Shown here piece by piece: positions 1 through 64,000 of a DNA stretch of 64,000 bases. The position numbers and the translations under genes were made by a program. The notes below the pieces were generated by a model. The model was given only the letters and a program-made list of their open reading frames with translations, had not been told where the DNA came from and made no database searches. Position 1 is the stretch's first letter, and each line of letters starts with the position of its first letter. This stretch comes from Patescibacteria group bacterium (GTDB lineage Bacteria > Patescibacteriota > Patescibacteriia > Magasanikbacterales > UBA922). The stretch covers positions 1,714-65,713 of the forward strand of contig JBAZZL010000002.1 in assembly GCA_041658785.1 (NCBI GenBank). Reading direction: 5' to 3'.

Positions 1-841
1 AGAAGTCTTGAGCGACCAGACATTTTATCGTGTTGATACAGTAACATGGTCGCCAACCAAAGATGAAGCTGTTCTGGAATATCCTGACGGCGCCAACATC
101 TACTATAATTTCGCGACCAAAAAACAAGTTACCTTGCCAAAACATTGGGAAGAGTTCTCTTTTTCTTCATTAGGTGACAAAATAGCATCAAAAAGCATTG
201 GTCTGGCTCCAGAAAATCGCTGGCTAATAACAGCCAGTCCAGAGGGCAATGACATTGAACTCATTGAACCGATGGGAAATAACGCTGACAAAGTTACCGT
301 AGACTGGTCTCCAAATAAGCAAATAGTGGCTCTCTCTTTGACCGGCGAACCGCAAGGAGCCAACCGGCAGGAAGTGCTGTTTGTCGGCCTGCACGGAGAA
401 AATTTCAAATCAACAATCGTGGAAGGCCGAGGGATCATCAGCCAATGGTCGCCATCAGGAAAAAGGCTGCTTTACAGCGTGTACAACGCGCGCAACGATT
501 ACAAGCCGGAGCTGTGGATAGAAAACGCGGAAGGCGATGAAATCGGCACGGGCAGAAAAATTCTTAATATTAATACCTGGGCAGACAAATGCGCGTTCGC
601 GGACGAAAGATTTGTCTATTGCGCAGCGCCGAATTCTCTAAAACGCGGCGCCGGTTTTGCCCCGCAGACCGCCGACGACACGGCTGATACTATTTATAGA
701 ATTGATACTGAGACCGGCCTGCGCGCTCCAATTGAAACGGATGAATCCCGCACAATTAAATCAATGTTTTTAAGCGATGACGGCCGAAATCTATATTTTA
801 CCGACAAAAAACAAGAGGGCCTTTTCCAATTAGCGCTATAG
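1..841 (+). CDS. beta-propeller (TolB/WD40-like) repeat protein, 5'-truncated at window edge
   Basis: Frame is open from position 2 to the stop at 841. Repeated WSP/DG..L motifs are typical of beta-propeller blades. No upstream stop within the window. Confidence 0.45.
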   Translation, partial: EVLSDQTFYRVDTVTWSPTKDEAVLEYPDGANIYYNFATKKQVTLPKHWEEFSFSSLGDKIASKSIGLAPENRWLITASPEGNDIELIEPMGNNADKVTVDWSPNKQIVALSLTGEPQGANRQEVLFVGLHGENFKSTIVEGRGIISQWSPSGKRLLYSVYNARNDYKPELWIENAEGDEIGTGRKILNINTWADKCAFADERFVYCAAPNSLKRGAGFAPQTADDTADTIYRIDTETGLRAPIETDESRTIKSMFLSDDGRNLYFTDKKQEGLFQLAL

Positions 842-843
842 AT

Positions 844-1497
844 ATGATCAAAACTCGACACATTTTATTTATCTTGCTTCCGGCAATTCTCATCGTGGCT
901 TTTGCCTTGTTTGTGCGCGCGCTTCAATACGAACCGCTGCAGCCAAAAAAAACAGAAGAAAAAGAAACGGTGGAACCAAAGACTGCTAAACTGCAAATAC
1001 CAATTTCCCCGGATGACCCGATTATGGGCGGCAAAAAAGCTCCCATCACTCTTATTGCTTTTGAAGATCTTGCCTGCGGACACTGCGCCGAACAAGACGC
1101 GATATTCAAAGAGTTGCTGGCAAAACATCCGAATAAAATAAAAATTATCTGGAAGCCTCTGCCGGTAATTTTTTTACCCTATCCATCAGGTACCGCTCAT
1201 AAATACGCGTTTTGCGCCAATAAACAAAATAAATTTGAAGAATTTAAAACTATCGCTTTCTCCAACCAAATGGAACTATCTCCAAACATACTAAGCGCGA
1301 TAGCGGAACAAATTAATCTAAATCCCGAAATATTGCAATCGTGCCTTGAGTCTGGCGAGGTTGCGTCATATTTAGAAACCACGAAACAGCTGGGAATAGC
1401 GCTGAATATTCAATCAGTCCCCGCGATATTTTTTAATAACGTCCAAATTGAAAACCAAACAACAGTTACTGGATGGAAAACTTTACTCCAATTATGA
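844..1497 (+). CDS. membrane-anchored DsbA-like thiol:disulfide oxidoreductase (thioredoxin fold)
   Basis: N-terminal TM helix. C-G-H-C active-site motif in DLACGHCAEQ. Size (217 aa) fits DsbA-like proteins. Confidence 0.6.
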   Translation: MIKTRHILFILLPAILIVAFALFVRALQYEPLQPKKTEEKETVEPKTAKLQIPISPDDPIMGGKKAPITLIAFEDLACGHCAEQDAIFKELLAKHPNKIKIIWKPLPVIFLPYPSGTAHKYAFCANKQNKFEEFKTIAFSNQMELSPNILSAIAEQINLNPEILQSCLESGEVASYLETTKQLGIALNIQSVPAIFFNNVQIENQTTVTGWKTLLQL

Positions 1498-3929
1498 CAA
1501 AACACGCTAATAATAAAAAACCTCTGCTGGCATGGATGGCAATGATTTTTTTTGTGTTTGCGATTATTTTCTTGCCAATGGCAACAAACGCGCAAACCAG
1601 CCAAGACAGTCCATGCGACAATGTAGATACCGGCGTAAGCAGCGTCTGGCAAGTTCTCGGCACTACCGCTGGAACCCGCTCCGAAGGACTGGAAAACAGA
1701 AATCCGGCAAACGCGTCAGACGAAATACTAGGCATAATCTGCCAGCCGCAACCAAGGATCAAATTACCGGGCCTGACATTCAGCAGTCCGCAAGATGTGG
1801 CAAATACCGCGGTGCGAGAGCCAGACGGTTCGGTCTATGTCTATATCCCCTTTTTGGGCGAATATCTGGCCGCGGTGTACAAATGGGCAGTAGGCGCCGC
1901 CGGCATCATCGCGGTCCTCATGATCATCGTTTCCGGCATTCAATATATGCTGCCAGGCAATGTCATCACCAATGTGCTGACAAAATTAGGCGGAGAGCGC
2001 CAGGAAGAGTCGGTCAACAAAGCAAAAAAAAGAATAGCCGGCGCGATCATCGGGCTCATCCTCGCTGTGGGATCATACGTTATCTTGTGGACAATCAACC
2101 CTGAGCTGGTGCAGTTCAAAAATTTGAAAGTGCAGTATATCAGACCTGAAGGAGGCCGTCCCACCACCCTCAATGTCGCCTGCGCTTTTCCTCTCGCCTC
2201 GGGCAGTCTTGATACAACCGGCGCCGCGGATGAATATAACCAAATGGGAATTAACTACAACTTTGGTGAAGTACGAACTGACACAAATGACCTTTGTTCT
2301 TCTACAAATAACAGATGTCACACCGGAATAGACATCCATACCCAGCCGCCCGGGCAAGTGGTAGCGGTAGCAGAGGGCACTGTTATTTCAATTAGCGAAA
2401 GAATGTCAAAATGCGATAAAGGCTGGGGAGTGGTAACAAACTCTCCAAACTCTCAAGACAATGACAATGGCAAATACAGAGGTGTCGGCGTTTTAATTTT
2501 CCACCCTTCGCTAAACAAGATCATTAATTATGGCGAATTGGACAAATCATCTGTAACTCTTGATGTGGGAAATACTGTCCAACCTGGCGCGCTTCTAGGC
2601 ATAGCCAGCTATTGCGGTATGCTGCATCTGGAAGTTTATGATGGTAGTAATTATGGTCAAGCAGGCGGTTTTGACACAGGATTCGGATACTTTGGAACAG
2701 GTAATGTCACCTTGAACTGGTGTCCGCGAGAAGAAATTAATATAACTAATGCAGAAGAAAAATGTAAAAGCTACCTGGTAGCAGGCCGAGGTCCAAATGG
2801 CCTGATAGATTCAACCGACTTGGTGCGCCAGCTAGAAAGCGGCTCTTGCGCGGGTGGAGCAAACACCGTGCCTGTTGGCGCCTTGGCCACCTGCGACAGC
2901 ACAGCTGGAACCACCATTGCCAGCGATTCAACTCCTGAATCATCAATAGAATCTGTAAAAAATCGTTGGGAAAACGCCGCCAACGAAAAAAATTTAATAG
3001 GAAATACCTTAATTACCAAATTTGGCTCAAACGGTCAGGCGGACGGATTGTATAGAAAAGATGTTGGCAGAATCACAATAATTTATGTGCCTTGCAGTGT
3101 CAACTGGAATAATCCGGTTGAATTAATTTATTATTTCCATGGCAACAACGGTTTTGACAGCCAATTAAATATTAATCAAAGAGTAATTCCTCAACTCAAA
3201 ACCATGCAGGACGCGAGAAGAAATTTCATTTTTGTCTTCCCTGAATTGCCATGGTCAGCAGACAAGGATGGCAGTACAACAAGAAACTATCTTCCTGGAC
3301 CTGGCGATGCAGGCGATAGAGGTGAAACTGTCGATGGCGTCCAATATCCATCTCGAGGCAGTATGTCAGACTTTGCAATGGACAATTTTCAAGCAGATGT
3401 CGTGTTATGGATCAATACTCAATTTCCAAATATTCCAAAAAACTTTGTCATTTCCATGAGCGGCCACAGTCGTGGAGGCAATGCCTTGAATAAAATTGCC
3501 GACAAATTGGATAACATTGATTCTCTCGGCGCAATTAGATCCATAACTTTTTCTGACGCTGATTATGGAAATCCAGAATTAAATCCAAGTAGAATAAGTT
3601 ACGCGATGAATATCTATAATCAATATGTAAGAGTAAACCACGGAACAGAATTAAATCTGCTGGTTGAAGATCCGAGCCTTCCCACAGCCCATTTACCAAC
3701 CCAAAATGCGATAAGTCTGGTTAACTTGCTTACTACCCCTCCTTTTGACACTCCTTGGGAATGGATAGATGGCGGCGATGAAACAGCATCGGCAGGCACG
3801 CCAGGAGCACTTCCTGACGTTCCATACTATGTTCAAGGACATAATAATAATATTATATATCTACCACTTAATAAGAATCACGAGGGAGTTGGAAACATGT
3901 CCATAGCTTGGCCAACACCAATGCCTTGA
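1473..3929 (+). CDS. large secreted multidomain protein: M23 (LytM-type) metallopeptidase domain plus C-terminal alpha/beta-hydrolase (esterase-like) domain
   Basis: Signal peptide ends ...ATNAQ. Two hydrophobic helices flank a charged loop at about aa 120-200. HTGIDIH (HxxxD) and HLEVY (HxH) motifs mark the M23 domain. GHSRGG nucleophile elbow and FHGNNGF mark the hydrolase. Confidence 0.6.
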   Translation: MENFTPIMTKHANNKKPLLAWMAMIFFVFAIIFLPMATNAQTSQDSPCDNVDTGVSSVWQVLGTTAGTRSEGLENRNPANASDEILGIICQPQPRIKLPGLTFSSPQDVANTAVREPDGSVYVYIPFLGEYLAAVYKWAVGAAGIIAVLMIIVSGIQYMLPGNVITNVLTKLGGERQEESVNKAKKRIAGAIIGLILAVGSYVILWTINPELVQFKNLKVQYIRPEGGRPTTLNVACAFPLASGSLDTTGAADEYNQMGINYNFGEVRTDTNDLCSSTNNRCHTGIDIHTQPPGQVVAVAEGTVISISERMSKCDKGWGVVTNSPNSQDNDNGKYRGVGVLIFHPSLNKIINYGELDKSSVTLDVGNTVQPGALLGIASYCGMLHLEVYDGSNYGQAGGFDTGFGYFGTGNVTLNWCPREEINITNAEEKCKSYLVAGRGPNGLIDSTDLVRQLESGSCAGGANTVPVGALATCDSTAGTTIASDSTPESSIESVKNRWENAANEKNLIGNTLITKFGSNGQADGLYRKDVGRITIIYVPCSVNWNNPVELIYYFHGNNGFDSQLNINQRVIPQLKTMQDARRNFIFVFPELPWSADKDGSTTRNYLPGPGDAGDRGETVDGVQYPSRGSMSDFAMDNFQADVVLWINTQFPNIPKNFVISMSGHSRGGNALNKIADKLDNIDSLGAIRSITFSDADYGNPELNPSRISYAMNIYNQYVRVNHGTELNLLVEDPSLPTAHLPTQNAISLVNLLTTPPFDTPWEWIDGGDETASAGTPGALPDVPYYVQGHNNNIIYLPLNKNHEGVGNMSIAWPTPMP

Positions 3930-3935
3930 CTTGAA

Positions 3936-5399
3936 GTGAATATTTTTATGGTTAAAATAAAAAATATTATTTTTATCTGTTCCAACTGCGGCGCTCAATA
4001 CCAGAAATGGGTTGGGCGTTGTTTGGAGTGCGGGAAGTGGGGAACGATTGAACAACAGACAAAATACCTGGAAAAAAATACAAACCAGTCCGAGCATCCT
4101 GTGGCGCGGACAAAGGGTTTGCATGAAATAGAAATGACGAATGTCAAAAGAATAATGACAGGTATTGGTGAATTGGATAGAGTTTTAGGCGGCGGGATCG
4201 TGCCGGGCAGTTTAATCTTGCTCGGCGGCGAGCCGGGCATTGGCAAGTCCACGCTCGCCTTGCAACTCGCCGCGTCGGTGAAAAATACTCTCTACATCTC
4301 CGGCGAAGAATCGGTTGAACAAATTGCGATGAGGGCGAAGCGATTGTTGAAACTGGAAACTAGAAACTTGAAACAGGAAGAGAAAACATTGGCTTCAACA
4401 CCAGTTTCCAGTTTCCAGTTTCCAATTTCTTCTCTCCAGCTTGCCAACGAGACAAACACCGAAACGATCTGCGCGACAATAAAGAAAGATTCGCCACCCC
4501 TCGCCATCATTGATTCTATTCAAACTATCTACTCGGACGAAGTCGCCGGCGAACCCGGCAACCCCACCCAAATCCGCGCCTGCGCCGCCAAACTTCTTGA
4601 AACAGCAAAAACAAACAACTCGCTATCCGTAAATCAGGATTATCCGTTATCCGTAAGTCCCGTAAGTCCCGCAATAATCATTATTGGTCATGTAACGAAA
4701 GACGGCTCCGTCGCCGGCCCAAAAATGCTGGAACACCTCGTTGACACGGTTTTATATTTTGAAGGCGACCAGCATCATAACCTACGAATTTTAAGAGCAA
4801 CGAAAAACCGCTTCGGCTCAACCGACGAAGTGGGAATTTTTGAAATGGCTGAAGCGGGACTAAAAGAAGTAAAAAATCCCTCGCAATACTTGCTGGACGA
4901 ACGCGGCGAAAACATGCCAGGCAGTGTGGTAACATGTCTCATGGAAGGAACGCGGCCGCTCCTCGTGGAAGTGCAAGCATTAGTAAGTAAAACTTCTTTT
5001 GGCTACCCGGTGCGCAAAGCCAGCGGGTTTGATTTGAATCGTTTGCATGTTTTGACCGCGGTACTGCAAACACGCGCGGGATTAAATCTCGCTCAATACG
5101 ATATTCATCTCAATATTGTCGGCGGAGTCAAAGCCGACGAGCCAGCTACTGACCTCGCCGTATGCCTAGCAATCGCCAGCGCGTACAAAAACAAGGCGCT
5201 GGGGGCTGATTTGGTGGTATTTGGTGAAGTGGGGCTGGGCGGCGAAGTTAGATCAGTCAAGCAGGTGGAAAGAAGAATTAAAGAATGCGAGAATTTGGGG
5301 ATGAAGCGGGTGATTACCCGTTTGAGGAGCGGAGCGAGCGCGAAGATTAAGGCGGCGGATGTGAAGAATATCGGGGAGTTGATCAAAATGTCGGCGTAG
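3936..5399 (+). CDS. radA: DNA repair protein RadA/Sms, with in-frame repeat-derived insertions
   Basis: CxxC..CxxC zinc finger at the N-terminus. Walker A GEPGIGKST. KNRFG motif. Lon-like C-terminal domain. Insertions at about 4380-4440 and 4620-4680 carry the heptamer repeat (peptide FQFPISSLQ). Confidence 0.9.
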   Translation: MNIFMVKIKNIIFICSNCGAQYQKWVGRCLECGKWGTIEQQTKYLEKNTNQSEHPVARTKGLHEIEMTNVKRIMTGIGELDRVLGGGIVPGSLILLGGEPGIGKSTLALQLAASVKNTLYISGEESVEQIAMRAKRLLKLETRNLKQEEKTLASTPVSSFQFPISSLQLANETNTETICATIKKDSPPLAIIDSIQTIYSDEVAGEPGNPTQIRACAAKLLETAKTNNSLSVNQDYPLSVSPVSPAIIIIGHVTKDGSVAGPKMLEHLVDTVLYFEGDQHHNLRILRATKNRFGSTDEVGIFEMAEAGLKEVKNPSQYLLDERGENMPGSVVTCLMEGTRPLLVEVQALVSKTSFGYPVRKASGFDLNRLHVLTAVLQTRAGLNLAQYDIHLNIVGGVKADEPATDLAVCLAIASAYKNKALGADLVVFGEVGLGGEVRSVKQVERRIKECENLGMKRVITRLRSGASAKIKAADVKNIGELIKMSA

Positions 5400-5474
5400 T
5401 CTGCGACCGCCCGACAACTCATCCTCTGTCTGGCAGTTAATCCGAGCGATGGTGCTCCAACTTTCTCTGGCGGT

Positions 5475-5680
5475 AGTCCGACAACTCTATCCCTGTCCCT
5501 TTCCCTTATGAAGGGAAAGGGAACCCATTAAGCGGGTTCAATTAAAATTCAATCGTTAGGTCATTTTCCTTTAGAAGAGAAAGCGCGGTTAACGATTGAA
5601 TTAAGGATAAACTTTCTTAACGAGTCCTCCTTCCCTTCATAAGGGAAGGAGACAGAGGATGAGTTGTCGGATTACCGCCA
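5475..5680. repeat. ~205-bp foldback (MITE-like) element, copy 1, with nested inverted repeats; extra terminal-repeat copy at 5411-5432
   Basis: Near-identical to 34400-34604. Terminal inverted repeats CCGACAACTC..GGGA / TCCC..GAGTTGTCGG. Internal palindromes TTCCCTTATGAAGGGAA and ATTCAATCGTTA/TAACGATTGAAT. Confidence 0.6.
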
Positions 5681-5867
5681 GCCCTGGGAAACAGAGAGAT
5701 TGTCGAGCCACCACCCACCCCCTGTTTGCACCGCCCAATGAAGGTATTTATAAATTCATCTCTTATGGTACTGCCCGCGACACCTCATCCCCTGCCCTTC
5801 TCCTAAAAGGAGAAGGGAGACGAAACAAACTCCTCCTTCTCCTAAAGCAGAAAATACCACAAAATAT

Positions 5868-6170
5868 ATGGACCCAAAGAAAATAAAACTTGATCCCGAA
5901 GAACAATGGATTGATGACCACGTTGAAGAATTCGTGCCCGTTTCCACTGAAGAAAAACAGAGATTCGGGCAAGCAATGGCAAAGGCCAGAAAAGACCATA
6001 CGATCAGTCTGCGGCTAAACGGCACGGAACTTTTGGAGTTAAAACAAATCGCCAGACAAGAATGCCTCCCCTACCAGACCTTTGTTTCCAGCATCCTGCA
6101 CAAATATCTCACCCACCAGCTCATTGACGCGCGGGAAGTAAAGAAGATTCTCGCTCTTATGAAAAAGTAA
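5868..6170 (+). CDS. BrnA/CopG-like (ribbon-helix-helix) antitoxin-family protein, no cognate toxin seen
   Basis: ISLRLNGTELLELKQIA...LPYQTFVSSILHKYL matches the BrnA-type antitoxin signature. 100 aa. Confidence 0.4.
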   Translation: MDPKKIKLDPEEQWIDDHVEEFVPVSTEEKQRFGQAMAKARKDHTISLRLNGTELLELKQIARQECLPYQTFVSSILHKYLTHQLIDAREVKKILALMKK

Positions 6171-6359
6171 ATCGCCACAACCTCGATTTCTTTATACACC
6201 TCATACACTTATCCACACCTCATCCTTGAACTCTCTCTCTCTATGATTTACTACCTCTGGTTCTTTATACGTTCTGTCTGACTTAATCGCGGCGTGGTGT
6301 AATTAAGCATCGCGTGGTGTGATTAAGAAAGACAAACAAAAAAAGGAAAGAGAGAAGTC

Positions 6360-7199
6360 ATGAGAGATTTAAAACAAAATCTGGCAGTTGGTGGATTCAT
6401 GTTATCGCTTCTGTCCTGCGGGACGGAGAGTCGGCAGGAGGTGCCACAGCCGCGTGACAACCGTGACGTGCCACAGCACTTCACTGTGAACCTGAATCTG
6501 CGCTTCCAACGGACGACGGAGGGAGTCCTCTACGGCCAAATGATCGGCCGACTGGAGTACGATGAGACACTCCAGCAACTAGCGCAGGAAACCATTGACT
6601 CAGGTCAGTTCGCGGACAACCCCCAGGAGGTGGAGCTCCTGGAGAAGATCACAACTGGCAGTACCGAAGTCGGTCTCGCCGACTTCACCATCGAACTAGG
6701 AAGCGAACACACTGTCACCGACCACGATGGTACCTTCCAGCTCGCTATCACCGGCGAAGATTCCTTCATCACTGTGAAGTACGACGAAGTGGATGGCACT
6801 ACCTCCACGCTGGCCACCTTTGACATTCCTCAAGAGCCTGGTATGATGGAGATGTTCGTCCCGCTCCAGTTCGACCATCAACACTCCCAGAGCCGCCCTC
6901 TCCACGATCACAGTATAGATCAAGGAGAGTATCAGCAAGTCGAACAGGGACTCAATTATACCAGGGATCTTTCCTGCCGGAAATGCAACGGCTGGTGGGA
7001 CCGGGACGGCGGTCGGGCAGGTAGCGACTGTTTCCGTGCACTCAGCCAAAGGTTCGCTCCTTGCTGGGCTGAAATGATGAAGATTCCATCGATCTTGGGG
7101 GGTCGATTCTGCAACGGCACCAGAAACTGCTCAATCCAGATCGGCCACGGTTGGAATGACACCCACACCCACGGCAGTTCGGTCTGGTACTGCCGCTGA
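6360..7199 (+). CDS. hypothetical lipoprotein with Cys-rich C-terminus in a GC-rich islet
   Basis: Lipobox LSLLSC-G. Acidic middle region. Multiple Cys in the last 80 aa. Local GC clearly higher than flanking DNA. Confidence 0.4.
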   Translation: MRDLKQNLAVGGFMLSLLSCGTESRQEVPQPRDNRDVPQHFTVNLNLRFQRTTEGVLYGQMIGRLEYDETLQQLAQETIDSGQFADNPQEVELLEKITTGSTEVGLADFTIELGSEHTVTDHDGTFQLAITGEDSFITVKYDEVDGTTSTLATFDIPQEPGMMEMFVPLQFDHQHSQSRPLHDHSIDQGEYQQVEQGLNYTRDLSCRKCNGWWDRDGGRAGSDCFRALSQRFAPCWAEMMKIPSILGGRFCNGTRNCSIQIGHGWNDTHTHGSSVWYCR

Positions 7200-7221
7200 C
7201 ATTCTCTCTCCTGACACACAT

Positions 7222-7260
7222 GGTGGCTGTTCGCTTGGTTCTACCAAGCGAACAGCCACC
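7222..7260 (+). terminator. perfect 18-bp stem / 3-nt loop hairpin directly after the 6360-7199 ORF
   Basis: GGTGGCTGTTCGCTTGGT-TCT-ACCAAGCGAACAGCCACC. No trailing U-tract, so intrinsic-terminator function is uncertain. Confidence 0.35.
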
Positions 7261-7797
7261 GCTTCCCTCCTGATCATGACATCTATTCATTGTATTCATC
7301 TAAATATGTACACCATTCTTTTTCAACTCTTCCTCATATTATCCTTAATCTCCTTTATTATAGGACAATATCACATCGTCCGTTGGGTGATAAGACGAGT
7401 CTTGAAAAACGTTCAGCACACTCGCCTGATCACTATCATTTGCTTGATTATTTTACTCATCCTGGAGGGCATACTTTTCATATATAATTGGGATCAGTCG
7501 ATGAACTTGCCGTGATTGGCAGTATCCCTGGCAGAAGACAAAAAAATTGGTAAAAAATAGCTATAATGGACTGGAAAATCTGAACAGCACTATCATAAAC
7601 AAAAAACCACCAACCCTCTTGGTGATTTTTTATTCATCAACACGCGCTATCACGCTACCGCGCGTTGACAAGGGTTGGGGGACGCGGTATTTCACACGTA
7701 CACCCCACCCTCCTTGGTGGGTCCCCGCCCGAAATGGCAGGGAGTTGGAAAGAAACTATGGCCTCAGGTCTTTGAGGCCGGTGGGAAACGACGATGG

Positions 7798-8109
7798 CTA
7801 GAAGATCGCGCTCAACTCTTCCACCAGTTTCGGCCTGTCCTCCAGATGAGAAGGCATGCCGATGACCGCTCCATCTCGAACGAGGATCTCTACCTTGTGT
7901 CCACTACCCTTGACGATGGCGTCAGCATCCAAGCGCTCCTTCCGGAACGCCAGGGCTACCTTCGCCCGAAGAGTAGTGTCGAGCTTCCCATTGCGTCCCA
8001 CGACCACATGACCCCCAAACTGACTGGAGAATACCTCGATCTTCACAAGACTCATCGCGACCTCTCTGACTATGGCCTTCGGTTTTGTGTTCGCTTCCCT
8101 TGCGAACAA
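7798..8109 (-). CDS. hypothetical protein (GC-rich islet)
   Basis: 103-aa ORF with coding-like composition. No motif recognised. Confidence 0.3.
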   Translation of the reverse strand: MFAREANTKPKAIVREVAMSLVKIEVFSSQFGGHVVVGRNGKLDTTLRAKVALAFRKERLDADAIVKGSGHKVEILVRDGAVIGMPSHLEDRPKLVEELSAIF

Positions 8110-8322
8110 ACCTCAGGCTGTTGATGAAAAAATCATACCAAAATAAAAACCCAGTGTCAAGAGCAGACACAGGGTAATGACTCCAAACCATCAATCACTA
8201 ATATGGTTCCACACAATCTTTCGGTCTTCCGATCTTTCAGTCTTTGACTCTCGATCTTCAACATTTGGGTATTGGCAATTGGAAATTTTATTAGGTGAAT
8301 TAGAAATTAGGTGAATTAGAAA

Positions 8323-10560
8323 TTACTCAAGATGCACCCTCCCCTCCCATTCCCTCACCCTCTCTCTCAACGCCGGATACTTCCCAAAATCAATACCCCG
8401 CGCCAATTCCCGCGCGAGTTTTATTAATTCATGGTCATGAAAGGTCGCGAGCCGCAGATTCATCATCCCGCTCTGGGCCGTGCCGTACACCTCGCCCGGA
8501 CCGCGCGTTTTCAGATCATACTCGGCAACTTTGAATCCGTCCGTTACTTTTTCAAAATATGCCAACCGCTCTCTCACCTTTTCGCTGTCGCTGTCTGTGA
8601 ACAAAAAACAATACGATTGATGCTCGCTTCTCCCAACCCGTCCGCGAAACTGATGCAGTTGCGCCAAACCAAACCTGTCCGCCCCCTCAATCATCATCAC
8701 GCTCGCGTTCGGAATGTCCACGCCGACCTCCACCACTGATGTGGAAACTAATACGTTGATTGTTCCATTGTTAAATTGTTCCATTGTCTTGTCTTTATCG
8801 CCGGTCTTCATCCTTCCGTGTAAAAAACCGACTTTTAAATCTGGAAAAATATTTTTAGATAACTTCTCGTACTCTCTCAATACACTCTTCTTTTCGTCAA
8901 AATGTGTAACTTGTAACTTGTCCCGCAGCGAGCGGGATCCCGTTGCGGCGGGATAACTTGTAACTTGTCCATCAATCTCCGGCTTCCGGCTTCCAGCTTC
9001 CGGCTTCCGGCTCAAAGTTCTTTCTTCAATCAGCGGGCAGATAACAAAAACCTGTCTTCCTGTCTCAACCTGCGAACGTATAAACCCGTACGCCTTCTCT
9101 CTACTCCGCGACTCTACCGCGCGCGTCTTTACCGGCTTCCGTCCCACGGGCAGTTCGCGGATAATGGACAAATCCAAATCCCCGTAAATCGTCAGCGCAA
9201 ACGACCGTGGTATCGGCGTCGCCGTCATGCTCAAGAAATGCGGCACGGTATTCTTCTGTCCGGATTTATCCGACGCAACTTCAGTGAAACCGGATTTTTC
9301 TCTAATCACTTTTCTCTGCTCCACCCCAAACCGATGCTGTTCGTCCACTACCACTAAACCTAAATTTTTAAACTCAACATCCTCGGTCAAAAGTGCGTGA
9401 GTGCCAACAATTATTTGCACCTCGCCCTCTCTAATTAACTTCAAAGTTTCTTCTCTCATCTTTCTTTTTGAACCATCTCCAATTTCCAATTTCCAATTTC
9501 CAATTTCCTCACTGGTCAACAATACCATCGGACGGTCAGAAAATAACTTTTTTAATGTCTCAAAGTGCTGTTTTGAAAGTATCTCCGTCGGCGCCATAAT
9601 CGCCGTCTGCAGCCCGTTCAGCGCCGCGTTATACGCCGCGATGCCGGCCACCACGGTCTTTCCCGAACCGACATCCCCTTCCAACAGACGATTCATCGGC
9701 TCCCCTTTTTCCAAATCCCGCAAAATCTCCCACGCCGCGATCTTCTGATCGCGGGTCAGCGTGAACGGCAGTGACTGGACAAATTCCCGCGTCTCCTTTT
9801 CTTTAAATTTAATCCGCGACGCCTGGTAACGCTTCATTGACTGGCGAATCATCTCGGCCCGCAACTGCAAAACAAACAACTCGCCAAATTTAAGCCGCCG
9901 CTCGGCCTGTTTCAACTCTTCCTTGGTTTCTGGAAAATGAATCGCTTTTAACGCGAACGGCAGAGTAATCAAATCAGCTTTCTCTAAAATTTCCTCCGGC
10001 AGCCATTCGTCAATTTTCTCCGCCTCGCCAATCACCTGACTCATCAAAAATCTCAACTGTTTCTGGGTTATTCCGGAAGTCAAAGAATACATCGGAACTA
10101 TTCTAGCTGTATGCGTTGTACTCACAACATCATCTTTGTTTCTTGTTTCTTGTTTCTTGTTTCTTTCGTACGATGGTCCTTTCATCGTCACCCCAAACAT
10201 ATCGCCGCTAACCTTGCCAGAAAGATAAACATTATCCCCCACTCTTAAAATCTTGGTAATAAACGGCTGACCAAACCAAATAACTCTAATTCTGCCAGTC
10301 TCGTCCGCCACCACCGCCTCGGTGATAATTTTGCGCTTGCGCGGACTGCGCTTGTTGGCGATAATCTCAATCTTGCCTTTTACTGTAGTCTGCATGCCGT
10401 CTTTTAGGTCTTTAATCAGGGTAACTTGACTATAATCTTCATAGCGAAACGGGAAATAAAAAAGCAGGTCTTGGACAATTTCCACGCCCAGGCGCCTTAG
10501 TTTTCTTTCCAACGTCTTGCCAACGCGATTTAACTCAGTAACTTTGGTTTTCAAATTCAT
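8323..10560 (-). CDS. recG: ATP-dependent DNA helicase RecG with three in-frame repeat insertions
   Basis: OB wedge domain. Helicase motifs GDVGSGKT, DEQHRFG. C-terminal TRG region. Inserts: (CCGGCTT)n and the GGGATCCCG element at 8920-9010; (TTCCAAT)n at 9478-9508 encoding GNWKLEIG; (CTTGTTT)n at 10136-10166. Confidence 0.9.
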   Translation of the reverse strand: MNLKTKVTELNRVGKTLERKLRRLGVEIVQDLLFYFPFRYEDYSQVTLIKDLKDGMQTTVKGKIEIIANKRSPRKRKIITEAVVADETGRIRVIWFGQPFITKILRVGDNVYLSGKVSGDMFGVTMKGPSYERNKKQETRNKDDVVSTTHTARIVPMYSLTSGITQKQLRFLMSQVIGEAEKIDEWLPEEILEKADLITLPFALKAIHFPETKEELKQAERRLKFGELFVLQLRAEMIRQSMKRYQASRIKFKEKETREFVQSLPFTLTRDQKIAAWEILRDLEKGEPMNRLLEGDVGSGKTVVAGIAAYNAALNGLQTAIMAPTEILSKQHFETLKKLFSDRPMVLLTSEEIGNWKLEIGDGSKRKMREETLKLIREGEVQIIVGTHALLTEDVEFKNLGLVVVDEQHRFGVEQRKVIREKSGFTEVASDKSGQKNTVPHFLSMTATPIPRSFALTIYGDLDLSIIRELPVGRKPVKTRAVESRSREKAYGFIRSQVETGRQVFVICPLIEERTLSRKPEAGSRKPEIDGQVTSYPAATGSRSLRDKLQVTHFDEKKSVLREYEKLSKNIFPDLKVGFLHGRMKTGDKDKTMEQFNNGTINVLVSTSVVEVGVDIPNASVMMIEGADRFGLAQLHQFRGRVGRSEHQSYCFLFTDSDSEKVRERLAYFEKVTDGFKVAEYDLKTRGPGEVYGTAQSGMMNLRLATFHDHELIKLARELARGIDFGKYPALRERVREWEGRVHLE

Positions 10561-10648
10561 AGCAAATCAATTGTAGCACAAAATCTTCTCTCAAGGAAAA
10601 TGCCTTGACTGATACCCGTTTTTTTATTATACTTTTGGCAATATTAAA

Positions 10649-10720
10649 GCGCCCATAGTTTAATGGATAGAACGCGAGATTGCGGATCTCGTAATGCAGG
10701 TTCGATTCCTGCTAGGCGCA
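10649..10720 (+). tRNA. tRNA, anticodon read as GCG (Arg); one C-A mismatch in the acceptor stem
   Basis: Cloverleaf: GCGCCCA acceptor, D-arm GTTTAATGGATAGAAC, anticodon stem CGAGA/TCTCG with loop TTGCGGA, T-arm GCAGGTTCGATTCCTGC. Not folded computationally. Confidence 0.6.
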
Positions 10721-10727
10721 CAAAAAA

Positions 10728-10761
10728 CTCGTCCGCCAGCTGGCGGACGAGTTTTTATTTT
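10728..10761 (+). terminator. rho-independent terminator
   Basis: CTCGTCCGCCAGCTGGCGGACGAG hairpin followed by TTTTTATTTT. Confidence 0.7.
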
Positions 10762-10792
10762 GTGTCATGTTGTCTGCATTATGTGTCGCGTC

Positions 10793-11296
10793 TTAGTGTA
10801 TCCGCCAATTCCTAGCCATCCGATCCGTCAAAGGTTCTTCTTCTTTATCCACATCCTCTTTTAAAAATTCTTTTAATGTGTGCCTAATCTCAATTGGATT
10901 CATATCCAAGAGCGGAATGCGGAGAACCGGGCGAAATGTGCTTGAAGTTTCCAAAAAAAGAGTCTTTACATGCGGCGGCTCATAGATAATGTAAAAAAAA
11001 CTAAATTCCGACCAAGCATAAAAACGATTGCTTACTATAATCCCGAGTTCAGAAATTTTAAACGGTATTTGCAGCGGTTCCTGATGGGATTGTAAAAACA
11101 AAATTACCGCGAACAAAATAATGATCAAAGCAAACAAAAAATTGCCGGTAAACATCGCAAATAATACCAAACCCAGTCCTATCGTTATTCCCAGTATATA
11201 CCACAAAACTCCGCGCTCGTGCCGCTCATATTCCTGAATCGTCCACTCATGCAGAACATCTCCAACTAATGTTGTTTCGTTAATTTGTTTTGGCAT
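10793..11296 (-). CDS. hypothetical membrane protein
   Basis: Two predicted TM helices near the N-terminus. No family recognised. Confidence 0.35.
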   Translation of the reverse strand: MPKQINETTLVGDVLHEWTIQEYERHERGVLWYILGITIGLGLVLFAMFTGNFLFALIIILFAVILFLQSHQEPLQIPFKISELGIIVSNRFYAWSEFSFFYIIYEPPHVKTLFLETSSTFRPVLRIPLLDMNPIEIRHTLKEFLKEDVDKEEEPLTDRMARNWRIH

Positions 11297-11500
11297 ATTT
11301 TTTACTTAAACCAGCCGTTTCCTTATCGCCTTATTATTACCCTGTCTCGGCCGATAAGAAAACTTTTTTAATGTACCCGTATATATTAATGTACCCGTAT
11401 ATATCATAGCATATACGTTGCGCGAAAGCAAACAAAATAATTCAGCGCAATCTTGCAAATATACAAAAAATCCGCTATAGTATAATATGGATAGTATAGG

Positions 11501-12943
11501 ATGAACAGTATGGAAAACCAGCCGCTCAATTTTTTAGAAACAACAGACCAAAAAGATCCACAGGAACCACAGCGATCTCCCAGACGATCTATTTTTTTTA
11601 TAGGCCTTGCCTTGCTGATATTTTTTGCCGGCTGTATTGCCTACGGCTCTATAAAGTATCAAATGCCAGACGATCCTGCGGATTATGATCCAGTCACCCT
11701 CGCACCCAAAAAACCAGAAGGACTGCTAAAGAGAATCGGCCACTTTGTATTCAACCGAGATGCGGTACTGGAAGGAACTCGCGACGACCGGATAAATTTG
11801 CTTTTACTGGGGATGGGCGGTATTGGGCATGATGGTCCATTTCTGACTGATACCATTATTATCGCCAGTATAAAACCATCCACAAACCAAATTGCGATGA
11901 TATCAATTCCGCGAGATCTGGGAGCCAAAATCCCCGGCCACGGATGGAATAAAATCAACCATGCCAATGCCTATGGCGAAGCAGAAAAAAAAGATTGGGG
12001 CGCGGCCTTTGCGGCCGAAGTTGTAGAAGATACTTTTGACATCGCTATCCAATACTATGTCCGTATTGACTTCAAAGCTTTTGAAGAAATCGTAGACGAA
12101 ATGAATGGCGTGGCTATCAATGTTGAGCGTCCATTCACAGATTCGCTTTATCCGGCGCAAAATGAAGAATACCAAACATTGACTTTCTCAGCCGGGGTCC
12201 AAACCATGGATGGAAAACGAGCGCTCCAATATGTCCGTTCGCGCCACGGCTCAAACGACGAAGGTTCTGATTTTGCCCGCGCCAAAAGGCAGCAAAAGCT
12301 GATTCTTGCGCTCAAAGATAAGATATTATCATTTGGAACTCTGGCCAATCCAGTAAAAATAAATAATATAATGAAAACGCTTAACAGACATATTACGACA
12401 AACATGGAATTCCCCGACACTATTGCTTTAATAAAATTTGCAAAAGAAATTGATACCACGAACATCGTCAGGCTGGTTTTGGATACCAGTCCGGAAGGAT
12501 ACCTGCAAAATTCTTTTACCGAAGATGGAGCATTTATCCTTGAGCCAAAAAGCGGTGATTTCAAACAAATTAATTCTCTCATCAAAAATATATTTGAAGA
12601 AAAACTGCCTTCCTATTTTGACGATACGCCCGCGCAAACAAAGCCTGTGTACACCACGGCAAACATTGAAATACAAAACGGCGCCTGGAACGCTGGAATG
12701 GCCATGCGGATAAAAAAAACGCTTGAAGACAACGGATTTCAAGTAACGAAAATAGGAAATACCCAAGAACGGCCGCAAGCGGAAAGTGGAATATTTACGA
12801 TTTCAGATAAAAATCCCAGCGATGTCTTGGCCGGCCTGCAAAACGAACTGCGCATCCCCATAAAACAAGCCGCTCCTTACGGCATATCTGCTGCCAGCAC
12901 GACTGATATTTTGATTATTTTGGGAGAAAATTTTAATGAATAA
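11501..12943 (+). CDS. LytR-CpsA-Psr (LCP) family cell-envelope phosphotransferase
   Basis: TM anchor. Core INLLLLGMGG...TDTIIIASI...ISIPRDL is typical of LCP. C-terminal LytR_C-like region. Confidence 0.75.
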   Translation: MNSMENQPLNFLETTDQKDPQEPQRSPRRSIFFIGLALLIFFAGCIAYGSIKYQMPDDPADYDPVTLAPKKPEGLLKRIGHFVFNRDAVLEGTRDDRINLLLLGMGGIGHDGPFLTDTIIIASIKPSTNQIAMISIPRDLGAKIPGHGWNKINHANAYGEAEKKDWGAAFAAEVVEDTFDIAIQYYVRIDFKAFEEIVDEMNGVAINVERPFTDSLYPAQNEEYQTLTFSAGVQTMDGKRALQYVRSRHGSNDEGSDFARAKRQQKLILALKDKILSFGTLANPVKINNIMKTLNRHITTNMEFPDTIALIKFAKEIDTTNIVRLVLDTSPEGYLQNSFTEDGAFILEPKSGDFKQINSLIKNIFEEKLPSYFDDTPAQTKPVYTTANIEIQNGAWNAGMAMRIKKTLEDNGFQVTKIGNTQERPQAESGIFTISDKNPSDVLAGLQNELRIPIKQAAPYGISAASTTDILIILGENFNE

Positions 12944-13059
12944 AATAATCCAAATGCAAGAAATTTTATTGGAATCTACGAATATCCGAATGAGTTAAAT
13001 TTACACTATTCGGATATTCGTAGATTCGGATGTCATCCGTATATTAGGATTACATTTAT

Positions 13060-14430
13060 ATGGCCACTCCAGCCGCAATCCAATCTGACAATCTCCCCGT
13101 CGTCGCCCTCGTCGGCCGGGTTAATGTCGGCAAATCAACTTTATTCAATCGCTTAATTGAAGAAAAAAAAGCGATTGTTTCCAACATCCCCGGAACTACG
13201 CGCACCAGTAATGAAGGTGCGGCTCTTTGGCGCGGCAAAGAACTAAAAATAATTGACACGGGCGGACTAGCCTTTACCGACAATGTCCCGCTGGAAGATG
13301 AAATTATTAAACAGACAGAAATCGCCATTAAACATGCTGATATCATCGTAATGGTTACGGATGTTGAATATGGTATTTTGCCGCAAGAAAAAGAGTTGGC
13401 CAAAAAATTAAAAATGTCAGGCAAACCAATTGTCTTGGTAGCTAATAAAGTTGACAGCCAAAACAAAGAAATGGAGATTGAACATAGTGTCTGGAGCCGG
13501 CTCAACCTCGGCCACCCCTTTTTAATTTCAGCCGCCAATGGCAGAAATATCGGCGACCTGCTTGATTTACTATTCAAAAAATGCGGCCAGATTAAAAAAA
13601 GGCCGAAACAATTTAAGGAAAAAAAAGAACCAATTATCAAAATCAGCATCATTGGCAAGCCAAATGTTGGCAAATCCTCGCTCTTCAACAAGCTGATTGG
13701 CGAAGAAAAAGCAATTGTCAATGCCCTGCCGCATACCACGCGTGAATCCCACAATACTCTGGTTAAATACGAAAATCAGCTGATTGATTTTATTGATACT
13801 GCCGGTATTAGAAGAAAAACCAAAGTGGAGGGCGGTTTGGAGTGGGAGGGTATTGGCAAAAGTCTGAACTCAATAGAAGAATCAGACCTGGCGCTTTTTG
13901 TGATTGATGGCAATGAAACCATCTCCAGCCAAGATATGCAGCTGGGCGGGCTTTTAGAAAAAAAATCAAAAAGTGTTATAATTTTAGTAAATAAATGGGA
14001 TCTGTCCGACGACAACAGCGAAAAAAATCAAAAAGAAGTGAAAAAAAAAGCGCTGGTTTATTTCCCCCATCTGAAATTCTCGCCCATCATGCTCGTCAGC
14101 GGCAAAACCGGCCTAAACACCCACAAAATCTTCCCGCTCATTATGACCGTATGGCAAGCGCGGCAGACGACAATTACTGATCGCGATCTGGAAACATTTT
14201 TGAAAAATTGCGTCAGAAATAAACAACCCAGCCGAGGCAAAGGCACCCGCCACCCGGAACTCATGGGTCTGCGGCAAATCAATACCGCCCCGCCCATTTT
14301 TGAACTCTTCATCAAGCCAAAAACATCGGTGCACAGTTCGTATGTCAGCTATCTGGAAAACAAATTAAGAGAACGATTTGACTTTTTGGGTACGCCGATT
14401 GTGATTAAGCTGACGAAGATGAAGAAATAA
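13060..14430 (+). CDS. der: ribosome-biogenesis GTPase Der (EngA)
   Basis: Two tandem GTPase domains (GRVNVGKST; GKPNVGKSS). KH-like C-terminus. Confidence 0.9.
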   Translation: MATPAAIQSDNLPVVALVGRVNVGKSTLFNRLIEEKKAIVSNIPGTTRTSNEGAALWRGKELKIIDTGGLAFTDNVPLEDEIIKQTEIAIKHADIIVMVTDVEYGILPQEKELAKKLKMSGKPIVLVANKVDSQNKEMEIEHSVWSRLNLGHPFLISAANGRNIGDLLDLLFKKCGQIKKRPKQFKEKKEPIIKISIIGKPNVGKSSLFNKLIGEEKAIVNALPHTTRESHNTLVKYENQLIDFIDTAGIRRKTKVEGGLEWEGIGKSLNSIEESDLALFVIDGNETISSQDMQLGGLLEKKSKSVIILVNKWDLSDDNSEKNQKEVKKKALVYFPHLKFSPIMLVSGKTGLNTHKIFPLIMTVWQARQTTITDRDLETFLKNCVRNKQPSRGKGTRHPELMGLRQINTAPPIFELFIKPKTSVHSSYVSYLENKLRERFDFLGTPIVIKLTKMKK

Positions 14431-14433
14431 ATA

Positions 14434-14945
14434 GATACGAAATACGAAAGAATACGAAATTACGAAAATAAACTTTACGAAGAATATTATATTTTATGCC
14501 ACAAGGAGGTAAACAATATATATTGAGAAAAAACGACTTACTTTATCCGGAACTTAGTTTCCGTATTAACGGAGTATTATTTGAAGTGTATAGACAAATG
14601 GGTGGCGGACATCATGAAAAATATTATCAAAAAGCCGTTGTTCTTGGATTATTGAAAGAAAAAATTAAATTCAGAGAACAAGTCTATGTGCCGTTAAAGT
14701 TTAATGATAAAATTGTGGGAAAATATTTTTTAGACTTTTTAATTGAAGATAAAATTATTTTAGAGTTAAAAAGAGGCAAGATGATACCAATACTCAATTT
14801 AAAACAGACAAAACAATACTTATCCACATTAAATTTAAAATTAGGAATTGTTGCCAGCTTTACGCAAGAAGGGGTCGTGATAAAAAGAATAATAAATGAA
14901 TACTAACTGTCTTTCGTAATTTCGTATTCTTTCGTATTTCGTATC
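14434..14945. mobile_element. GxxExxY-gene cassette bounded by perfect 34-bp inverted repeats
   Basis: Left GATACGAAATACGAAAGAATACGAAATTACGAAA (14434-14467) is the exact reverse complement of 14911-14945. A third solo copy lies at 36732-36766. Confidence 0.45.
14496..14906 (+). CDS. GxxExxY family protein
   Basis: GVLFEVY (GxxExxY) motif. 136 aa. Family is commonly found as an inserted accessory gene. Confidence 0.6.
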   Translation: MPQGGKQYILRKNDLLYPELSFRINGVLFEVYRQMGGGHHEKYYQKAVVLGLLKEKIKFREQVYVPLKFNDKIVGKYFLDFLIEDKIILELKRGKMIPILNLKQTKQYLSTLNLKLGIVASFTQEGVVIKRIINEY

Positions 14946-14948
14946 ATT

Positions 14949-15497
14949 ATGAAAATAATCATCGGCCTCGGCAATCCGGGAAAAGATTATCAGAAGACGC
15001 GCCACAACGCCGGGTTTATGGTTGTTGACGCTCTGTGTGAAAAATTTAAAGAATACGGCGTTTCCGACTGGTCGCTCTCCAAAAAATTCAACGCCGAAGT
15101 CTCTGAAGTAAAAATAAAAGACGAAAATATCCTGCTCGTGAAACCCATGACTTTTATGAATCGTTCCGGCGAAACCGCCCATCTCATCATGCGCTTTTAC
15201 AAACTGCCTCCCAAAGATCTGATAATTATTCACGATGACAAGGACTTGAAGCTCGGCGAAATAAAAATCCAGACCGACCGCGGCGACGCCGGACACAATG
15301 GCGTGAAATCAGTCATTGAACACCTCGGGACAAAAGATTTTACCAGAGTCCGCGTGGGGATCGCGAGCGAAGAGGAAAAAAAGATGAGTGATACTTCAAA
15401 ATTCGTTTTAGGAAAATTTGGAATCAGAGAGAAAAAACGATTCAATGAGGCGGCAAGGCGGACGGTTGAAGAAATTAAAAAGGTGATAAAAAATTAA
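14949..15497 (+). CDS. pth: peptidyl-tRNA hydrolase
   Basis: MKIIIGLGNPG..Y..TRHNAGF signature. Confidence 0.9.
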   Translation: MKIIIGLGNPGKDYQKTRHNAGFMVVDALCEKFKEYGVSDWSLSKKFNAEVSEVKIKDENILLVKPMTFMNRSGETAHLIMRFYKLPPKDLIIIHDDKDLKLGEIKIQTDRGDAGHNGVKSVIEHLGTKDFTRVRVGIASEEEKKMSDTSKFVLGKFGIREKKRFNEAARRTVEEIKKVIKN

Positions 15498-15610
15498 ACG
15501 AAATTATACGGAATTATACAAAATTGGACAAAATTTTTTTTAATTTATTTTAATTCTGTTCAATTCTTTATAATTTCGTTTAATTTTGTATAATTCCCTA
15601 CAACCTCCTA

Positions 15611-16690
15611 ATGCTAAAAGAGATCTTATTATCTTACTTCCCTAAAATCACCCCCAAACGCTACCGCCAACTGGCGGCGGCTTTTTCTTCATTCGCGGAA
15701 ATCAAAAGCGCCGGCTTTGATGAGTTCAAAAAGCTTGGCTGGGAAGATGATTTGGCAACCGCGTTTTTGCTCTGGCGGGATAAACTGGAGGAAGAGAAAA
15801 TAACTAAGGTTTTAGATCAAGAAAAAATCCATTGCGTTACGCCGAACGATCCGGAATATCCGGCCAACCTCAAACAGATTTATGATCCGCCCTTTTGCCT
15901 GTTTGTCCGCGGCGAATTGAAAAAGGATGATTTTTGCTTGGCCGTGGTCGGCACCAGAAAATTCAGCCGATATGGCCGGCAGATTACCGAGGAAATCGTG
16001 GCGGAGCTCGCCCGCGCCGGCATTACCATCATAAGCGGGCTGGCGCTGGGGATAGACGGCATCGCGCACGAAACGGCTTTGCAAGCAGGCGGAAACACGG
16101 TTGCCGTGCTCGGTTCAGGCATCAATCGCAGTCATGTCTACCCCAGCGCGCATCGCCGCCTCGCGGAAAAAATCATTCAGGCCGGCGGCGCAGTCATTTC
16201 CGAATACCCGCCCGGCGGCCTGCCAAGCAAATTCACTTTCCCCCGCCGAAATAGAATTATCGCCGGTATGTCGCTCGGCACCCTGGTAACCGAAGCGGGC
16301 GAAGCGAGCGGCGCCCTGATCACTGCCCAATGCTCGCTGGACAACAATCGCGAGGTCTTTACCGTGCCGCACAATATCACTTCGCAAACCGGCATCGGCC
16401 CCAATAATTTATTAAAACAGGGTGCTCTGCCGGTAACAAACGCTCAAGATATTATTGACGCCTTGAATCTGCGCGACATCAAACAATTCGTCTCCAATCG
16501 CGAAGTCATCCCCGACTCCCCCACTGAAGCAAAATTGCTTGAACACCTCTCCCGCGAGCCGATTCATGTTGACAGCCTGATCAAACAATCCAAATTAGAC
16601 AGCCCAACTGTAAATAGCACTCTCACGCTCATGGAAATGAAAGGAAAAGTGCGGAATTTGGGCGGGATGATGTATGTGTTGGCGAGGTAA
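15611..16690 (+). CDS. dprA: DNA-processing protein DprA (Smf)
   Basis: Rossmann core VVGTRKFS..YG...ISGLALGIDG..H. C-terminal wHTH. Confidence 0.85.
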   Translation: MLKEILLSYFPKITPKRYRQLAAAFSSFAEIKSAGFDEFKKLGWEDDLATAFLLWRDKLEEEKITKVLDQEKIHCVTPNDPEYPANLKQIYDPPFCLFVRGELKKDDFCLAVVGTRKFSRYGRQITEEIVAELARAGITIISGLALGIDGIAHETALQAGGNTVAVLGSGINRSHVYPSAHRRLAEKIIQAGGAVISEYPPGGLPSKFTFPRRNRIIAGMSLGTLVTEAGEASGALITAQCSLDNNREVFTVPHNITSQTGIGPNNLLKQGALPVTNAQDIIDALNLRDIKQFVSNREVIPDSPTEAKLLEHLSREPIHVDSLIKQSKLDSPTVNSTLTLMEMKGKVRNLGGMMYVLAR

Positions 16691-16743
16691 CAAAACTGTC
16701 ATTCCGAGCCCTCGCGGGCGAGGAATCCCTTTTTTATTTTATT

Positions 16744-16773
16744 GACACTATTCGTTAAACCATGCTAAAATGC
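16744..16773 (+). promoter_or_regulatory. sigma70-like promoter candidate (TTGACA-18-TAAAAT) with ~115-nt leader
   Basis: TTGACActattcgttaaaccatgcTAAAAT lies upstream of the 16891 ORF. Confidence 0.3.
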
Positions 16774-16890
16774 CGATTAGTTAATTGGTTTAATAGTTTA
16801 AGGGTGCGGACAGGAACTACTTATCTTAATACACACACTATCAAACCAATCAACCAATAAACCATTAAACTAATAATCATAACCAAATCT

Positions 16891-17559
16891 ATGCGCAAAA
16901 AAATCCTCTTCATCGTCCTCTTCGCCCTCGTCGGCTTTGGAGCGATGAAAGTGCCGTTTAGCCAGCTGGTCGGCGCGGAGAATCTCCGCTTCAGCTTGTT
17001 TGACTTTTACGGCCCAATCGCCGGCGCGTTTGTCGGCTCTGTCTGGGGGCTCGTAACTGTCGGCCTCATGCAGTTAATTAACTGGACTTTTGCCGGCTTT
17101 CCGGTGGACACCGGCACCATCCTCCGTTTCTTTCCGGTGCTGTTCGGCGTCCTCTATTTTGCCAAACATCAAAAATGGACGCTCGCTATCCCGGTTCTCG
17201 CCATGATCGCCTTTTGGGCGCATCCCGAAAGCCGCGCGGCTTGGTACTTCGCGCTTTATTGGACCATCCCGCTGATCATGTATCCTTTCCACAAAAAATT
17301 TATCTTTGCCCGCGCCCTTGGCACTACTTTTACCCAGCACGCGGTCGGCGGCGCTCTCTGGGTCTGGGTGTTCAACATGAAAGCGGCGCTCTGGATCGGC
17401 CTGATTCCAGTCGTTTGGAAAGAACGAATGCTGATGGCGATCGGCATTACCATTACTTATATTGTCTTTAATTATCTTTTCAGCTTGGTGCAAGTAAAAA
17501 CTAGCTTCAAACTCCCATTTGTTACGCTCCATCCGCGGTTCGTCGTCCGAACAAAATAA
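16891..17559 (+). CDS. polytopic membrane protein (possible small-molecule transporter substrate component)
   Basis: About six hydrophobic helices. No soluble domain. Confidence 0.35.
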   Translation: MRKKILFIVLFALVGFGAMKVPFSQLVGAENLRFSLFDFYGPIAGAFVGSVWGLVTVGLMQLINWTFAGFPVDTGTILRFFPVLFGVLYFAKHQKWTLAIPVLAMIAFWAHPESRAAWYFALYWTIPLIMYPFHKKFIFARALGTTFTQHAVGGALWVWVFNMKAALWIGLIPVVWKERMLMAIGITITYIVFNYLFSLVQVKTSFKLPFVTLHPRFVVRTK

Positions 17560-17597
17560 GCCGCGCGCCTCCTTTCAGCGGAGGCGCTTTTTCTGTT

Positions 17598-18938
17598 ATG
17601 ACATTTAATGACACTTACAATTATCTTCTTTCTTTGCAAAACCTCCCGCGCAAAGAATACATGAATCACCCGCGCCACTGCGGCATTTATTTGAAACGTC
17701 TGCAATTTTTCCTGAACATTCTGGGCAATCCGGAAAAGAAAATCCCCCGCTACATCCACGTCGCCGGCACCAGCGGCAAGGGCTCAGTAACGGCTTTCTT
17801 ACATTCAATTCTCCAAGCCGCCGGCAAAAAAGTCGGATCAACTCAATCCCCCCATCAGACCGCGATTACCGAACGCTGGAAAATCGGCAATCAATACATG
17901 AACAAAAAAGAATTTATTGATTTGGTGGAATTTATTAAACCAAAACTTGACGAATACATCCGAACCACGCCCTACGATATGCTCTCGTTTTTTGAAATAA
18001 TAGAGGCAATCGGTTTTATTTATTTTGCCAGACACAAAGTTCAATGGCTGGTGCTGGAAACCGGCTGTGGCGGACGATTTGATTCCAGCAATGTTATTCC
18101 GCGTAAAGACATCGCTGTCATCACCACCATCGGCCTGGATCACGTCGGCATCATCGGCGACAACAAATCGGAAATCGCTTATGAAAAGGCGGGAATAATC
18201 AAGCACGGGTGCAAAGTGTTTACGATGGAGGGAGATGAAAAAATAGTTGGCATTATTGAGAAAGAATGTGAAAAAAACAAAGCCAAATTAAATCACGTAT
18301 CACATACCACTTATCACGTATCAAATTTTAATTTAAATAATACTCAATTCATTTATCAAAACGAAACTTTTTGCCTTTCAACCATAGGCGAACACCAAGT
18401 AAAAAACGCGATTTTATGCATTGAAATCGCTCGGGCTCTCGGCATACCAGAAAACGCCATCAAAACCGGCCTAGCCAAAACCAAGCAACCCCTTCGCATG
18501 GAGATTGTATCAAAAAATCCGCTGATTATTCTTGACGGCGCGCACAATCCGGACAAGATGGGGACGACTGTGGCGACACTTCAGCACTTCAGCACTTCAG
18601 CACACAAACCAATAAACCAATCAACTATTAAACCAATAAACTTAATTGTTGGTTTTTCATCCGACAAAAATTACCTCCAAATGATCAAACAACTCTCCAC
18701 CCTGAAACCAAAATCCATCGCCTGCACAAGAAACACGGTCAACCCTTTCCGCAAAGTGGCCGACCCGCAGGATATTGCCAGAAGATTCAAAAAATTTTTA
18801 CCCAAAAGTAAAATCCAAATTTTCCTGGACCCGCGCGCGGCGTTGAATTGGAGCAAAAAACAATATAAAAAAAATAGTGGCCTGATTCTGGCCACTGGGT
18901 CTATTTTTTTGAGCGGGGAATTGCGCCACCGACTCTAA
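17598..18938 (+). CDS. Mur-ligase family folylpolyglutamate synthase-like protein (FolC-like) with in-frame low-complexity insert
   Basis: P-loop HVAGTSGKGS. Mur ligase central and C-terminal regions. Insert HFSTSAHKPINQSTIKPIN comes from (CACTTCAG)n/(ACCAATAA)n repeats at 18588-18650. Confidence 0.7.
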   Translation: MTFNDTYNYLLSLQNLPRKEYMNHPRHCGIYLKRLQFFLNILGNPEKKIPRYIHVAGTSGKGSVTAFLHSILQAAGKKVGSTQSPHQTAITERWKIGNQYMNKKEFIDLVEFIKPKLDEYIRTTPYDMLSFFEIIEAIGFIYFARHKVQWLVLETGCGGRFDSSNVIPRKDIAVITTIGLDHVGIIGDNKSEIAYEKAGIIKHGCKVFTMEGDEKIVGIIEKECEKNKAKLNHVSHTTYHVSNFNLNNTQFIYQNETFCLSTIGEHQVKNAILCIEIARALGIPENAIKTGLAKTKQPLRMEIVSKNPLIILDGAHNPDKMGTTVATLQHFSTSAHKPINQSTIKPINLIVGFSSDKNYLQMIKQLSTLKPKSIACTRNTVNPFRKVADPQDIARRFKKFLPKSKIQIFLDPRAALNWSKKQYKKNSGLILATGSIFLSGELRHRL

Positions 18939-18955
18939 CTCTAACTTTACCACCA

Positions 18956-19540
18956 TTATAATGTTTTTAATAACGCTTCTATATTCTGCATTTCCTGCTC
19001 ACAATAACTCTGATTTTTCTCTGTTATTTCACCGCTAGTAACAAAATCAAAGAGATATTTCCTTGCCTGACGGATTATCCGTTTCACTTCGGAAACAAAC
19101 GACCCCTCCATGACCATCCGTTGCAACCGTTCCAGCGATTCGTACTCCCTCGTCTGCGACAATGCTTGTTGGGTATCCTCTTCGGAAAAACTAGAAAATT
19201 CTTTCATCGTCTGAACACCCAGCTTCACCGCCTCAAGATAAGTGGCTAAAAAACCAACAAATCCTTCTTTATATTCTTTAAGCGCAACGGTCACCCGACG
19301 CACATCTTCCGATTTGCTCTTGTCGTTTGTATTTTTTTTCAACCATTCCTGTCGCCGTTCAATAGTATGGCAGGCCGTCTCAATATCATTTTGGGCAGAG
19401 AGAAAAATCCGCGCATTTTCAACGAGCCGCATAAACGGCGATTCCTCCCCCCTAACATCCGGTGGCGGCGGCTGTCTTACTAACCGCGGTGTTTTCTCTT
19501 CTGGCGGGATTGGCGGTTTAGTTTTTCTTTCCTCGGTCAT
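18956..19540 (-). CDS. hypothetical protein
   Basis: 194-aa ORF. Pro-rich N-terminus. No motif recognised. Confidence 0.3.
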   Translation of the reverse strand: MTEERKTKPPIPPEEKTPRLVRQPPPPDVRGEESPFMRLVENARIFLSAQNDIETACHTIERRQEWLKKNTNDKSKSEDVRRVTVALKEYKEGFVGFLATYLEAVKLGVQTMKEFSSFSEEDTQQALSQTREYESLERLQRMVMEGSFVSEVKRIIRQARKYLFDFVTSGEITEKNQSYCEQEMQNIEALLKTL

Positions 19541-19623
19541 ATATCAAAATTGCAACAAAATCTATATTACCCATCCTATCATAATTTGACAATCTTGACA
19601 AACTCGTCTATGCTATTTCCCGT

Positions 19624-22014
19624 ATGAAGACATTAGTTATCGTTGAGTCCCCCACCAAAGCCAAAACAATTTCTAAATTCCTCGGCGCGGATTATACCGT
19701 GGAATCTTCTTTTGGCCATGTGCGCGATCTGCCAAAAAGCAAGATGGGGATTGATATTGAAGGCGGCACTTTTGAGCCAAAGTACGTTGTCTCGCGCGAA
19801 CGCGGTAAAAATGTAAAAAAACTGAAAGATTTGGCAAAAAAAAGCGATGAGATTATTTTCGCTACTGACGAAGACCGCGAAGGCGAGGCCATCTCCTGGC
19901 ACCTTGCTTATCTATTGGATATTGATCCGGCCAAAGCCAAAAGAATCGTCTTTCACGAAATTACCAAGCACGCCATAGATGAAGCGCTAAAAAATCCCCG
20001 ACATATTGACCAGCATCTAGTTGATGCGCAGCAAGCAAGGCGCGTTCTTGACCGGCTGGTGGGTTATGAACTCTCCCCTCTTTTGTGGAAAAAAGTGGCG
20101 CGCGGGCTATCTGCCGGGCGCGTGCAATCGGTCGCGGTTCGGCTGATTGTGGAACGGGAACGAGAAATCCAAAAATTCAAATCCGAAGAGTACTGGACGA
20201 TTGAGGGTATTTTTAAATCAATCAACAAACAGCAATCTCAGACACAGACGGATCCGCCTCTGGCGGAAACAATCAACAATCAGTTTCTGGCAATCCTCCA
20301 TTCAATTGACAATAAAAAACTTGACAAATTTGATCTAAAAACAAAAGCGGACACTGATAAAATTTTGACTGATCTAGACGGCGCTAGTTATTCAATCTTG
20401 AACATTGAAAAAAAAGAAGTCAAGAGAACTCCGCCTCCCCCGTTTACCACCTCTTCGCTTCAGCAAAATGCCCACAACGCGTTTGGCTATTCGGCTAAGC
20501 AAATTATGCGCCTCGCTCAACAGCTTTATGAGGGTGTTAATCTCGGCGCGGAAGGGCATGTCGGACTCATTACTTACATGCGCACCGACTCCTTTAACCT
20601 GTCGCAAAAATTTCTAAATGAAACCAATGCTTTTGTTAAAAAAGAATATGGAGATAAATATAGTCTGAAAAAACCGCGTTTTTACAAAACCAAATCAAAA
20701 GGCGCCCAAGAAGCTCACGAGGCCATTCGGCCAACTGACCCGGCTCGCGCTCCCGAATCAATCAAACAATATCTTGACCCGCAACAATATAAACTTTATT
20801 CCCTAATCTGGCGCCGCGCCGTCGCCACCCAAATGGCCGAAGCACGGTTAAACAAAACCACGATAGACATCAACACGACAACACGACAACACAACAACAC
20901 GACAAACACACCTTCGTATCTATTCAGAGCGTCTGGGCAGATTATGTTGTTTGACGGCTGGCTAAAGCTCTATCCGGACATGATGAGAGAAGAAATGCTG
21001 CCAGAATTAACTAAAGAAGAAAAGCTGAACTGTAAAGAATTAAAACCCGAACAGCACTTTACCCAGCCCCCGGCCCGTTATTCAGATGCCACACTCGTTA
21101 AGGCGCTTGAGGAATTTGGCATTGGCCGGCCGTCTACTTACGCGCCGACGATTTCCACGATTGAAGATCGCGGCTATGTCTTTCGCAATGAGGAAAAACG
21201 GCTCCAGCCGAACGACATCGCTTTTATCGTCAATGATCTTTTGGTAAAACATTTTTCCCAAATTGTTGATTTTCAATTTACCGCCAAAATGGAGGAGCTG
21301 TTTGACGACATAGAAAATGGCGCCGCCGAATGGCAGCCGGTGATAAAAGATTTTTACGGACCTTTTCATCAGACAATTGAAACCAAGACCGCGGAATTAA
21401 ATAAACAGGACGTGGTGCAAGCGAGAGAAATCGGCATTGACCCCAAGACCGGCAAACCCATTTCCGCCCGCGTCGGCCGCTATGGCCCCTTTGTTCAACT
21501 GGGGACAAAAGACGACGAAGAAAAACCCCAATTCGCTTCGCTGGAAAAAGGCATGAGTGTGGAAACCGTAACGCTTGAACAGGCGCTAAAACTCTTGTCT
21601 TTACCGCGCACGCTGGGGACTGACGCGGAAGGAAACGAGATAATCACTGACCAAGGCCGTTTTGGACCGTATGTAAAGATCAATAAACAATTTTTTTCAA
21701 TTAAACCCAAAGATCCCTACACCATCACACTCGCCGAAGCCCGGGAAATCATCAAAGAGGGGGAAGAAAAAAAAGCCAACAAAACGATCAAAGAGTTTCT
21801 CGGCTCCGACATTAAAGTGCTGAACGGACGCTATGGGCCGTATGTGACGGACGGAAAAAAGAACGGCAAAATCCCCAAAGATATCACTGACCCGGCGGCC
21901 ATGACGCTCGCGCAATGCGAAGAGATAATGAAAGATGCCAAACCGCCAAAAAAAAGATCTCGACAATTGATTAGATATATAAATAAGACCAAAAAAGGAC
22001 AATTGGTTGCATAA
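19624..22014 (+). CDS. topA: DNA topoisomerase I with low-complexity insert
   Basis: Toprim start MKTLVIVESPTKAKTI. Active-site region and C-terminal Zn-ribbon-like repeats. Insert INTTTRQHNNTTNTPS from (ACACGACAAC)n at 20870-20910. Confidence 0.9.
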   Translation: MKTLVIVESPTKAKTISKFLGADYTVESSFGHVRDLPKSKMGIDIEGGTFEPKYVVSRERGKNVKKLKDLAKKSDEIIFATDEDREGEAISWHLAYLLDIDPAKAKRIVFHEITKHAIDEALKNPRHIDQHLVDAQQARRVLDRLVGYELSPLLWKKVARGLSAGRVQSVAVRLIVEREREIQKFKSEEYWTIEGIFKSINKQQSQTQTDPPLAETINNQFLAILHSIDNKKLDKFDLKTKADTDKILTDLDGASYSILNIEKKEVKRTPPPPFTTSSLQQNAHNAFGYSAKQIMRLAQQLYEGVNLGAEGHVGLITYMRTDSFNLSQKFLNETNAFVKKEYGDKYSLKKPRFYKTKSKGAQEAHEAIRPTDPARAPESIKQYLDPQQYKLYSLIWRRAVATQMAEARLNKTTIDINTTTRQHNNTTNTPSYLFRASGQIMLFDGWLKLYPDMMREEMLPELTKEEKLNCKELKPEQHFTQPPARYSDATLVKALEEFGIGRPSTYAPTISTIEDRGYVFRNEEKRLQPNDIAFIVNDLLVKHFSQIVDFQFTAKMEELFDDIENGAAEWQPVIKDFYGPFHQTIETKTAELNKQDVVQAREIGIDPKTGKPISARVGRYGPFVQLGTKDDEEKPQFASLEKGMSVETVTLEQALKLLSLPRTLGTDAEGNEIITDQGRFGPYVKINKQFFSIKPKDPYTITLAEAREIIKEGEEKKANKTIKEFLGSDIKVLNGRYGPYVTDGKKNGKIPKDITDPAAMTLAQCEEIMKDAKPPKKRSRQLIRYINKTKKGQLVA

Positions 22015-23500
22015 AACGCACTCTGTGCCAAAAAAAAAAGAAACAATTGATGATTTGATAAATAAGGTCTCGGCGTATACGGCTAAAGCAGACATAGAGA
22101 TCGTACGCCTGGCTTTTGATTTTGCCAACGAAGCGCACAAAGGCCAACACAGAAAAACAGGTGAAGCATATATAGAGCACCCGTTGGCCGCTGCTCACCT
22201 GTTGGCCGATATGCGTATTGATCCAGTAATAATCATTGCCGCGCTATTGCACGATGTTCCAGAAGACACCGATGTATCATTGGATGAAATAGAAAAAAAT
22301 TTTGGCGCTGAAATTGCATCACTTGTCAGCGGCATTACAAAATTGGGAAAACTCAAATATAGGGGAGTAGAACGATACATCGAAAATCTTAGAAAAATGT
22401 TTGTCGCCATGGCAGAAGATGTGCGGGTGATGATTATCAAATTTGCCGACCGTATTCATAATCTGCAAACCCTGGATGCTCTGCCGCCGCAAAAACAATA
22501 CCGCATTTCACTTGAAAGTTTGGAAATTTATGCTCCAATTGCCAATCGGCTGGGCATGGATGAAATGAAATCAAAATTGGAAGATCTGTCATTCAAATAC
22601 GTTTATCCAAAAGAATACCAAAGAATCAAGATTCTCAGAGAGAAAAAAATTGAAGGAAAAGAAAAATACTTCACAGAAGTGCAAAAAATAGCAAAAAAAG
22701 AAATGGAAAAAGCGGGAATAAATATCATTGAAATATCCGGCAGAAATAAACGGCTATATAGTTTTTACAAAAAATTGCTTAAAAAAAATAATGACATCAA
22801 TAAAGTCTACGATCTGATAGCTATCCGAATAATTGTAAAAACTGTAGCCGACTGTTACGCTGTACTCGGCATCCTGCATAATATTTGGAAACCGATGAAA
22901 GGAAGAATTAAAGACTATATTTCCCAGCCCAAACCTAATGGATATCAATCATTGCATACTACGGTATTCGGAGAGGATGGAGAACTGGTGGAATTCCAAA
23001 TCAGAACACAGGAAATGCAGGACGAAGCGCAATATGGAGTAGCCGCGCACTGGCATTATGATGAACACGGATCTCGCGTACCCAAAAAACAAATAAAATG
23101 GGTAAAAGAGCTTGCGGAAATACAAAAAGACATACTTTCCAAACTCTCTGATTTGGAGGAAATAAAAATTGATTTTTTACAATCACGCATTTTTATATTT
23201 ACGCCAAAAGGCGACGTAATTGACCTGCCGGAAGGAGCCGTGCCGGTAGACTTTGCTTATCACATTCATTCAGATATCGGAAATAAATGTATCGGAGCGC
23301 GCATCAACGACAAGATGGTTAGTCTGGATACCGAGCTTAATAGTGGCGACATGGTAGAGATAATTATCGACAAAAATCGCAAAGGGCCCAGCCGGGATTG
23401 GCTCGACTTCGTAAAAACTCACACCGCAAGAGCGAGAATAAAAGCGGAACAAAAAAAATCTTTAACCGGATGGTTAAGATCAGTTCTGCCAAAAAAATAA
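22007..23500 (+). CDS. bifunctional (p)ppGpp synthetase/hydrolase (RelA/SpoT homolog, short form)
   Basis: HD domain (H..HD motif). RelA_SpoT synthetase region. TGS domain. Confidence 0.85.
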   Translation: MHKTHSVPKKKETIDDLINKVSAYTAKADIEIVRLAFDFANEAHKGQHRKTGEAYIEHPLAAAHLLADMRIDPVIIIAALLHDVPEDTDVSLDEIEKNFGAEIASLVSGITKLGKLKYRGVERYIENLRKMFVAMAEDVRVMIIKFADRIHNLQTLDALPPQKQYRISLESLEIYAPIANRLGMDEMKSKLEDLSFKYVYPKEYQRIKILREKKIEGKEKYFTEVQKIAKKEMEKAGINIIEISGRNKRLYSFYKKLLKKNNDINKVYDLIAIRIIVKTVADCYAVLGILHNIWKPMKGRIKDYISQPKPNGYQSLHTTVFGEDGELVEFQIRTQEMQDEAQYGVAAHWHYDEHGSRVPKKQIKWVKELAEIQKDILSKLSDLEEIKIDFLQSRIFIFTPKGDVIDLPEGAVPVDFAYHIHSDIGNKCIGARINDKMVSLDTELNSGDMVEIIIDKNRKGPSRDWLDFVKTHTARARIKAEQKKSLTGWLRSVLPKK

Positions 23501-23524
23501 AAAATCAAATAGTCTCTGCTCTAA

Positions 23525-24382
23525 TCAAGACAATTCCTCCATCAACCTCCTCAGCTCTTCTCTTGAATAATACTCAATCACTATCGTTCCCCTTTCTCCT
23601 CTTTGGGTAATATGCACTTTTGTGCCCAAGTTCTCTTCCAAAAGCTGTTCTTGCGCCAACAGATTCGGATCACGACGGACAGAACCTTTTCTTGATTTTG
23701 GTCCTCTGGCTGCAACCGTCCGCTCAACATCCCTTACGGTCACCGACTCCCCTATCATGCTGGAAAATACCTTCAATTGATCCTTTTGATTTTTCAAGCT
23801 CAAAAGCGCGCGGGCTTTGCCGGCGCTTAATTTGCCATCAACCAACGCCTTTTGGATCTCATCTGGCAAATCTAGCAGCCTGATTGTGTTGGCAATCGCC
23901 GATCGGCTCTTGCCCACTTGGTCGGCAATTTCTTGCTGTGTAAGACCAAACTCATCAATTAAGCGCTGATAAGCAAACGCCTCTTCAATCGGATTCAAAT
24001 CCTGCCTTTGGATATTTTCCACCAAGGCGAGCTCCAATTTTTCCTGTTGCGTCGCTGCGCGCACAATAGCGGGAATAGTCGGCAACCCAGCCATCTGCGA
24101 AGCTCGCAAACGCCTTTCTCCAGCCACCAACTCATAACCCCCGTCATCGCGCTCTATTACCGTCACAGGTTGTAATATGCCGTGGCGCTTGATAGAAGCA
24201 ACCAAGCCCTCAAGTTCCTGGTGCGAAAAATCGCGCCTAGGTTGCTCGCTATTGGGGACAATTTCAAAAATTGGAATATGCCAAATCTGATTGCCGTTTA
24301 ATACCGGTATTTCTTCCTTTTGAACTTTTCTGCGTGTTTTTTGTTGTGGAATTAATGAACCCAAACCCTTTCCGAGTGCCAT
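23525..24382 (-). CDS. parB: chromosome partitioning protein ParB/Spo0J
   Basis: ParB box GERRLRA. HTH region. Confidence 0.85.
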   Translation of the reverse strand: MALGKGLGSLIPQQKTRRKVQKEEIPVLNGNQIWHIPIFEIVPNSEQPRRDFSHQELEGLVASIKRHGILQPVTVIERDDGGYELVAGERRLRASQMAGLPTIPAIVRAATQQEKLELALVENIQRQDLNPIEEAFAYQRLIDEFGLTQQEIADQVGKSRSAIANTIRLLDLPDEIQKALVDGKLSAGKARALLSLKNQKDQLKVFSSMIGESVTVRDVERTVAARGPKSRKGSVRRDPNLLAQEQLLEENLGTKVHITQRGERGTIVIEYYSREELRRLMEELS

Positions 24383-24404
24383 ATTGTAAATAATAATTCT
24401 AATT

Positions 24405-25181
24405 TTATACTTGATGCTTTTCTAGCACCTCCCTTGCCAGTCTCTCATAAGCTTTTGCGCCCTTTCCGCTAGGATCATAATGAAAAATTGATTGTCCAAA
24501 ACTTGGGGCTTCGGCAAGACGAATGGTGCGTGGGATAATTGATCTAAATATTGTATCAGGAAAATATTTATAAAGTTCATTCATAACATCTTCTGACAAT
24601 CGCGTCCGCTTATCAAACATGGTAATGACAGCGCCTAAAACTTCTAATTCCGGTTTTAGGTGCTCTTGAATCAGTCCAATTGTCTCCAACAACTGCCCCA
24701 ACCCTTCCAAAGCATAGTATTCCGCTTGGACAGGAATTAAAATCTCATCTGCGGCAACTAGAGCATTGACGGTCAAAAGCCCAAGCGATGGAGGGCAATC
24801 AATAATTATATAATCGTACGCGTGTTTAACTTCGGAAAGAAGCTCTGCCAGCTGATATTCTCTGCGCTCCATGTTTACTAACTCAACATTGGCCCCGGCT
24901 AAATTTGGAGTCCCTGGCGCTATCCGAAGGCCTTCGTGCGCTGTGTTGTGGACCACATCATGAAGCCGTTTCTGACCAGCCAGGGCTTCATACAAGCCAT
25001 ATGGCAATTCTTTATATGTAATGCCAAAACCGCTGGTGGCATTTCCCTGCGGATCAATATCAACCAATAATACAAACTTTCCAAATTCGGCCAAAGCAGC
25101 CGCAAGGTTGACAGCGGTTGTTGTTTTACCAACTCCGCCTTTTTGGTTGACAATAGAGATTATTTTACTCATATTCATCAC
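24405..25181 (-). CDS. parA: chromosome partitioning ATPase ParA/Soj
   Basis: Deviant Walker A KGGVGKTT. Likely start is at MSKII (25172). Confidence 0.9.
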   Translation of the reverse strand: MMNMSKIISIVNQKGGVGKTTTAVNLAAALAEFGKFVLLVDIDPQGNATSGFGITYKELPYGLYEALAGQKRLHDVVHNTAHEGLRIAPGTPNLAGANVELVNMERREYQLAELLSEVKHAYDYIIIDCPPSLGLLTVNALVAADEILIPVQAEYYALEGLGQLLETIGLIQEHLKPELEVLGAVITMFDKRTRLSEDVMNELYKYFPDTIFRSIIPRTIRLAEAPSFGQSIFHYDPSGKGAKAYERLAREVLEKHQV

Positions 25182-25386
25182 GGTACACGATGCGCGTAAT
25201 CATAATTCATGATGCGCGCAACATGAATCATGACAAATTGTTCGAGATTAAGTCATGCTGGGCCTGCCCTGAGCCAAGCCGAAAGGTGCATCGTGCCGTA
25301 CGCATCATGATAATTATACACTAAATTGACAAAAAAACCAAAATGGGCTATAATCTTTCCACAAAAACCACACTAACAAAAAATTA

Positions 25387-25471
25387 TGCCGCCGTGGTGA
25401 AACTGGTAGACACGCACGACTCAAAATCGTGTGCTGAAAGGCATGTCGGTTCAACTCCGACCGGCGGCACC
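25387..25471 (+). tRNA. tRNA-Leu (anticodon CAA), CCA encoded
   Basis: Long variable arm. Anticodon loop CTCAAAA. T-arm GGTTCAACTCC. 3' CCA present. Confidence 0.8.
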
Positions 25472-25484
25472 ATGAATACTTCTT

Positions 25485-25964
25485 CTACAACAACCAGCGC
25501 AACGTCCCGCCAGCAAATAGAGTAATCAATGTTACCGCTGTCGCCGCCAAACACACTCCCGCCAAAATAGACCAAAAAGCTTTTTTAAAAGGGATGTTAA
25601 AAACAAATGCGGCGAGCGCTCCGGTCCATGCGCCGGTAAGCGGCAGCGGAATGCCTACAAAAATGGCCAAGCCAATAATTCCATATTTGGCATAACTGCC
25701 GGAAAACTTTTTTTCTGCTCTTTTGAGCAAATTTGTAAAAAATGATCCTAAAAATCTTTTACTTATCACCAACCGATGAACACTTGGTATAAAATACAAA
25801 ATAATCGCCGACGGCAGCATATTGCCAATAACCGAAATCAACCACGCCTTCCAGACTGTTAATTTATAAACTTCAATCGCAATCGGAATTGACGCCCTTA
25901 GTTCAGTCAAAGGAAGCATGGAGAGAAAAAAGTCGCGAGTTCGGACGACAGACCAGTAAACCAA
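25485..25964 (-). CDS. small membrane protein (COG2426-like putative small multidrug export protein)
   Basis: Four TM helices. 159 aa. Confidence 0.4.
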   Translation of the reverse strand: MVYWSVVRTRDFFLSMLPLTELRASIPIAIEVYKLTVWKAWLISVIGNMLPSAIILYFIPSVHRLVISKRFLGSFFTNLLKRAEKKFSGSYAKYGIIGLAIFVGIPLPLTGAWTGALAAFVFNIPFKKAFWSILAGVCLAATAVTLITLFAGGTLRWLL

Positions 25965-26091
25965 GTGACAGGATTTAAAACCATAAGATTGAAAGGCTTG
26001 TCCCGAGCGGAGTCGAGGGATTATAAGATTAAAAAATTATTTATTTCTAACGATGCTTTGGCAACAATCTTTTAGTTAGTCTTTCAATCTT

Positions 26092-27252
26092 TTAGTCTTC
26101 GTCTTCCGGCCAGCGATAATTCTCAAACACCCACTTCGCGATATCGCGCGCTTCGGTAAACCTCGCTTCATGCCTGTCTGCGCCCAATACAACAACATTT
26201 AACCAATGCTCTGCCTCATCTCCGATCTGAACTGCAAAATTATATCCGGCGGCCGGCGTATAACCTGTTTTTCCTCCGCTTAAATTAAAAAATTTATGTT
26301 GTATCCAGCCCAATAAAAGCCAATCTGTATTCCATATATGATGCGACTTGCGGCGTTCTCGAGAATACAAAGTCAGCTCTTTCTTGATTATTGTTTCCTT
26401 TATTTTCTGTTTTGTCAGCGCTTCATCAAGTAAAATAGAAACATCAGATGCGGTTGACACATTCTCATCATCTAGGCCGGTTGGATCTGCAAACCGCGTA
26501 TTACTCATCCCGAGCTCCAGCGCTTTTTGGTTCATGCGCTCGATAAAAGCCTCTTCTGGCCAGTCCAAAGCATTGGCCAATGTCTTTATTGCTTTATTTG
26601 ATGATCCAATTAATGCCGCATCCCACAACTCTTGGAGAGTATATGAATCAAAAGCATACATATGAGTATCAAGAGAATCTGCGCCAATCACCTCTGTAGT
26701 CGTTGACCAATCGATATCTTTTTCTAAAAGAACCAGCGCGCTCATCAGTTTTGTAATACTGGCAATCGGCCTTGCTTGGTATGGATTTTTGCTGTACAAC
26801 AATGCCCCTGTTTCACGATCTTTAACAACCATGCTTGCGGCGGTAAAAGTCTCTTCTGGCAACATCTCGCCGATCAATTCAGGCCGTTGCGGTTCTTGAA
26901 TTTTAGGAGGCGCAACTGTAATATCCCCGCCAGTTTGGGTTTCTGTTTCTGGTATGACCAGCGTTTTTGGCAAAAGCTGTCTGGCAAATTCCGCCTGTTC
27001 AGGAGTGATCTGTATAAATTTGATACTGGCCGCAATACCGATACCCAAGAATAAAATTCCCGCGCTAAGAACATTGCGCCATTTATTTGACTGGTCTTTT
27101 ATCGGATCTGGCGGTAAAAAAGTATTGGACATAATGACTAGAGGAGTGAAGCCGCTCCAAAAAACTATAATTAAATTTCGTAATTCAAAGTAAATTAATA
27201 CTAATCGTTGATATTTGGCGGTGGTTGGCTCTCCAATATCCGCCCCAAACAT
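26092..27252 (-). CDS. serine-type D-Ala-D-Ala carboxypeptidase (peptidase S11)
   Basis: SxxK motif ASITKLM. N-terminal TM. Probable true start near 27129 (MSNTF), which removes the overlap with scpB. Confidence 0.7.
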   Translation of the reverse strand: MFGADIGEPTTAKYQRLVLIYFELRNLIIVFWSGFTPLVIMSNTFLPPDPIKDQSNKWRNVLSAGILFLGIGIAASIKFIQITPEQAEFARQLLPKTLVIPETETQTGGDITVAPPKIQEPQRPELIGEMLPEETFTAASMVVKDRETGALLYSKNPYQARPIASITKLMSALVLLEKDIDWSTTTEVIGADSLDTHMYAFDSYTLQELWDAALIGSSNKAIKTLANALDWPEEAFIERMNQKALELGMSNTRFADPTGLDDENVSTASDVSILLDEALTKQKIKETIIKKELTLYSRERRKSHHIWNTDWLLLGWIQHKFFNLSGGKTGYTPAAGYNFAVQIGDEAEHWLNVVVLGADRHEARFTEARDIAKWVFENYRWPEDED

Positions 27253-27752
27253 TCATGAGTGTGTAAATTATCATATTCTGGCAATTCCTCAACTGAAGTA
27301 ATCCCAAGCTGGCGCAGAGCATCAAACGATAGTGTGTACACCATCGCCAACCTTCCATCGTCCTGCTTTTCCTCAATTAATCCGCGCATCAAAAGATTGC
27401 GCAAAATTATCGCGCAATTTACTCCGCGAATCTGTTCAAGCTCTGGTCTGGTAATCGGACTGCGATAAGCAATCACAGTCAAAGTTTCTAATTGCGGCTT
27501 AGTTAACTCGCCAGCAACTTCATCTTTGATAAATACCCGAATTGCGTCAGCATTTTTGGGATTTGTGCCCATTTGCACAGTTTCTCCATCAACAAAAAGA
27601 TGGATCCCGGATTCCTCGCGGTTATATTTCATTTTAAGCGTCTCAATTGCCCCTCCCACATCAGCAACATTTTTTCCAATCGCCCTTGCAATTGCTTCAA
27701 AAGCCAACGGCTTTGATGCGACAAAGAGAATTGATTCAATTTTGTCTAACAT
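27201..27752 (-). CDS. scpB: segregation and condensation protein B
   Basis: Tandem wHTH ScpB pattern. Confidence 0.8.
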   Translation of the reverse strand: MLDKIESILFVASKPLAFEAIARAIGKNVADVGGAIETLKMKYNREESGIHLFVDGETVQMGTNPKNADAIRVFIKDEVAGELTKPQLETLTVIAYRSPITRPELEQIRGVNCAIILRNLLMRGLIEEKQDDGRLAMVYTLSFDALRQLGITSVEELPEYDNLHTHECLGRILESQPPPNIND

Positions 27753-27871
27753 ATTTGCTTATTCTCCTTTTTTTATATACCCCTTCGCCTTACTAATTCC
27801 GATTTTGCAAAAATTAAATTCCAATTATTTTATTAAGTTTTAACTATGATTTAACGTTAGGCTTCGGAGTA

Positions 27872-28576
27872 TTATACGGAATTAAAATAACAATTGAGTA
27901 TAATAATATCTCCAAATACTTCATCCTGTCTCAACCCGACAACTTTCAGCTTCACAAGTTCTAACAATGCCAAAAAACCAACAATTACCTCTGTCCTATT
28001 TTGGCTGTTTTTTAGAACTTCGCCAAACAAAAAAGATTTTTTATTCTTTAATAGCCGTCGGATATAATCAACCTTCTCTTTCAACGAAATAGCTTTGTCT
28101 ATTTGCGTATACGGCAGCGCTTTCGGCGGCTTTAATCTGTTTAACAATTGTACCATACTTTCGCGCAAGGAATCTAGGCTAAGATTTATTGGCAAAACAA
28201 ATATTTCCACTTTTCTGGGGAGTTCAATTCTAAATACTCCACACCGGCTATTAAGCCACAATTTATTGACCTTTTTACTTGCTTCAACAAACGCCCGATA
28301 AAGCTTCAACTGCTCTTCCAGACTCTCTGTTTCTTCTTCCTCTGGCGCAAATTGCGGCAAAAGACGGCTTGATTTCAACAACAAAAGTTTAGCTGCCACC
28401 ACAAGAAAATCAGCCAGATCCTCAGGATTTTTCTTTTCCAACGAATCTAAATAATAAAGATATTGTTCAGTTACTTCGGAAATCGCGATCTCGCTGATAT
28501 CAAGCTTTTTTTCGCCAATTAGAGAAAGAAGCAAGTCATACGGCCCTTCAAATTGTTTAAGTTTGATAATTTTCAT
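27872..28576 (-). CDS. scpA: segregation and condensation protein A
   Basis: Kleisin ScpA N- and C-terminal motifs. Operon with scpB. Confidence 0.8.
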   Translation of the reverse strand: MKIIKLKQFEGPYDLLLSLIGEKKLDISEIAISEVTEQYLYYLDSLEKKNPEDLADFLVVAAKLLLLKSSRLLPQFAPEEEETESLEEQLKLYRAFVEASKKVNKLWLNSRCGVFRIELPRKVEIFVLPINLSLDSLRESMVQLLNRLKPPKALPYTQIDKAISLKEKVDYIRRLLKNKKSFLFGEVLKNSQNRTEVIVGFLALLELVKLKVVGLRQDEVFGDIIILNCYFNSV

Positions 28577-30366
28577 AATTCCTTTGGTTGAAATACCGTG
28601 TAATTTTTGTTTTCAAACTTTTTATCAAAATATTCTTCGTTGAACAATTTTCTTGGGATATTGACAACCAATTCTTTGAGCTGATAAGGAAAATCGTCTA
28701 AATGAAAGTATATCGGATAATAATCAGGATCTCCAGTATAAAAAATAAATAAATCAATCGCTCCAAATGGAGTCTTTTTTGTTGCCCAATAAAATTCGTC
28801 AGGGCTATTTATCAGCGCCAAAGATTTGATATAAGCCAAGCGCTCTGAAAATTGCGCGGCCGGGTGAGAATTGTGCTGGTTAAAATAAATAAAATCATTA
28901 AGCGGTAAAAAAGCGTGCAAAGGAGTCAGGCTGGAATGCAGGGTAATTTTTTTGTAAATATCAGCGTAATTATTCTCTAAAAATCCAATTAGCTCCTCCA
29001 TCTTCGGCTCTAAAGCGCGGGCGTGTTCTCTGGTTTTCAAAACTTTTGTTTGGTCAGCAAAAGTACCAAAAATCAGCTGGGTTGAAAGAAAAATCAAACC
29101 AACAATTGCAACGCTTTGCTGCCACGCTGCCTGGGGATAACGTTTTTTAAGATATCCCCACAATCTTTCAATTCCATAAGCCAAAGCAAGCGCTAAAATT
29201 GCTCTGTTGAAAAAATAAAAACCTTTTGACTCTTGCAAAGGCGAGGCTAAAAATAAAATGGTAAAAAGACCCATCAACTGCCACAAATAAGAAGCGGCAA
29301 ACAAACTCAAGAGTCCGCGGATATATAAATGCTGGCGCCAAATAATCAGCGCCGCGAAACCAACCATCATCAGCAACCCTCGCAAACTCAAATCAAACAA
29401 CGGTCCGGTTGTCGCGATCCATTCGGTCACAAAAAATCCCAATTGCCAATTTTCCGACCCGCGCTCAATATAAACTCTGATTAGAGGCGCCCAATAAAAA
29501 GCGCCGACAACTAAAACTACAATGCCCGTAGCCAGTAAAGAAAAATATTTTTTATATTCAATCTTTTTGCCTGCAAATAAATTGAAGAGGGCAATGCCGA
29601 TGGCGGCGAGAAAAAACCAAAAATAAAAAAGCAGAAACAATATCCCGCCTGTTATCCCAAAAACAATCACCCTCATTCCCTTCAGTTTATTTTGATGCAG
29701 CTGATAAATTAACAAAACGGTCCAAAGTACAACCAGCGAAGCGCTGACCAATTCATATGGTTTGATAATAACAGCATCCCAATCAATAAAGACAAATAAA
29801 AAAATGGCTGATAAAAACCACGCCAGCGCTCCTGGAGCTTCCTTGGCTCTGTCCGCCATCTGATTCTTCAGCCAAAACCGCTTTTGAATTAAAAAAAATA
29901 AAACCGGATAAAAAACAATAGCGCCAACAGCTCCAATTTTTGCTATCTGAATGCCGTTATAATTCAAAAACTTTCCTATTAAGCCAAAAATCCAAAACCA
30001 AAGCGGAGGATAAAACGGCGGCAGAGACGCGTAAGCAAAATCAGACAAGAGGCTGCCATGGGCAAACATTTCATACATCGCGGCAATAGTAATTTCATCC
30101 GCTTCCAACCCCCAAAACATCAGCTTCATCTGATGAACCAAAAAAAAATAAGCCAACCCGGAAGAAATCCCAATTAAAAACAAAAAATAACCAAATCTCC
30201 ATTTTTGATAAATGGCAACGAGCCCTAGCGCGATAAAAAGAAAAAAAAACAGCTTCACTGCGATAATGTGTTGTAAATCATTGTATGATAACAAAACATC
30301 CATAATGAATAAAAAAGTAATTGGTAAATGGTAAATAGTAATTATCTTTACATTTTCAAACACCAA
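28573..30366 (-). CDS. large polytopic membrane protein (GT-C-like glycosyltransferase fold suspected)
   Basis: More than 12 predicted TM helices. 597 aa. Confidence 0.4.
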   Translation of the reverse strand: MVFENVKIITIYHLPITFLFIMDVLLSYNDLQHIIAVKLFFFLFIALGLVAIYQKWRFGYFLFLIGISSGLAYFFLVHQMKLMFWGLEADEITIAAMYEMFAHGSLLSDFAYASLPPFYPPLWFWIFGLIGKFLNYNGIQIAKIGAVGAIVFYPVLFFLIQKRFWLKNQMADRAKEAPGALAWFLSAIFLFVFIDWDAVIIKPYELVSASLVVLWTVLLIYQLHQNKLKGMRVIVFGITGGILFLLFYFWFFLAAIGIALFNLFAGKKIEYKKYFSLLATGIVVLVVGAFYWAPLIRVYIERGSENWQLGFFVTEWIATTGPLFDLSLRGLLMMVGFAALIIWRQHLYIRGLLSLFAASYLWQLMGLFTILFLASPLQESKGFYFFNRAILALALAYGIERLWGYLKKRYPQAAWQQSVAIVGLIFLSTQLIFGTFADQTKVLKTREHARALEPKMEELIGFLENNYADIYKKITLHSSLTPLHAFLPLNDFIYFNQHNSHPAAQFSERLAYIKSLALINSPDEFYWATKKTPFGAIDLFIFYTGDPDYYPIYFHLDDFPYQLKELVVNIPRKLFNEEYFDKKFENKNYTVFQPKEL

Positions 30367-30397
30367 TTATCAATTACCATTTATTAATTACTGTGAA

Positions 30398-30703
30398 TTA
30401 CTTTTTCACAAATCGCATCTTCTCCTGCTTTGACGCCAAAATCTCTCTCGCCCTCTCCCTTCCCTTTCTCGTCAATTTTACATCCGTAACAAACCACTTA
30501 TGCGGCGTGCGCCGGCCGTAGCCAATTAGTAATTCTTTGTTTATCAATCGCTCCAAACTATTGGTAATAATCCCCTCTTCGTACTTGGCAACCGCGCCGC
30601 TCTCTCGCTTTTCATAAAACTCCCGGAAAATCTTTCGGTCAATCTTTCCCCCTTTTTCAAAACAGCGAAGGATGATGTGTTTTTGGAGAGAGCTTAAATA
30701 CAT
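30398..30703 (-). CDS. hypothetical small basic protein
   Basis: 101-aa ORF. Possible wHTH. Confidence 0.3.
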   Translation of the reverse strand: MYLSSLQKHIILRCFEKGGKIDRKIFREFYEKRESGAVAKYEEGIITNSLERLINKELLIGYGRRTPHKWFVTDVKLTRKGRERAREILASKQEKMRFVKK

Positions 30704-30870
30704 ATCTTATCAATTCACCTAATTCATCTAATTGTCTAATTCACCTAATAAAAATTCCAATTTCCAATTTAAAAAATATTAACGTAGAGCAACTGGAATG
30801 TTTGGCATTATCTTATTTGAAATTTTATTAGGTGGATTAGGTGAATTAGACAATTAGGTGAATTTTCAGA
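30697..30870. repeat. ~40-bp inverted repeat arms (TTAGGTGAATTAG family) flanking a heptamer-containing core
   Basis: Arms aattcacctaattcatctaattgtctaattcacctaat / attaggtggattaggtgaattagacaattaggtgaatt. Related copy at 8285-8325. Confidence 0.5.
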
Positions 30871-30871
30871 C

Positions 30872-32644
30872 TTACTTTTTCTCTGTGATCCTTATTCCCA
30901 ACTCCTCCAACTGTTTCTTATCAACTTCCCCCGGCGCGCCAGTCATCACCTCTTCCGCCTGCTGATTCTTCGGAAACGGCACCACCGCGCGGATGTTTCT
31001 TTCGTTCAATAAAACCATGGCCAGCCGCTCAATACCAGGAGCAAATCCACAGTGCGGCGGAGCGCCGTATTCAAACGCGTCAATCATGTGGCCGAACTTT
31101 TTATCAACTTGCTCTTTGGAATAACCGGCAATGGCAAACGCCTTATACATTATTTCCGGATCTTTATTTCTAACCGCGCCGGAGGATAATTCAAAACCAT
31201 TGGCAATAATATCGTACTGCTCCGCGATAATTTTTAACGGATCTTCTTTTTGGAGCGTCTCAAGTCCTCCCCGCGGCTGGGAAAACGGATTATGCCCGAA
31301 GTCAATCTTTTTAAACTCTTCATTGTACTCGTACATGGGAAAATCCACAATCCACGCCCAGGCAATCATGTTCGGATCTTTTAAATTCATTTTCTCTCCC
31401 ACCAATTCTCGCACCGCCCCCAGCGCTTTACAACTCACTTCCCATTTATCAGCAACAAAAAACAAAATATAATTCTGTTTAATTTTGTTTAATTTTGTCA
31501 AATTCTTTAATTCTTTCAAATGCTCTTCACTAACAAATTTAGAAATCCCGCCATCTAACTTCCCATCAATAACTTTAAACCACGCCAACCCCTTGGCATG
31601 CGCGCGAACAGCCGCGTCCAAAAATTCGCCGTCCAATTCGCTCCGGTTGAAACTTTCGCCGCCGGGAACAATCAAACAACGAACGTATTCGGCATTTTGG
31701 AAGACCTTAAAATCCGTCCGCTTAGCCCACGCGGTAACATCGGTTAATTTTAAATCAAACCTCAAGTCCGGCCGGTCGCTCCCGTAGGTTTCCAAACATT
31801 CTCTGAACGGAATGCGGGGAAACGGCTTTTGCAAAACTTTTTTGCCCGCCACTTCCTCGGTGAGGCCGATAAACAATGGCTCCATTTCCTGAAAAAATTC
31901 TTCCGGCGTCAGAAAACTCGTCTCCACGTCCAATTGATAAAATTCACCGGGAGAACGATCGGCCCGCGCGTCTTCGTCGCGCATGCAGGGAGCAATCTGG
32001 TAGTATTTATCAAAACCCGCGACCATCAATAATTGTTTATACTGTTGCGGCGCCTGAGGCAAAGCGTAAAACTTGCCCGGGTGGATCCGGCTCGGCACCA
32101 GATAATCCCGCGCACCCTCGGGCGATGAAACCGTCAGAATCGGCGTGGCAATATGCGTAAACCCGCGCCCATCCATATAGTCGCGGATGTACTTCTCCAT
32201 CTTCGCCCGGAATAAAATATTATTTTTCAACTGCTCCCGCCGCAATTCCAAATAACGGTATTTCAATCGCAACTCTTCATCCTCTTCTCCCTTGCGCGCG
32301 TCAAAAATTTCAAACGGCAATGTTTTCGCCCGGCTCAAAATTTCCACCGCGCTCGCCGCTAACTCAATCTCGCCCGTGGCTAATTCCTTGTTTACCGTCT
32401 TCGCCTCGCGTTTTACCACTTCACCCGTAACTTTGATAACATACTCGTATTTTAACTCTTCGGCCGCGGCGTAATTTCCGGTCTTCTCCGGACTAAAAAC
32501 CACCTGCGTAATCCCATACCGGTCCCGTAAATCAACAAAAATCAAGCCGCCAAACTTGCGCCTCTTATGCACCCAGCCGGACAAGGTTACTTTTTTCCCG
32601 GCGTGTTTTTTAGTTAATTCTCCGCAGGTGTGAGTTCTATACAT
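30872..32644 (-). CDS. aspS: aspartate--tRNA ligase (bacterial type)
   Basis: 590 aa. Class II motifs 2/3 (FRDE, GLDR). GAD insertion domain. Short repeat-derived stretch at 31460-31500. Confidence 0.9.
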   Translation of the reverse strand: MYRTHTCGELTKKHAGKKVTLSGWVHKRRKFGGLIFVDLRDRYGITQVVFSPEKTGNYAAAEELKYEYVIKVTGEVVKREAKTVNKELATGEIELAASAVEILSRAKTLPFEIFDARKGEEDEELRLKYRYLELRREQLKNNILFRAKMEKYIRDYMDGRGFTHIATPILTVSSPEGARDYLVPSRIHPGKFYALPQAPQQYKQLLMVAGFDKYYQIAPCMRDEDARADRSPGEFYQLDVETSFLTPEEFFQEMEPLFIGLTEEVAGKKVLQKPFPRIPFRECLETYGSDRPDLRFDLKLTDVTAWAKRTDFKVFQNAEYVRCLIVPGGESFNRSELDGEFLDAAVRAHAKGLAWFKVIDGKLDGGISKFVSEEHLKELKNLTKLNKIKQNYILFFVADKWEVSCKALGAVRELVGEKMNLKDPNMIAWAWIVDFPMYEYNEEFKKIDFGHNPFSQPRGGLETLQKEDPLKIIAEQYDIIANGFELSSGAVRNKDPEIMYKAFAIAGYSKEQVDKKFGHMIDAFEYGAPPHCGFAPGIERLAMVLLNERNIRAVVPFPKNQQAEEVMTGAPGEVDKKQLEELGIRITEKK

Positions 32645-32759
32645 AGCCGCCTATTGACAAGATTAAATTTAAATTATACAATACAGTTGGAATTGACACT
32701 GCCTCAAATAGTCCCGTTCATCGGGTGCGTCCTCCTAGAGAGGTAAGAGGCAGTGTTTT

Positions 32760-33389
32760 TTATTTCGGCCAAATTTGTACCCAAATTTCTTTAGGAGAAA
32801 TATATTGATAATACAAACTCCAATCTTTCTTATTCTGAACTTTCCTGTTGATAATGCCGGAAACATAATCAGCTACTTGCAGTAAACTGTTAGCGGAGGA
32901 ACGCTGTTGTTTAAATTTCTTTATCGGCCTCTTATCTCTATTATTTAACTTTGATCTTAGATATTTTCCCAAACTTTTCCGGAAATCCGGCGAGCCGGAT
33001 CTGTCCAGCACCACGATTGCGTTGTCCAAATAAGGCAGAGCATTAGTAAAAGTCATCTGGCACGCATATTTGTAAAAAGATTCTTTGACGGAAAAACCCG
33101 GGCCGTACAGCTTGCTAGGATCTTTGTTTATCACGACGGAAAAATAAGTAAAATGATACGGTCGTATCGCTTGCAAAAAAGCTTGGCGCACCCGCCTGGA
33201 ATTATGCGTGAAATGAAATTCAAAATTTGCCGGATAACCAAGTTCTTTTCTCAATAACGCGACGCGCTTGTCGCAATCGCCGGCGATCTCATTATCCTGA
33301 AATAATATCATTGAAATTATAAAAAACTGACTTGAGCCCTCACCGACCTTTCGGCCAGTATCACCTGACTCATCGATAAATACGAGCAT
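32760..33389 (-). CDS. DUF3800 family protein
   Basis: Hallmark N-terminus MLVFIDESGD. Confidence 0.65.
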   Translation of the reverse strand: MLVFIDESGDTGRKVGEGSSQFFIISMILFQDNEIAGDCDKRVALLRKELGYPANFEFHFTHNSRRVRQAFLQAIRPYHFTYFSVVINKDPSKLYGPGFSVKESFYKYACQMTFTNALPYLDNAIVVLDRSGSPDFRKSLGKYLRSKLNNRDKRPIKKFKQQRSSANSLLQVADYVSGIINRKVQNKKDWSLYYQYISPKEIWVQIWPK

Positions 33390-33534
33390 AGTTTTACTTC
33401 AAAATCGCCCTATTATTGTACCAATTCTCGGCTCTTTACGCAAGTTATCAACAGATAGGTTGTTTTTTTTTGCGGGGTGGTAGAATACACTGAAAGCGCC
33501 ATTCGCTTTGTATTAACAATTTAATGATAGTTTT

Positions 33535-34275
33535 ATGTCACCAGGAGAACATCAAGGTTATAGACCACCCGACGCAGATAAACCTATCACAAATGATGGA
33601 GTAGAAACGCTAAAACGACAACGGGAAAAAACGGCAGCCGCCTTAGCCGAAGCGGAGAAGGAGGAAGAAGAAGAGGCAAGAATAGATCTCGTAGGTGATT
33701 TAATAAATGAAATAGAAATAATAGATGATGAACTAAGAAAAAAATATTGGTCGTCGCAAAAGGCAACCGAAAATGAAACCGTCGGTAGCGAGGTTCAGAC
33801 ACGAATCGCCGGAATAGCCGAGAGATTATTGCCAGAATATGAAGAGATGTTAAGAAGAAATGGCGGACAATACCACTATAGTGATGAACATGTCAATAAA
33901 GAAGGACAAGTCGTCCGCGAAACAAGAATTATCTCTGACCATGAAGAAGTCGTAAAAAGAGCGTTAATCAAACTTGATAAAATCTGTAAAGGTGAACCCT
34001 ACTGTAAAGGAATTCCCGCGGTTGAAGTTGGAGAAAGAAGTGGATATGTTGGGGAAAATAAAACCGAGTTGCGACAATTATCCGATGACTTATTTTTGTA
34101 TACGGACTCTCGACTTATGAATAATGAAACAGGTGTATTTGACCCTGAAGTGCATCTGGTGAATTCGCAGGAAGCGCGAGAACTGCATGAGTCCTTTGGT
34201 GAAAAATCACGACTCAAAATTGCAGAATTAGAAAATCAAATGAAGGCAGGACAAACAATGTTGAACAAATTGTAA
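33535..34275 (+). CDS. hypothetical protein with acidic/coiled-coil N-terminal region
   Basis: 246-aa ORF. Divergent from the DUF3800 gene. Confidence 0.35.
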   Translation: MSPGEHQGYRPPDADKPITNDGVETLKRQREKTAAALAEAEKEEEEEARIDLVGDLINEIEIIDDELRKKYWSSQKATENETVGSEVQTRIAGIAERLLPEYEEMLRRNGGQYHYSDEHVNKEGQVVRETRIISDHEEVVKRALIKLDKICKGEPYCKGIPAVEVGERSGYVGENKTELRQLSDDLFLYTDSRLMNNETGVFDPEVHLVNSQEARELHESFGEKSRLKIAELENQMKAGQTMLNKL

Positions 34276-34304
34276 AAATAGCACGAATCAAAATCATGTA
34301 TCAA

Positions 34305-34340
34305 TCGCCGCCCTTTATCATTCAGGGCGGTTTTTTATTT
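34305..34340 (+). terminator. rho-independent terminator
   Basis: GCCGCCCTTTATCATTCAGGGCGG followed by TTTTTTATTTT. Confidence 0.6.
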
Positions 34341-34399
34341 TCACCTCCCCAGCCCCGCCGCGTTGTTGCGGTCTGGTTGCTCCCCTCTTCGGTGGTAAT

Positions 34400-34604
34400 C
34401 CGACAACTCTATCCCTGTCCCTTTCCCTTATGAAGGGAAAGGGAACCCATTAAGCGGGTTCAACTAAAATTCAATCATTAGGTCATTTCCCTTTAGAAGA
34501 GAAAGCGCGGCCTAACGATTGAATTAAGAACAAACCCTCTTAACGAGTCCTCCTTCCCTTCATAAGGGAAGGAGACAGAGGATGAGTTGTCGGGCTACCG
34601 CCAG
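34400..34604. repeat. ~205-bp foldback (MITE-like) element, copy 2
   Basis: About 93% identical by eye to 5475-5680. Confidence 0.6.
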
Positions 34605-34702
34605 AGAAAGGCAGAGGATAGATTATTGGGCTACCGCGAAGAAAATTTAAACCGCATTCGTTCAGTTTTCAACCTATCAACACCCCATCCCCCTTATCCA
34701 CA

Positions 34703-35752
34703 TCACCCCACCCTTTGAACTTTCGCCACAAAAAACCCTTTCATCTCCCTATCCGGCATTATTCTCAATGCCTTTTTTATTACTTCGTCATGAACGCGCC
34801 GTCCGCGCCACTCCTTCACCATCGGCGCCCGATTAATATTCAAGTTCCCAATATCCAATATCTCGCAATCACTATTTCTCTCTAACAATCGTGTTATCTG
34901 CAACTCATTCTCCTCCGGCGCGAAGGTGCAGGTGGAATAAACCAAAACGCCGCCGGGCTTTAACGCGCCCCAGGCGGAAAATAACAATTGCCTTTGTTTG
35001 TAGGCCATTTCTTTAATTTTTCTCTCTTTCCAATATCCAAACGTTTTCGGATCGTCCGTGATAAACCGCGCTTCGGCGCTGCACGGCGCGTCCAGTAAAA
35101 TTTTATCAAAATACCCCGGATACTCGCGGCACAACGCCGCCCCGTGTTCCATACGCAAAGAAAACACCCAGCTCGAATCGTCTCCCTCTCCTTTTAGGAA
35201 AGGGCTGAGGTGAGGTGTCGGACTACCTCCGTCCAGCGGATGAGATGCCGTCGCCACTCCCAGCGCCTCCATATTATGCTTCAACTTAAAAAACCTCGGC
35301 TTATTATTATCGTTCGCCACCAACTCCCCTTGGCAACCCATCAAAGCGGCAATCTGCGAGGTCTTGCTCCCGGGCGCGGCGGTCAGGTCCAATACTTTTT
35401 CTCCCGGCGTTGGATCAAGGACGAGCGGTGGCGCCATGCTCGCTAAACTCTGGATATAGATTTTTCCGTTTGAGTACAAATCTGACTCGCCCAACTCCCG
35501 TTTAGTTTTATTCTGCAAAATAAACGCGTCCCGATACCACGGCACGTTTTTTATTTTAAACCCTTCTCTTTGCAAACTTTCTAAAACTTCTTCTCTTTTC
35601 GCTTTAATCGTATTGACCCGAAAAGTGGTGGGGCGTTCAATAAAAGTTTTGTTGATCTCCAAAAATAAACCAGGCCCAAAAATTTCTTTGAGCCTGTTTT
35701 GAAATACTTCTGGAATGGTTTTTTGACTATTCCCTTTTTGCTTTCTGCTCAC
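34703..35752 (-). CDS. NOL1/NOP2/Sun-family RNA (cytosine-C5) methyltransferase (RsmB/RsmF-like) with repeat-fragment insert
   Basis: SAM motif LDLTAAPGSKT. Catalytic DAPCS and TC motifs. Insert at 35186-35232 resembles the foldback element's terminal inverted repeat and encodes SPFLKGEGDDSSW. Confidence 0.75.
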   Translation of the reverse strand: MSRKQKGNSQKTIPEVFQNRLKEIFGPGLFLEINKTFIERPTTFRVNTIKAKREEVLESLQREGFKIKNVPWYRDAFILQNKTKRELGESDLYSNGKIYIQSLASMAPPLVLDPTPGEKVLDLTAAPGSKTSQIAALMGCQGELVANDNNKPRFFKLKHNMEALGVATASHPLDGGSPTPHLSPFLKGEGDDSSWVFSLRMEHGAALCREYPGYFDKILLDAPCSAEARFITDDPKTFGYWKERKIKEMAYKQRQLLFSAWGALKPGGVLVYSTCTFAPEENELQITRLLERNSDCEILDIGNLNINRAPMVKEWRGRRVHDEVIKKALRIMPDREMKGFFVAKVQRVG

Positions 35753-35758
35753 AACTTT

Positions 35759-36028
35759 TTATTTGTATAACTGGCTGTGCGTTCCGATTTCCACAAATTC
35801 CACCCATTCAATTTCCCCGCCTTCAAGTTCGCGATACAATGCCCGCCAATTCGCTGTAACATCTATACTTCTGAATCCCTCCCATTTTCCTTTAAGCGCG
35901 TGATTGCGAAGCGAACGATTAAATTGATCATGACGAAAAATCTCCACACTCCTTTCTAAAGCAAACTGTATCTTCTCCGGGGCTTTATAGAAATGTTTCA
36001 AAAATATTTTTGAATAAGTTATTTTCAT
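35759..36028 (-). CDS. YafQ/RelE-family type II toxin
   Basis: 89 aa. H..LKGKW.G.R..D motif pattern of YafQ/RelE. Confidence 0.65.
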   Translation of the reverse strand: MKITYSKIFLKHFYKAPEKIQFALERSVEIFRHDQFNRSLRNHALKGKWEGFRSIDVTANWRALYRELEGGEIEWVEFVEIGTHSQLYK

Positions 36029-36330
36029 ACCTTAACTTTTCCGGTCCTCACATCTTCCAAAAACTTAACCGCCTTATCCGAATCTTCAAATGTGTAATAA
36101 TCGCCGCGTTTCCTTGCTTCATCCGCTTCTTTTAGCGAAGCAACTAAATAATCGCTTGGCTCAAGTTCCTCCTCGTCCACGGCGCTAAAATAAACGCTTT
36201 TTGTGTTTAAAAAATGATGCAGATAAGCATTCAACAAACTGCTCAAACTCAACCCGATTTGTTCGGCGAGTTTCGCGGCTTTTTCTTTCACCTCCGGTTT
36301 GGTTTTGAAATTAATTTGGGCTGAACGCAT
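36025..36330 (-). CDS. DinJ/RelB-family antitoxin
   Basis: Start reassigned to MRSAQINF. INFKT.PEVKE.A..LA...G.SLS. ribbon-helix-helix antitoxin signature. 4-bp overlap with the toxin. Confidence 0.6.
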   Translation of the reverse strand: MRSAQINFKTKPEVKEKAAKLAEQIGLSLSSLLNAYLHHFLNTKSVYFSAVDEEELEPSDYLVASLKEADEARKRGDYYTFEDSDKAVKFLEDVRTGKVKV

Positions 36331-36764
36331 ATTATTATATAAAAAGTATAGAATAAGTGTATATTTACTATACACTTTATCTATAATTTTGTCAAGAGAC
36401 CGCTGGTTCAATCCACGCCATACTTATCATCCGCTTTTTGAAGCGTGATCATCCTTTTACCGGAACGCAAAATCAAGCGCGCCATTTTCACTCGCTTCTT
36501 TAATTCTTTGCTTCGCGATGCGCATTGATCTTCCAAAATTTCTTCAAATTCTTTTTTTAAAAAATCGGCTTGCCTCTTATCCATAAAGCATTCGCGTTTA
36601 GTTCTTTATTTTTATGTGGATTAGCGAATTGAGCCCGGCCGGGCGAAATTCGCGCCGGAGCACCGCCAGCGCGAAATTCGTCTGCGGACTCATTTCGCTA
36701 CTCCATCGGATCTGCCGCGGATTTTTTATTTTTCGTAATTTCGTACTCTTTCGTATTTCGTATC

Positions 36765-38057
36765 CTACGGCCTCACCCGATTAATCATCCGCGGAAACGG
36801 AATCGTCTCCCGAATATGATGAATGCCGGAAATCCAGCGGGTGAGCCGCTCAATGCCCAGGCCAAAGCCGCAGTGCGGTACCGAGCCGTACCGCCGCAAA
36901 TCAAGATACCAGTCAAATTGTTCCAGATTCAGCCCCGCTTTTTGAATGGAGGACTTAAGAATTTCAAAGTTATCTTCACGCTCCGAACCGCCGATAATTT
37001 CGCCAAAGCCGCGCGGCGCCAGCACGTCCGCGTTGCAGACTAAATCAGGGTTATCGGGATGCGTTTTCATGTAAAACGGTTTGATGTTTTTCGGCCAATT
37101 TTTCACGATCACCGCCGCGTCCGAATCTTGCGTCAACAAAACCTCATCATCCGCCCCCAAATCATCGCCATATTTAATATCCGAACCGCGTTTTTGGAGT
37201 TCAGTAATCGCCGCGCCGTATTCGTAATGAATAAAAGGACTGGCTGCCGTCGCTTTCAGCTCATCCGTGTTTCTTTCCAAAATCGCCAGCTCCTCCCTCC
37301 CCCGTTCCAGCGCGTACTGAACCAGATGTTTAACGCCCGCTTCTTGTATTTTCAAACTTTCTTCGTGATGAATGTACGCAATCTCCGGATTCAGAGTCCA
37401 AAATTCCGTCAGATGCTTGCGCGTTTTGGATTTTTCCGCGCGGAAATTCGGGCACAAATCATAAACTTTGCCAAACGCCAAACACATCGCTTCCAGATAA
37501 AGCTGGCCGTTTTGGGTTAAATATACGGTATTGCCAAAATAATCAACCGGAAACAAATCGCTTGTCCCTTCGCAAGAATTGGGAGTAAAAGTGGGAGTAT
37601 CCAGTTCAATATATCCGTTAGAATTAAAATAATCCTGCAAACCGGTTTTTACCAAATGTCTTATTCTTAAAACCGCCCACTGCTTTTTGCTGCGCAGCCA
37701 CAAGTGGCGATTATCCAGCAAAAACTCCGGTCCGTGTTCTTTGTGAGCAATCGGATATTCTTCGGCAATCTGAACAATTTTTATGTTCAAAACCTGCAGT
37801 TCAAACTCACGCTCTTTTTTGGGATGTTTAGACACTTTTCCCGTAACAATCAAAGACGACTCCTGCGTCAATTTTCCCGCGCTTTCCCAAACCGCTGGTT
37901 CTACTTCGTTTTTGGAAACAACGGCCTGAAGAAAACCCGATCCATCGCGCAATTCCAAAAAAACAATTGATCCAGAAGACCGCTTGTTGTACAGCCAGCC
38001 TTTTATTTCCACGCTTTTATCAATAAATCCGGAAATGTCTTTGATTAGAATATGCAT
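36765..38057 (-). CDS. asnS: asparagine--tRNA ligase (class IIb; AsnRS, or archaeal-type AspRS as alternative)
   Basis: 430 aa. N-terminal OB fold. FRAEKSKTRKHLTEFW motif 2. GLGIERL motif 3. Confidence 0.7.
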   Translation of the reverse strand: MHILIKDISGFIDKSVEIKGWLYNKRSSGSIVFLELRDGSGFLQAVVSKNEVEPAVWESAGKLTQESSLIVTGKVSKHPKKEREFELQVLNIKIVQIAEEYPIAHKEHGPEFLLDNRHLWLRSKKQWAVLRIRHLVKTGLQDYFNSNGYIELDTPTFTPNSCEGTSDLFPVDYFGNTVYLTQNGQLYLEAMCLAFGKVYDLCPNFRAEKSKTRKHLTEFWTLNPEIAYIHHEESLKIQEAGVKHLVQYALERGREELAILERNTDELKATAASPFIHYEYGAAITELQKRGSDIKYGDDLGADDEVLLTQDSDAAVIVKNWPKNIKPFYMKTHPDNPDLVCNADVLAPRGFGEIIGGSEREDNFEILKSSIQKAGLNLEQFDWYLDLRRYGSVPHCGFGLGIERLTRWISGIHHIRETIPFPRMINRVRP

Positions 38058-38070
38058 AAATTTGATTAAA

Positions 38071-38158
38071 GAAACTAGAAATTAAAAACTGGAAACTGGA
38101 AACTGGCTGTAAAACAATAATTTCCAGTTTCTAATTTCTAGTTTCTAGTTTCCTGATT
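38071..38158. repeat. palindromic array of heptamer repeats (GAAACTG/GAAATTA vs TTTCCAG/TTTCTAA)
   Basis: gaaactagaaattaaaaactggaaactggaaactgg ... tttccagtttctaatttctagtttctagtttcc. Confidence 0.6.
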
Positions 38159-38165
38159 TCCCAAG

Positions 38166-38570
38166 TTAAACAGAAGACTTCCACAGCCCATGCAAATTGC
38201 AATACGCCCTCGCCTCAATTACCTTGGAGCGAGTATGAAAAACCGCTTCCGGCTTATCGCCCGGCTTCAAAAAGACCCTGCCGCGGCGATTATCTTCCAG
38301 CACAATTTCAATCCATTCAATATAATGTTTTTCCTCCATTGGATGTTCTTCCGAGCCCACTTTAACTTTCACGCCATCGCTCACTTTGCACTCATCGGCC
38401 GGCAAGATTTCAATCACCGGTACGTGCTTTTCTCGCGACGCGTCTACCGTATTTTCGGCTTGCAAGACCATGGGCTGGCCGCAACAAACCAGCTCCCCCG
38501 CTCCGGCGTGCACCATCTCCACGATGTTGCCGCAGATATTGCATTTGTAAACTTGATTTAATTGAGTCAT
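38166..38570 (-). CDS. dfx: desulfoferrodoxin (2Fe superoxide reductase)
   Basis: N-terminal desulforedoxin CxxC...CC. C-terminal SOR His/Cys ligand set. Confidence 0.8.
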
Positions 38571-38720
38571 AGGTAAAATTTTTTAGTGTTTTTTGAATAA
38601 TTCGTTAGATTATTAATCTGTATATCTGGATTAAGTTTATTACAAATAGAGTGTGCGGTCAAGTTATGGTATAGCGGCAACCACTGAACGGGGTTTAATT
38701 TCTTATTTCTTATTTCTTCC

Positions 38721-38830
38721 GCAATAAGCGGGATCCCGCCCCGCAATGGAGTCGAGTCCCCGTTCGCTGCGGGGCTCGCTGCCACCGCCACAGCGGGGCC
38801 CCGTCTTCTTTGCGGGGCGGGACAATTTCT
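38721..38830. repeat. GCGGGATCCCGC-centred hairpin-rich repeat element (full copy A) flanked by TTTCTTA heptamers
   Basis: About 70-nt core shared with 63907-63980. Partial copies at 8922-8956 and 50741-50768. Confidence 0.55.
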
Positions 38831-38873
38831 AATTTCTTCAATCATATTTCTATTTATTTCAACCTATTTCTTG

Positions 38874-40160
38874 TTACCCTCGACTCGTCTTAATTTCAAT
38901 CATTTTTTCCACCCGCCTGATATCAGCCAACAAATCCGAGCGCTTTTTATTGAATAACACTAGATCGCAAACCGCCTTGCCGCCATGCTTGGCAAATCGG
39001 CACCGATCCCCAATTTTGCGATAAATTTTTATATCTATAAAAGATTTCAAATCTTGCGCCTTCTTAATTCCTCGCAGACTAACCAATCTTCCTTCTTTCT
39101 TAGCATAAAACTTCAAAGCCGCGGCGTATCCTTTGACTTTTTTTGAAATTATGGGTTTCTGGGGAATTCTTATTAAAACATCATTCAGACAATGATCTAT
39201 GTTATAAGAGAGCCGATACATCTCGGCGCGAAAACCGCCGATGCGCGGACCTATTTCAATTATTTTCCATCCATCGTTCGTTTTGATTAGTTCAATATGC
39301 GCTGTGCTGCTGCGCAATCCCAAAGCATAAATCGCTTTTTTCGCTACCTCTTCGGCTTTGGCGACGCTTTCCTTGTTCAAAGTCGTGGGAGTAATTCTTT
39401 TGTAACAAAAAAAATCATCAATGCCGATTGATTGTCCGGTGGTGAAATGCACCAAAGGGCAAAAATACACCTTACCGCGAGAACTAACATAAGCATCCAC
39501 CGAATACGTCTCTCCTTCCATCATTTGCTCTACCAAAATTTTTGGAACAATCTCTCTTTTATTATCTTTATAAATTTTTTTAATCTGGCGAAATATTTTT
39601 TTTAAATTCGCCGCCAGTTCCTCTTCGTGATAGCAAACAGTTACAAGCAGGCTCGCCGCGAGCCCCGCCGGCTTCATGATCAAAGGAAAGCCGACTTTAT
39701 CTTTTATTTTCTTGATTGAATTCTTACCTTTGCCGCTCACAATCGTAAACTTGGGAGCGATCTTTTTGTCATAAGCCCGAAACATCCGGCGCATATAAAT
39801 TTTGTCGGTTGACCAGAGTATTGACTGAACTGTCGGAGTTTTCAAATACGGCACGTGCGGAATCACTTTGATGAAAGCCGCCATGTTGCTTTCACCGCGG
39901 CAAGTAATCGCTAAAAATTCTCTTTGATAATGAACAAGCATCTTTTTAATCTCCAACGGTTTATCAAGATCGCCGGAAAATAAAATATCCACCCCGCGAT
40001 CGTCGGCTTTTTTTTTCCAGTCTTTTTTTTTGGCATCGCGAATCACTCCGATTCGAATTCTTTGCTTGGTTTTCCGAGCGTATTGTTTGATACTTTCAAT
40101 CGAACCTGCCGAGGCGCTATTGATAAATAATATTATATTCTTATTATTCATAATAAACAA
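38874..40160 (-). CDS. ATP-grasp domain protein (carboxylate-amine ligase-like)
   Basis: ATP-grasp B/C-domain motifs (KP..G..S.GV, E.IEI). Confidence 0.55.
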   Translation of the reverse strand: MFIMNNKNIILFINSASAGSIESIKQYARKTKQRIRIGVIRDAKKKDWKKKADDRGVDILFSGDLDKPLEIKKMLVHYQREFLAITCRGESNMAAFIKVIPHVPYLKTPTVQSILWSTDKIYMRRMFRAYDKKIAPKFTIVSGKGKNSIKKIKDKVGFPLIMKPAGLAASLLVTVCYHEEELAANLKKIFRQIKKIYKDNKREIVPKILVEQMMEGETYSVDAYVSSRGKVYFCPLVHFTTGQSIGIDDFFCYKRITPTTLNKESVAKAEEVAKKAIYALGLRSSTAHIELIKTNDGWKIIEIGPRIGGFRAEMYRLSYNIDHCLNDVLIRIPQKPIISKKVKGYAAALKFYAKKEGRLVSLRGIKKAQDLKSFIDIKIYRKIGDRCRFAKHGGKAVCDLVLFNKKRSDLLADIRRVEKMIEIKTSRG

Positions 40161-40260
40161 AAATCCAATCCTATTCCATAATATAGATATAAAAAATTAT
40201 CTTTTTTAACGCTATTATTGTATAATACCTACCGCTAAAAAGCAATCTAATTTTAACCTT

Positions 40261-41211
40261 ATGCCTATGGCCAAAAGAACCAAAATCATCCTAGGAATAG
40301 CGATTGTTGTCATCGCTATAATCATTGTTGCCTTCATTCGCGTTTTCAAAGACCCGATTGAGATCAGCAGTTCTGGCTATATTGGAGGCGTATCTGTAGA
40401 CGGAGCGTCACCTCCTCCCGCTGATATGGTTTTTTCCAAAAGAGTCTCGCTAACTGCGGAAGAAAGCATGGCCTCTCCCCAAATCGCGCCAGGTTCTTCT
40501 GGCAATGGCGCTGACCAAAGCATTGACCGCTTGGTAATAAAAACCGGCCGGTTTTCTATTGTGGTAAAAGAAGTAAGGGAAGCGGCGCAAGCAGTAAATG
40601 ATTATGCTATTCAAAAAGGCGGTTTTGTGGTTTCAAGCGATATTTCCCAAACCGGACTGGCTCCTTACGCCACCGTGGTTATTCGCGTACCAGTCAAAGT
40701 ATTTGACGAAGGCGTGGGAGAAATTAAGAATTTAGGCGAAGTGGAAAGCGAATATATTGAAGGTCAGGATGTTACTGAGGAATTTGTGGATCTTGACGCC
40801 AGATTAAAAAACCTGCGCGCCACTGAAAATCAATATCTGGAAATCATGAAAAAGGCGATAAAAATTGAAGATATTTTACAAGTGCAAAATTATCTTTCAG
40901 CCGTAAGAGCAGAAATTGAAAGCCTCCAAGGCCGGATGAAATATCTGCGGGAAAGCGCGGACATGTCTACTTTGACTGTTTACCTCTCCACCGATCCCGA
41001 AGTTCTGCCAATAGTGGACAGCCAAGACAAGTGGAAACCGTGGAGCGAAGTAAAAACAGCAGCGAGAAGCTTGCTTGGGTTGGGTAAGGGATTAAGCTAT
41101 TTAATTATCTGGTTTGTGATATATATTCCGCTTTGGGCATTTGTCGGGCTGGTGATCTCGCTGGTGTACAGGAATATGAAGAAAAGAAAAGAGAAAAAAA
41201 TAAATCTCTAA
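40261..41211 (+). CDS. DUF4349 domain membrane protein
   Basis: N-terminal TM. Core RFSIVVKEV..A. Coiled coil. C-terminal TM. Confidence 0.65.
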   Translation: MPMAKRTKIILGIAIVVIAIIIVAFIRVFKDPIEISSSGYIGGVSVDGASPPPADMVFSKRVSLTAEESMASPQIAPGSSGNGADQSIDRLVIKTGRFSIVVKEVREAAQAVNDYAIQKGGFVVSSDISQTGLAPYATVVIRVPVKVFDEGVGEIKNLGEVESEYIEGQDVTEEFVDLDARLKNLRATENQYLEIMKKAIKIEDILQVQNYLSAVRAEIESLQGRMKYLRESADMSTLTVYLSTDPEVLPIVDSQDKWKPWSEVKTAARSLLGLGKGLSYLIIWFVIYIPLWAFVGLVISLVYRNMKKRKEKKINL

Positions 41212-41504
41212 TATTGGTTCCCGCAGGTAGAAATTAAACCTGTGATGCTCGCGTTAATTCCGATAATGGCTCCGAAGGCTGAACGAAATCCAAACTTTTT
41301 TTCGCGAAAATCCGAACGTTGAATTTTGAAAAATTTTTAATCGACCTGCTCTATAATCACCACATAATTTTTGCCATATTTCTTGGCGCACTTGGGGCAA
41401 GTGTTTTTTCAATCAGCAGGCGCAAAATCTCTATACAATGAAAAAGCCTGCTGATAAATCATATCCAAGACACCCTCAATAACTGCGTAACTAAATCCAT
41501 TCCT

Positions 41505-41534
41505 CAACAACAACAGCAACAACAGCAACAACAA
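41505..41534. repeat. (CAA/CAG)n trinucleotide microsatellite
   Basis: caacaacaacagcaacaacagcaacaacaa. Confidence 0.7.
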
Positions 41535-41574
41535 TTTAACGTTCGCTCGGAGCCGCGACTTCAGCACTTCATTA

Positions 41575-41760
41575 CTTCTGCCAAAAATTTCTCGTCAAAT
41601 ATGGAAATCTCCGGTTTGGCTTTGTCCTTCATGGCAAAAATATAGATCACTCCTTCGGCGGAAATGCTCTGAGAAACTAATTTGCGAATGGCCGACTCAA
41701 TTTCCGGTCCAATCTCGCCGCCAGCAGTAACTATCCTTAACCTTCTAACATCTTTTGATT
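41575..41760 (-). pseudogene. possible relic of type I restriction enzyme HsdR C-terminal region
   Basis: Minus-frame translation ...IGPEIESAIRKLVSQSISAEGVIYIFAMKDKAKPEISIFDEKFLAEVMKC* resembles the HsdR C-terminal ..DDEFLAEV.. segment. Only about 60 codons survive, with no start. Confidence 0.3.
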
Positions 41761-42678
41761 ATACTTCGCCAATTCCAAACGAACTTTCCGCTCCATTTCT
41801 TTATGCGAAACATCGCCGGCACTACCCAAAATCTCTTTATCATTCAAAATCAAAAAGCCGTCAAGTTTTTTTATCCAGTCCTTCATATACATTACTCTTT
41901 GTTCCACGCTCTGCAATTCAGCGAAAGAAAGAAACTGTTCCACCAATAAATTTAATCGCTTTAACTCCAACTCCTCTAAATAATTTTTGGCGATTTCGGC
42001 CTGCTCGCGGGTGATAATTTCACCCTTCCAATTTGTTAAACCCAGATTATCTTTTCGGCTATCAACCCTGCTGTGGACAATTTCCGCCGCAGTTAAACCG
42101 GTAATCGCGTAATGAAATTTATTCTGCACAATAGCAAAGAATTGCTTGGCGTAATCCAATTTTGGATTATAATCCGCACTCAAAGCAAACACATCTTTCA
42201 CTTTTTGATAAAAATTGGCTTCGGAGGTTCTAATTTTGCGAATGCGCTCTTCCAATTCTTGAAAGTACGGCTTGGCCACTCGCCCGCTCTCCAAACGCTC
42301 ATCATCCATGACAAAACCCTTAATTATATACTCTTTCAACTTTTGGGTGGCCCAAATACGAAATTGCGTGCCACGCAAAGAATTGATCCGATATCCAACA
42401 GAAATTATCGCGTCCAAATTGTAGTGTTTAACAAGGTAATTTTTACCGTCGGCGGCAGTTACCGAGTATTCCTCGGCAACTGAATTTTCGCTAAGTTCGG
42501 CTTCTTTAAATACATTCTTCAAATGCAAACTGATATTATCGGCGCTACAATCAAAAAGCTCGGCCATTTGCTTTTGCGAAAGCCAAACGGTTTCATTTTC
42601 CATCTTTACTTCAATCTTTGTCTGCCCGTCTTCGGTGTTGTAGATGATGATTTGGTTGTTTTTATTTGGGGCGTGCAT
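41737..42678 (-). CDS. rhuM: RhuM-family protein (virulence/RM-associated DNA-binding protein)
   Basis: Characteristic N-terminus IIYNTEDGQTKIEVKMENETVWLSQKQMAELF. 313 aa. Confidence 0.7.
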   Translation of the reverse strand: MHAPNKNNQIIIYNTEDGQTKIEVKMENETVWLSQKQMAELFDCSADNISLHLKNVFKEAELSENSVAEEYSVTAADGKNYLVKHYNLDAIISVGYRINSLRGTQFRIWATQKLKEYIIKGFVMDDERLESGRVAKPYFQELEERIRKIRTSEANFYQKVKDVFALSADYNPKLDYAKQFFAIVQNKFHYAITGLTAAEIVHSRVDSRKDNLGLTNWKGEIITREQAEIAKNYLEELELKRLNLLVEQFLSFAELQSVEQRVMYMKDWIKKLDGFLILNDKEILGSAGDVSHKEMERKVRLELAKYNQKMLEG

Positions 42679-42743
42679 AAATCACTTCTTACTTTCAACG
42701 TCGACGGAATTTGTGCCAGCGTTAGCTAGTGCGCCGCTTAAAA

Positions 42744-43910
42744 TTATTTTGCCGTCCAATTTCCAGCTTCGTCAAAATTTTGTGATCGTTTGAAACCGCA
42801 AGCATTCCAAATTAGGTCAAACATCGGACGCAAAATATCTTTTGGCTCTGTATTGTATGATTCGATAATTGTTTCCGGCAATTGTAAAATATCTCGATCA
42901 ATTTTGTAATGATCATGATGCCAAAATATTTCGTCAACGCCCATTTCCCAATCTTTAACCCAAATCAGTGTCAAAAAAATAACAATCGGCATATTAACGC
43001 CAAGCTGTTTTGCTAAATTCAAATATTCCGCCAACGATTTTATCAACTCCAACTCATAGGTAAAACTTGGAATAATTTTTTTCTCTCTATCTGCTCTTAA
43101 TATTAAACCTTCAACAGCCTCAATAATTCCATTTCGGTATAACTGAATGTATGAATGGGATTTATCGTTTTTTCCACCAGAATAAGACAAAACGCCTTCA
43201 AGATTAATCCGATGGCTCAAGCCGGAAGCGTATATCGGCTGTAATTTTGCAGGTACATTTATTATCGGGTTCAAATCAATGCTATGATTCGGACTAAAGG
43301 ATCCTAATGGTATGAGATGTAAAACGATTTTACCGCCCTCGTAAAATGGAAGCGGTAAATTATCAGCAACAAGTTGGGCAATTCTTTCTACTTTGAATTT
43401 ATTTATTTGCTCGGTTAGTGTTTGAGAAAGATTAAAAGCATTTTTTAATTCGTTCGTATCCAGCGCGTATTTTCCGGCGGAATTTCTTGAATAAAATTTG
43501 TCATGTCCTTTGTAAATAACGCGGTGCGGTCCCGCCCAGCTTCTATTTATTCGGAATATAAAAACATTCTTTTTGTCGGAAACATTGACGGTTCGTGTCG
43601 CAAAAATAATTCTCGGCTCAATTCCGTCTCGAATAATGTTTTCATATTTTCTGATTTCCTCATCAACATTTTCTATTTCCACGCCATCAATACTTTTCGG
43701 ACTTCCGTTTTCTTCCGAAATGCCGAAAATCAAATCCCCGCCGGAAGCATTAGCAAAAGATGAAATATCAGCCAAAAATTCTTTTCTGTCTGCGTCGGAA
43801 TTACTCGGTAATAATTTTTTATATTCAATTGTTTTGCCTTCTAAAACAGCGTTGCTTCGCAACTGCTCTAAATCATTAAATTCAATTTTATCAAGATGTT
43901 TATTTATCAT
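42744..43910 (-). CDS. AlbA_2/Schlafen-like putative DNA-binding domain protein
   Basis: E..IEYKK....L...ISSFANASGGDLIFGI matches the AlbA_2 signature. Sits between rhuM and hsdS. Confidence 0.55.
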   Translation of the reverse strand: MINKHLDKIEFNDLEQLRSNAVLEGKTIEYKKLLPSNSDADRKEFLADISSFANASGGDLIFGISEENGSPKSIDGVEIENVDEEIRKYENIIRDGIEPRIIFATRTVNVSDKKNVFIFRINRSWAGPHRVIYKGHDKFYSRNSAGKYALDTNELKNAFNLSQTLTEQINKFKVERIAQLVADNLPLPFYEGGKIVLHLIPLGSFSPNHSIDLNPIINVPAKLQPIYASGLSHRINLEGVLSYSGGKNDKSHSYIQLYRNGIIEAVEGLILRADREKKIIPSFTYELELIKSLAEYLNLAKQLGVNMPIVIFLTLIWVKDWEMGVDEIFWHHDHYKIDRDILQLPETIIESYNTEPKDILRPMFDLIWNACGFKRSQNFDEAGNWTAK

Positions 43911-43914
43911 AAAA

Positions 43915-45276
43915 TTACCCTAAAATCATTTGTTCTATTTCTTTTTGCGCTCCGGCGACAGTGCTTTCCGCTTCTTGCCGCAAGCGTTTTACTTTTTTAT
44001 AAATTGTATTTACGCCAGCGATAATTTTTTCTTGTTTTTCAACGCTGGGCAATGGCACGACTAATTTTTTCAATGCGTCATAATCCAACGCTGGGCGCGT
44101 GCCACCCGTTGTGGAGCGGAAAGATAATTCACGACCAATTTTTGTATTGAAAAAAGACGCTACATATTCGGGCAATATCTTTGTTTTCCCCACTTCGTTT
44201 TGCAAGTGAAAACGGACAGAGTGCTGATTGATATTTCCCTCAAAATTATCTGGCACAACTGCAACGCTTCCAATTCTTCCCGTGATAGTAAAAATTAAAT
44301 CGTCTTTTTTCAACTGCGAACGCTTAAGCATTGTTTCGTGAATTTCTGGTTTGATAAATTTTACATCGTCAAGTTTTATTCCCATTTCCGTAATATTCTG
44401 TACTCGCAAGAATGGCACGCCGCCCTCGTCCGAATAATAATCACCCGTAACTTTTGGCGTTGCTCCACCGGACATATCGGCTATGGCTTGGCCAAGCGCA
44501 AAGTGTTTTTTATTTTTAATCTGCTCCAATAAACTACGCAGGTATGGTTTGTAAAATAAAGCGTCAATACGACCCTCAATTTCATCGCTCCAAATCTGAA
44601 ATACCCGCTCTGCCCCCCCCCGCGGCATATCTATACCAAGCTCGCCCAAAACAAAATCGTCAATTGAGGACAAAATTTTCAAAATTTCCGCTTGTTTCTT
44701 TTTCTTTTGTTCGTATGCTTCTTGAATTTTCTTGACGACTTCGTTTTGAACCGAAAGAGGCGGAATGGGAATATCAAAATTCTTTATTGTTTCAATTGTT
44801 ATATTTCCTTGAATTGCGCCGATTTTTTCGCGCTCAATCAATTTTCGGCTCGCTTCACTGTTTAGCCACGCGGAAATATATTGTTTGTTGATTTTGGTAT
44901 TAAGACAAAACTTAATCATAAAAGAGCCGAAGGCAAATCCTTCCGCCTCTTTCGGAACGACAACGACAATACCAACCGAGCCGCTTCTTGAAATAAGTAG
45001 GTCGCCCTCGTGAACAATCGCTTTTCCTACTTCTTTGCGTTGTTCTTCGGACAAATAAACAACATCGCCCACATCAATCCCGTCATTTTTCAAATTGAGA
45101 ATACGCAAAAACGGTATTCCAAAATCAACATAATCGTTTGCCGTAGAAAGTCCGTAGCGAATATCGGTAATAAAATCGCCGAGTTTTTGCGATTTATATT
45201 TCCCGTTTTGAATCGCTTTTTGAAGCTCGCGGATTGCCGGTAACCAATATTTCGCGTCAAGCCGTCCGCCGCTCAA
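43915..45276 (-). CDS. hsdS: type I (or IIB-like) restriction-modification specificity subunit HsdS, two target-recognition domains
   Basis: LLISRSGSVG and TITGRIGSVAVV TRD cores. Central and C-terminal conserved helices. TTG start. Confidence 0.8.
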   Translation of the reverse strand: MSGGRLDAKYWLPAIRELQKAIQNGKYKSQKLGDFITDIRYGLSTANDYVDFGIPFLRILNLKNDGIDVGDVVYLSEEQRKEVGKAIVHEGDLLISRSGSVGIVVVVPKEAEGFAFGSFMIKFCLNTKINKQYISAWLNSEASRKLIEREKIGAIQGNITIETIKNFDIPIPPLSVQNEVVKKIQEAYEQKKKKQAEILKILSSIDDFVLGELGIDMPRGGAERVFQIWSDEIEGRIDALFYKPYLRSLLEQIKNKKHFALGQAIADMSGGATPKVTGDYYSDEGGVPFLRVQNITEMGIKLDDVKFIKPEIHETMLKRSQLKKDDLIFTITGRIGSVAVVPDNFEGNINQHSVRFHLQNEVGKTKILPEYVASFFNTKIGRELSFRSTTGGTRPALDYDALKKLVVPLPSVEKQEKIIAGVNTIYKKVKRLRQEAESTVAGAQKEIEQMILG

Positions 45277-46426
45277 AACATCGCCGCTCCAAGTTGTAAA
45301 AATTTCGAGCGAAGCCGAGCTCTTTTTGCTTTCTCACTTCATCAAGAGCGTGCAAAAGAAATCCGCCCGAACCGCAAGCGGGGTCAAGCACAAGATCGTC
45401 ATTTTTTATATTCATCATCTTGACGGCGAAGCTCACAATTTCGCGCGGAGTAAAGTATTGTCCGCTTTTGCCCTTGAAAAAATCCTCCATAAACTGCTCA
45501 AAAGCAACGCCTTTTGTATCAAGATCGGTTTTATTGAGCGACACGCTTTGCAAGTGTTCAACGACGGTATAAAGCTCCTCTGGCTCGATTTTCAAACTTT
45601 CCTTAAACACTTCGGGGTCTTTTTCTTTCGCTTCAAGATAAATTTCGTTTATGCGCCGATAAACGCTTTCGGCTTTTTCGTGCGTCTTGATTTGAAAATC
45701 GTAATACTCGCCGGTTTTTCGTCCGCGCTTTTCGTCGCGAATTTTTACGAAAATGATTTTGCAAAGTTCGTCAAAAGCAACGGTTGGATTTCTTTTGCCA
45801 CCAGCCCAAAGCGTATTATGGGATTTTTCAAGGGCGCGTTTTAATTCTGATTTATCAAGCACTTTCAAATCCCAGTCCGGATCGCCTTTTTTGTAACGAA
45901 ACTCCTCAATCTTTCCGTAAGAAATAGGAATATCGGTAATGGTCGCTTTTTCCGGTTCTTTGTCGTTCCATTCGGCGGTTTCCATTGCTCGGCGAGTATT
46001 GCCCGCAACGCAAATCGCAAGCGGGGCGTGAAGCACGCGAGCGTTAGCGATTGCCTGTTTGGTGGCTTGCTCAAATTCCGCGTCGGAAATGCCGTCTTTT
46101 TTACACTCAACGACGATATAAGGTCTCTTTTTTGCGTCATCCTCATAAATAACTATGTCCGCGTAGCGTTCCGGCGTCCGGTCCGGCATCTCTATTTCAA
46201 GCTCAATCCGTTTTGCCGGATAGTGATATTTTTCAATCAGGTCAAAATAATATTCGGCGCGGACTTTTTCTTCGGGATCAGTAAAATTATATTTTTTACC
46301 AGAAGCCGAATATTTAATTTTACTGCCATCAAACACAAAGTACCCTCTGTTTTCACCAATTTCTAAATAATCATTAAAACTACTCGTGCCCCCATCTTGT
46401 TGTGGTTTATAGATTGTGTCAGTCAT
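45257..46426 (-). pseudogene. truncated RM subunit: N-terminal PD-(D/E)xK nuclease-like domain fused to an N6-adenine MTase that stops just after motif I
   Basis: D..IVIY...IVVECKK nuclease-like motif. MTase motif X QYFTPREIV and motif I LDPACGSGGFL are present. The ORF ends about 30 aa later, with no NPPF/NPPY motif IV, and overlaps hsdS. Confidence 0.55.
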
Positions 46427-46481
46427 ATTTTATTTATAATCCCAATTTTCCCCGTCAGCTTGCTGCGGGGTCGTCGTTTCA

Positions 46482-46733
46482 TTAATACACCTCCTGCCGA
46501 TGCCCAATTTTAACCACGATCACCAACAGCTCGTGTTTATAAATTTTATAAATAATTCGGTACGGCCAAACCCGCACGGAATATTCTCCGGCGTGCTCGC
46601 CTGTCAGCTTTTTACCCTGAAACGGATCTTGCCCCAATAATTTCAGCGCCAAAGCGACGCGGATTCGGTATCGGGAATCAATTCTGGCGAGATCTTTTTG
46701 CGCTTTTTTTGGGAGAACCACGGCGTACGCCAT
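46482..46733 (-). CDS. relE: RelE/StbE-family type II toxin (start at MAYAVV)
   Basis: YRIIYKIY..ELLVIVVKIGHRQEVY C-terminal signature. Confidence 0.7.
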   Translation of the reverse strand: MAYAVVLPKKAQKDLARIDSRYRIRVALALKLLGQDPFQGKKLTGEHAGEYSVRVWPYRIIYKIYKHELLVIVVKIGHRQEVY

Positions 46734-47037
46734 ACTTCTTTTTACCTTTATCGGCGATGAGAAAACCCTCTTTGGCCAGGTATTCGTCCAAAGTGATGTA
46801 ATCGCCTTTTTTATAATCCCTCTCCGCTTCTTCAATATCCTTTTTCAAATCCGGAAAGTCCTTCATCACCTCCAGCGTTTCTACCCACGATTCAAATTCT
46901 TCGGCCGACATCATTACCGCTTTGGGGCGGCCTTTTTCCGTCAGGGTATAATAAACCCCCGGCTTTTGCACTTCTTTGGCCAGGTCAAAAATTCTTTTTC
47001 TCGCTTCGGATATCGGTAAAGTATTTCTGGTATTCAT
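46678..47037 (-). CDS. Phd/YefM-family antitoxin; C-terminal ~20 codons overlap the toxin start
   Basis: Phd/YefM core VYYTLTEKGRPKAVMMSAEEFESWVETLEV. T8 homopolymer at 46703-46711 lies inside the 56-nt overlap. Confidence 0.6.
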   Translation of the reverse strand: MNTRNTLPISEARKRIFDLAKEVQKPGVYYTLTEKGRPKAVMMSAEEFESWVETLEVMKDFPDLKKDIEEAERDYKKGDYITLDEYLAKEGFLIADKGKKKYGVRRGSPKKSAKRSRQN

Positions 47038-47102
47038 AAAAGTTTTTAAGTATTTATATGTACATAATAATGTACGCTACAAATTTTGTCAAGCCGATAT
47101 TA

Positions 47103-47765
47103 TCAACAATGCCCCAGCTTTTTTAAACTGGCGTAAGAACCATTTGACACAATCACATGATCCACAAGCTCAATCCCCAAAATTTTCCCCGCTTCGATCA
47201 AACGTTTGGTAATCTTAATATCTTCTTCCGACGGTTCCGTCTCTCCGGAAGGATGATTGTGCGCCACAATCACTTGCGCGGCCAAATGCCGGACTGCCGG
47301 CTCAAATACTTCGCGCGGATGAACGAGATTGGCATTAAGCGAACCGACCGAAACGATTTCACGCTTGATTTCTTGATTTCTGGAATCCAAAAAGAAAATT
47401 ACGAAATGCTCTTTTTTATGATCACGGATATCCTTGAGTTCGTCCCAAACATCCTTTGGCGATAGAATCAAAACTGATTGTTTGTTTTGCAAATGACGGC
47501 GACCAAGTTCGTAGCAGGCGACGATTTCGCACGCTTTCGCGCTACCAAGACCGAATGTATTTTTTAATTCTTTAACCGAGGCCTTGGCCAAACCAACGCC
47601 ACTGAATTTCCTTAAAATCTTACTGGATAATTCCACGACATTTATGCCTTCGCTTCCGGTGCGTAAAAGAATCGCCAAAAGTTCGGAATCCGAAAGCCGC
47701 TCGGGACCGTATTTTTCCAGCTTCTCCCGCGGCCGATCAATTTTGGGTAAGTCCTTTATTTTCAT
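47103..47765 (-). CDS. radC: RadC-family JAB/MPN domain protein
   Basis: HNHPSG..PS..D JAMM motif. N-terminal HhH region. Confidence 0.85.
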   Translation of the reverse strand: MKIKDLPKIDRPREKLEKYGPERLSDSELLAILLRTGSEGINVVELSSKILRKFSGVGLAKASVKELKNTFGLGSAKACEIVACYELGRRHLQNKQSVLILSPKDVWDELKDIRDHKKEHFVIFFLDSRNQEIKREIVSVGSLNANLVHPREVFEPAVRHLAAQVIVAHNHPSGETEPSEEDIKITKRLIEAGKILGIELVDHVIVSNGSYASLKKLGHC

Positions 47766-47800
47766 ACTTATTTATTTGGCGATTTCCTTTAACATCTATT

Positions 47801-48496
47801 TTATTTTTCACTTTCTGCTCTGGCTTTGAACAAAAAAATGGTTTCTGATTTTAATTTCGCACGCGCCCAATCTTTCTGTGGTTCGGATAATGACTCCCCT
47901 AAACCGACCAATAAATTGCGATCCGCCATTTTTTCAATCTGATCAACGCATTTTTGCAACGCTTCTTTGAAAGAAACACCGGATCGCCTTTTAACTATTT
48001 CCTTGTTAATCGGCCAATTATTTTTCAAAAAGTACCAGACATCATAAATATCGCGGCTAGTCTTTCCGATACGCTCTAACATCGCCATTAACTTATGGGC
48101 AAACATATCCTCGGGAATCATAACCAACATAGAAATACCCAATAGGGTCTTTACTTCAAACTTTGATCCGAAATCCCGTCTGTTAACTTCTATTTTGATG
48201 TTTTGTGATTTAGTGTCATACGAGATGACAATTAGCAAATTGAATTTTTTGATTTTTGAATCTATGACCTTGCCATAGCTCTCCGCAATTTTTTGGATTT
48301 TCTCAAAGACCATTTGCTCTTTGCTTTCATCCAATAAATCAAAATCCAAATCAAACGAATCTCTATTCAATCCATAGAACAAGTGAGCGGCCGTTCCGCC
48401 TTTGAATCCTAAATATGGAGAGATGGAAGTATTGGAATAAATATCCTTTAGGATTTGCAATAATATGTTTTTATGCTTGGAGTAATCAACGGTCAT
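47801..48496 (-). CDS. AbiEii/AbiGii-family nucleotidyltransferase toxin
   Basis: GGTAAHLFYGLNR.S.DLD nucleotidyltransferase motif of the AbiEii (DUF1814-like) family. Confidence 0.65.
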   Translation of the reverse strand: MTVDYSKHKNILLQILKDIYSNTSISPYLGFKGGTAAHLFYGLNRDSFDLDFDLLDESKEQMVFEKIQKIAESYGKVIDSKIKKFNLLIVISYDTKSQNIKIEVNRRDFGSKFEVKTLLGISMLVMIPEDMFAHKLMAMLERIGKTSRDIYDVWYFLKNNWPINKEIVKRRSGVSFKEALQKCVDQIEKMADRNLLVGLGESLSEPQKDWARAKLKSETIFLFKARAESEK

Positions 48497-49092
48497 ACGT
48501 TTGAATTTTTATAGTTTTTAAAATAATCATTAACCCTCTTTTCCATTTTTTTGTTATTGTAGATCGGCAAAATTTGAAACACCTTGTCCCAATTCAAGCC
48601 GTTTAAATTATCAAAATGATAGTCTTTGCTTATATATATCCTGTCCAAAAACGCTCTCTCTTTTGTAGCAACGGCTATGCCATTTTGATGTTCGATGCCA
48701 ATAGTGTTACTCAATACGTAATCCTTCATGCGGATTAAGGAAATTTTTTGTTCGGGAATTTCAATCTCTCGGGTCACATACGATGCGACAAAAATAGAAT
48801 CGTAGTACTGAAAATTAATTCCGGCACGGGTCAATACCGTTTCAAAGCTGATGTATGAGGGAGTATAAATGCGCGTCACCAATTCAAAACGATCATAATT
48901 TTTATCTTTGGCATATATGCCGCGCCGGACCCTGATTAATTTTCCAGCGTTAACATATTTAATTAATCGGCTGGCTACGGTCTGCTCTTTTTCTTCTCCC
49001 CACAACAAAGCCACGTCTTTTGTCGAAAAGACGGCCCGAGGAGATCGCAATAAGACCTCTAAATATTCACCTTTGGTGGGTTTTTTATCCAT
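48493..49092 (-). CDS. AbiEi-family antitoxin/transcriptional regulator (type IV TA)
   Basis: N-terminal wHTH. 4-bp overlap with the AbiEii gene. Size and order typical of AbiEi-AbiEii. Confidence 0.55.
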   Translation of the reverse strand: MDKKPTKGEYLEVLLRSPRAVFSTKDVALLWGEEKEQTVASRLIKYVNAGKLIRVRRGIYAKDKNYDRFELVTRIYTPSYISFETVLTRAGINFQYYDSIFVASYVTREIEIPEQKISLIRMKDYVLSNTIGIEHQNGIAVATKERAFLDRIYISKDYHFDNLNGLNWDKVFQILPIYNNKKMEKRVNDYFKNYKNSNV

Positions 49093-49316
49093 ATATAGAC
49101 TGGAATAAGCCTTAAAGGTTTGTTCCAGTTAAATTATATGCTAAAATGCAAATAAGCGCAAGATCCTTTGGATAATAAGCAAATTGCTACTAAGACTCGA
49201 ACCGCGTTTTGCTTTCGCAAAAGGTGGCGATTGAACCGAAAAAATCTTGGCAAATACTATACAATCTGCCTGCCGACCCCGCCGTGGCGGGGGAGGAAAA
49301 CTCGCAACATCCAATT

Positions 49317-49372
49317 TGGCTCCCTCTGTAGGACTCGAACCTACAACATCTACGTTAACAGTCCCGATAAAA
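49317..49372 (-). other. tRNA 3'-half fragment (anticodon-arm remnant + T-arm + acceptor 3' strand + CCA), directly abutting tRNA-Asn
   Basis: Minus-strand read ..GGGACTGTTAACGTAGATGTTGTAGGTTCGAGTCCTACAGAGGGAGCCA. No matching 5' acceptor/D-arm. Confidence 0.4.
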
Positions 49373-49447
49373 GCTCCGAGAGCAGGGTTCGAACCTGCGA
49401 CATCCGCGTTAACAGCGCGGCGTTCTACCACTGAACTATCTCGGAGC
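49373..49447 (-). tRNA. tRNA-Asn (GTT)
   Basis: Minus strand GCTCCGAGATAGTTCAGTGGTAGAACGCCGCGCTGTTAACGCGGATGTCGCAGGTTCGAACCCTGCTCTCGGAGC. Confidence 0.8.
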
Positions 49448-49491
49448 GCTTATCGGGATTCTACCTTTGAACTACAGGGGAATAATATGCA

Positions 49492-49513
49492 AAACCCGCC
49501 TTTTCAGCGGGTT
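49492..49513. terminator. bidirectional terminator hairpin between tRNA-Asn and recO
   Basis: AAACCCGCC-TTTTCAG-CGGGTTT with flanking T/A runs. Confidence 0.5.
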
Positions 49514-49609
49514 TGTTAGTTTTGGATAAAATGCAAAACTACCCGCTGATTAGCTGTTTATTATTGTTATTATTATTGTGGAGCAAGTATTGCATATAAA
49601 AACAATCTA

Positions 49610-50404
49610 TCATGAATTAAGCCTCTTGTCAAATTTCTGCCAGTCAAAAATTTTTCTCTCACTGTGAAAAACCGTGTACTCTTGCACTAAATTATGCAAT
49701 GAATCCGCCTCATCCCCCTTAAATTTCAAATTATTAATTAACTGCCAATCCCCCTCCAAAAGCAATCGTAAATTCTTCGCCTGCTCCGCGTTACAATTCA
49801 AAATCCGTTCCCCCAATTTTTCTTTTTTCTCCCGGCAAACTTTACAAATAACCCCTCCCCCAGCCGGATACAAATCCGCTATTTCTTCAATCCCGCACAC
49901 CACACAGATCTTTAGCTCCGGCGCAAAACCTAAATAATTTAGTAATTTAATGATAAAACCATCCACCAGTACAGGCGCATTGCAATGCGCCTCAACTAAC
50001 GCATTGCAATGCGTCTCAACTAACGCATTGCAATGCGTCTCAACTGAAGCAATAAATTCCAACCAACTTTTCAACAAATCAAAAATCCTCTCCTCCCTTT
50101 CTCCTGTATGCGTTAATTTATCAACCACAGAAACCAGATAACTGGCAGCTAAACTTTTCTCAGCATTTTTTCTAACGCTTGAAAAAAACTCTACCGGCTG
50201 TACTTTGGTCAGATGATCTATTTCCTTGCCTTTTTCCACCACGATATCAACCAAAGAAAACGGCTCAAGATGAGCCGAATTTTTGCTGGTTATTTTTTTC
50301 ACTCCGCGCGCGAGCAGTTCAAGCTTGCCTTGATCTTTCGTGAAAAGGGAAATGATCTGGTCTGACTCGCGGAAATCTCGCCGGGATAATATAATTGAAA
50401 GCAT
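49610..50404 (-). CDS. recO: DNA repair protein RecO with 24-nt x3 in-frame tandem repeat
   Basis: N-terminal OB fold. CxxC...CxxC zinc motif. Repeat VETHCNAL x3 at 49970-50045. Confidence 0.8.
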   Translation of the reverse strand: MLSIILSRRDFRESDQIISLFTKDQGKLELLARGVKKITSKNSAHLEPFSLVDIVVEKGKEIDHLTKVQPVEFFSSVRKNAEKSLAASYLVSVVDKLTHTGEREERIFDLLKSWLEFIASVETHCNALVETHCNALVEAHCNAPVLVDGFIIKLLNYLGFAPELKICVVCGIEEIADLYPAGGGVICKVCREKKEKLGERILNCNAEQAKNLRLLLEGDWQLINNLKFKGDEADSLHNLVQEYTVFHSERKIFDWQKFDKRLNS

Positions 50405-50459
50405 ATAAGCATAATAAGCAATAAGCAGAGTAAGCAGTAAGTATCCGTGCTTACTTTGC

Positions 50460-50879
50460 TTATTGCTTACTCTGCTTACTCTGCTCCAAATATGATTGCA
50501 GAATCACCATCGCCGCTTTCTCATCTCTACTCACCGTTCCTCCCATCGCATCCGCCTGCCTCGAAGTAAACCTCTCGTCAACGAATTCAATTGGTAAGTC
50601 AATTCGTTTTTTTAATTCTTTCACGAACGCTTGAACAATTTTTGTGTTCTCATTCTCTTTTCCATCCAAACCAATCGGCAACCCCACGACAATTTTATCT
50701 ATCTTTTCTTTGGCAATCAAATCTGAAATCTGTCCCGCCAAAACGGGATCCCGCTCGCTGCGGGAAATTCTGAAATCTGAAATCAAAAATTGGCCAAATG
50801 GCAAAACAACCCCAAGGCCAGTCTCCACCCAAGCCAATCCAATATTTTTTCTGCCGTAATCAATGCCGAGTATATTCAT
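50460..50879 (-). CDS. ruvX: YqgF/RuvX-family Holliday-junction resolvase-like nuclease, with in-frame GGGATCCCG element
   Basis: MNILGIDYGRKNIGLA N-terminus. Insert at 50741-50768 encodes RSERDPV. Confidence 0.85.
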   Translation of the reverse strand: MNILGIDYGRKNIGLAWVETGLGVVLPFGQFLISDFRISRSERDPVLAGQISDLIAKEKIDKIVVGLPIGLDGKENENTKIVQAFVKELKKRIDLPIEFVDERFTSRQADAMGGTVSRDEKAAMVILQSYLEQSKQSKQ

Positions 50880-50955
50880 AATTTAATGGGTTAGGGTAAG
50901 AGTAAAAAAGCCTGAAAAAATCCGGCATCCTAACCCTTGCCCAAACACTCTAACA

Positions 50956-51810
50956 TCATCTTTCGTTAGGCCGCCGAGTGACTACGCGCGGTTTGCCCTC
51001 CGTAATAATAACCGTATGCTCAAAATGCGCGCATAAACTTTTATCCAATGTTGATATGCTCCAACCATCATCCGCCACGCCGATTTTATAATCCCCCATC
51101 GTCACCATCGGCTCTATCGCGATTACCACGCCCGGCTCTAATTTCCAATTTTCTAAATTCTTATCATAATAATTCGGCACTCTCGGCTCCTCGTGCACCG
51201 CGTGCCCAACTCCATGCCCCACCAGATCCCGCACCACCCCAAACCCAAACTGCTCAACATAGTTTTGAATCGCTTTACCGATATCCGCTATAGTATTACC
51301 TACTACACATTTTTCAATCCCAATCTCCAATGCCTGCTTAGTCACTTCCAGTAATTTCTTCGTTGCCTTCGTCACCTTCCCCGCTGCCACGGTAATTGAA
51401 GTATCCGTAAACAACCCCCGTCCCCCATTCCCCTTTCCCCGTCCCACCGGGTATTCCATTCCAATATCAATACTCACAATATCGCCTTTTTTAACAACTT
51501 TCTCTTTATTGGCAATCCCGTGAACCAAATCCTCGTTAATACAAAAACAAACCGCGGTCGGAAACGGCGGATCGTTTTTTTTTCCTTGATAACCTTTAAA
51601 TGAAGGCAGACCGCCCGCTTTTTTTATCAACCTCTCTGCTTCGTCGTCAATTTCTTTGGCATTAACGCCCGGTTTAATCATTTTCGCTAACTTTGCTAAA
51701 ATCCGGCCAAGAATCTCGCCGCCTGCTTGTATTATCTTAACCTCCTCGGGTGTTTTTAGATACGCCATACGTTCATTACAATTTACCCCTCCAATCCGGC
51801 GGGCAAGCAA
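50956..51810 (-). CDS. map: type I methionine aminopeptidase
   Basis: Metal ligands D, D, H, E, E in the characteristic order. Likely start at MAYLK (51765). Confidence 0.9.
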   Translation of the reverse strand: MLARRIGGVNCNERMAYLKTPEEVKIIQAGGEILGRILAKLAKMIKPGVNAKEIDDEAERLIKKAGGLPSFKGYQGKKNDPPFPTAVCFCINEDLVHGIANKEKVVKKGDIVSIDIGMEYPVGRGKGNGGRGLFTDTSITVAAGKVTKATKKLLEVTKQALEIGIEKCVVGNTIADIGKAIQNYVEQFGFGVVRDLVGHGVGHAVHEEPRVPNYYDKNLENWKLEPGVVIAIEPMVTMGDYKIGVADDGWSISTLDKSLCAHFEHTVIITEGKPRVVTRRPNER

Positions 51811-52538
51811 TTACTATTTACCAACAACCGCCCAATCTCCTTTTCCACTTCCTCCATTGTTTTGCCCCCATCCACTCGCTTCAATACACCCCGCTTGTTA
51901 TAATAATCCAAAATTCCCCTAATCGCTTCATTACCCTGATCAATGATCCGTTTTTTAATCACTTCTTCGCTATCATCCGGGCGCGGTTTGATTTCCCCGC
52001 CGCACTTGGGGCAGACGGTTAAACTGTAAGTAGCCGGAATCCAAGGAATTATCTCTCCACACGCCACGCACATCCGACGTTGGGTTAATCGATTGAATGA
52101 TTCTTCATCAGACAAGGCGATTTCTAATACCAAAACATCCTTAGCTAAATTCTTTTCTGTAAAAAATTCTTGATATTTTTTCGCTTGATCCAAATTTCTA
52201 ATCGCGCCGTCCAAAACCACGCCATTGCCTTGGTTTAAATATTTTTCAATTTCTTGAAATGCCAACTTATAAATCAACTTGTCGGCGACCAATTTACCCG
52301 CTTTCATGTTGGCAAGCATTTTTTTATCTTCCGGCTCGGCGTTCGGGTTGGCGTCCAACGCGCGCAACAAATCGCCGGTGGAGATGTGGCCGTAATCATG
52401 CTTCTCGACAATTTTCTTTGCTTGGGTGCCCTTGCCGCTGCCGGGTGCGCCCATGAGAATTATCACTTTCTTCATAGACCAAAATTTAACCAAATTATCC
52501 CAAATTACATGAAATCTATTTTGAGAAATACTCAACAA
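51783..52538 (-). CDS. adk: adenylate kinase with zinc-binding lid
   Basis: GAPGSGKGTQ P-loop. CxxC..CxxC lid. Likely start MKKVII (52475). Confidence 0.9.
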   Translation of the reverse strand: MLSISQNRFHVIWDNLVKFWSMKKVIILMGAPGSGKGTQAKKIVEKHDYGHISTGDLLRALDANPNAEPEDKKMLANMKAGKLVADKLIYKLAFQEIEKYLNQGNGVVLDGAIRNLDQAKKYQEFFTEKNLAKDVLVLEIALSDEESFNRLTQRRMCVACGEIIPWIPATYSLTVCPKCGGEIKPRPDDSEEVIKKRIIDQGNEAIRGILDYYNKRGVLKRVDGGKTMEEVEKEIGRLLVNSNCLPAGLEG

Positions 52539-52800
52539 AAACCCTCATCAGTCCATCCCGATCGTACTGGCTGATTTTATTATTGTTTTTTAAGCCAGCC
52601 AATGCCTCGTAAATCTGCCGCAGAGAAATCTTACCATCGCCGCGCCGCTTGTCAATAATTGTCCGTTCCACCAATTCCACCTCGCCTGCTGCAAGAGTTC
52701 GGACATCCGTCTGCGAAACCATTCTCTTGATGTCAAACTCCGACAATTGTTTTTCCTCTTTTGAATATTTGTCCCCGGGTGAACCAAATAAAAATCCCAT
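52516..52800 (-). CDS. hypothetical protein between secY and adk
   Basis: 94-aa ORF. No motif recognised. Confidence 0.3.
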   Translation of the reverse strand: MGFLFGSPGDKYSKEEKQLSEFDIKRMVSQTDVRTLAAGEVELVERTIIDKRRGDGKISLRQIYEALAGLKNNNKISQYDRDGLMRVFVEYFSK

Positions 52801-52941
52801 ATGTTTTAAGTTAAAAATTAGCTTAGATTAGCCAAATTAGTATAACACTTGATTGATGCTTCGTCAAATATCAAAAACCCGCCAACAGGCGGATGATAAT
52901 TCGTATCTTGTGTTTCGTGTTACGTGCCTCGTGCCTCGTGA

Positions 52942-54240
52942 TTAAACTCGATCGTACTCATGCATTGTCAGCTGCGCTTCAATCTGCTTGAAAATATCAA
53001 TTGCCACCGCAACAACGATAAGCAAACTGGTGCCGCCAATAGCCAAACTATTTGTTCCGGTAAAGCCCTGCAAGATAAGCGGCAGTATCGCAATCATACC
53101 CAGGAATAAAGCGCCAATTAAGACAATTCTATTCATGGTCTTGCCAATATACTCCTCTGTCTGCTTCCCCGGCCGAATACCGGGAATAAAACCTCCTTGC
53201 CTCTGCAAATTTTCCGCAACTTTATTGGGATGAAAAATAACTGCAGTATAAAAATAGGTAAAACAAAAAACAAGAAGAAAATAAAATATTCCATAAAACC
53301 ACTGATTCTGAAAAATATAGATAATCTGCCTGGCAATGTTCGCCAACCTTCCGCCGCTATTTACAAAAAACTGCGCGACCGTTGGAGGGAATAAAATAAC
53401 TGAAATAGCAAAAATGATTGGGATAACGCCGGCAGTGTTTACTCTAAGCGGCAGATGCGACTGGGCGCCTCCATAACCGCCGTGAGCGCCATGCGCCATT
53501 CTGGCATAACTAACAGGTATATTACGTTGTCCTTCACTAATAATTACCACTCCGACGACCGTTACAATCGCAATTACCAAAAACATAATGTATGTATACA
53601 AATCGGATGGATTGTAGTTTACAAGTAAATTCTGCAAGGCCCCGGGAAGGGCGGCTATAATACCGGCAAAAATCAACAACGAGATGCCATTCCCAATATT
53701 TCTTTCTGTAATAAGTTCGCCGATCCACATTAAAAAAATGGTTCCGGCTGTGACGGTAATCATAATCGCCGCCAACCGATATGCGCTAAAATCCGGGATA
53801 ATATTGGTTTGTGTCTGTCCCAAAAGCTTGATCAGACCAAAGGCCTGCAGCAGCGCAAGCGGCACCGCGGCAATCCGCGTATAATTGTTAATTCTGCGCC
53901 GTCCTGCCTCGCCTTCCTTCTGCATCTCCTCCAGTTGCGGAACTACCATCGCCAACAATTGGAAGATAATGGAAGAGGTAATATACGGAGCAACACCAAG
54001 CATAGCAATAGAAAAATTCTCAATAGTACCCCCAGAAAAAATATTCAATAGCCCCAAAATTTGATTGCCTGCCAAAAAGCTTCGCAAAGCCGCCACATCT
54101 ACGCCCGGAATTGGGATATGAGCAACCGCTCTAAAAATAACAAGCATCCCCAAAACAAAAAGGATGCTATTGCGAAGACTTTTAATTTTCCAAATACGTT
54201 GAATTTTTTCCCACATACAGTTATAAAATACAAGATACAT
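52942..54240 (-). CDS. secY: preprotein translocase subunit SecY
   Basis: 10-TM pattern. Position after rplO. Confidence 0.9.
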   Translation of the reverse strand: MYLVFYNCMWEKIQRIWKIKSLRNSILFVLGMLVIFRAVAHIPIPGVDVAALRSFLAGNQILGLLNIFSGGTIENFSIAMLGVAPYITSSIIFQLLAMVVPQLEEMQKEGEAGRRRINNYTRIAAVPLALLQAFGLIKLLGQTQTNIIPDFSAYRLAAIMITVTAGTIFLMWIGELITERNIGNGISLLIFAGIIAALPGALQNLLVNYNPSDLYTYIMFLVIAIVTVVGVVIISEGQRNIPVSYARMAHGAHGGYGGAQSHLPLRVNTAGVIPIIFAISVILFPPTVAQFFVNSGGRLANIARQIIYIFQNQWFYGIFYFLLVFCFTYFYTAVIFHPNKVAENLQRQGGFIPGIRPGKQTEEYIGKTMNRIVLIGALFLGMIAILPLILQGFTGTNSLAIGGTSLLIVVAVAIDIFKQIEAQLTMHEYDRV

Positions 54241-54354
54241 GGATCAACACACAATATACATTGAGAAAAATACAAAATCAAATTTACTAATTGTTTTGAA
54301 TTACGAAATGTCATTGTCTATCATTCCATGTATATTGTAGTATATTGTATTTTG

Positions 54355-54801
54355 TTAAAAAGTAATCGTTCCTCCCGCTTTCTCTATCAATTCTATCGCC
54401 TTTTTGCTGGCAATACAATGCCTGATTTCCAATTTCTTCTTAAGCTCGCCTGAAGCAACAATTTTGACACCATTTAGCGACGAGCGCACTACACCTTTTT
54501 TGGCAAGTAACACCGGAGTTACTTTCTCCTCTTCAGAACAAACACGTTCAAGTGTGGCAAGAGTAACTACTCCTTTTTTCGGATATAAACTATTAAAACC
54601 GCGGAGTTTGGGAACCTTTTGCAATGATTGTTTGAACCCTAGCCGCTTCAAACCGCCTTTTCCGCCGGATCTTGCTTTTTGTCCTTTCAGCCCGCGCGCC
54701 GCATAAGTACCCTTTCCAGAGGCATTACCGCGACCCACACGCTTTGACTTCTTTTGTGATCCTCGTGCTGGCTTAATTGTATTTGGCGCTAAAGATGTCA
54801 T
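54355..54801 (-). CDS. rplO: 50S ribosomal protein L15
   Basis: Gly/Arg/Lys-rich N-terminus. 148 aa. Directly follows rpsE (no L30 gene). Confidence 0.85.
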   Translation of the reverse strand: MTSLAPNTIKPARGSQKKSKRVGRGNASGKGTYAARGLKGQKARSGGKGGLKRLGFKQSLQKVPKLRGFNSLYPKKGVVTLATLERVCSEEEKVTPVLLAKKGVVRSSLNGVKIVASGELKKKLEIRHCIASKKAIELIEKAGGTITF

Positions 54802-54805
54802 ATCT

Positions 54806-55486
54806 TTATGTTGGGTTAAAGTCTATTTCTTTTTTTTGTTCTCTGTTCTCTTGATTTTCCAGCTTTATATCCTTTATATCTTTTGTAATATCTGTAATAT
54901 CCTCATTACCCGCATTCAATTTATCTTTCTTTTTTTCGTCTTTCCTTTGTTCAAATCTCTTATCAACAATTTTTGCTTTTTGCAAAAACGACTGCAAGGC
55001 CTTAAAAGTCGCCTTTACATTTACGACTTTATTGTTAGATCTGCCCATCATCTTTGCCGATGCGTTTGGCACCCCTGCCAACTCAAGCACTGTCCGAATT
55101 GAGCTGCCGGCAATAATGCCAGAACCTTGCGGCGCCGGCTTTATCATTACTCGGCCAGCTTTGAACTTGGCTTCTACACGGTGCGGAATTGTCTTTTTTT
55201 CAATTGGAACATAAATCATCGCCTTCTTTGCTTGATTCACGGCTTTTTCAACAGCAATCTGTACGTCCTTTCCTTTGTCCAAACCATAACCTACTCTGCC
55301 CTTGCGGTCGCCAATAACCACACAGGCGCGAAAACTTAACTGCTTGCCTCCTTTGGTAACACGGGTAACACGCGCCAAATCAACAATGTGCTGGTCAAAT
55401 TCAGGTTTTTCTTTTTTAAATCTTTTTCCATCTCTGGACTTTCCTTTTCCTTGTGCCATACTTTTAATTATTAATTTTAACAACAA
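54806..55486 (-). CDS. rpsE: 30S ribosomal protein S5 with Lys/Glu-rich C-terminal extension
   Basis: dsRBD and S5 C-terminal motifs. About 50 extra C-terminal residues. Confidence 0.85.
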   Translation of the reverse strand: MLLKLIIKSMAQGKGKSRDGKRFKKEKPEFDQHIVDLARVTRVTKGGKQLSFRACVVIGDRKGRVGYGLDKGKDVQIAVEKAVNQAKKAMIYVPIEKKTIPHRVEAKFKAGRVMIKPAPQGSGIIAGSSIRTVLELAGVPNASAKMMGRSNNKVVNVKATFKALQSFLQKAKIVDKRFEQRKDEKKKDKLNAGNEDITDITKDIKDIKLENQENREQKKEIDFNPT

Positions 55487-55498
55487 AAAATACTTTAA

Positions 55499-55873
55499 TT
55501 AGAATAACAAACCATTCTCTCTTGCTCCTTCGGCCAATGCCTTGATTTTGCCGTGGTATTTATAACCAGCTCTGTCAAAGACAACAGTCTCTATTTTCAA
55601 AATCTTTGCTTTTTCCGCCAAAAGCTTGCCTAGCAAATATGCCTGCGCCACCTTTCCTTTTCGTTCTCCGGCATCACCCTGAACCTCGGCGGTTTTGCTG
55701 TTCAAAGCCGCGAGCGTCTTCCCTTCTTGATCATCAATAAGCTGAATATACATGCCGTTCAAGCTGCGGTGTATATTCAATCTGGGCTTTTCTGCTGTAC
55801 CAGAAATCTTTGCTCGCACTCTCAATCGCCGGCGCTCTCTTCTTTCGCGCTTTGTGATGCGTTTTTTATTCAT
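55499..55873 (-). CDS. rplR: 50S ribosomal protein L18
   Basis: 124 aa. Sequence and operon position. Confidence 0.85.
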   Translation of the reverse strand: MNKKRITKRERRERRRLRVRAKISGTAEKPRLNIHRSLNGMYIQLIDDQEGKTLAALNSKTAEVQGDAGERKGKVAQAYLLGKLLAEKAKILKIETVVFDRAGYKYHGKIKALAEGARENGLLF

Positions 55874-55916
55874 ACTTCTTTTTATAAATGATATAAATCA
55901 AAAAAACAAAATATGA

Positions 55917-56471
55917 TTAAGCCCCGGCCGTCTTGCCAGCCACCTTGCCGGCCTTTCTCCGGACTACTTCATCAAGATACTTGATGCCTTTGCCTTTATA
56001 CGGCTCTGGCTTGCGAACTGATCTAACCTCTGCGGCGACCTGGCCCAAAAGTTCCTTATCAGCGCTTTCAAGTGTAATGATATTTTTTTCTACCGCCACG
56101 CTCATCCCTTTCGGCATTTCAAATATTATTGGATGGGAAAAACCAACTTCTATTTTCAAATCTTTCCCCTGTAATGAAATCTTGTATCCAACCCCATTGA
56201 TTTCCAATTGTTTTTTGAATCCCTCTGAAACGCCAGTGATCATATTCTTTATGTGGGAAGCAAACGTGCCCCACAACGCGCGCTCTTTCTTCTCCTCTTT
56301 GTTTACTACATCACAAGTAACGGTACTGCCATCATTGACATTAACCGCAACCAATGGATTGAGTACTCGCTTCAATTCGCCTTTTGGCCCCTTTACCGCG
56401 ACAAAACCATCTTTTACTTCAACAGTTACGCCTTGAGGGATGTGAATTGTTTGTTTTCCAATTCTTGACAT
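55917..56471 (-). CDS. rplF: 50S ribosomal protein L6
   Basis: Two-domain L6 pattern. 184 aa. Confidence 0.9.
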   Translation of the reverse strand: MSRIGKQTIHIPQGVTVEVKDGFVAVKGPKGELKRVLNPLVAVNVNDGSTVTCDVVNKEEKKERALWGTFASHIKNMITGVSEGFKKQLEINGVGYKISLQGKDLKIEVGFSHPIIFEMPKGMSVAVEKNIITLESADKELLGQVAAEVRSVRKPEPYKGKGIKYLDEVVRRKAGKVAGKTAGA

Positions 56472-56486
56472 ACAAATATTATAATC

Positions 56487-56600
56487 CTAATATTATTATC
56501 CTAATCTGCAAATTTCCGAATACCGCGAATATCTTAATAATTTTTTATTTCATTTGTTATTATTAGGATATTCGCAGATTCGGATGGAATTCGTTGTATT
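56487..56600. repeat. imperfect long palindrome (CGAATATCCGAAT family) in rplF-rpsH spacer
   Basis: Shares ATTCGGATATTCG motifs with the 12974-13025 palindrome. Confidence 0.4.
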
Positions 56601-56609
56601 CGGATTATA

Positions 56610-56999
56610 TTAATATACTGAACAAATAACCTCTCCTCCCACCCTTTCTTTCCTTGCCTGTTTATTGGTCATCAAACCTCTGGGGGTGGACACGATTGCA
56701 ATGCCATAATCATTTAATACGCGCGGCATGTCGCAGGCTTTTTTATAAATCCTATGTCCAGGCGTGCTTTCACGCTTTATTGACTGGATCGCGGGAATTT
56801 TTCCATTATATTTCAATTTCAACACCAATTTGGAATGCGTCCCTTCGACTTTTTTAACCTCATCAACATATCCTTCATGATTCAAAATATCAGCAACCGC
56901 CTTCTTTATTTTAGAAAAAGGAAGCTCCACAGCGCCCTTGCGCGCCAGCTGTGCGTTTCTTATTCGAGTTAACATGTCGGCAATTGGATCAGTCATCAT
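56610..56999 (-). CDS. rpsH: 30S ribosomal protein S8
   Basis: MMTDPIADMLTRIRNA N-terminus. Confidence 0.9.
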   Translation of the reverse strand: MMTDPIADMLTRIRNAQLARKGAVELPFSKIKKAVADILNHEGYVDEVKKVEGTHSKLVLKLKYNGKIPAIQSIKRESTPGHRIYKKACDMPRVLNDYGIAIVSTPRGLMTNKQARKERVGGEVICSVY

Positions 57000-57015
57000 A
57001 ATATTTTACACTTAA

Positions 57016-57212
57016 TCACTTTAACACTTTAGCACTTTAACACTTTAGCACTTGAGCACTTTAACACTTTAGCACTTGAGCACTTTAACACTTTAGCACT
57101 TGAGCACTTTAACACTTTAGCACTTTAGCACTTGAGCACTTTAACGCTGAGGCACTTTTCCAATTTACTTGGGAATAAATCGTGCTAAAGTGCTTCAGTG
57201 CTAAAGTGCTTA
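57016..57212. repeat. 24-nt tandem array (CACTTTAA-CACTTTAG-CACTTGAG, ~5.5 units) with inverted tail, between rpsZ and rpsH
   Basis: Direct units 57016-57150. Inverted copies 57182-57212 can pair back onto the array. Confidence 0.7.
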
Positions 57213-57219
57213 GGCGATT

Positions 57220-57405
57220 TTACCAGCTGGACTTTCTGACACCTGGCAATTTGCCTTGGTTTGCCAGCTCGCGAAAACAAATACGACACATATTAAACTT
57301 TCTCATATAGCCGCGCTTTCTGCCGCATTTCCAACAACGTCTGACTATTCTTGTGCTAAACTTTGGTTTTCTATTTGATTTTGCAATTTGTGACTTTTTC
57401 GCCAT
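57220..57405 (-). CDS. rpsZ: 30S ribosomal protein S14 type Z (zinc-binding)
   Basis: 61 aa. CxxC...CxxC. Confidence 0.85.
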
Positions 57406-57425
57406 ACAAATTATGTAAATTTACA

Positions 57426-57971
57426 TCATCTTTCACTAAACGGAAATCCCAGCGCCTTTAGCAGCGCCAGTCCTTCTTCTTTATTCTTGGCAGTAGTGGT
57501 GATAACGATTTCTAAACCATGAATCTTATCGACCGCTTCGCTTGAAATTTCAGGAAACGCGATATTCTCTTTCAAACCAAGGGTATAATTACCTTTTTTA
57601 TCAAAACTCTTTGGACTGATTCCACGAAAATCCCGGACTCGAGGCAATGTAACGCTAATTAACTTATCAACAAAATAATACATCATTTTCCCACGAAGTG
57701 TAACTGATGCGCCGACATCCATGCCTTGCCGGATCTTAAAGTTCGAAATAGCCTTTTTTGCCTTATTATGGATCGGCTTCTGTCCGGTGATTGATGCTAA
57801 TGTTTTCTCTACATTTTCAATAAAAGCGCTCTCTTTCGCGTGCCGGCCATACCCGACATTCACCGTTACCTTCTGAATTCTTGGGACTTGCATAATATTT
57901 TTATACCCAAGCTGATCCTTAAGCGCGGGAGCTATTTGTTCTTTGTATTGTTTGTACAATCTCGATTGCAT
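57426..57971 (-). CDS. rplE: 50S ribosomal protein L5
   Basis: 181 aa. L5 signature. Confidence 0.9.
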   Translation of the reverse strand: MQSRLYKQYKEQIAPALKDQLGYKNIMQVPRIQKVTVNVGYGRHAKESAFIENVEKTLASITGQKPIHNKAKKAISNFKIRQGMDVGASVTLRGKMMYYFVDKLISVTLPRVRDFRGISPKSFDKKGNYTLGLKENIAFPEISSEAVDKIHGLEIVITTTAKNKEEGLALLKALGFPFSER

Positions 57972-57974
57972 ATT

Positions 57975-58045
57975 AATCTAGTTCATGGTTCTCAGCCAAT
58001 AGCTATTAGTTATTTTGCAAAATTTTATTGGCTACAAATTATTGG
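57975..58045. repeat. imperfect palindrome of TAGTTCAnGGTTCnCAGCCAATAG family
   Basis: Related to 61752-61828. Confidence 0.4.
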
Positions 58046-58066
58046 CTTTGAACTGCCGGCTTAATC

Positions 58067-58387
58067 CTAATCAATAAATTCTCCGCTCCGTTTTGCGACT
58101 CTCTTTTTATCTTCACCTTCAATGACAAAACCGACACGGGTTGGCTTCCCTGATTTTGGATCAATCAGCATTACATTGCTGATATCAATCGGAGCAGACA
58201 ACTCTATTGTCTGCCCTTTCTGGCCGCGCTGGCGCGGACGCAGATGCTTTTTTAATATATTAATACCCTCTACAACCGCATATCTTCTATTTGTATTTTT
58301 ATTTGTTAATACCTGAATGACCTTGCCGGTTTTCCCGCGTTCTTTTCCTGATAATACTTTTATTTTGTCTCCAGTTTTAATTTTCAT
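58067..58387 (-). CDS. rplX: 50S ribosomal protein L24
   Basis: KOW motif. 106 aa. Confidence 0.85.
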   Translation of the reverse strand: MKIKTGDKIKVLSGKERGKTGKVIQVLTNKNTNRRYAVVEGINILKKHLRPRQRGQKGQTIELSAPIDISNVMLIDPKSGKPTRVGFVIEGEDKKRVAKRSGEFID

Positions 58388-58488
58388 AATTTGTTGATTC
58401 GAATCAGCTGATATACTCCCTTGCTCTATTTAATTTCAATTTTGAATTTTATCCATACATTATTATTCTATTAAGATTCAGCTAAAAA

Positions 58489-58538
58489 ACCAATTTCCAA
58501 TTTCCAATTTCTAATTTCTAATTTCTAATTTCCAATTA
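58489..58538. repeat. heptamer tandem array (TTCCAAT/TTCTAAT)n in rplN-rplX spacer
   Basis: ccaatttccaatttccaatttctaatttctaatttctaatttccaatt. Confidence 0.65.
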
Positions 58539-58919
58539 CACTACTTCCGACGCTAACGAAATAATCTTCTGGAATCCTTTGATGCGTAATTCTCGGGCAA
58601 CCGGACCAAAAATGCGCGTCCCTTTTGGTTCTTTGTCTTTTTTATCAATAATTACCGCCGCATTTTCATCAAATCTAATATAGGTGCCGTCTTTTCTGCG
58701 CCGCTCTTTCTTTTGTCTGACAATTACCGCGTGAACTATATCGCTCTTTTTGACTGCGCCGCGCGGGTCTGCCTCTTTTACTGTACACGTGATAATGTCG
58801 CCAAGCTGAGCATATCGTTTCTTGTATCCGCCAAGCACACGAATACACATTAGCTTTTTTGCGCCGCTATTATCTGCTACTTTTAACATTGTCCGGTGTT
58901 GAATCATATATACATCCAA
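58536..58919 (-). CDS. rplN: 50S ribosomal protein L14
   Basis: Likely start MIQHRT (58907). Confidence 0.9.
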
Positions 58920-58966
58920 ATTACTCCGCCTAAGGCTGACCTGCCTTGAGTGCAGAATGGCGCAAT

Positions 58967-59254
58967 TTACGACTTTTTAACAACTTCCAATAATCTCCAT
59001 CGTTTGGTCTTGCTCAACGGCCGACACTCTTGAAATATCACCCGATCTCCAACCTTTGTCTCGTTTTTCTCATCATGTATTGCATATTTCTTGGAACTAA
59101 TGTATTGCTTGTGGTACTTTTTATGCATCTTGGCGGTGATAACCAAAACATGCGCAGTCTTATTTTCATTTTTATTAACCACTTCCCCCTCAAATCGACG
59201 GCGTACTTTTGTCTGTCCGGTTTTCTGTTGCGATTGCTTCGTGTCTTTATCCAT
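58967..59254 (-). CDS. rpsQ: 30S ribosomal protein S17
   Basis: OB-fold S17 core. Confidence 0.85.
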
Positions 59255-59305
59255 ATTATTTTAAATTTGGCATCTATTGAGAAACTGCGCCATTGTTTTG
59301 GTTAA

Positions 59306-59530
59306 TTACTTTGAAAATTTTCTTTGATTCAAGATCGTCAAAATGCTCGCGATCGTCTTCCTGACTTTAGAAATTAATTTAACATTTTTTAGCTGTCCCT
59401 CGCTTGCTTTAAACCTCAGCTCGCGAAGCTCATTTTGCTTCTCTAAAAACAACTCATTCAACTCTTTATCATTTTTTCGTCTATAATCAATAGTTTCCAT
59501 ATTAACAAATTTATCTCCAACCCCTTCCAA
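59306..59530 (-). CDS. rpmC: 50S ribosomal protein L29
   Basis: Helical L29. Likely start METIDY (59500). Confidence 0.8.
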   Translation of the reverse strand: MEGVGDKFVNMETIDYRRKNDKELNELFLEKQNELRELRFKASEGQLKNVKLISKVRKTIASILTILNQRKFSK

Positions 59531-59589
59531 AATACCCCGCAGGAAGACACTTGGATTTAATCAATGGTATGAACCCTGGAGCAAACTCT

Positions 59590-59672
59590 GGACTCTTGTT
59601 CCGTCCCGACACAAAATCGGGACGGGAAAACTTGTCCGGCGCAGCCCGTCCGCCAGCTGGCGGACGGGCGGA
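59590..59672. repeat. palindromic insert in rplP-rpmC spacer containing CGTCCGCCAGCTGGCGGACG
   Basis: Hairpins GTCCCGAC-acaaaat-CGGGAC and GCCCGTCCGCCAGCTGGCGGACGGGC. Same 20-bp palindrome as the 10728-10751 terminator. Confidence 0.5.
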
Positions 59673-59688
59673 GACGGATTTATCAACT

Positions 59689-60102
59689 TCATTTCTTGGC
59701 GACAAATCTTGATTTAACTGGCATTTTGTGGCCGGCTAATACCAGCGCCTCTTGCGCTTTTTCTTTTGACACGCCTTCCATCTCAAACATCACCGTTCCC
59801 GGCTTGACTGTGCACACATAATGATCCGGCGTGCCTTTTCCCCCTCCCATCGGCACTTCCGATCCTTTCTTCGTCACTGGACGATCTGGAAAAATCCTTA
59901 TCCATATTTTCCCGCCACGTCTGACATATCTTGTCATTACTCGCCTTGCCGCTTCAATCTGTCTGGAAGTAACCCAAGAATACCCCAGCGAAGACAAACC
60001 ATAACTTCCAAAAGCTATAAAATTTGTCCTCGTAGCCAGACCCTTTCCTCCGCGGCGCGGCCGGTGCCATTTTCTGTGTTTTGCTTTCTTAGGTATTAAC
60101 AT
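59689..60102 (-). CDS. rplP: 50S ribosomal protein L16
   Basis: 137 aa. L16 signature. Confidence 0.9.
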   Translation of the reverse strand: MLIPKKAKHRKWHRPRRGGKGLATRTNFIAFGSYGLSSLGYSWVTSRQIEAARRVMTRYVRRGGKIWIRIFPDRPVTKKGSEVPMGGGKGTPDHYVCTVKPGTVMFEMEGVSKEKAQEALVLAGHKMPVKSRFVAKK

Positions 60103-60105
60103 ATC

Positions 60106-60831
60106 TCAATTACTAGCTACAAGTTGTTGCTTTCCTTTTTTTTCTTTTTTATCTCTTTTCTCATCGCTCTCTTCATTTTTACCAAATCGATCCTTCCTGG
60201 TAAATACTTCTCCCTTATAAATCCAGACTTTTATGCCAATCTTCCCATAAGTGGTATCAGCCTCTACAAGCGCATAATCAATATCGCTTCGAAGAGTGAT
60301 TAGAGGAACTTTGCCAAAAGAAAGGGTCTCGGTACGAGCAATTTCTACTCCGTTTAATCTTCCTGACATCCTTACTTTTACTCCTTGAGCGCCGGCTTTC
60401 ATCACTCGATCAATGCCTTGCTTCATTACGCGCCGGAATGGGATACGTCTCTTTATATCAGACTCCATCGTCTGCGCCGCTACCGACGCAGACAAAGCCG
60501 GCGAGCGCAGCTCCTGCACATTTATCTTAACTTTCAAACCCATCTTCAAAAATTTTCGTTCAATATGTTTTCTTACTTCATCCAGGCCCTTGCCGCCTCG
60601 GCCAATAATAAATCCCGGCTTTGCGGCGATAATAGTGACTGTCATATTCTTCGGACCGCGTTCAACACTAATTGCGTCAATATGCGCTTCCTTGAACTTA
60701 TCTCCCAAATATCCGCGTATTTTGATGTCTTGCTCCGCGTACTGCGCGTAATTCTTCTTTCCGAACCATTTCGAATCCCAAGAATACACTATCAGCATTC
60801 TGTGAATTGTTGGATGTACTTTGTGGCCCAT
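60106..60831 (-). CDS. rpsC: 30S ribosomal protein S3
   Basis: KH domain. C-terminal Lys-rich tail. Confidence 0.9.
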   Translation of the reverse strand: MGHKVHPTIHRMLIVYSWDSKWFGKKNYAQYAEQDIKIRGYLGDKFKEAHIDAISVERGPKNMTVTIIAAKPGFIIGRGGKGLDEVRKHIERKFLKMGLKVKINVQELRSPALSASVAAQTMESDIKRRIPFRRVMKQGIDRVMKAGAQGVKVRMSGRLNGVEIARTETLSFGKVPLITLRSDIDYALVEADTTYGKIGIKVWIYKGEVFTRKDRFGKNEESDEKRDKKEKKGKQQLVASN

Positions 60832-60839
60832 AATAATAT

Positions 60840-61244
60840 TTAATCTTTATCTTCTACCTTATCTTCTACCTTGCCCGCCGCTTTTCTTTTTGTTTTTTCA
60901 TCGGCATCTCCCTCTAAAATAATCGTGATATGACTTGTTCTTTTTTTTATCTTTGCCGCTCGGCCAAAGGCGCGGGGCATCCATCGATATAAAATCGGTC
61001 CGCCGTCAACAAAAGCTTGTTTAACAATCAAAGAATTTTCCTTCACATTGTCATTATGCGTCGCATTTGCAATTGCGGACTTCAGAAGTTTAATTACCGG
61101 CAAAGAGGCATGTTTTGTGGAAAGTTCTAATTGCGCAATCGCTTCCTTCACCTTCATGCCACGAACCAAACCAATCAATAGACGCACCTTTCTTGGACTC
61201 ATTCTCAAATATCTAAGTTTTGCTCTTGTTTCAACTTTTGTCAT
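60840..61244 (-). CDS. rplV: 50S ribosomal protein L22 (start reassigned to MTKVETRAK)
   Basis: The ORF-track start at 61280 would translate the heptamer array (MEIRNWKLEIGN). The ATG at 61244 gives a canonical L22. Confidence 0.85.
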   Translation of the reverse strand: MTKVETRAKLRYLRMSPRKVRLLIGLVRGMKVKEAIAQLELSTKHASLPVIKLLKSAIANATHNDNVKENSLIVKQAFVDGGPILYRWMPRAFGRAAKIKKRTSHITIILEGDADEKTKRKAAGKVEDKVEDKD

Positions 61245-61245
61245 A

Positions 61246-61366
61246 TTTCCAATTTCCAATTTCCAGTTTCTAATTTCCAATTTCCAATTTCCAGTTTCTA
61301 ATTTCCAGTTTCTAATTTCCAGTTTCTAATTTCCAGTTTCTAATTTCCAATTTCAATTTAATTAAC
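61246..61366. repeat. heptamer tandem array (~17 units of TTCCAAT/TTCCAGT/TTCTAAT) in rpsS-rplV spacer
   Basis: Longest array of the family in the window. Confidence 0.7.
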
Positions 61367-61407
61367 TCAATATCAATTCATTATAATAAATATTTTATGA
61401 CTGCGTA

Positions 61408-61749
61408 TTATTTTACTTTACTAGCAGTATTGGCAGTATTAACAGCGCTGGCGGTGCTCGCAGCGCCGGCAGCGGTCTGTTCCTTCGCTATCCTGCCTCC
61501 ATGAACTGTAAATTTTCTGGTTGGTGAAAACTCGCCAAGTTTGTGCCCAACCATATTTTCATCGGCAAAAACATCAATAAAAGAACGGCCATTGTGTACG
61601 GCAAACGTCATCCCCACCATCTCTGGTGTAATTGTGCTGGCTCGAGACCAAGTCTTGATCGGTTTTCTATCTTTTGTCGCTTTTGCCGCAGCAATCTTTT
61701 TTATCAAATTTAAATCAACGTATGGACCTTTTTTAAGACTTCTTGACAT
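61408..61749 (-). CDS. rpsS: 30S ribosomal protein S19 with Ala/Thr-rich C-terminal extension
   Basis: Core S19. About 20 extra C-terminal residues. Confidence 0.85.
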
Positions 61750-61751
61750 AT

Positions 61752-61828
61752 TTACTAGTTCATAGTTCAGAGCCAGTAGCCAATAGTTTTGAACCCCATT
61801 ATTGGCTATGAACTATTGGCTCTGAACT
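61752..61828. repeat. imperfect ~75-bp palindrome (TAGTTCATAGTTCAGAGCCAATAG family) in rplB-rpsS spacer
   Basis: Both halves are reverse complements with few mismatches. Confidence 0.4.
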
Positions 61829-61834
61829 AATAAT

Positions 61835-62686
61835 TTATTTTTTACGCTTACTAACAATCATCCTATTGCTCTTTTTCCCTCTTTTGCGCGTCTTTAGACC
61901 CATGGCTTTCTTGCCCCATGGCGTCTTTGGCCCTTTCCTCATGCCGATAGGAGAATGTCCTTCTCCGCCGCCGTGCGGGTGATCAACCGGATTCATATTC
62001 TTTCCTTTAACAGTAGGTCTCCAACCGCGATGGCGCATCCGTCCGGCCTTGCCAAGCCTGACCAACTTAATATCAGGATTGCCAACCATTCCAATCGTTG
62101 CCATACATTCTTTTTTTACTAGGCGCACTTCTCCAGAAGGCAACTTCAGTTGGGCAAACTTTCCTTCTACGGTCTGCAATTGCGCTCCTGTCCCAGCAGA
62201 CCTTACAATCTGTCCGCCTTTGTCCGGCTCAAGTTCAACATTATACACAAATAAACCAACCGGAATATTTTCAAGCGGCATCCGCACGCCTTTCTGCGCG
62301 TCTACTTTTCTTTTTGTCGATATTATTTTATCGCCAACTTTAAATCCCGCTCCGCCAAGAATATATGACTTTACCCCGTCCTCGTATTGAATCAAAGCGA
62401 TTCGCGCGTTACGATTTGGATCATATTCTATCGCAATCACTTCTGCTGGAATATCAAATCTCGCGCGTTTGAAATCAACCATTCTGTATAATCTTTTTAC
62501 TCCTCCGCCTCTATGGCGAACAGTAATCCGGCCGGTATTGTTTCTGCCCTTTCTGCGGCTTATTCCCCTGATAAGTGATTTTTCTGATTTTGTCTTTGTA
62601 ATATCAGAAAAATCCTGAACGCTTCCTTTTCGTCTTGATGAAGTGGTCGGTTTGTAATATTTAATTGCCATAATTTTACTCAACAA
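61835..62686 (-). CDS. rplB: 50S ribosomal protein L2
   Basis: GRNN/GGGQ motifs. Likely start MAIKYYKP. Confidence 0.9.
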   Translation of the reverse strand: MLSKIMAIKYYKPTTSSRRKGSVQDFSDITKTKSEKSLIRGISRRKGRNNTGRITVRHRGGGVKRLYRMVDFKRARFDIPAEVIAIEYDPNRNARIALIQYEDGVKSYILGGAGFKVGDKIISTKRKVDAQKGVRMPLENIPVGLFVYNVELEPDKGGQIVRSAGTGAQLQTVEGKFAQLKLPSGEVRLVKKECMATIGMVGNPDIKLVRLGKAGRMRHRGWRPTVKGKNMNPVDHPHGGGEGHSPIGMRKGPKTPWGKKAMGLKTRKRGKKSNRMIVSKRKK

Positions 62687-62722
62687 ATTTTCTATCTTTC
62701 ACCCATCCGCGCGAACCGGTTG

Positions 62723-63208
62723 TTAGACACCCTCATGAATATTAACCATCTGCCCCTTTGGGAGCGTAACAATCGCTTTTTTCCAATCACCGCGCTTGCC
62801 TGTTTGCCTGCCAAATCTTACTTTTCTTCCTTCTATATTCATGATACGCACTTTTACCGGCAAAATGCCATACAACTCTTTGATTGCTTTTTTAATCTCA
62901 ATTTTATTTGATCCTTTAGAAACAACAAAACTAATTACACCATCTTTCTCAACCATCGCCGCTTTTTCGCTAACAATTGGACGAACTAATATATTATACG
63001 CGCGCCCGAGCTTGACAGTCTTTTTTGCCGGCGGTGTCTCTAAATCAGGTTTTTTTTTCGCCTTTTCTTTTTTGGCCGCATTCTTTTCTGCATCAGCTGT
63101 TCTTTTCTGGCCGATATTTTTTTCCGCGCGGAAATCCGGCTCTTGATTCTCAACCGCTTCCAACTGGTCTTTTTTTTTCTTTTTGAACCACTTATCTAAA
63201 AGCACCAT
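62723..63208 (-). CDS. rplW: 50S ribosomal protein L23 with ~65-aa Lys-rich N-terminal extension
   Basis: C-terminal 95 aa is canonical L23. N-terminal KKKK/AEKN low-complexity extension. Confidence 0.8.
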   Translation of the reverse strand: MVLLDKWFKKKKKDQLEAVENQEPDFRAEKNIGQKRTADAEKNAAKKEKAKKKPDLETPPAKKTVKLGRAYNILVRPIVSEKAAMVEKDGVISFVVSKGSNKIEIKKAIKELYGILPVKVRIMNIEGRKVRFGRQTGKRGDWKKAIVTLPKGQMVNIHEGV

Positions 63209-63212
63209 ATTT

Positions 63213-63839
63213 TTATGATAATCTTTTTTCTAAAATATCAACGCCTTTTTTCGTTGCGATAACATATTGATGGCGCAAAAGATCCGCCACGTTCACATCT
63301 TGCGCTCTGCTTGCATCAATTTTATCTGCGTTATTAATCGCTCGCAAGATTATTTCATTTTTTTCTTCAGTCAGCAATAATGTGGTCTTGCCGGCGCCAG
63401 GAAGCTTTCTCCGAAGCGCGACTGCGTTTTTTGTCTTCCCATCAGCCGGCAGATTTTCCAACACGACAAATTGATTCTCTTTGGCCTTATCAGACAGACA
63501 CATTCTAACTGCTAACCTATTCATTTTTTTATTAATTTTTTTCTTAAAATTTCGGTTTGCATTTGGCCCAAAAGTCACGCCTCCGCCAACCCACAATGGC
63601 GAACGGATTGAGCCGTGCCTTGCTCGTCCTGTTCCTTTTTGCTTCCAAGGTTTACGGCCGCCTCCTCTTACTTCACTTCGATCTTTCACATGCGCCCATG
63701 GCTGGCGCAAATTTGACATAAGAGCGATATACACCTGATGCACGACAGACTCTTTTGGTTTGATGCCAAAAACATCATCTTTCAACTCCAGATTGCCGCT
63801 TTTCTCTCCATTTACATTGTATACATCAACTTTGACCAT
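63213..63839 (-). CDS. rplD: 50S ribosomal protein L4
   Basis: 208 aa. L4 core. Confidence 0.85.
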   Translation of the reverse strand: MVKVDVYNVNGEKSGNLELKDDVFGIKPKESVVHQVYIALMSNLRQPWAHVKDRSEVRGGGRKPWKQKGTGRARHGSIRSPLWVGGGVTFGPNANRNFKKKINKKMNRLAVRMCLSDKAKENQFVVLENLPADGKTKNAVALRRKLPGAGKTTLLLTEEKNEIILRAINNADKIDASRAQDVNVADLLRHQYVIATKKGVDILEKRLS

Positions 63840-63906
63840 ATCTATGACAAAACCAGTAATTAGCTGTTAAAATTATCATTCCGATCTTACACAGTTTCAA
63901 ATTTCT

Positions 63907-63980
63907 CCCGCAGTAAGCGGGATCCCGCCCCGCAATGGAGTCGTGTCCCCATTCGCTACGGGGCTCGCTGCAGGGACAAT
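63907..63980. repeat. GCGGGATCCCGC-centred repeat element (copy B) upstream of rplD
   Basis: cccgcagtaagcgggatcccgccccgcaatggagtcgtgtccccattcgctacggggctcgctgcag. Core shared with 38721-38830. Confidence 0.55.
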
Positions 63981-64000
63981 TTCCTCTTTCTTTTCTTCAT

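What the first reader, a model, noticed from the sequence alone, without database searches (positions are those of the whole stretch)
5403..5700. 205-bp foldback/MITE-like element in two copies, with a terminal-repeat fragment exapted into an rRNA methyltransferase gene
Copies at 5475-5680 and 34400-34604 are about 93% identical. They carry imperfect 28-bp terminal inverted repeats (CCGACAACTC...) and nested internal palindromes.

Copy 1 has an extra terminal-repeat copy at 5411-5432. A related palindrome sits at 5780-5850.

A terminal-repeat-like fragment lies in frame inside the RsmB/F-like gene at 35186-35232, next to copy 2.

No transposase is present in the window, so the element is non-autonomous, or a structured RNA.
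Basis: seen in the sequence. Interest (0 to 1): 0.6.

Follow-up and report, generated by a model that had tools for sequence, protein, structure and literature searches.

The report
Palindromic repeat family in a CPR bacterium
The two ~212-bp foldback sequences are real copies of a small, transposase-less palindromic repeat family (REP/REPIN/MITE-like) in an uncultured Magasanikbacteria (CPR) genome, and pieces of the same family sit in frame inside housekeeping genes; this is a new family of an already known kind of selfish DNA.

Summary
Two 211-212-bp quasi-palindromes lie at 5469-5679 and 34391-34602 and are 94% identical. Extra "head" repeats flank both copies, and a related module lies in frame in the RsmB/F-like gene at 35181-35230.

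The unit is a ~55-nt module: a head, GGYGGTAGTCCGACAMCTC..CTGTC, followed by an 11-bp hairpin. The 212-bp element is two such modules facing inward around a variable central palindrome.

At least six further copies, 83-88% identical and including ~140-165-nt deletion variants, lie in metagenome contigs that probably come from the same genome. All are at unrelated sites just downstream of genes. Three relatives that keep AsnRS-RsmF-AspRS synteny have no copy there.

Similar modules are in frame in a PcrA/UvrD-like helicase and in QueA. The RsmF and helicase insertion sites are hypervariable loops that carry other REP-like peptides in orthologs.

I found no target-site duplication, no transposase, no Rfam match and only weak covariation.

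Best reading: a non-autonomous REPIN/MITE-like repeat moved in trans, possibly by an HUH/RAYT-type enzyme that has not been found. It is a new member of a known kind and of moderate interest. "Exaptation" is not shown.

The parts
5403..5432 (+). Outer solo 'head' repeat (CCGACAACTCATCCTCTGTCT) with no hairpin. It lies 10 nt after the radA-like stop codon.
   Evidence: Exact 20-21-nt match to the reverse complement of 5650-5670 and 34574-34593. nhmmer head profile E = 8.5e-5.
5469..5679 (+). Full-length element, copy 1 (211 bp): left module 5469-5526, variable central palindrome about 5548-5603, right module 5622-5679 (inverted).
   Evidence: (D5/D6, I2).
5690..5715 (-). Degenerate outer head (AACAGAGAGATTGTCGAGCCACCACC). 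With 5403-5432 it forms an outer inverted pair around copy 1.
   Evidence: Read from the sequence. The same nested arrangement is seen at L036, L037 and L041.
5773..5820 (+). Solo intergenic module of the 'B' subtype: head GCGACACCTCATCCCCTGCC plus hairpin CCCTTCTCC-TAAA-AGGAGAAGGG. A partial repeat of the hairpin arm follows at 5830-5850.
   Evidence: Local alignment to both element ends. nhmmer module profile E = 0.02.
34391..34602 (+). Full-length element, copy 2 (212 bp), between convergent genes: a hypothetical gene ending at 34275 and RsmB/F ending at 34703.
   Evidence: Identical in ENA contigs L001 and L002.
34610..34638 (-). Degenerate outer head (reverse complement CGCGGTAGCCCAATAATCTATCCTCTGCC), a few bases (34603-34609) beyond the right end of copy 2.
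   Evidence: alignment (score 35). Weak (E = 2-4).
35181..35230 (-). Module in frame inside the RsmB/F-like gene (GGAGGTAGTCCGACACCTCACCTCAGCCCTTTCCTAAAAGGAGAGGGAGA), encoding GGSPTPHLSPFLKGEGD.
   Evidence: E = 0.0066. It lies within a ~29-residue insertion relative to solved homologs and in a hypervariable loop among orthologs.
34703..35752 (-). Host gene: RsmB/F-family rRNA cytosine-C5 methyltransferase (349 aa).
   Evidence: Pfam PF01189, PF17125, PF22458. PDB homologs 1ixk and 3m6u.

Best explanation
**What it is**

The feature is one family of small, non-autonomous palindromic repeat DNA in an uncultured Candidatus Magasanikbacteria (Patescibacteria/CPR) genome.

- **Building block.** A ~55-nt module: a conserved linear head (GGYGGTAGTCCGACAMCTC..TCCYCTGYC) followed by an 11-bp stem and 3-nt loop hairpin.
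- **212-bp element.** Two modules in inverted orientation with the GTAG ends outward, around a less conserved central palindrome. Either DNA strand, or a transcript, can fold into a ~100-bp hairpin or a cruciform.

**What is shown**

- The family has full-length copies, internally deleted copies, solo modules and solo heads.
- They are scattered at unrelated sites just 3' of genes.
- Relatives lack the element at an orthologous site.
- Modules survive in frame in loops of housekeeping proteins.

**What is inferred**

- Copies spread by transposition in trans. No enzyme has been found.
- The most likely route is a hairpin-recognising single-strand HUH/tyrosine transposase of the RAYT or IS200/IS605 type. 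This rests on the GTAG-tagged ends, the inverted dimer architecture, the absence of target duplications, and the nested insertion inside older copies.
- Intergenic copies probably act incidentally as 3' RNA hairpins. Genic copies persist only in the open reading frame and in insertion-tolerant surface loops.
For: 1. **Dispersed copies.** Two window copies are 94% identical. A specific pattern scan of JGI metagenomes found six loci with copies 83-88% identical. Their flanks share nothing with the window apart from other short repeats.
2. **Same genome, probably.** These contigs co-occur with the window's contigs in the same four samples. No second close ortholog exists; the next best are 70-74% identical.
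3. **Ends conserved, centre variable.** The ~55 nt at each end are nearly invariant, while the centre varies and is deleted in the ~140-165-nt variants.
4. **Location.** All eight intergenic copies lie 6-242 nt downstream of a stop codon, in unidirectional or convergent spacers. Orientation relative to transcription is not fixed: L036 is reversed.
5. **Empty orthologous site.** Relatives L046, L047 and L049 keep AsnRS-RsmF-AspRS synteny. They have no element in that spacer and no full module anywhere in 10-21 kb; the only profile hit is a weak hairpin-part match inside the RsmF gene of L047/L048.
6. **In-frame modules.** They occur in RsmB/F, in a PcrA/UvrD-like helicase (L041 5218-5268, E = 4.9e-6) and in QueA (L050 17407-17444). 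Only 2 of 6 frames of the module are open, by my reading of the sequence.
7. **Nested heads.** Heads flank most copies in nested or tandem arrangement.
8. **Known precedent.** GTAG-tagged REPs form head-to-head dimers, sit downstream of ORFs, and occur inside repair and RNA-modification genes (PMC3733652).
Against: - No transposase of any kind was found in the 64-kb window or in roughly 50 kb of related loci. Mobility is therefore inferred from distribution only.
- No filled-versus-empty pair between close strains was found. The relatives used are only 66-70% identical in RsmF.
- No target-site duplication above chance was found.
- The GTAG tag lies about 20 nt from the short hairpin, unlike canonical REPs.
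- Copy number in the whole genome is unknown, because the metagenome scan is incomplete. It missed contig Ga0265296_1000695, which does carry copy 1.
- Copies differ by 6-17%, so there has been no recent burst.
Confidence: 0.75

Rival explanations
1. The element is primarily a structured RNA: a small RNA gene family, or a cis-acting 3'-UTR element that terminates transcription or protects mRNAs from 3' exonucleases. On this reading its multiplicity reflects function and not mobility.
For: - The fold is very stable.
- 95% of predicted pairs are kept across six copies, with a few two-sided changes at the terminal stem and the apical hairpin.
- Every copy lies just downstream of a gene.
- Copy 2 could end the RsmB/F transcript, which has no canonical terminator.
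Against: - There is no Rfam match even at E <= 10 beyond generic long-hairpin microRNA models.
- Both strands fold equally well.
- Covariation is weak: 49 of 63 pairs in the main helix never vary, and 26 of 500 shuffles reach the observed score.
- Orientation relative to the upstream gene is not constant.
- Internal deletions, solo modules and in-frame genic modules do not fit one RNA function.
- Relatives lack the element at the orthologous site.
- There is no T-run terminator signature.
Confidence: 0.12
2. The repeats are protein-binding DNA sites used by the host, comparable to E. coli BIMEs that bind IHF or gyrase, or to recombination or segregation sites. The tandem heads would be iterated binding sites.
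For: Heads occur in tandem arrays spaced 20-40 nt apart and are the most conserved part of the element. REP/BIME elements are known to bind host proteins; this is general knowledge and is also discussed in PMC3733652.
Against: - No candidate binding protein was found.
- Sites inside coding loops and deletion variants argue against a positional host function.
- The family is absent from relatives at 66-70% RsmF identity, so it is not a conserved host system.
Confidence: 0.06
3. The copies arose through segmental duplication, or through gene conversion between a few loci, with no dedicated mobility mechanism. The genic modules resemble them only by convergence on a simple hairpin motif.
For: - L037 and L039 share a further ~75-190 nt of flank next to the element.
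- L036 and L040 share about 520 nt.
- The hairpin part (CCTCTCC-AAA-GGAGAGG) is low in complexity. The RsmF loop has similar peptides in distant relatives.
Against: - Most copies share nothing beyond the element boundaries.
- The boundaries are sharp and coincide with the GGYGGTAG ends.
- The exact 12-mer GGTAGTCCGACA is shared between intergenic ends and two genic modules.
Confidence: 0.07

Closest known systems
REP / REPIN elements (GTAG-tagged repetitive extragenic palindromes mobilised by RAYT tyrosine transposases; Bertels & Rainey 2011, PMC3116915; Di Nocera et al. 2013, PMC3733652)
   Same: - A GTAG motif sits at the outer end of each unit.
- Each unit contains a short hairpin.
- Two units in inverted, GTAG-outward ('HH') orientation fold into a larger hairpin.
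- Copies lie downstream of ORFs in unidirectional or convergent spacers.
- Copies occur clustered or nested.
- Units occur in frame in DNA-repair and RNA-modification genes.
- There is no target duplication.
   Different: - The unit is ~55 nt, not 20-40 nt.
- GTAG is separated from the short hairpin by a ~20-nt conserved linear head.
- The dimer is 212 bp and has its own central palindrome.
- No RAYT was found in the sequence available.
- The host is a CPR bacterium, a group for which I found no report of REP/REPIN elements.
Prokaryotic MITEs (review PMC10969869), e.g. Correia, ERIC, RUP, Nezha
   Same: It is under 500 bp, non-coding, has terminal inverted repeats, forms a stable stem-loop, is mostly intergenic, is multi-copy, and shows internal-deletion variants.
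   Different: - No flanking direct repeats were found.
- No parent IS with matching ends was found.
- It is not AT-rich relative to its surroundings.
- The whole element, and not only its ends, is palindromic.
Rickettsia palindromic elements (RPEs; Ogata et al. 2000 and 2002, as summarised in PMC10969869 and PMC3733652)
   Same: - Small palindromic repeats are inserted in frame in conserved housekeeping genes of a reduced genome.
- Orthologs without the insert exist.
- The same family also occurs between genes.
   Different: - There is no sequence relationship to RPEs.
- The genic pieces here are single ~50-nt modules (17 residues), whereas RPEs are ~100-150 bp.
- Insertions concentrate in loops that are hypervariable across the whole order.

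Membership tests
MITE | Short (<500 bp) non-coding element with no transposase gene | tested here: met
   The element is 211-212 bp. All six frames contain stop codons. No gene is called over it.
MITE | Terminal inverted repeats | tested here: met
   GGCGGTAGTCCGACAACTC pairs with GAGTTGTCGGATTACCGCC at 18 of 19 positions. Pairing continues with bulges over 92-nt arms.
MITE | Flanking direct repeats (target-site duplication) | tested here: not met
   With +/-5 nt of boundary slack, the best flanking direct repeats are 2-5 nt at eight copies. This matches the null distribution from 2000 random position pairs. Decay in old copies cannot be excluded.
MITE | Several copies at non-homologous genomic sites | tested here: met
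   There are two window copies plus copies at L036, L037 (two), L039 and L041 (two), with unrelated flanks.
MITE | A related autonomous IS with the same ends | tested here: inconclusive
   None was found in the window or the fetched loci. There were no real hits in GTDB species representatives, phages or plasmids. The rest of the genome is not available.
REP / REPIN (GTAG type) | 20-40-bp palindromic unit with an unpaired GTAG tag directly beside the stem | tested here: not met
   GTAG is present and conserved (GGTAG/GGTAA/GGCAG). It lies about 20-22 nt from the 11-bp hairpin, and the unit is ~55 nt. The definition is taken from PMC3733652.
REP / REPIN (GTAG type) | Inverted dimers (GTAG outward) 20-100 bp apart that fold into a larger hairpin | tested here: met
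   The two modules are inverted with about 95 nt between them. The whole element folds as one hairpin.
REP / REPIN (GTAG type) | Location downstream of ORFs, in unidirectional or convergent spacers | tested here: met
   Eight of eight intergenic copies fit, lying 6-242 nt after a stop codon.
REP / REPIN (GTAG type) | Cognate RAYT (HUH/Y1 transposase) gene flanked by the repeats | tested here: inconclusive
   No PF01797-type or other transposase hit was found in roughly 115 kb of this genome. RAYTs are single-copy, so the whole genome is needed.
RPE-like in-frame palindromic insertions | The repeat lies in frame inside a conserved gene, and orthologs without it exist | tested here: met
   - **RsmB/F.** The loop is 32 residues, against 3-10 in P0007, P0013, P0009, P0025 and others.
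- **Helicase and QueA.** Both modules are in frame.
RPE-like in-frame palindromic insertions | Sequence homology to the named Rickettsia RPE families | not tested
   No RPE sequences were at hand. The host phylum and the consensus differ, so homology is not expected.
Described structured RNA family (Rfam) | Match to a covariance model at gathering score | tested here: not met
   Only tRNAs pass in the window. The best local hits are plant microRNA hairpin models at 38 bits, against cut-offs of 140-200.

The most novel reading that the evidence does not exclude
Several unrelated families of tiny palindromic elements in Magasanikbacteria, and perhaps in CPR bacteria generally, spread without any dedicated transposase. 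Possible routes are hairpin-primed or competence/recombination-linked copying, since DprA, RadA, RecG and RecO are all encoded here. On this reading the elements preferentially land in one another and in a few surface loops of essential proteins (RsmF, PcrA/UvrD, QueA, TGT). That would make them a standing source of loop variation in ultra-small genomes.
Probability: 0.1. Interest if true: 0.7.

Novelty: new member of a known kind. Interest (0 to 1): 0.38.

Why it matters
CPR/Patescibacteria genomes are about 1 Mb, streamlined, and usually described as poor in mobile DNA. A library search found no paper linking them with REP, REPIN or MITE elements. The MITE review does not mention them.

This locus shows that at least one Magasanikbacteria genome carries several families of small palindromic repeats. 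These repeats reach into essential genes, and orthologs across the order carry different repeat-derived peptides in the same protein loops.

Three practical consequences follow:
- **Annotation.** Spurious ORFs and odd 'insertions' in CPR proteins may be repeat-derived.
- **Binning and assembly.** The repeats are likely contig break points.
- **Evolution.** They bear on how reduced genomes generate protein-surface variation.

None of this changes the general picture of bacterial repeats, which already includes REPs, REPINs and Rickettsia RPEs.

Tried and rejected
1. **GTDB genome scan.** CGACAMCTCATCCYCTGYC gave 33 single hits in unrelated phyla, about the number expected by chance, and none had the adjoining hairpin.
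2. **IMG/VR scan with the head pattern.** One weak hit without a module.
3. **Protein database search with concatenated module peptides.** 121 candidates, none at E <= 10. The query was too short for that database, so one of the three searches was wasted. Two earlier attempts failed on parameter limits.
4. **Rfam.** Nothing at gathering or E-value thresholds. 6S RNA, HEARO and other long-hairpin RNAs were considered and have no support.
5. **Integron attC.** The central stem contains GTTAGGT and GCCTAAC, but in the reverse order to an attC site (R''...R'). It is simply a stem. Rejected from reading the sequence.
6. **Target-site duplications.** None above chance.
7. **Covariation.** Too few distinct copies, and the result is weak.
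9. **Phage and plasmid collections.** No match.
10. **Intrinsic terminator scan.** No convincing terminator in or beside the elements.
11. **Strain polymorphism.** Independent assemblies of the same loci are identical, so no empty or filled alleles were seen.

Full report
**1.

The two sequences are at 5469-5679 and 34391-34602. They are 93.9% identical over 214 aligned positions. Each is a long imperfect palindrome with 92-nt arms that are 77% complementary.

Either strand folds far better than shuffled controls. The plus strand reaches -141 kcal/mol (z = -11.6) and the minus strand -154 kcal/mol (z = -13.1).

- The 20-mer CCGACAACTCATCCTCTGTC at 5411-5430 is an exact reverse complement of the right ends of both copies. 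Three matches were found against none expected.
- A related head-plus-hairpin unit lies at 5773-5820.
- A related unit lies in frame in the RsmB/F-like gene at 35181-35230.

Identical sequence in independent JGI and ENA assemblies rules out an assembly artefact.

**2. Anatomy**

Aligning all ends shows a ~55-nt module. It has a head, GGYGGTAGTCCGACAMCTC(A/TA)TCCYCTGYC, followed by an 11-bp stem with a 3-nt loop (CCTTTCCCTT-ATG-AAGGGAAAGG).

The 212-bp element is two modules facing inward, with the GGTAG ends outermost. Between them lies a central region with its own stem (ATTCAATCGTTAGG...CCTAACGATTGAAT).

Left and right heads differ in a fixed way in every copy (CTCTATCCCTGTCCC on the left, CTCATCCTCTGTCTCC on the right).

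Additional, more degenerate heads sit outside most copies, in the same orientation as the adjacent end. The current element therefore looks nested inside an older pair. In the window these heads are at 5403-5432 and 5690-5715 around copy 1, and at 34610-34638 beside copy 2. The same pattern is seen at L036, L037 and L041.

**3. Host**

The best named homologs of the RsmB/F-like protein and of a helicase are from Candidatus Magasanikbacteria / Patescibacteria.

The window's contigs occur in JGI sample 3300028032 and in ENA assemblies ERZ27247322 and ERZ27249422.

The window encodes ordinary housekeeping genes, including RadA, RecG, DprA, topoisomerase I, RelA/SpoT, ParAB, aspartyl- and asparaginyl-tRNA synthetases, a ribosomal protein operon and SecY. 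It also encodes several toxin-antitoxin and restriction genes. No transposase domain was found.

**4. More copies elsewhere**

A scan of GTDB species representatives with a degenerate 19-mer returned only chance hits.

A more specific pattern (head, gap, hairpin) in JGI metagenomes found six loci from Ga0265292 and Ga0265296. These carry:
- full-length copies 83-88% identical to the window copies (L036 = L038, close to L040; L037; L039);
- shorter ~140-165-nt variants in which part of the centre is missing or replaced (L037 12936-13076; L041 9555-9721 and 14456-14620, the last two 91% identical to each other).

Apart from other short repeats, their flanks have no similarity to the window.

These loci encode non-overlapping housekeeping genes: S2, EF-Ts, GAPDH, TGT, CarA, NDK, PcrA/UvrD and QueA. 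The L041 helicase occurs in the same ENA samples as the window genes, and its next-best homolog is only 74% identical. I infer that these contigs belong to the same genome as the window.

The scan missed a contig that does contain copy 1. The copy count is therefore a lower bound.

**5. Distribution**

All eight intergenic copies lie 6-242 nt after a stop codon, in unidirectional or convergent spacers. Orientation with respect to the upstream gene is not constant, because L036 is reversed.

The ~55 nt at each end are almost invariant, whereas the centre varies.

Three relatives keep the AsnRS-(toxin-antitoxin)-RsmF-AspRS-AftA-ScpA-ScpB order; their RsmF is 66-70% identical (64% for P0017). They have no element between RsmF and AspRS. 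No full module was detected anywhere in 10-21 kb of their sequence; the only profile hit is a weak match to the hairpin part inside the RsmF gene of L047/L048.

In the window, copy 2 sits at the edge of a two-gene insertion (a hypothetical gene and DUF3800) that these relatives lack.

**6. Genic modules**

- **RsmB/F.** Relative to solved RsmF/Nop2-type structures, the protein has about 29 extra residues between the two halves of the methyltransferase domain. The module encodes 17 of them (GGSPTPHLSPFLKGEGD).
- **PcrA/UvrD-like helicase.** A module profile found a second in-frame copy here (L041 5218-5268, GGSPTPHPLTPLLKGEG, E = 4.9e-6).
- **QueA.** A third, with a truncated head, lies here (L050 17407-17444, PYPRPPLKKGRE).

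By my reading of the sequence, the module is open in only two of six frames. Both complete genic copies use the same frame, as expected if selection filters insertions.

Among 42 RsmF orthologs this loop ranges from 3 to 65 residues. Some orthologs are 'empty' (NA-K, EGEDFLK). Others carry related peptides (PLPDPLLKGEG, PHPNPLLQGEG, PHPNPPLKGEGG) or quite different repeat-like peptides (CHCE..DEAIQ..ARND; ATRNLSE..KDPSS).

At the DNA level, the relatives' inserts share the CCTCACCCC..CCTCTCCTA-AAA-GGAGAGGG part but not the GGTAGTCCGACA head.

The helicase site is likewise a variable loop. It holds REP-like peptides in some orthologs: LTPSPSPKGRGE, PLPSPPLRGEGG, RPHPNPLLQGEG.

The genic module is thus a tolerated insertion in a loop that has repeatedly accepted such sequences. 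Nothing shows that it was derived from the nearby copy 2 or that it has acquired a function.

**7. RNA or DNA**

Rfam gives nothing.

The consensus fold keeps 95% of pairs, but 49 of 63 pairs in the main helix never vary. The covariation score is reached by 26 of 500 shuffles.

A few two-sided changes occur at the outermost pairs. For example, L039 has GGCAGCCCG at both ends. This fits selection for pairing, a shared recognition sequence, or intra-element conversion. Both strands fold equally well.

Together with the variable orientation, the deletion derivatives and the coding copies, this favours repeat DNA over a dedicated RNA gene. Transcribed copies would still form strong 3' hairpins.

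**8. Mechanism**

No flanking direct repeats exceed chance. No transposase was found in about 115 kb of sequence.

Several features match GTAG-type REPs and REPINs, as described in PMC3733652 and PMC3116915:
- the GTAG-containing outer ends;
- the hairpins;
- the inverted-dimer form;
- the 3'-of-gene location;
- the clustering and nesting;
- the intragenic copies in repair and RNA-modification genes.

Those elements are mobilised by single-copy RAYT enzymes without target duplication. Two strict REP criteria are not met here, namely unit size and a tag adjacent to the stem, and the RAYT is unobserved.

I therefore describe the element as working like a REPIN. I file it only as a REP/REPIN/MITE-like palindromic repeat family. 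My confidence is about 0.75 for the class and about 0.25 for the RAYT route specifically.

**9. Comparison and novelty**

The closest known kinds are REP/REPIN elements, prokaryotic MITEs (PMC10969869) and Rickettsia palindromic elements.

The sequence family itself has no match in Rfam, phage or plasmid collections, or GTDB representatives. I found no report of such elements in CPR bacteria.

It is a new member of a known kind. The most interesting aspect is the order-wide pattern of repeat-derived peptides in the same loops of essential proteins.

Noticed in passing
window 8906-8968, 38697-38782, 50719-50785, 63886-63971; L041 8611-8667: A second, unrelated palindromic repeat family: a double hairpin TCCCGC..GCGGGA / TCCCG..CGGGA. 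In at least the 8906-8968 and 50719-50785 copies it is bracketed on both sides by short tandem heptamers that differ between copies (TAACTTG, AAATCTG); TTTCTTA precedes the 38697-38782 copy. The same family, heptamers included, lies in frame inside the TGT gene of L041, giving the peptide NLSRRSGTPLAAGKSESE.
   Followed up: partly
window 61245-61370, 58486-58541, 38071-38161, 4349-4452, 9484-9512, 57004-57150, 18570-18609, 15486-15605, 31461-31524: Many intergenic spacers hold tandem arrays of 7-, 8- or 10-nt units: (ATTTCCA)n, (ACTTTAGC)n and AATTNTGTTT-like. This is unusual density for a small genome. Their origin and any link to the hairpin repeats are unexplained.
   Followed up: no
window 14434-14467 and 14912-14945; third copy 36730-36764: Perfect 34-nt inverted repeats (GATACGAAATACGAAAGAATACGAAATTACGAAA) bracket a small PD-(D/E)XK (PDDEXK_3) gene at 14496-14906. 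A 97% identical copy lies downstream of the AsnRS gene. This may be a small mobile cassette or a shared regulatory element.
   Followed up: no
window 8271-8319 and 30707-30872; L036 11613-11744; L041 11175-11335: Another dispersed repeat (ATTAGGTGAATTAGA-type, with inverted copies at 30721-30749 and 30836-30864) lies downstream of recG and aspS. It is shared with the related metagenome contigs.
   Followed up: no
window 32760-34275: Two genes, a hypothetical 246-aa gene and DUF3800, lie between RsmF and AspRS. They are absent from the three syntenic relatives. Copy 2 sits at the edge of this small insertion.
   Followed up: partly
L050 17018-18319 (QueA) and RsmF orthologs P0023, P0026, P0031, P0050, P0073: QueA carries a second long insert (ERGKRKGVGRLSNNLTMEQCNNEIISRDKVEINEDRKFEIRNLKLGK...). 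Several Magasanikbacteria RsmF orthologs carry loop peptides typical of other widespread repeats (CHCEE..DEAIQ..LPSVARND; ATRNLSE..KDPSS). This suggests that in-frame repeat insertions are common in this order.
   Followed up: no
L037 3483-3593 and L039 1426-1620: A further ~110-190-nt sequence next to the element is shared, inverted, between two loci. Either it is a composite repeat unit or another repeat family that the element lands beside.
   Followed up: partly

Follow-up and report, generated by a model that had tools for sequence, protein, structure and literature searches.

The closest described counterparts of the locus analyzed here lie within rRNA genes. The intervening sequence (IVS) of the Coxiella burnetii 23S rRNA gene is 428-444 nt long, has at its ends inverted repeats that pair into a 28-bp stem, which RNase III cuts, and carries tandem GACAGAT heptamers ahead of an ORF in its loop that encodes an S23p protein (PF05635; PMC4990558). 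ORF-bearing 23S IVSs are present in Coxiella burnetii, Leptospira, and Brucella, and their "functionality and origin remain unclear" (PMC4990558). The rRNA genes of CPR bacteria contain non-intron insertions with IVP and GIY-YIG ORFs, PDDEXK_3 not being listed among them (Tsurumaki et al. [quoted passage not shown] PF13366 (PDDEXK_3) is listed as a family of unknown function that has been transferred horizontally multiple times (PMC3424549); the searchable literature yielded no paper on the genomic setting of GxxExxY genes, or tying GxxExxY to inverted repeats or IVS-like elements.

The stretch of DNA analyzed here, 64 kb (64,000 nt) from a Patescibacteria group bacterium and hereafter called the window, includes the co-directional plus-strand genes der (13060-14430; EngA GTPase, with two Pfam MMR_HSR1 matches and a KH_dom-like match) and pth (14949-15497; peptidyl-tRNA hydrolase, Pfam Pept_tRNA_hydro), separated by a 512-bp segment at positions 14434-14945. 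By the names attached to homologs, the source is a CPR bacterium near Candidatus Magasanikbacteria. The left (5′) arm of this segment, GATACGAAATACGAAAGAATACGAAATTACGAAA (14434-14467, plus strand), has its exact reverse complement in the right (3′) arm (14912-14945), so that 34 of 34 positions are complementary across an interval of 444 nt. The initial annotation had described perfect 34-bp inverted repeats at this locus, and their sequence and full pairing hold, the start of the right arm being one base further on than the 14911 given there. In 100 dinucleotide shuffles, taken as the chance expectation, the 34-mer found no match at up to three mismatches. Each arm has four TACGAAA units, which in the left arm lie at 14436, 14443, 14453, and 14461 (spacings of 7, 10, and 8 nt), and a fifth, degenerate and unpaired unit (TACGAAG, 14476-14482) lies in the inner 5′ spacer (14468-14495), where neither a Shine-Dalgarno sequence nor a convincing promoter was found. 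The spacer is followed by a 136-aa GxxExxY/PDDEXK_3 nuclease gene (14496-14906, plus strand). Only 3 nt separate the left arm from the der stop codon, and another 3 nt the right arm from the pth ATG, so that the cassette constitutes the entire der-pth intergenic spacer. Pfam and TIGR matches together with the ORF coordinates bear out the earlier description of a single arm-bracketed GxxExxY gene between der and pth.

We consider it probable, with some reserve, that positions 14434-14945 represent a selfish, IVS-like hairpin cassette that was acquired horizontally and inserted at the junction of the der stop and pth start codons. The composition of the cassette is foreign to the window. The GxxExxY ORF has a GC content of 28.7% (24.8% at third codon positions), the lowest of the 65 window ORFs (mean 43.2%, standard deviation 4.5), whereas der and pth have 43-44% GC and 48-52% GC3. 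In RNA folding predictions, the long-range 34-bp stem is kept in both the minimum free energy and the centroid structures (z -4.4). A scan of the cassette for promoters and terminators found nothing convincing within it and a terminator-like site at neither arm. An integron gene cassette was considered and rejected, there being arms on both sides of the ORF, der and pth as neighbors, and no adjacent integrase.

The bracketed ORF matches both PF13366 PDDEXK_3 (E 3.5e-24; 85.9 bits against a cut-off of 22) and TIGR04256 GxxExxY (E 1.3e-24; 86.8 bits against a cut-off of 35). Its motifs comprise G38-H-H-E41-K-Y-Y44, D80, and E90-x-K92; across 39 sequences D80, E90, and K92 are invariant and E41 is nearly so. 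The ATG start is backed by the conserved N-terminus of homologs (MxQGGKQY), while one public gene call (P0001) uses an alternative TTG start at 14523. The predicted structure has an aabbbabb PD-(D/E)XK core (pLDDT 87.8), for which the best PDB neighbors in Foldseek are Cas4, lambda exonuclease, MGME1, a tRNA-splicing endonuclease, and Hjc; these matches are generic (TM about 0.5) and so indicate a nuclease but not its substrate. A sequence search of the PDB gave no matches, and PADLOC gave no match to a defense family. Nonsynonymous divergence is low (pN 0.09-0.22) with pS saturated, and dN/dS is about 0.14 where it can be computed, being missing for most pairs because of this saturation at synonymous sites; these values indicate that the predicted GxxExxY nuclease is under purifying selection. 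The family is large, with 12,314 clusters at 50% identity in a profile search of representative clusters.

The association of GxxExxY genes with inverted repeats was assessed at 80 loci encoding relatives of 29-65% identity, from Patescibacteria, Bacteroidota, Planctomycetota, Omnitrophota, Cloacimonadota, a Pacearchaeota archaeon, and others. For each gene the upstream flank was aligned to the reverse complement of the downstream flank, and a score of at least 32 was taken as bracketing. This threshold is reached by 70% of 74 GxxExxY genes versus 6% of 367 neighboring ORFs (Mann-Whitney p 2e-32), and none of 362 shifted pseudo-genes scores above 31. Several of the bracketed neighbors are GxxExxY paralogs or small 23S_rRNA_IVP or GIY-YIG genes; the others that were checked are ordinary host genes, some of which adjoin a cassette. 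An unbiased screen for repeat-bracketed ORFs recovered GxxExxY genes together with eight PF05635 23S_rRNA_IVP genes, the product of which is a bAvd-like four-helix bundle, and one GIY-YIG gene. At one locus (L027) three cassettes, two with IVP and one with GxxExxY, alternate with ORFs of the host. The cassettes generally occupy the gap from the stop codon of a co-directional upstream gene to the next start codon, at distances of mostly -5 to +25 nt. From these alignments, GxxExxY genes usually lie inside inverted arrays of ACRRAW units.

Within the window, where the flanks of each ORF of at least 80 aa in a greedy non-overlapping set were compared in the same way, the GxxExxY ORF alone is bracketed (score 68), all other ORFs scoring below 30. 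The initial annotation had allowed that the repeats might be no more than paired terminators placed around many unrelated genes, and the figures of 70% and 6%, with the empty terminator scan, speak against this. Paired intrinsic terminators or attenuators that share their sequence by chance would account for a T-rich 3′ arm and for hairpins located downstream of stop codons. The stems are AT-rich and 30-40 bp long, however, and have none of the short G+C-rich stem and T run of a terminator, bracketing is confined in the window to the GxxExxY ORF and at the other loci extends to only 6% of the neighboring ORFs, and related hairpins are located inside rRNA genes (see below). One hairpin of the TACGAAA family lies between rpsS and rplV, which also argues against a terminator role. 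A terminator origin is therefore very improbable.

The arms share a common plan across the family. On the sense strand the 5′ arm is A-rich (42% A) and is built of a yAC[GA][AG]A[AT] unit, for example ACGAAT, ACAAAT, ACAGAT, or ACGGAT, repeated with a period of 7-10 nt. The orientation of the unit is strongly biased, ACRRAW occurring 104 times in the forward and 3 times in the reverse direction in 5′ arms, and at least two copies are present in 29 of 50 GxxExxY arms versus 0 of 7 IVP arms. Mean arm identity is 92% within a locus and 58% between loci, and the identity of arms rises with that of the encoded proteins (Spearman rho 0.43, Mantel p 0.0005). The window and locus L003, where the GxxExxY gene is situated between two epimerase genes, share 74% protein identity and 94% arm identity at a saturated pS of 0.80, with no homology in the flanks. 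Loci L037 and L039, two sites in the same metagenome-assembled genome with proteins that are 98% identical, are homologous from the outer edge of the left arm onward. Recurrence of arms and gene together at unrelated sites indicates that the arms are the ends of the unit and are conserved as sequence beyond the need to pair. As judged from these alignments, then, arms and gene constitute a single unit found at unrelated sites, and the sequence and orientation of the arms are conserved beyond what pairing requires. Mismatches between paired arms comprise 28 G.U and 32 A.C; with no excess of G.U over A.C, selection on pairing of the sense-strand RNA is not evidenced.

A further copy of the arm was found within the window, on the minus strand at 36731-36764 (33 of 34 positions identical). 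It had been reported with one mismatch, which is correct, at 36732-36766 and as overlapping the 3′ end of asnS; it instead abuts the stop codon (36765-36767), lying directly 3′ of it. The minus-strand ORF concerned (36765-38057), earlier labeled asnS, encodes a 430-aa class II tRNA synthetase of the D/K/N type, the Pfam match not discriminating between Asn, Asp, and Lys specificity. Beyond the solo arm is a GC-richer unit-array hairpin at approximately 36600-36700. A search of the window, including the vicinity of the solo arm, found no second GxxExxY gene or pseudogene. Many of the window spacers, including those on either side of the der-pth pair, are occupied by long hairpins, each arm of which consists of units of about 7-9 nt in a quasi-periodic array. 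The spacer between LytR and der is filled by a gene-less unit-array hairpin (12944-13059, unstranded) of CTACGAAT and ATCCGAAT units, and that between pth and dprA by another (15498-15610, likewise unstranded) of ACGAAA, ACGGAA, and ACAAAA units. Further spacer-filling hairpins are located at 30704-30871, 38058-38165, 50405-50478, 56472-56609, 57000-57219, 57972-58066, and 61750-61834, and one-sided unit arrays at 58388-58535 and 61281-61407. The hairpins are covered by no Rfam family, the window matches being three tRNAs only, with no rRNA.

Related arms are widely dispersed. The pattern TACGAA-N3-5-TACGAAATTACGAA, which the window arms have in common with those of L003 and L013, was used to scan metagenomes and has matches on at least 120 contigs. 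The 125 arm matches listed include 57 gene-less hairpins, 11 weak hairpins, 52 solo arrays, and 3 with a GxxExxY gene. In the gene-less hairpins among the matches listed, the partner arm lies closer than 150 nt, the A-rich arm being always 5′; solo arms directly after stop codons are also common elsewhere, as downstream of the window synthetase gene. TACGAAA-family hairpins were detected inside 23S genes (L175 and L176) and inside a 16S gene (L155), and at L131 and L143 a hairpin is apparently inside a 16S gene too. The L176 23S copy and the L155 16S copy are almost identical over about 105 nt, and the near-identity of copies in 16S and 23S genes indicates that the hairpins behave as insertions. 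At the GxxExxY loci themselves rRNA was detected at none of the 80, using probes that did detect CPR rRNAs elsewhere. By sequence similarity, the arms are thus members of a dispersed family that consists mostly of gene-less hairpins and solo arrays at gene junctions and inside 16S and 23S genes.

The excess of gene-less over gene-bearing copies among the matches listed would also be expected of a classical transposon with terminal inverted repeats that had GxxExxY as its transposase and the gene-less hairpins as MITE-like non-autonomous derivatives. Terminal repeats composed of repeated subterminal units with a conserved inward orientation agree with such an arrangement, and PD-(D/E)XK enzymes have a part in certain transposition systems, TnsA of Tn7 being one. 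However, target-site duplications appear to be absent: at 30 cassettes the direct repeats are 0-2 nt long, the same as for shuffled pairings, and, being no greater than expected by chance, leave classical transposition unsupported. The 136-aa protein is, in addition, a single-domain nuclease that has no DDE, HUH, or serine/tyrosine recombinase domain, and cassettes of the same architecture carry a four-helix-bundle protein in its place. We therefore regard a classical transposon as quite unlikely.

The distribution of the cassette was followed in the window's own population and in relatives. Four contigs of the population were compared; the cassette is identical in the window, L001, and L002, and L093 ends inside the left arm. 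No empty der-pth allele was found in this population, every contig with an identical Der having the cassette or ending in its arm. The more distant relatives compared are four loci, representing three distinct relatives, in which LytR-der-pth-dprA synteny is kept, the LytR-der junction not being covered in L215. At this junction the window has a 116-nt hairpin, L094 (Der 80% identical) has 5 nt, and L216/L217 (Der 67%) have an 88-nt one-sided array. Between der and pth, where the window has the GxxExxY cassette, L094 has a 118-nt hairpin of ACGGAT/CCGGAT units, L216/L217 have 26 nt with nothing in it, and L215 (Der 65%) has a 125-nt hairpin. Between pth and dprA, the 113-nt hairpin of the window is matched by hairpins in L216/L217 and L215, and by a 23S_rRNA_IVP gene with its own bracketing inverted repeat in L094. 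Contents that differ at each junction among syntenic relatives indicate that the junctions have been colonized repeatedly and independently. From these comparisons, presence of the cassette at der-pth therefore varies among relatives: it is absent from L094, L215, L216, and L217 despite conserved synteny, and universal presence at this site, which would have spoken against mobility, is thereby refuted. The earlier reading of the locus as a mobile or recombining minimal cassette gains support from this absence, from recurrence at non-homologous sites, from homology that sets in at the outer arm edge, and from foreign composition.

The repeats also affect the data in which they are found. Assemblies break at them, L093 ending inside an arm and L037 and L039 inside the gene, and in L003 the gene caller was misled, the start of the downstream gene being called inside a hairpin.

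Hairpins with this architecture occupy many window spacers, the same junctions in relatives, and one position in a ribosomal-protein operon, most of the listed TACGAAA-family arms are gene-less, and the arms are more conserved than the synonymous sites of the gene, which implies a constraint of their own. These observations would suit a junction hairpin that serves the host, in processing, stability, or the insulation of cistrons, and that houses an incidental guest gene, the nuclease having an unrelated cellular or defense role. Against such a host function, the hairpins are themselves sporadic, as the LytR-der spacer shows with 116 nt in the window against 5 nt for L094; copies in 16S and 23S genes behave as insertions; cassettes at unrelated sites are homologous from the outer arm edge onward; and the type of arm follows the type of cargo, ACRRAW arrays accompanying GxxExxY and not IVP genes. 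The foreign GC content, the lack of a wobble-pair signature, and the lack of a PADLOC defense match likewise count against a host-serving hairpin, which we judge unlikely.

For the selfish, IVS-like cassette that we favor, the mechanism of movement is inferred. Most confidently, the arms would be recognized sequence-specifically as DNA, in the manner of transposon ends that consist of several binding units, because the units keep their orientation, the arms are conserved past synonymous saturation, there is no wobble bias, and arm types are cargo-specific. The cassette may also be co-transcribed with der and pth, such that pairing of the arms in RNA would bring the der stop and pth start codons together; as co-transcription and arm pairing would render the insertion harmless, it could be tolerated. 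By analogy with rRNA IVSs, for which experiments have demonstrated such cutting, the resulting 34-bp RNA duplex might be offered to RNase III for cutting; in the 64-kb window no RNase III gene or signature was found. With the least confidence, the nuclease could aid spread or persistence in a homing-like manner by cutting gene-less hairpins or empty junctions, with repair then copying the gene between two half-sites; the target would then be the gene-less palindrome, whose half-sites would be separated by the central insertion. The cargo may, on the other hand, simply travel with the element instead of mobilizing it, given that only 3 of the 125 listed arms have a GxxExxY gene and that IVP cassettes have a non-nuclease cargo.

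A broader proposal, possible but doubtful at present, is that GxxExxY proteins act as nucleases for the homing or mobility of a very large, unrecognized class of palindromic hairpins, in which central insertion of the gene protects the allele that carries it and of which the 23S IVSs are the rRNA-resident branch. If true, such a hairpin class would colonize operon stop/start junctions and rRNA helices across bacteria.

Free-standing homing endonuclease genes, such as the seg and mob genes of T4, and the PD-(D/E)XK homing enzyme I-Ssp6803I provide one precedent for the cargo. Like them, the cassette places a small nuclease gene of foreign composition between conserved genes, is sporadic in relatives, and encodes a nuclease of a superfamily that includes homing enzymes; unlike the cassette, typical free-standing homing genes are not flanked by long inverted unit arrays, and target cleavage by GxxExxY is putative. 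In REP/RAYT (REPIN) systems a gene is likewise flanked by an inverted short repeat that is also dispersed as intergenic hairpins. RAYTs are HUH/Y1 transposase-like proteins, however, whereas the cassette encodes a PD-(D/E)XK nuclease; RAYT genes usually occur as single copies and are inherited vertically, and REPs are not arrays of 7-10-nt units, as the arms here are. MITEs and foldback elements, the latter having arms of short tandem repeats, resemble the present family in that short gene-less hairpin copies outnumber gene-bearing ones, but the cassettes have neither target-site duplications nor a recognizable transposase.

The insertions surveyed in CPR rRNA genes (PMC11270868) share with the present elements a CPR/Patescibacteria host and the combination of IVP and GIY-YIG cargo that was recovered in the repeat-bracket screen; that survey covered the inside of rRNA genes only, and unit-array arms and copies at mRNA junctions were not described in it. 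Likenesses to the 23S IVSs are more numerous. They include size (428-444 nt versus 512 nt here), a long stem of about 28-34 bp, heptamers beside the ORF (GACAGAT versus TACGAAA), a single small loop ORF, a sporadic distribution shaped by horizontal transfer, and the occurrence of TACGAAA-family hairpins inside CPR 16S and 23S genes. In contrast to an IVS, the cassette is located between the protein-coding genes der and pth and not in an rRNA helix, its cargo is a PD-(D/E)XK GxxExxY protein and not an S23p (PF05635) four-helix bundle, and the mismatches in cassette arms have no RNA-pairing signature; RNase III excision at this locus is proposed by analogy.

Taken together, the comparison indicates that ACRRAW arrays are identical in kind to some rRNA intervening sequences and to many CPR junction hairpins. 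The cassette is best filed with IVS and hairpin elements, as one with a new cargo family and a new type of location, the family-wide association having no counterpart found in the searchable literature. Such repeats matter in practice since they break metagenome assemblies and mislead gene callers. For the GxxExxY family this placement offers a concrete and testable role, that of a selfish nuclease cargo, and the 30-year-old puzzle of the IVS would thereby be extended from rRNA genes to ordinary operons.

Inverted-repeat cassettes with other cargo, or with arms of another style, were detected in several of the compared loci. In the closest relative (locus L094), a gene of 108 aa encoding a 23S_rRNA_IVP (PF05635) protein lies between pth and dprA (3706-4183 of that locus), bracketed by TTTTAGTTTTCAGTAATCAGTTTTCAGTAT and its complement; the 5′ arm is T-rich, an orientation opposite to that of the GxxExxY cassettes. 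At 2094-4435 of locus L027, host ORFs alternate with three cassettes, two of the IVP and one of the GxxExxY type, and every cassette has its own arms. A GIY-YIG ORF of 96 aa is likewise located within an inverted repeat (L042, 5476-5818), which is perfect (23/23), and each arm is itself palindromic (GTCATTCTGGCTTGGCCAGAATC), which makes this a distinct style of arm.

Repeated units also occur outside cassettes. Three extended and for the most part one-sided arrays, built of ∼8-nt units (57000-57219, 58388-58535, and 61281-61407), are situated between minus-strand genes of the window, close to the ribosomal-protein region, and contain CACTTTAR many times over as well as TTTCYAAT / TTTCCAGT; the sequence TTTCCAGTTTCTAATTTC is found repeatedly in the window, at 38121, 58500, and 61281. 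A further one-sided array, of ∼25 TACGAA-type units, was observed at ∼1440-1680 of L117. Locus L121 contains mosaics in which differing unit arrays (GTGACA/GTGATA, TACGAAA, and TTAGAAA) adjoin one another (1430-1560 and 3730-3860), which suggests that unit arrays undergo modular shuffling. A TACGAAA array at ∼3612-3640 of L116 apparently lies within a long open reading frame, with the predicted reading IRNTKTTKLRN, and would represent a putative in-frame insertion of an arm into a protein-coding gene. Both 16S and 23S rRNA genes were found to hold, as an insertion, the same composite hairpin, comprising a GC-rich outer stem and a TACGAAA inner hairpin, in the 16S gene of L155 (7835-7975), which spans 2.5 kb, and in the 23S genes of L176 (7915-8050) and L175 (6135-6275), the latter of which also contains two group I introns.

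A self-complementary element that differs in kind from the unit-array hairpins is present in two copies in the window (5467-5681 and 34386-34607), which share 94% identity across 214 nt. It is long and strongly self-complementary, with arms of 75-92 nt (folding energy of the interval 34276-34702, -163 kcal/mol), and matched no Rfam family. Downstream of the tRNA synthetase gene, genes for a YafQ-like toxin (35759-36028) and a RelB-like antitoxin (36025-36411), together with a 58-aa ORF (36408-36584) with no Pfam match, are located just past the GC-rich unit hairpin at ∼36600-36700 and the solo arm.

A profile search revealed a tandem pair of GxxExxY domains in some family members of 262-277 aa (P0263, P0271, P0292, and others), which could be fused or mis-joined adjacent cassettes. 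One contig from the window's own population (L093) breaks within an arm, two contigs of a single MAG (L037 and L039) break within the repeated gene, and the public gene call at 6411 of L003, which encodes the 74%-identical GxxExxY protein, places the start of the downstream epimerase within the hairpin; cassette and hairpin elements therefore degrade both assemblies and annotations.

Follow-up and report, generated by a model that had tools for sequence, protein, structure and literature searches.

What is the GC-rich repeat that lies between a desulfoferrodoxin gene and an ATP-grasp gene in this Patescibacteria contig, a small structured RNA or a mobile hairpin? A sequence-only reading had outlined the feature at 38721-38830 of the window (the whole 64,000-nt stretch of DNA that was analysed) and had proposed both. 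Both core-motif counts exclude chance as its origin: the 12-mer GCGGGATCCCGC (<=1 mismatch) occurs four times in the window (8932, 38728, 50743 and 63917) against 0.13 expected, always within the element, and the 21-mer CCCGCAGCGAGCGGGATCCCG (<=3 mismatches) occurs three times against 0.00 expected. The recurrent core claimed earlier is thus genuine, with four copies where fewer than 0.2 would arise by chance. The copies, with their host or neighbouring genes, are:

38717-38822, plus strand: long copy A, 106 nt, a degenerate hairpin 1 followed by a hairpin 2 that encloses two nested modules
38166-38570, minus strand: desulfoferrodoxin gene dfx (NCBIfam)
38874-40160, minus strand: gene for an ATP-grasp protein (NCBIfam)
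63906-63976, plus strand: long copy B, 71 nt, located in a run of ribosomal-protein genes, in the intergenic stretch upstream of rplD
63213-63839, minus strand: rplD (NCBIfam)
8921-8953, plus strand: 33-nt doublet inside recG, antisense to the gene and read as PAATGSRSLRD
8323-10560, minus strand: recG, host gene (NCBIfam RecG, E = 3e-241)
50733-50765, minus strand: 33-nt doublet inside ruvX, in forward orientation on the minus strand, sense, read as SRSERDPVLAG
50460-50879, minus strand: ruvX (yqgF), host gene (NCBIfam TIGR00250)

The two intergenic copies are related as described earlier (91% identity over 77 nt, family D11), with their boundaries refined to those above. The short copies do lie in frame in recG and ruvX, but the statement that both encode RSERDPV fails, as only the ruvX copy is read in sense. 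Heptamer arrays (ATTTCTT, TGTAACT, GAAATCT) contain or adjoin all four copies, in agreement with the heptamer flanks first reported.

At its simplest the repeat is a 33-nt inverted doublet, that is, a 17-nt GC-rich hairpin in an inverted pair of 33-34 nt, in which the two hairpins abut (TCCCGC-AGCGA-GCGGGA followed by TCCCGC-TGTG-GCGGGA) and the termini are fixed as TCCCGC...GCGGGA. The copy inside recG gives the short element at exactly 33 nt (TCCCGCAGCGAGCGGGATCCCGTTGCGGCGGGA), which as single-stranded DNA folds into two abutting 6-bp hairpins (TCCCGC-AGCGA-GCGGGA and TCCCGY-NNNN-GCGGGA) at -12.3 kcal/mol. Where the hairpins meet, their junction generates the GGGATCCC/BamHI palindrome; this is the 12-bp palindrome that had been noticed, which is real and is a part of the doublet. 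Forms in other genomes show how longer versions are built. A perfect 34-nt palindrome variant, TCCCGCAGTGAGCGGGATCCCGCTCACTGCGGGA, is present in L033 and L067, and the metagenome contig L067 holds at 6483-6552 an intact 70-nt long form, a doublet with perfect 13-nt terminal inverted repeats (TCCCGCAGTGAGC / GCTCACTGCGGGA) and with a 36-nt two-hairpin module (CCCCG-N9-CGGGG / CCCCG-N7-CGGGG) set between the stem and the loop of hairpin 2. Both the long form and the palindrome stand at non-orthologous loci. Nested in one another, such 36-nt modules produce mosaics of 70-106 nt, including both long copies of the window, whose parts are:

38698-38718, plus strand: (ATTTCTT)x3, a heptamer array lying 5' to copy A (TRF and sequence) and resuming at 38823 as AATTTCT AATTTCT
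38717-38733, plus strand: hairpin 1 of copy A, 17 nt, TTCCGC-AATAA-GCGGGA, degenerate against the canonical TCCCGC-AGCGA-GCGGGA
TCCCGCCCCGCAA...TTGCGGGGCGGGA, plus strand: 13-bp stem of hairpin 2 of copy A, enclosing the two nested modules
38740-38775, plus strand: nested 36-nt module of copy A, CCCCG-N9-CGAGT / CCCCG-TTCGCTG-CGGGG, found also in copy B and in L067:6483-6552
38783-38818, plus strand: second nested 36-nt doublet of copy A, CACCGC-CACA-GCGGGG / CCCCG-TCTTCTTTG-CGGGG, absent from copy B
63906-63976, plus strand: parts of copy B, namely hairpin 1 (63906-63922), TCCCGC, the nested 36-nt module (63929-63964) and TCGCTGCAGGGA

The covariance model R1 matches copy A at 38717-38774 and at 38783-38817; the doublet at 38783-38818 (24.4 bits, E = 7e-4) represents a sub-family shared with an element at L063:9939-9973. 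The CCCCGCA/TGCGGGG stems reported for the long copies are present in copy A, but copy B has no TGCGGGG. Both are degenerate relative to the intact 70-nt L067 copy, and copy B has several stem-breaking substitutions against it. The long copies are old, decaying nested composites. The feature at 38721-38830 is, then, a decayed nested composite of doublet elements rather than an RNA gene, and its mosaic of nested modules is comparable in style to BIME and NIME mosaics. A 92-aa ORF runs across copy A on the minus strand (38567-38845); it is almost certainly no real gene, existing because the GC-rich element is without stop codons.

A function at the RNA level was weighed against this. The element could be a cis-acting RNA or DNA structure under host selection: a small RNA gene, or a hairpin between operon genes that serves mRNA stability or processing, a role that REP elements can have. 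Its sequence is conserved across species, and each long copy separates genes that run in the same direction (ATP-grasp to dfx; upstream of rplD), so that both are probably transcribed. Copy A also has a strong DNA fold (-39.5 kcal/mol, z = -5.9). The fold of copy B, with its broken stems, is no stronger than that of shuffled sequence (z = -1.75). At the gathering threshold Rfam returned three tRNAs only, and at E<=10 the matches were chance ones far below threshold, none relevant to the element. Among 14 distinct doublets aligned, 8 of 12 base pairs are invariant and one shows a double change, a result equalled by 74 of 500 shuffles; what the stems show is sequence conservation instead of covariation, and no compensatory signal. 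The covariance model of the element did recover additional copies. A terminator scan found no terminator-like signature at either long copy, and copies show no strand preference, lying in both orientations, in coding as well as intergenic DNA and at non-orthologous loci across genomes. The small structured RNA proposed earlier is not supported by these results, and we regard any such host-selected structure as very unlikely.

The short copies show how a doublet arrives. The recG copy splits a heptamer array of (GTAACTT)n into 8905-8921 and 8954-8968, the ruvX copy splits one of CAGATTT type into 50718-50732 and 50766-50784, and both reading frames stay open across the inserts. Each site has an empty counterpart. 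The closest RuvX ortholog (P0002 in L063, 77% identity) has an uninterrupted (CAGACTT)x3-CAGATTG where the window reads CAGATTT-CAGAATT-(33 nt)-CAGATTT-CAGATTT, longer by exactly 33 nt and with no duplication, whilst the recG ortholog P0164 (L069) reads GTTACAA-GTTATAA-GTTACAA-GTTACAA, and in the window exactly 33 nt stand between GTTA and CAA of these same four heptamers. In both empty/filled pairs the array keeps its phase and its number of heptamers, and no target is duplicated; the comparisons span species at 61-77% protein identity, and present-day activity lies outside their reach. A 7-bp target duplication, suggested by the identical flanking heptamers, was ruled out because both empty sites differ by exactly +33 nt. 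The insert is absent from 49 of 50 RecG orthologs and from 24 of 25 aligned RuvX orthologs, the remaining one (P0078 in L065) carrying a related but different GC doublet in the same loop. Polymorphism also runs in reverse, L063 having a doublet in an ATACGAA array in the map-ruvX spacer, where the window has none. The insert-bearing ruvX allele is identical in five independent assemblies and the insert is therefore no assembly artefact. A C-to-T change (TCCCGT) is private to the two short window copies, which points to spread, or homogenisation, within the window genome. What the allele comparisons show is precise insertion, without target-site duplication, into AT-rich DNA and especially into heptamer tandem arrays.

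Such insertions frequently lie in coding sequence. Ten of about 22 distinct copies lie in frame inside long ORFs, and the host genes assigned by NCBIfam include DnaG (L020), LigA (L042), IleS (L046), DnaX (L024) and Tmk (L036) besides RecG and RuvX. The coding inserts fall between HMM-aligned blocks or domains, in loops and linkers. A confident AlphaFold (AF2) model of the window RuvX (pLDDT 87.7) has the insert at the beta3/alpha1 junction. The consensus 33-mer is stop-free in all six frames, a state reached by 42% of shuffles of the same composition versus 1.8% for 43%-GC sequence. Because 33 nt is a multiple of three and the unit is stop-free, copies in surface loops and linkers are translated through and tolerated. 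All coding copies are 33 or 36 nt, whilst the forms confined to intergenic DNA measure 34, 52, 70, 71 and 106 nt; these contain TGA or have lengths that are not in every case divisible by three. This split is what selection on translated inserts would give and argues against removal of the inserts at the RNA level. The coding copies use five different frames of six, with a bias (p = 0.002) towards SRSERDPxxAG, found in 6 of the 10.

RecG has acquired more than the doublet. In an alignment of Magasanikbacteria RecG proteins three or four hypervariable loops are filled by heptamer-encoded peptides (FSIFNFQFS, IGNWKLEIG, LQITNYKF) and by other GC-hairpin peptides; given this variety in the same loops, the process is general in the lineage. 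In the window gene the corresponding features are:

8978-9012, 9478-9508 and 10136-10165, within recG: further in-frame heptamer arrays (TRF), with RecG orthologs carrying different peptides in the same loops

In-frame repeats of other kinds were also seen in the window. In radA/sms the inverted arrays (GAAACTG)x4.4 and (CCAGTTT)x4.1 at 4349-4429 add about 27 codons, and in recO (49610-50404) a 24-nt tandem repeat at 49976-50045 (x2.9, 97% match) is translated as ETHCNALV-ETHCNALV-EAHCNAPV.

Beyond the window, a scan of one genome per species with the pattern CCGCARYRAGCGGGATCCCG returned 57 loci. About 25 hits, in low-GC MAGs (32-51% GC), carry the full doublet, and nearly all of these MAGs are labelled Candidatus Magasanikbacteria/Magasanikiibacteriota or Patescibacteria, a few having other labels. 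Matches of the 20-mer pattern in high-GC genomes have no second hairpin and were set aside as chance. The identical consensus 33-mer, TCCCGCAGCGAGCGGGATCCCGCTGTGGCGGGA, is found in five species-level MAGs (CAILTG01, MFQN01, CAZHEJ01, JBAYJP01 and SICD01) and variants of it in at least five further MAGs, giving near-identical 33-mers in at least ten other Patescibacteria MAGs, and the repeat is thus conserved beyond the window genome. RuvX and RecG orthologs of the group are about 55-65% identical to the window proteins, so that conservation of the element far exceeds that of its hosts. This conservation extends to loop 1, where it is to be read with the scan in mind, as the pattern fixes the first hairpin and conservation figures there reflect the pattern, leaving variation unsampled. 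Viral contigs gave 0 element matches, and blastn against PLSDB plasmids gave chance matches in high-GC bacteria only.

Such extreme conservation, loop 1 included, could alternatively reflect a host function. The element might be recognised by a host or parasite protein and held identical across species by that interaction, for example as a DNA-uptake signal, a restriction-modification (GGATCC) site, or a site for nucleoid proteins or gyrase. A 33-mer identical in five species down to loop 1 would suit this, and dprA is present in the window, these bacteria encoding DprA and competence functions; uptake sequences of other bacteria also lie within genes and also occur as inverted pairs. Known uptake sequences, however, have a density of about 1 per kb, and the element, at a modest four copies per 64 kb, comes to about 1 per 16 kb, far below this. 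It arrives as a 33-nt insertion and not by point mutation, GCGGGATCCCGC is confined to it, and its long copies are visibly decaying. A recognition sequence is on this evidence hardly credible.

The target is better defined by context than by sequence. Of 21 distinct copies, 11 have a flank with period-7 self-similarity >=0.55; at positions drawn at random from the same loci the share is 3.8% (p ~5e-11). Because the flanking heptamers vary by locus, they are target and no part of the element. About half of the copies lie outside heptamer arrays, for example the LigA copy in L042. Junctions share a loose TTN|NAA pattern only, and no conserved target tetranucleotide of the IS200/IS605 type is visible at them. 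The apex of inverted arrays was weighed as an insertion point for doublets and dismissed, since the arrays beside them are direct repeats rather than inverted ones.

We consider it likely that these repeats form a family of miniature palindromic insertion elements that are non-coding and belong to Patescibacteria (CPR) of the Magasanikbacteria type. The 33-nt double-hairpin element is apparently selfish and mobile in the small genomes of these uncultured groundwater bacteria, and of the two first proposals it is the REP-like mobile hairpin that is supported: the copies are dispersed, orientation-independent, nested or in mosaics, and at non-orthologous sites, two of which have empty counterparts. 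New copies would be made by a trans-acting enzyme recognising the hairpin foot on single-stranded DNA, most plausibly an HUH/Y1 enzyme (RAYT or IS200/IS605-type) or another duplication-free transposase, and RNA-level effects such as mRNA hairpins would be a by-product. HUH/Y1 enzymes (RAYT for REP/REPIN; IS200/IS605 TnpA) are the best-known duplication-free agents (PMC3116915).

A Pfam scan of the approximately 44 window ORFs found no transposase of Y1/RAYT, DDE, serine or IS110 type, which fits the main rival mechanism, that of no dedicated transposase. Here host replication and repair would spread the copies: slippage-prone heptamer arrays would stall replication, and a segment with hairpins would be brought in from another locus through short-patch gene conversion or template switching. 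The genomes of CPR bacteria are small and as a rule IS-poor, the copies are strongly tied to slippage-prone period-7 arrays, and nested and mosaic products are present. Against this, every copy has the same precise ends (TCCCGC...GCGGGA), and the sites have neither the flanking microhomology nor the variable boundaries of template-switch products; the many copies outside arrays point the same way. These invariant boundaries argue against host repair at slippage-prone arrays, which we judge unlikely as the source of copies.

Taken as mobile hairpins, the repeats are a variant of the known miniature palindromic dispersed repeats and no new kind of element. Their closest analogues are the cyanobacterial SDRs, REP/REPIN and the Rickettsia palindromic elements, the defining features of each being shared only in part. 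SDR1-8 of Elhai et al. 2008 (Genome Res 18:1484) are reportedly very small dispersed repeats inside heptamer arrays whose phase is kept, and are said to nest in one another and in hairpin contexts, with a length of 21-27 nt. SDRs are not known to have a transposase. The element resembles them in being tiny, non-coding, dispersed and nested, in hosts rich in heptamer arrays, and in inserting into such arrays with the phase kept. It differs in being 33-36 nt long and in being a self-contained inverted hairpin doublet with frequent in-frame coding copies. PMC5861425 places SDRs in Nostocaceae only, whereas the hosts here are Patescibacteria/Magasanikbacteria MAGs. We saw no interrupted heptamer arrays in 50 kb of the Nostoc punctiforme plasmid pNPUN01.

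REP sequences are 20-40-nt GC-rich imperfect palindromes mobilised by RAYT (HUH/Y1), and REPINs are inverted doublets of them, folding into a larger hairpin (PMC3116915, PMC3733652). The element is likewise a short palindromic hairpin in an inverted doublet, dispersed without target duplication. REP/REPIN are, however, extragenic, and the element's coding copies depart from this; its hairpins also abut without a spacer, and its target is AT-rich heptamer arrays. One end of a REP bears an unpaired, conserved tag, GTAG or CGTC (PMC3733652); the element consensus has neither, and its flanks are variable. Genomes with REP/REPIN hold a RAYT gene flanked by the repeats; among the window ORFs no RAYT (Y1_Tnp) gene was found. 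The Rickettsia palindromic elements (RPE; Ogata et al. 2000), as PMC10969869 describes them, are palindromic selfish repeats of about 100-150 bp in frame in housekeeping genes. To that extent they match the element, which also lies in frame in unrelated housekeeping genes of a reduced genome and is translated as an extra peptide in tolerant parts of proteins. By the same account RPE encode a conserved peptide in a single frame, whereas the element is 33 nt and uses at least five of six frames; the sequences are unrelated, and the element's hosts are free-living or epibiotic CPR bacteria.

MITEs (Nezha, Correia/NEMIS, ERIC) are matched by the 70-nt form in its 13-nt terminal inverted repeats and lack of coding capacity, but the target-site duplication of MITEs is absent at the two empty/filled pairs, the basic unit is far below MITE size, and no parent IS with ends matching the element was found. 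Neisseria dRS3 (ATTCCC-N8-GGGAAT) consists of one 20-bp unit, which borders longer repeats and is an integration target for phage or IS110-type elements. Its stem is nearly that of the element's TCCCGC-loop-GCGGGA, and both dRS3/NIME and the element build intergenic mosaics; with only a 6-bp GC stem in common, the resemblance may be coincidental. The sequence at L067:132-147 (ATTCCCGCGGAGGCGGGAAT) fits the dRS3 consensus.

The window is itself rich in arrays, with 111 TRF rows of 7- and 8-nt tandem arrays, mostly in intergenic spacers and including those between ribosomal-protein genes (for example 57005-57158, 61245-61359, 58490-58537 and 38071-38153). They are often inverted pairs (I5-I25) able to form long AT-rich hairpins. 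Heptamer arrays are known in Cyanobacteria, Bacteroidetes and Beggiatoaceae, and the window arrays resemble the cyanobacterial STRR and TAACTGA-type arrays, the latter through its TAACTTG/TAACTGG arrays (PMC4679880). For CPR bacteria, we found no literature reports of heptamer arrays, palindromic repeats or such inserts.

Arrays also bound gene cassettes. A PD-(D/E)XK_3 ('GxxExxY') gene at 14496-14906 lies inside a cassette (14434-14945) with perfect 34-nt inverted repeats of ATACGAA-like units, and a solo third arm (36730-36764) adjoins asnS. In another Patescibacteria genome a gene of the PD-(D/E)XK_3 type with inverted ACGCAGAC-type arms lies in frame inside RecG (P0167, 903 aa), and the loci outside the window are L036:146-635 and L070:2806-3375, the arm sequence varying between loci. 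On Nostoc punctiforme pNPUN01 (L071) a 'four helix bundle protein' gene (1617-1982) stands within inverted heptamer arrays (TCAGGAG / CTGACTC) at 1559-2001, an architecture like that of the CPR PD-(D/E)XK_3 cassette in a different phylum.

CPR/Patescibacteria genomes are held to be streamlined, yet an apparently selfish 33-nt element lies in frame in essential RecG, RuvX, DnaG, LigA, IleS, DnaX and Tmk. As a source of protein length variation it will be misread by alignments and annotation pipelines, and in time series of groundwater metagenomes the 33-mer can serve as a marker of the lineage and of insertion polymorphism. The combination of heptamer arrays and nano-sized inserts parallels the Nostoc SDR phenomenon in a second, distant lineage, and very small genomes make the question of heptamer-array or SDR-type mobility approachable by comparative genomics. 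A bolder proposal, which we hold doubtful, is that heptamer arrays, GC-rich double-hairpin inserts and nuclease-type cassettes with inverted arrays are one hairpin/ssDNA mobility system common to Cyanobacteria and CPR. If so, the surface loops of core replication and repair proteins in CPR would be continually remodelled, and CPR genomes of about 1 Mb would make the enzyme identifiable through phylogenetic profiling.

Further repeats were noticed alongside the doublets. Two long-palindrome, MITE-like copies of about 215 nt (5470-5680 and 34392-34605) are about 94% identical, with arms GGTAGTCCGACAACTCTATCCCTGTCCCTTTCCCTT...; in Rfam they match no family and score weakly, as hairpins like miRNA precursors. 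A second palindromic family has five copies in L067:1415-5457 (GGGATTCCTCGG...TCCCGATGCGAATCGGGA...CGCTCGGAATGAC), and a related CATTCCGAGC...GAGGAATCCC hairpin follows dprA at 16700-16729 of the window. Between DUF4349 and recO (41737-49092) the window also holds a defence/addiction island with RhuM, SLFN/AlbA_2, type I R-M HsdS/HsdM, ParE/Phd, RadC and AbiEii.
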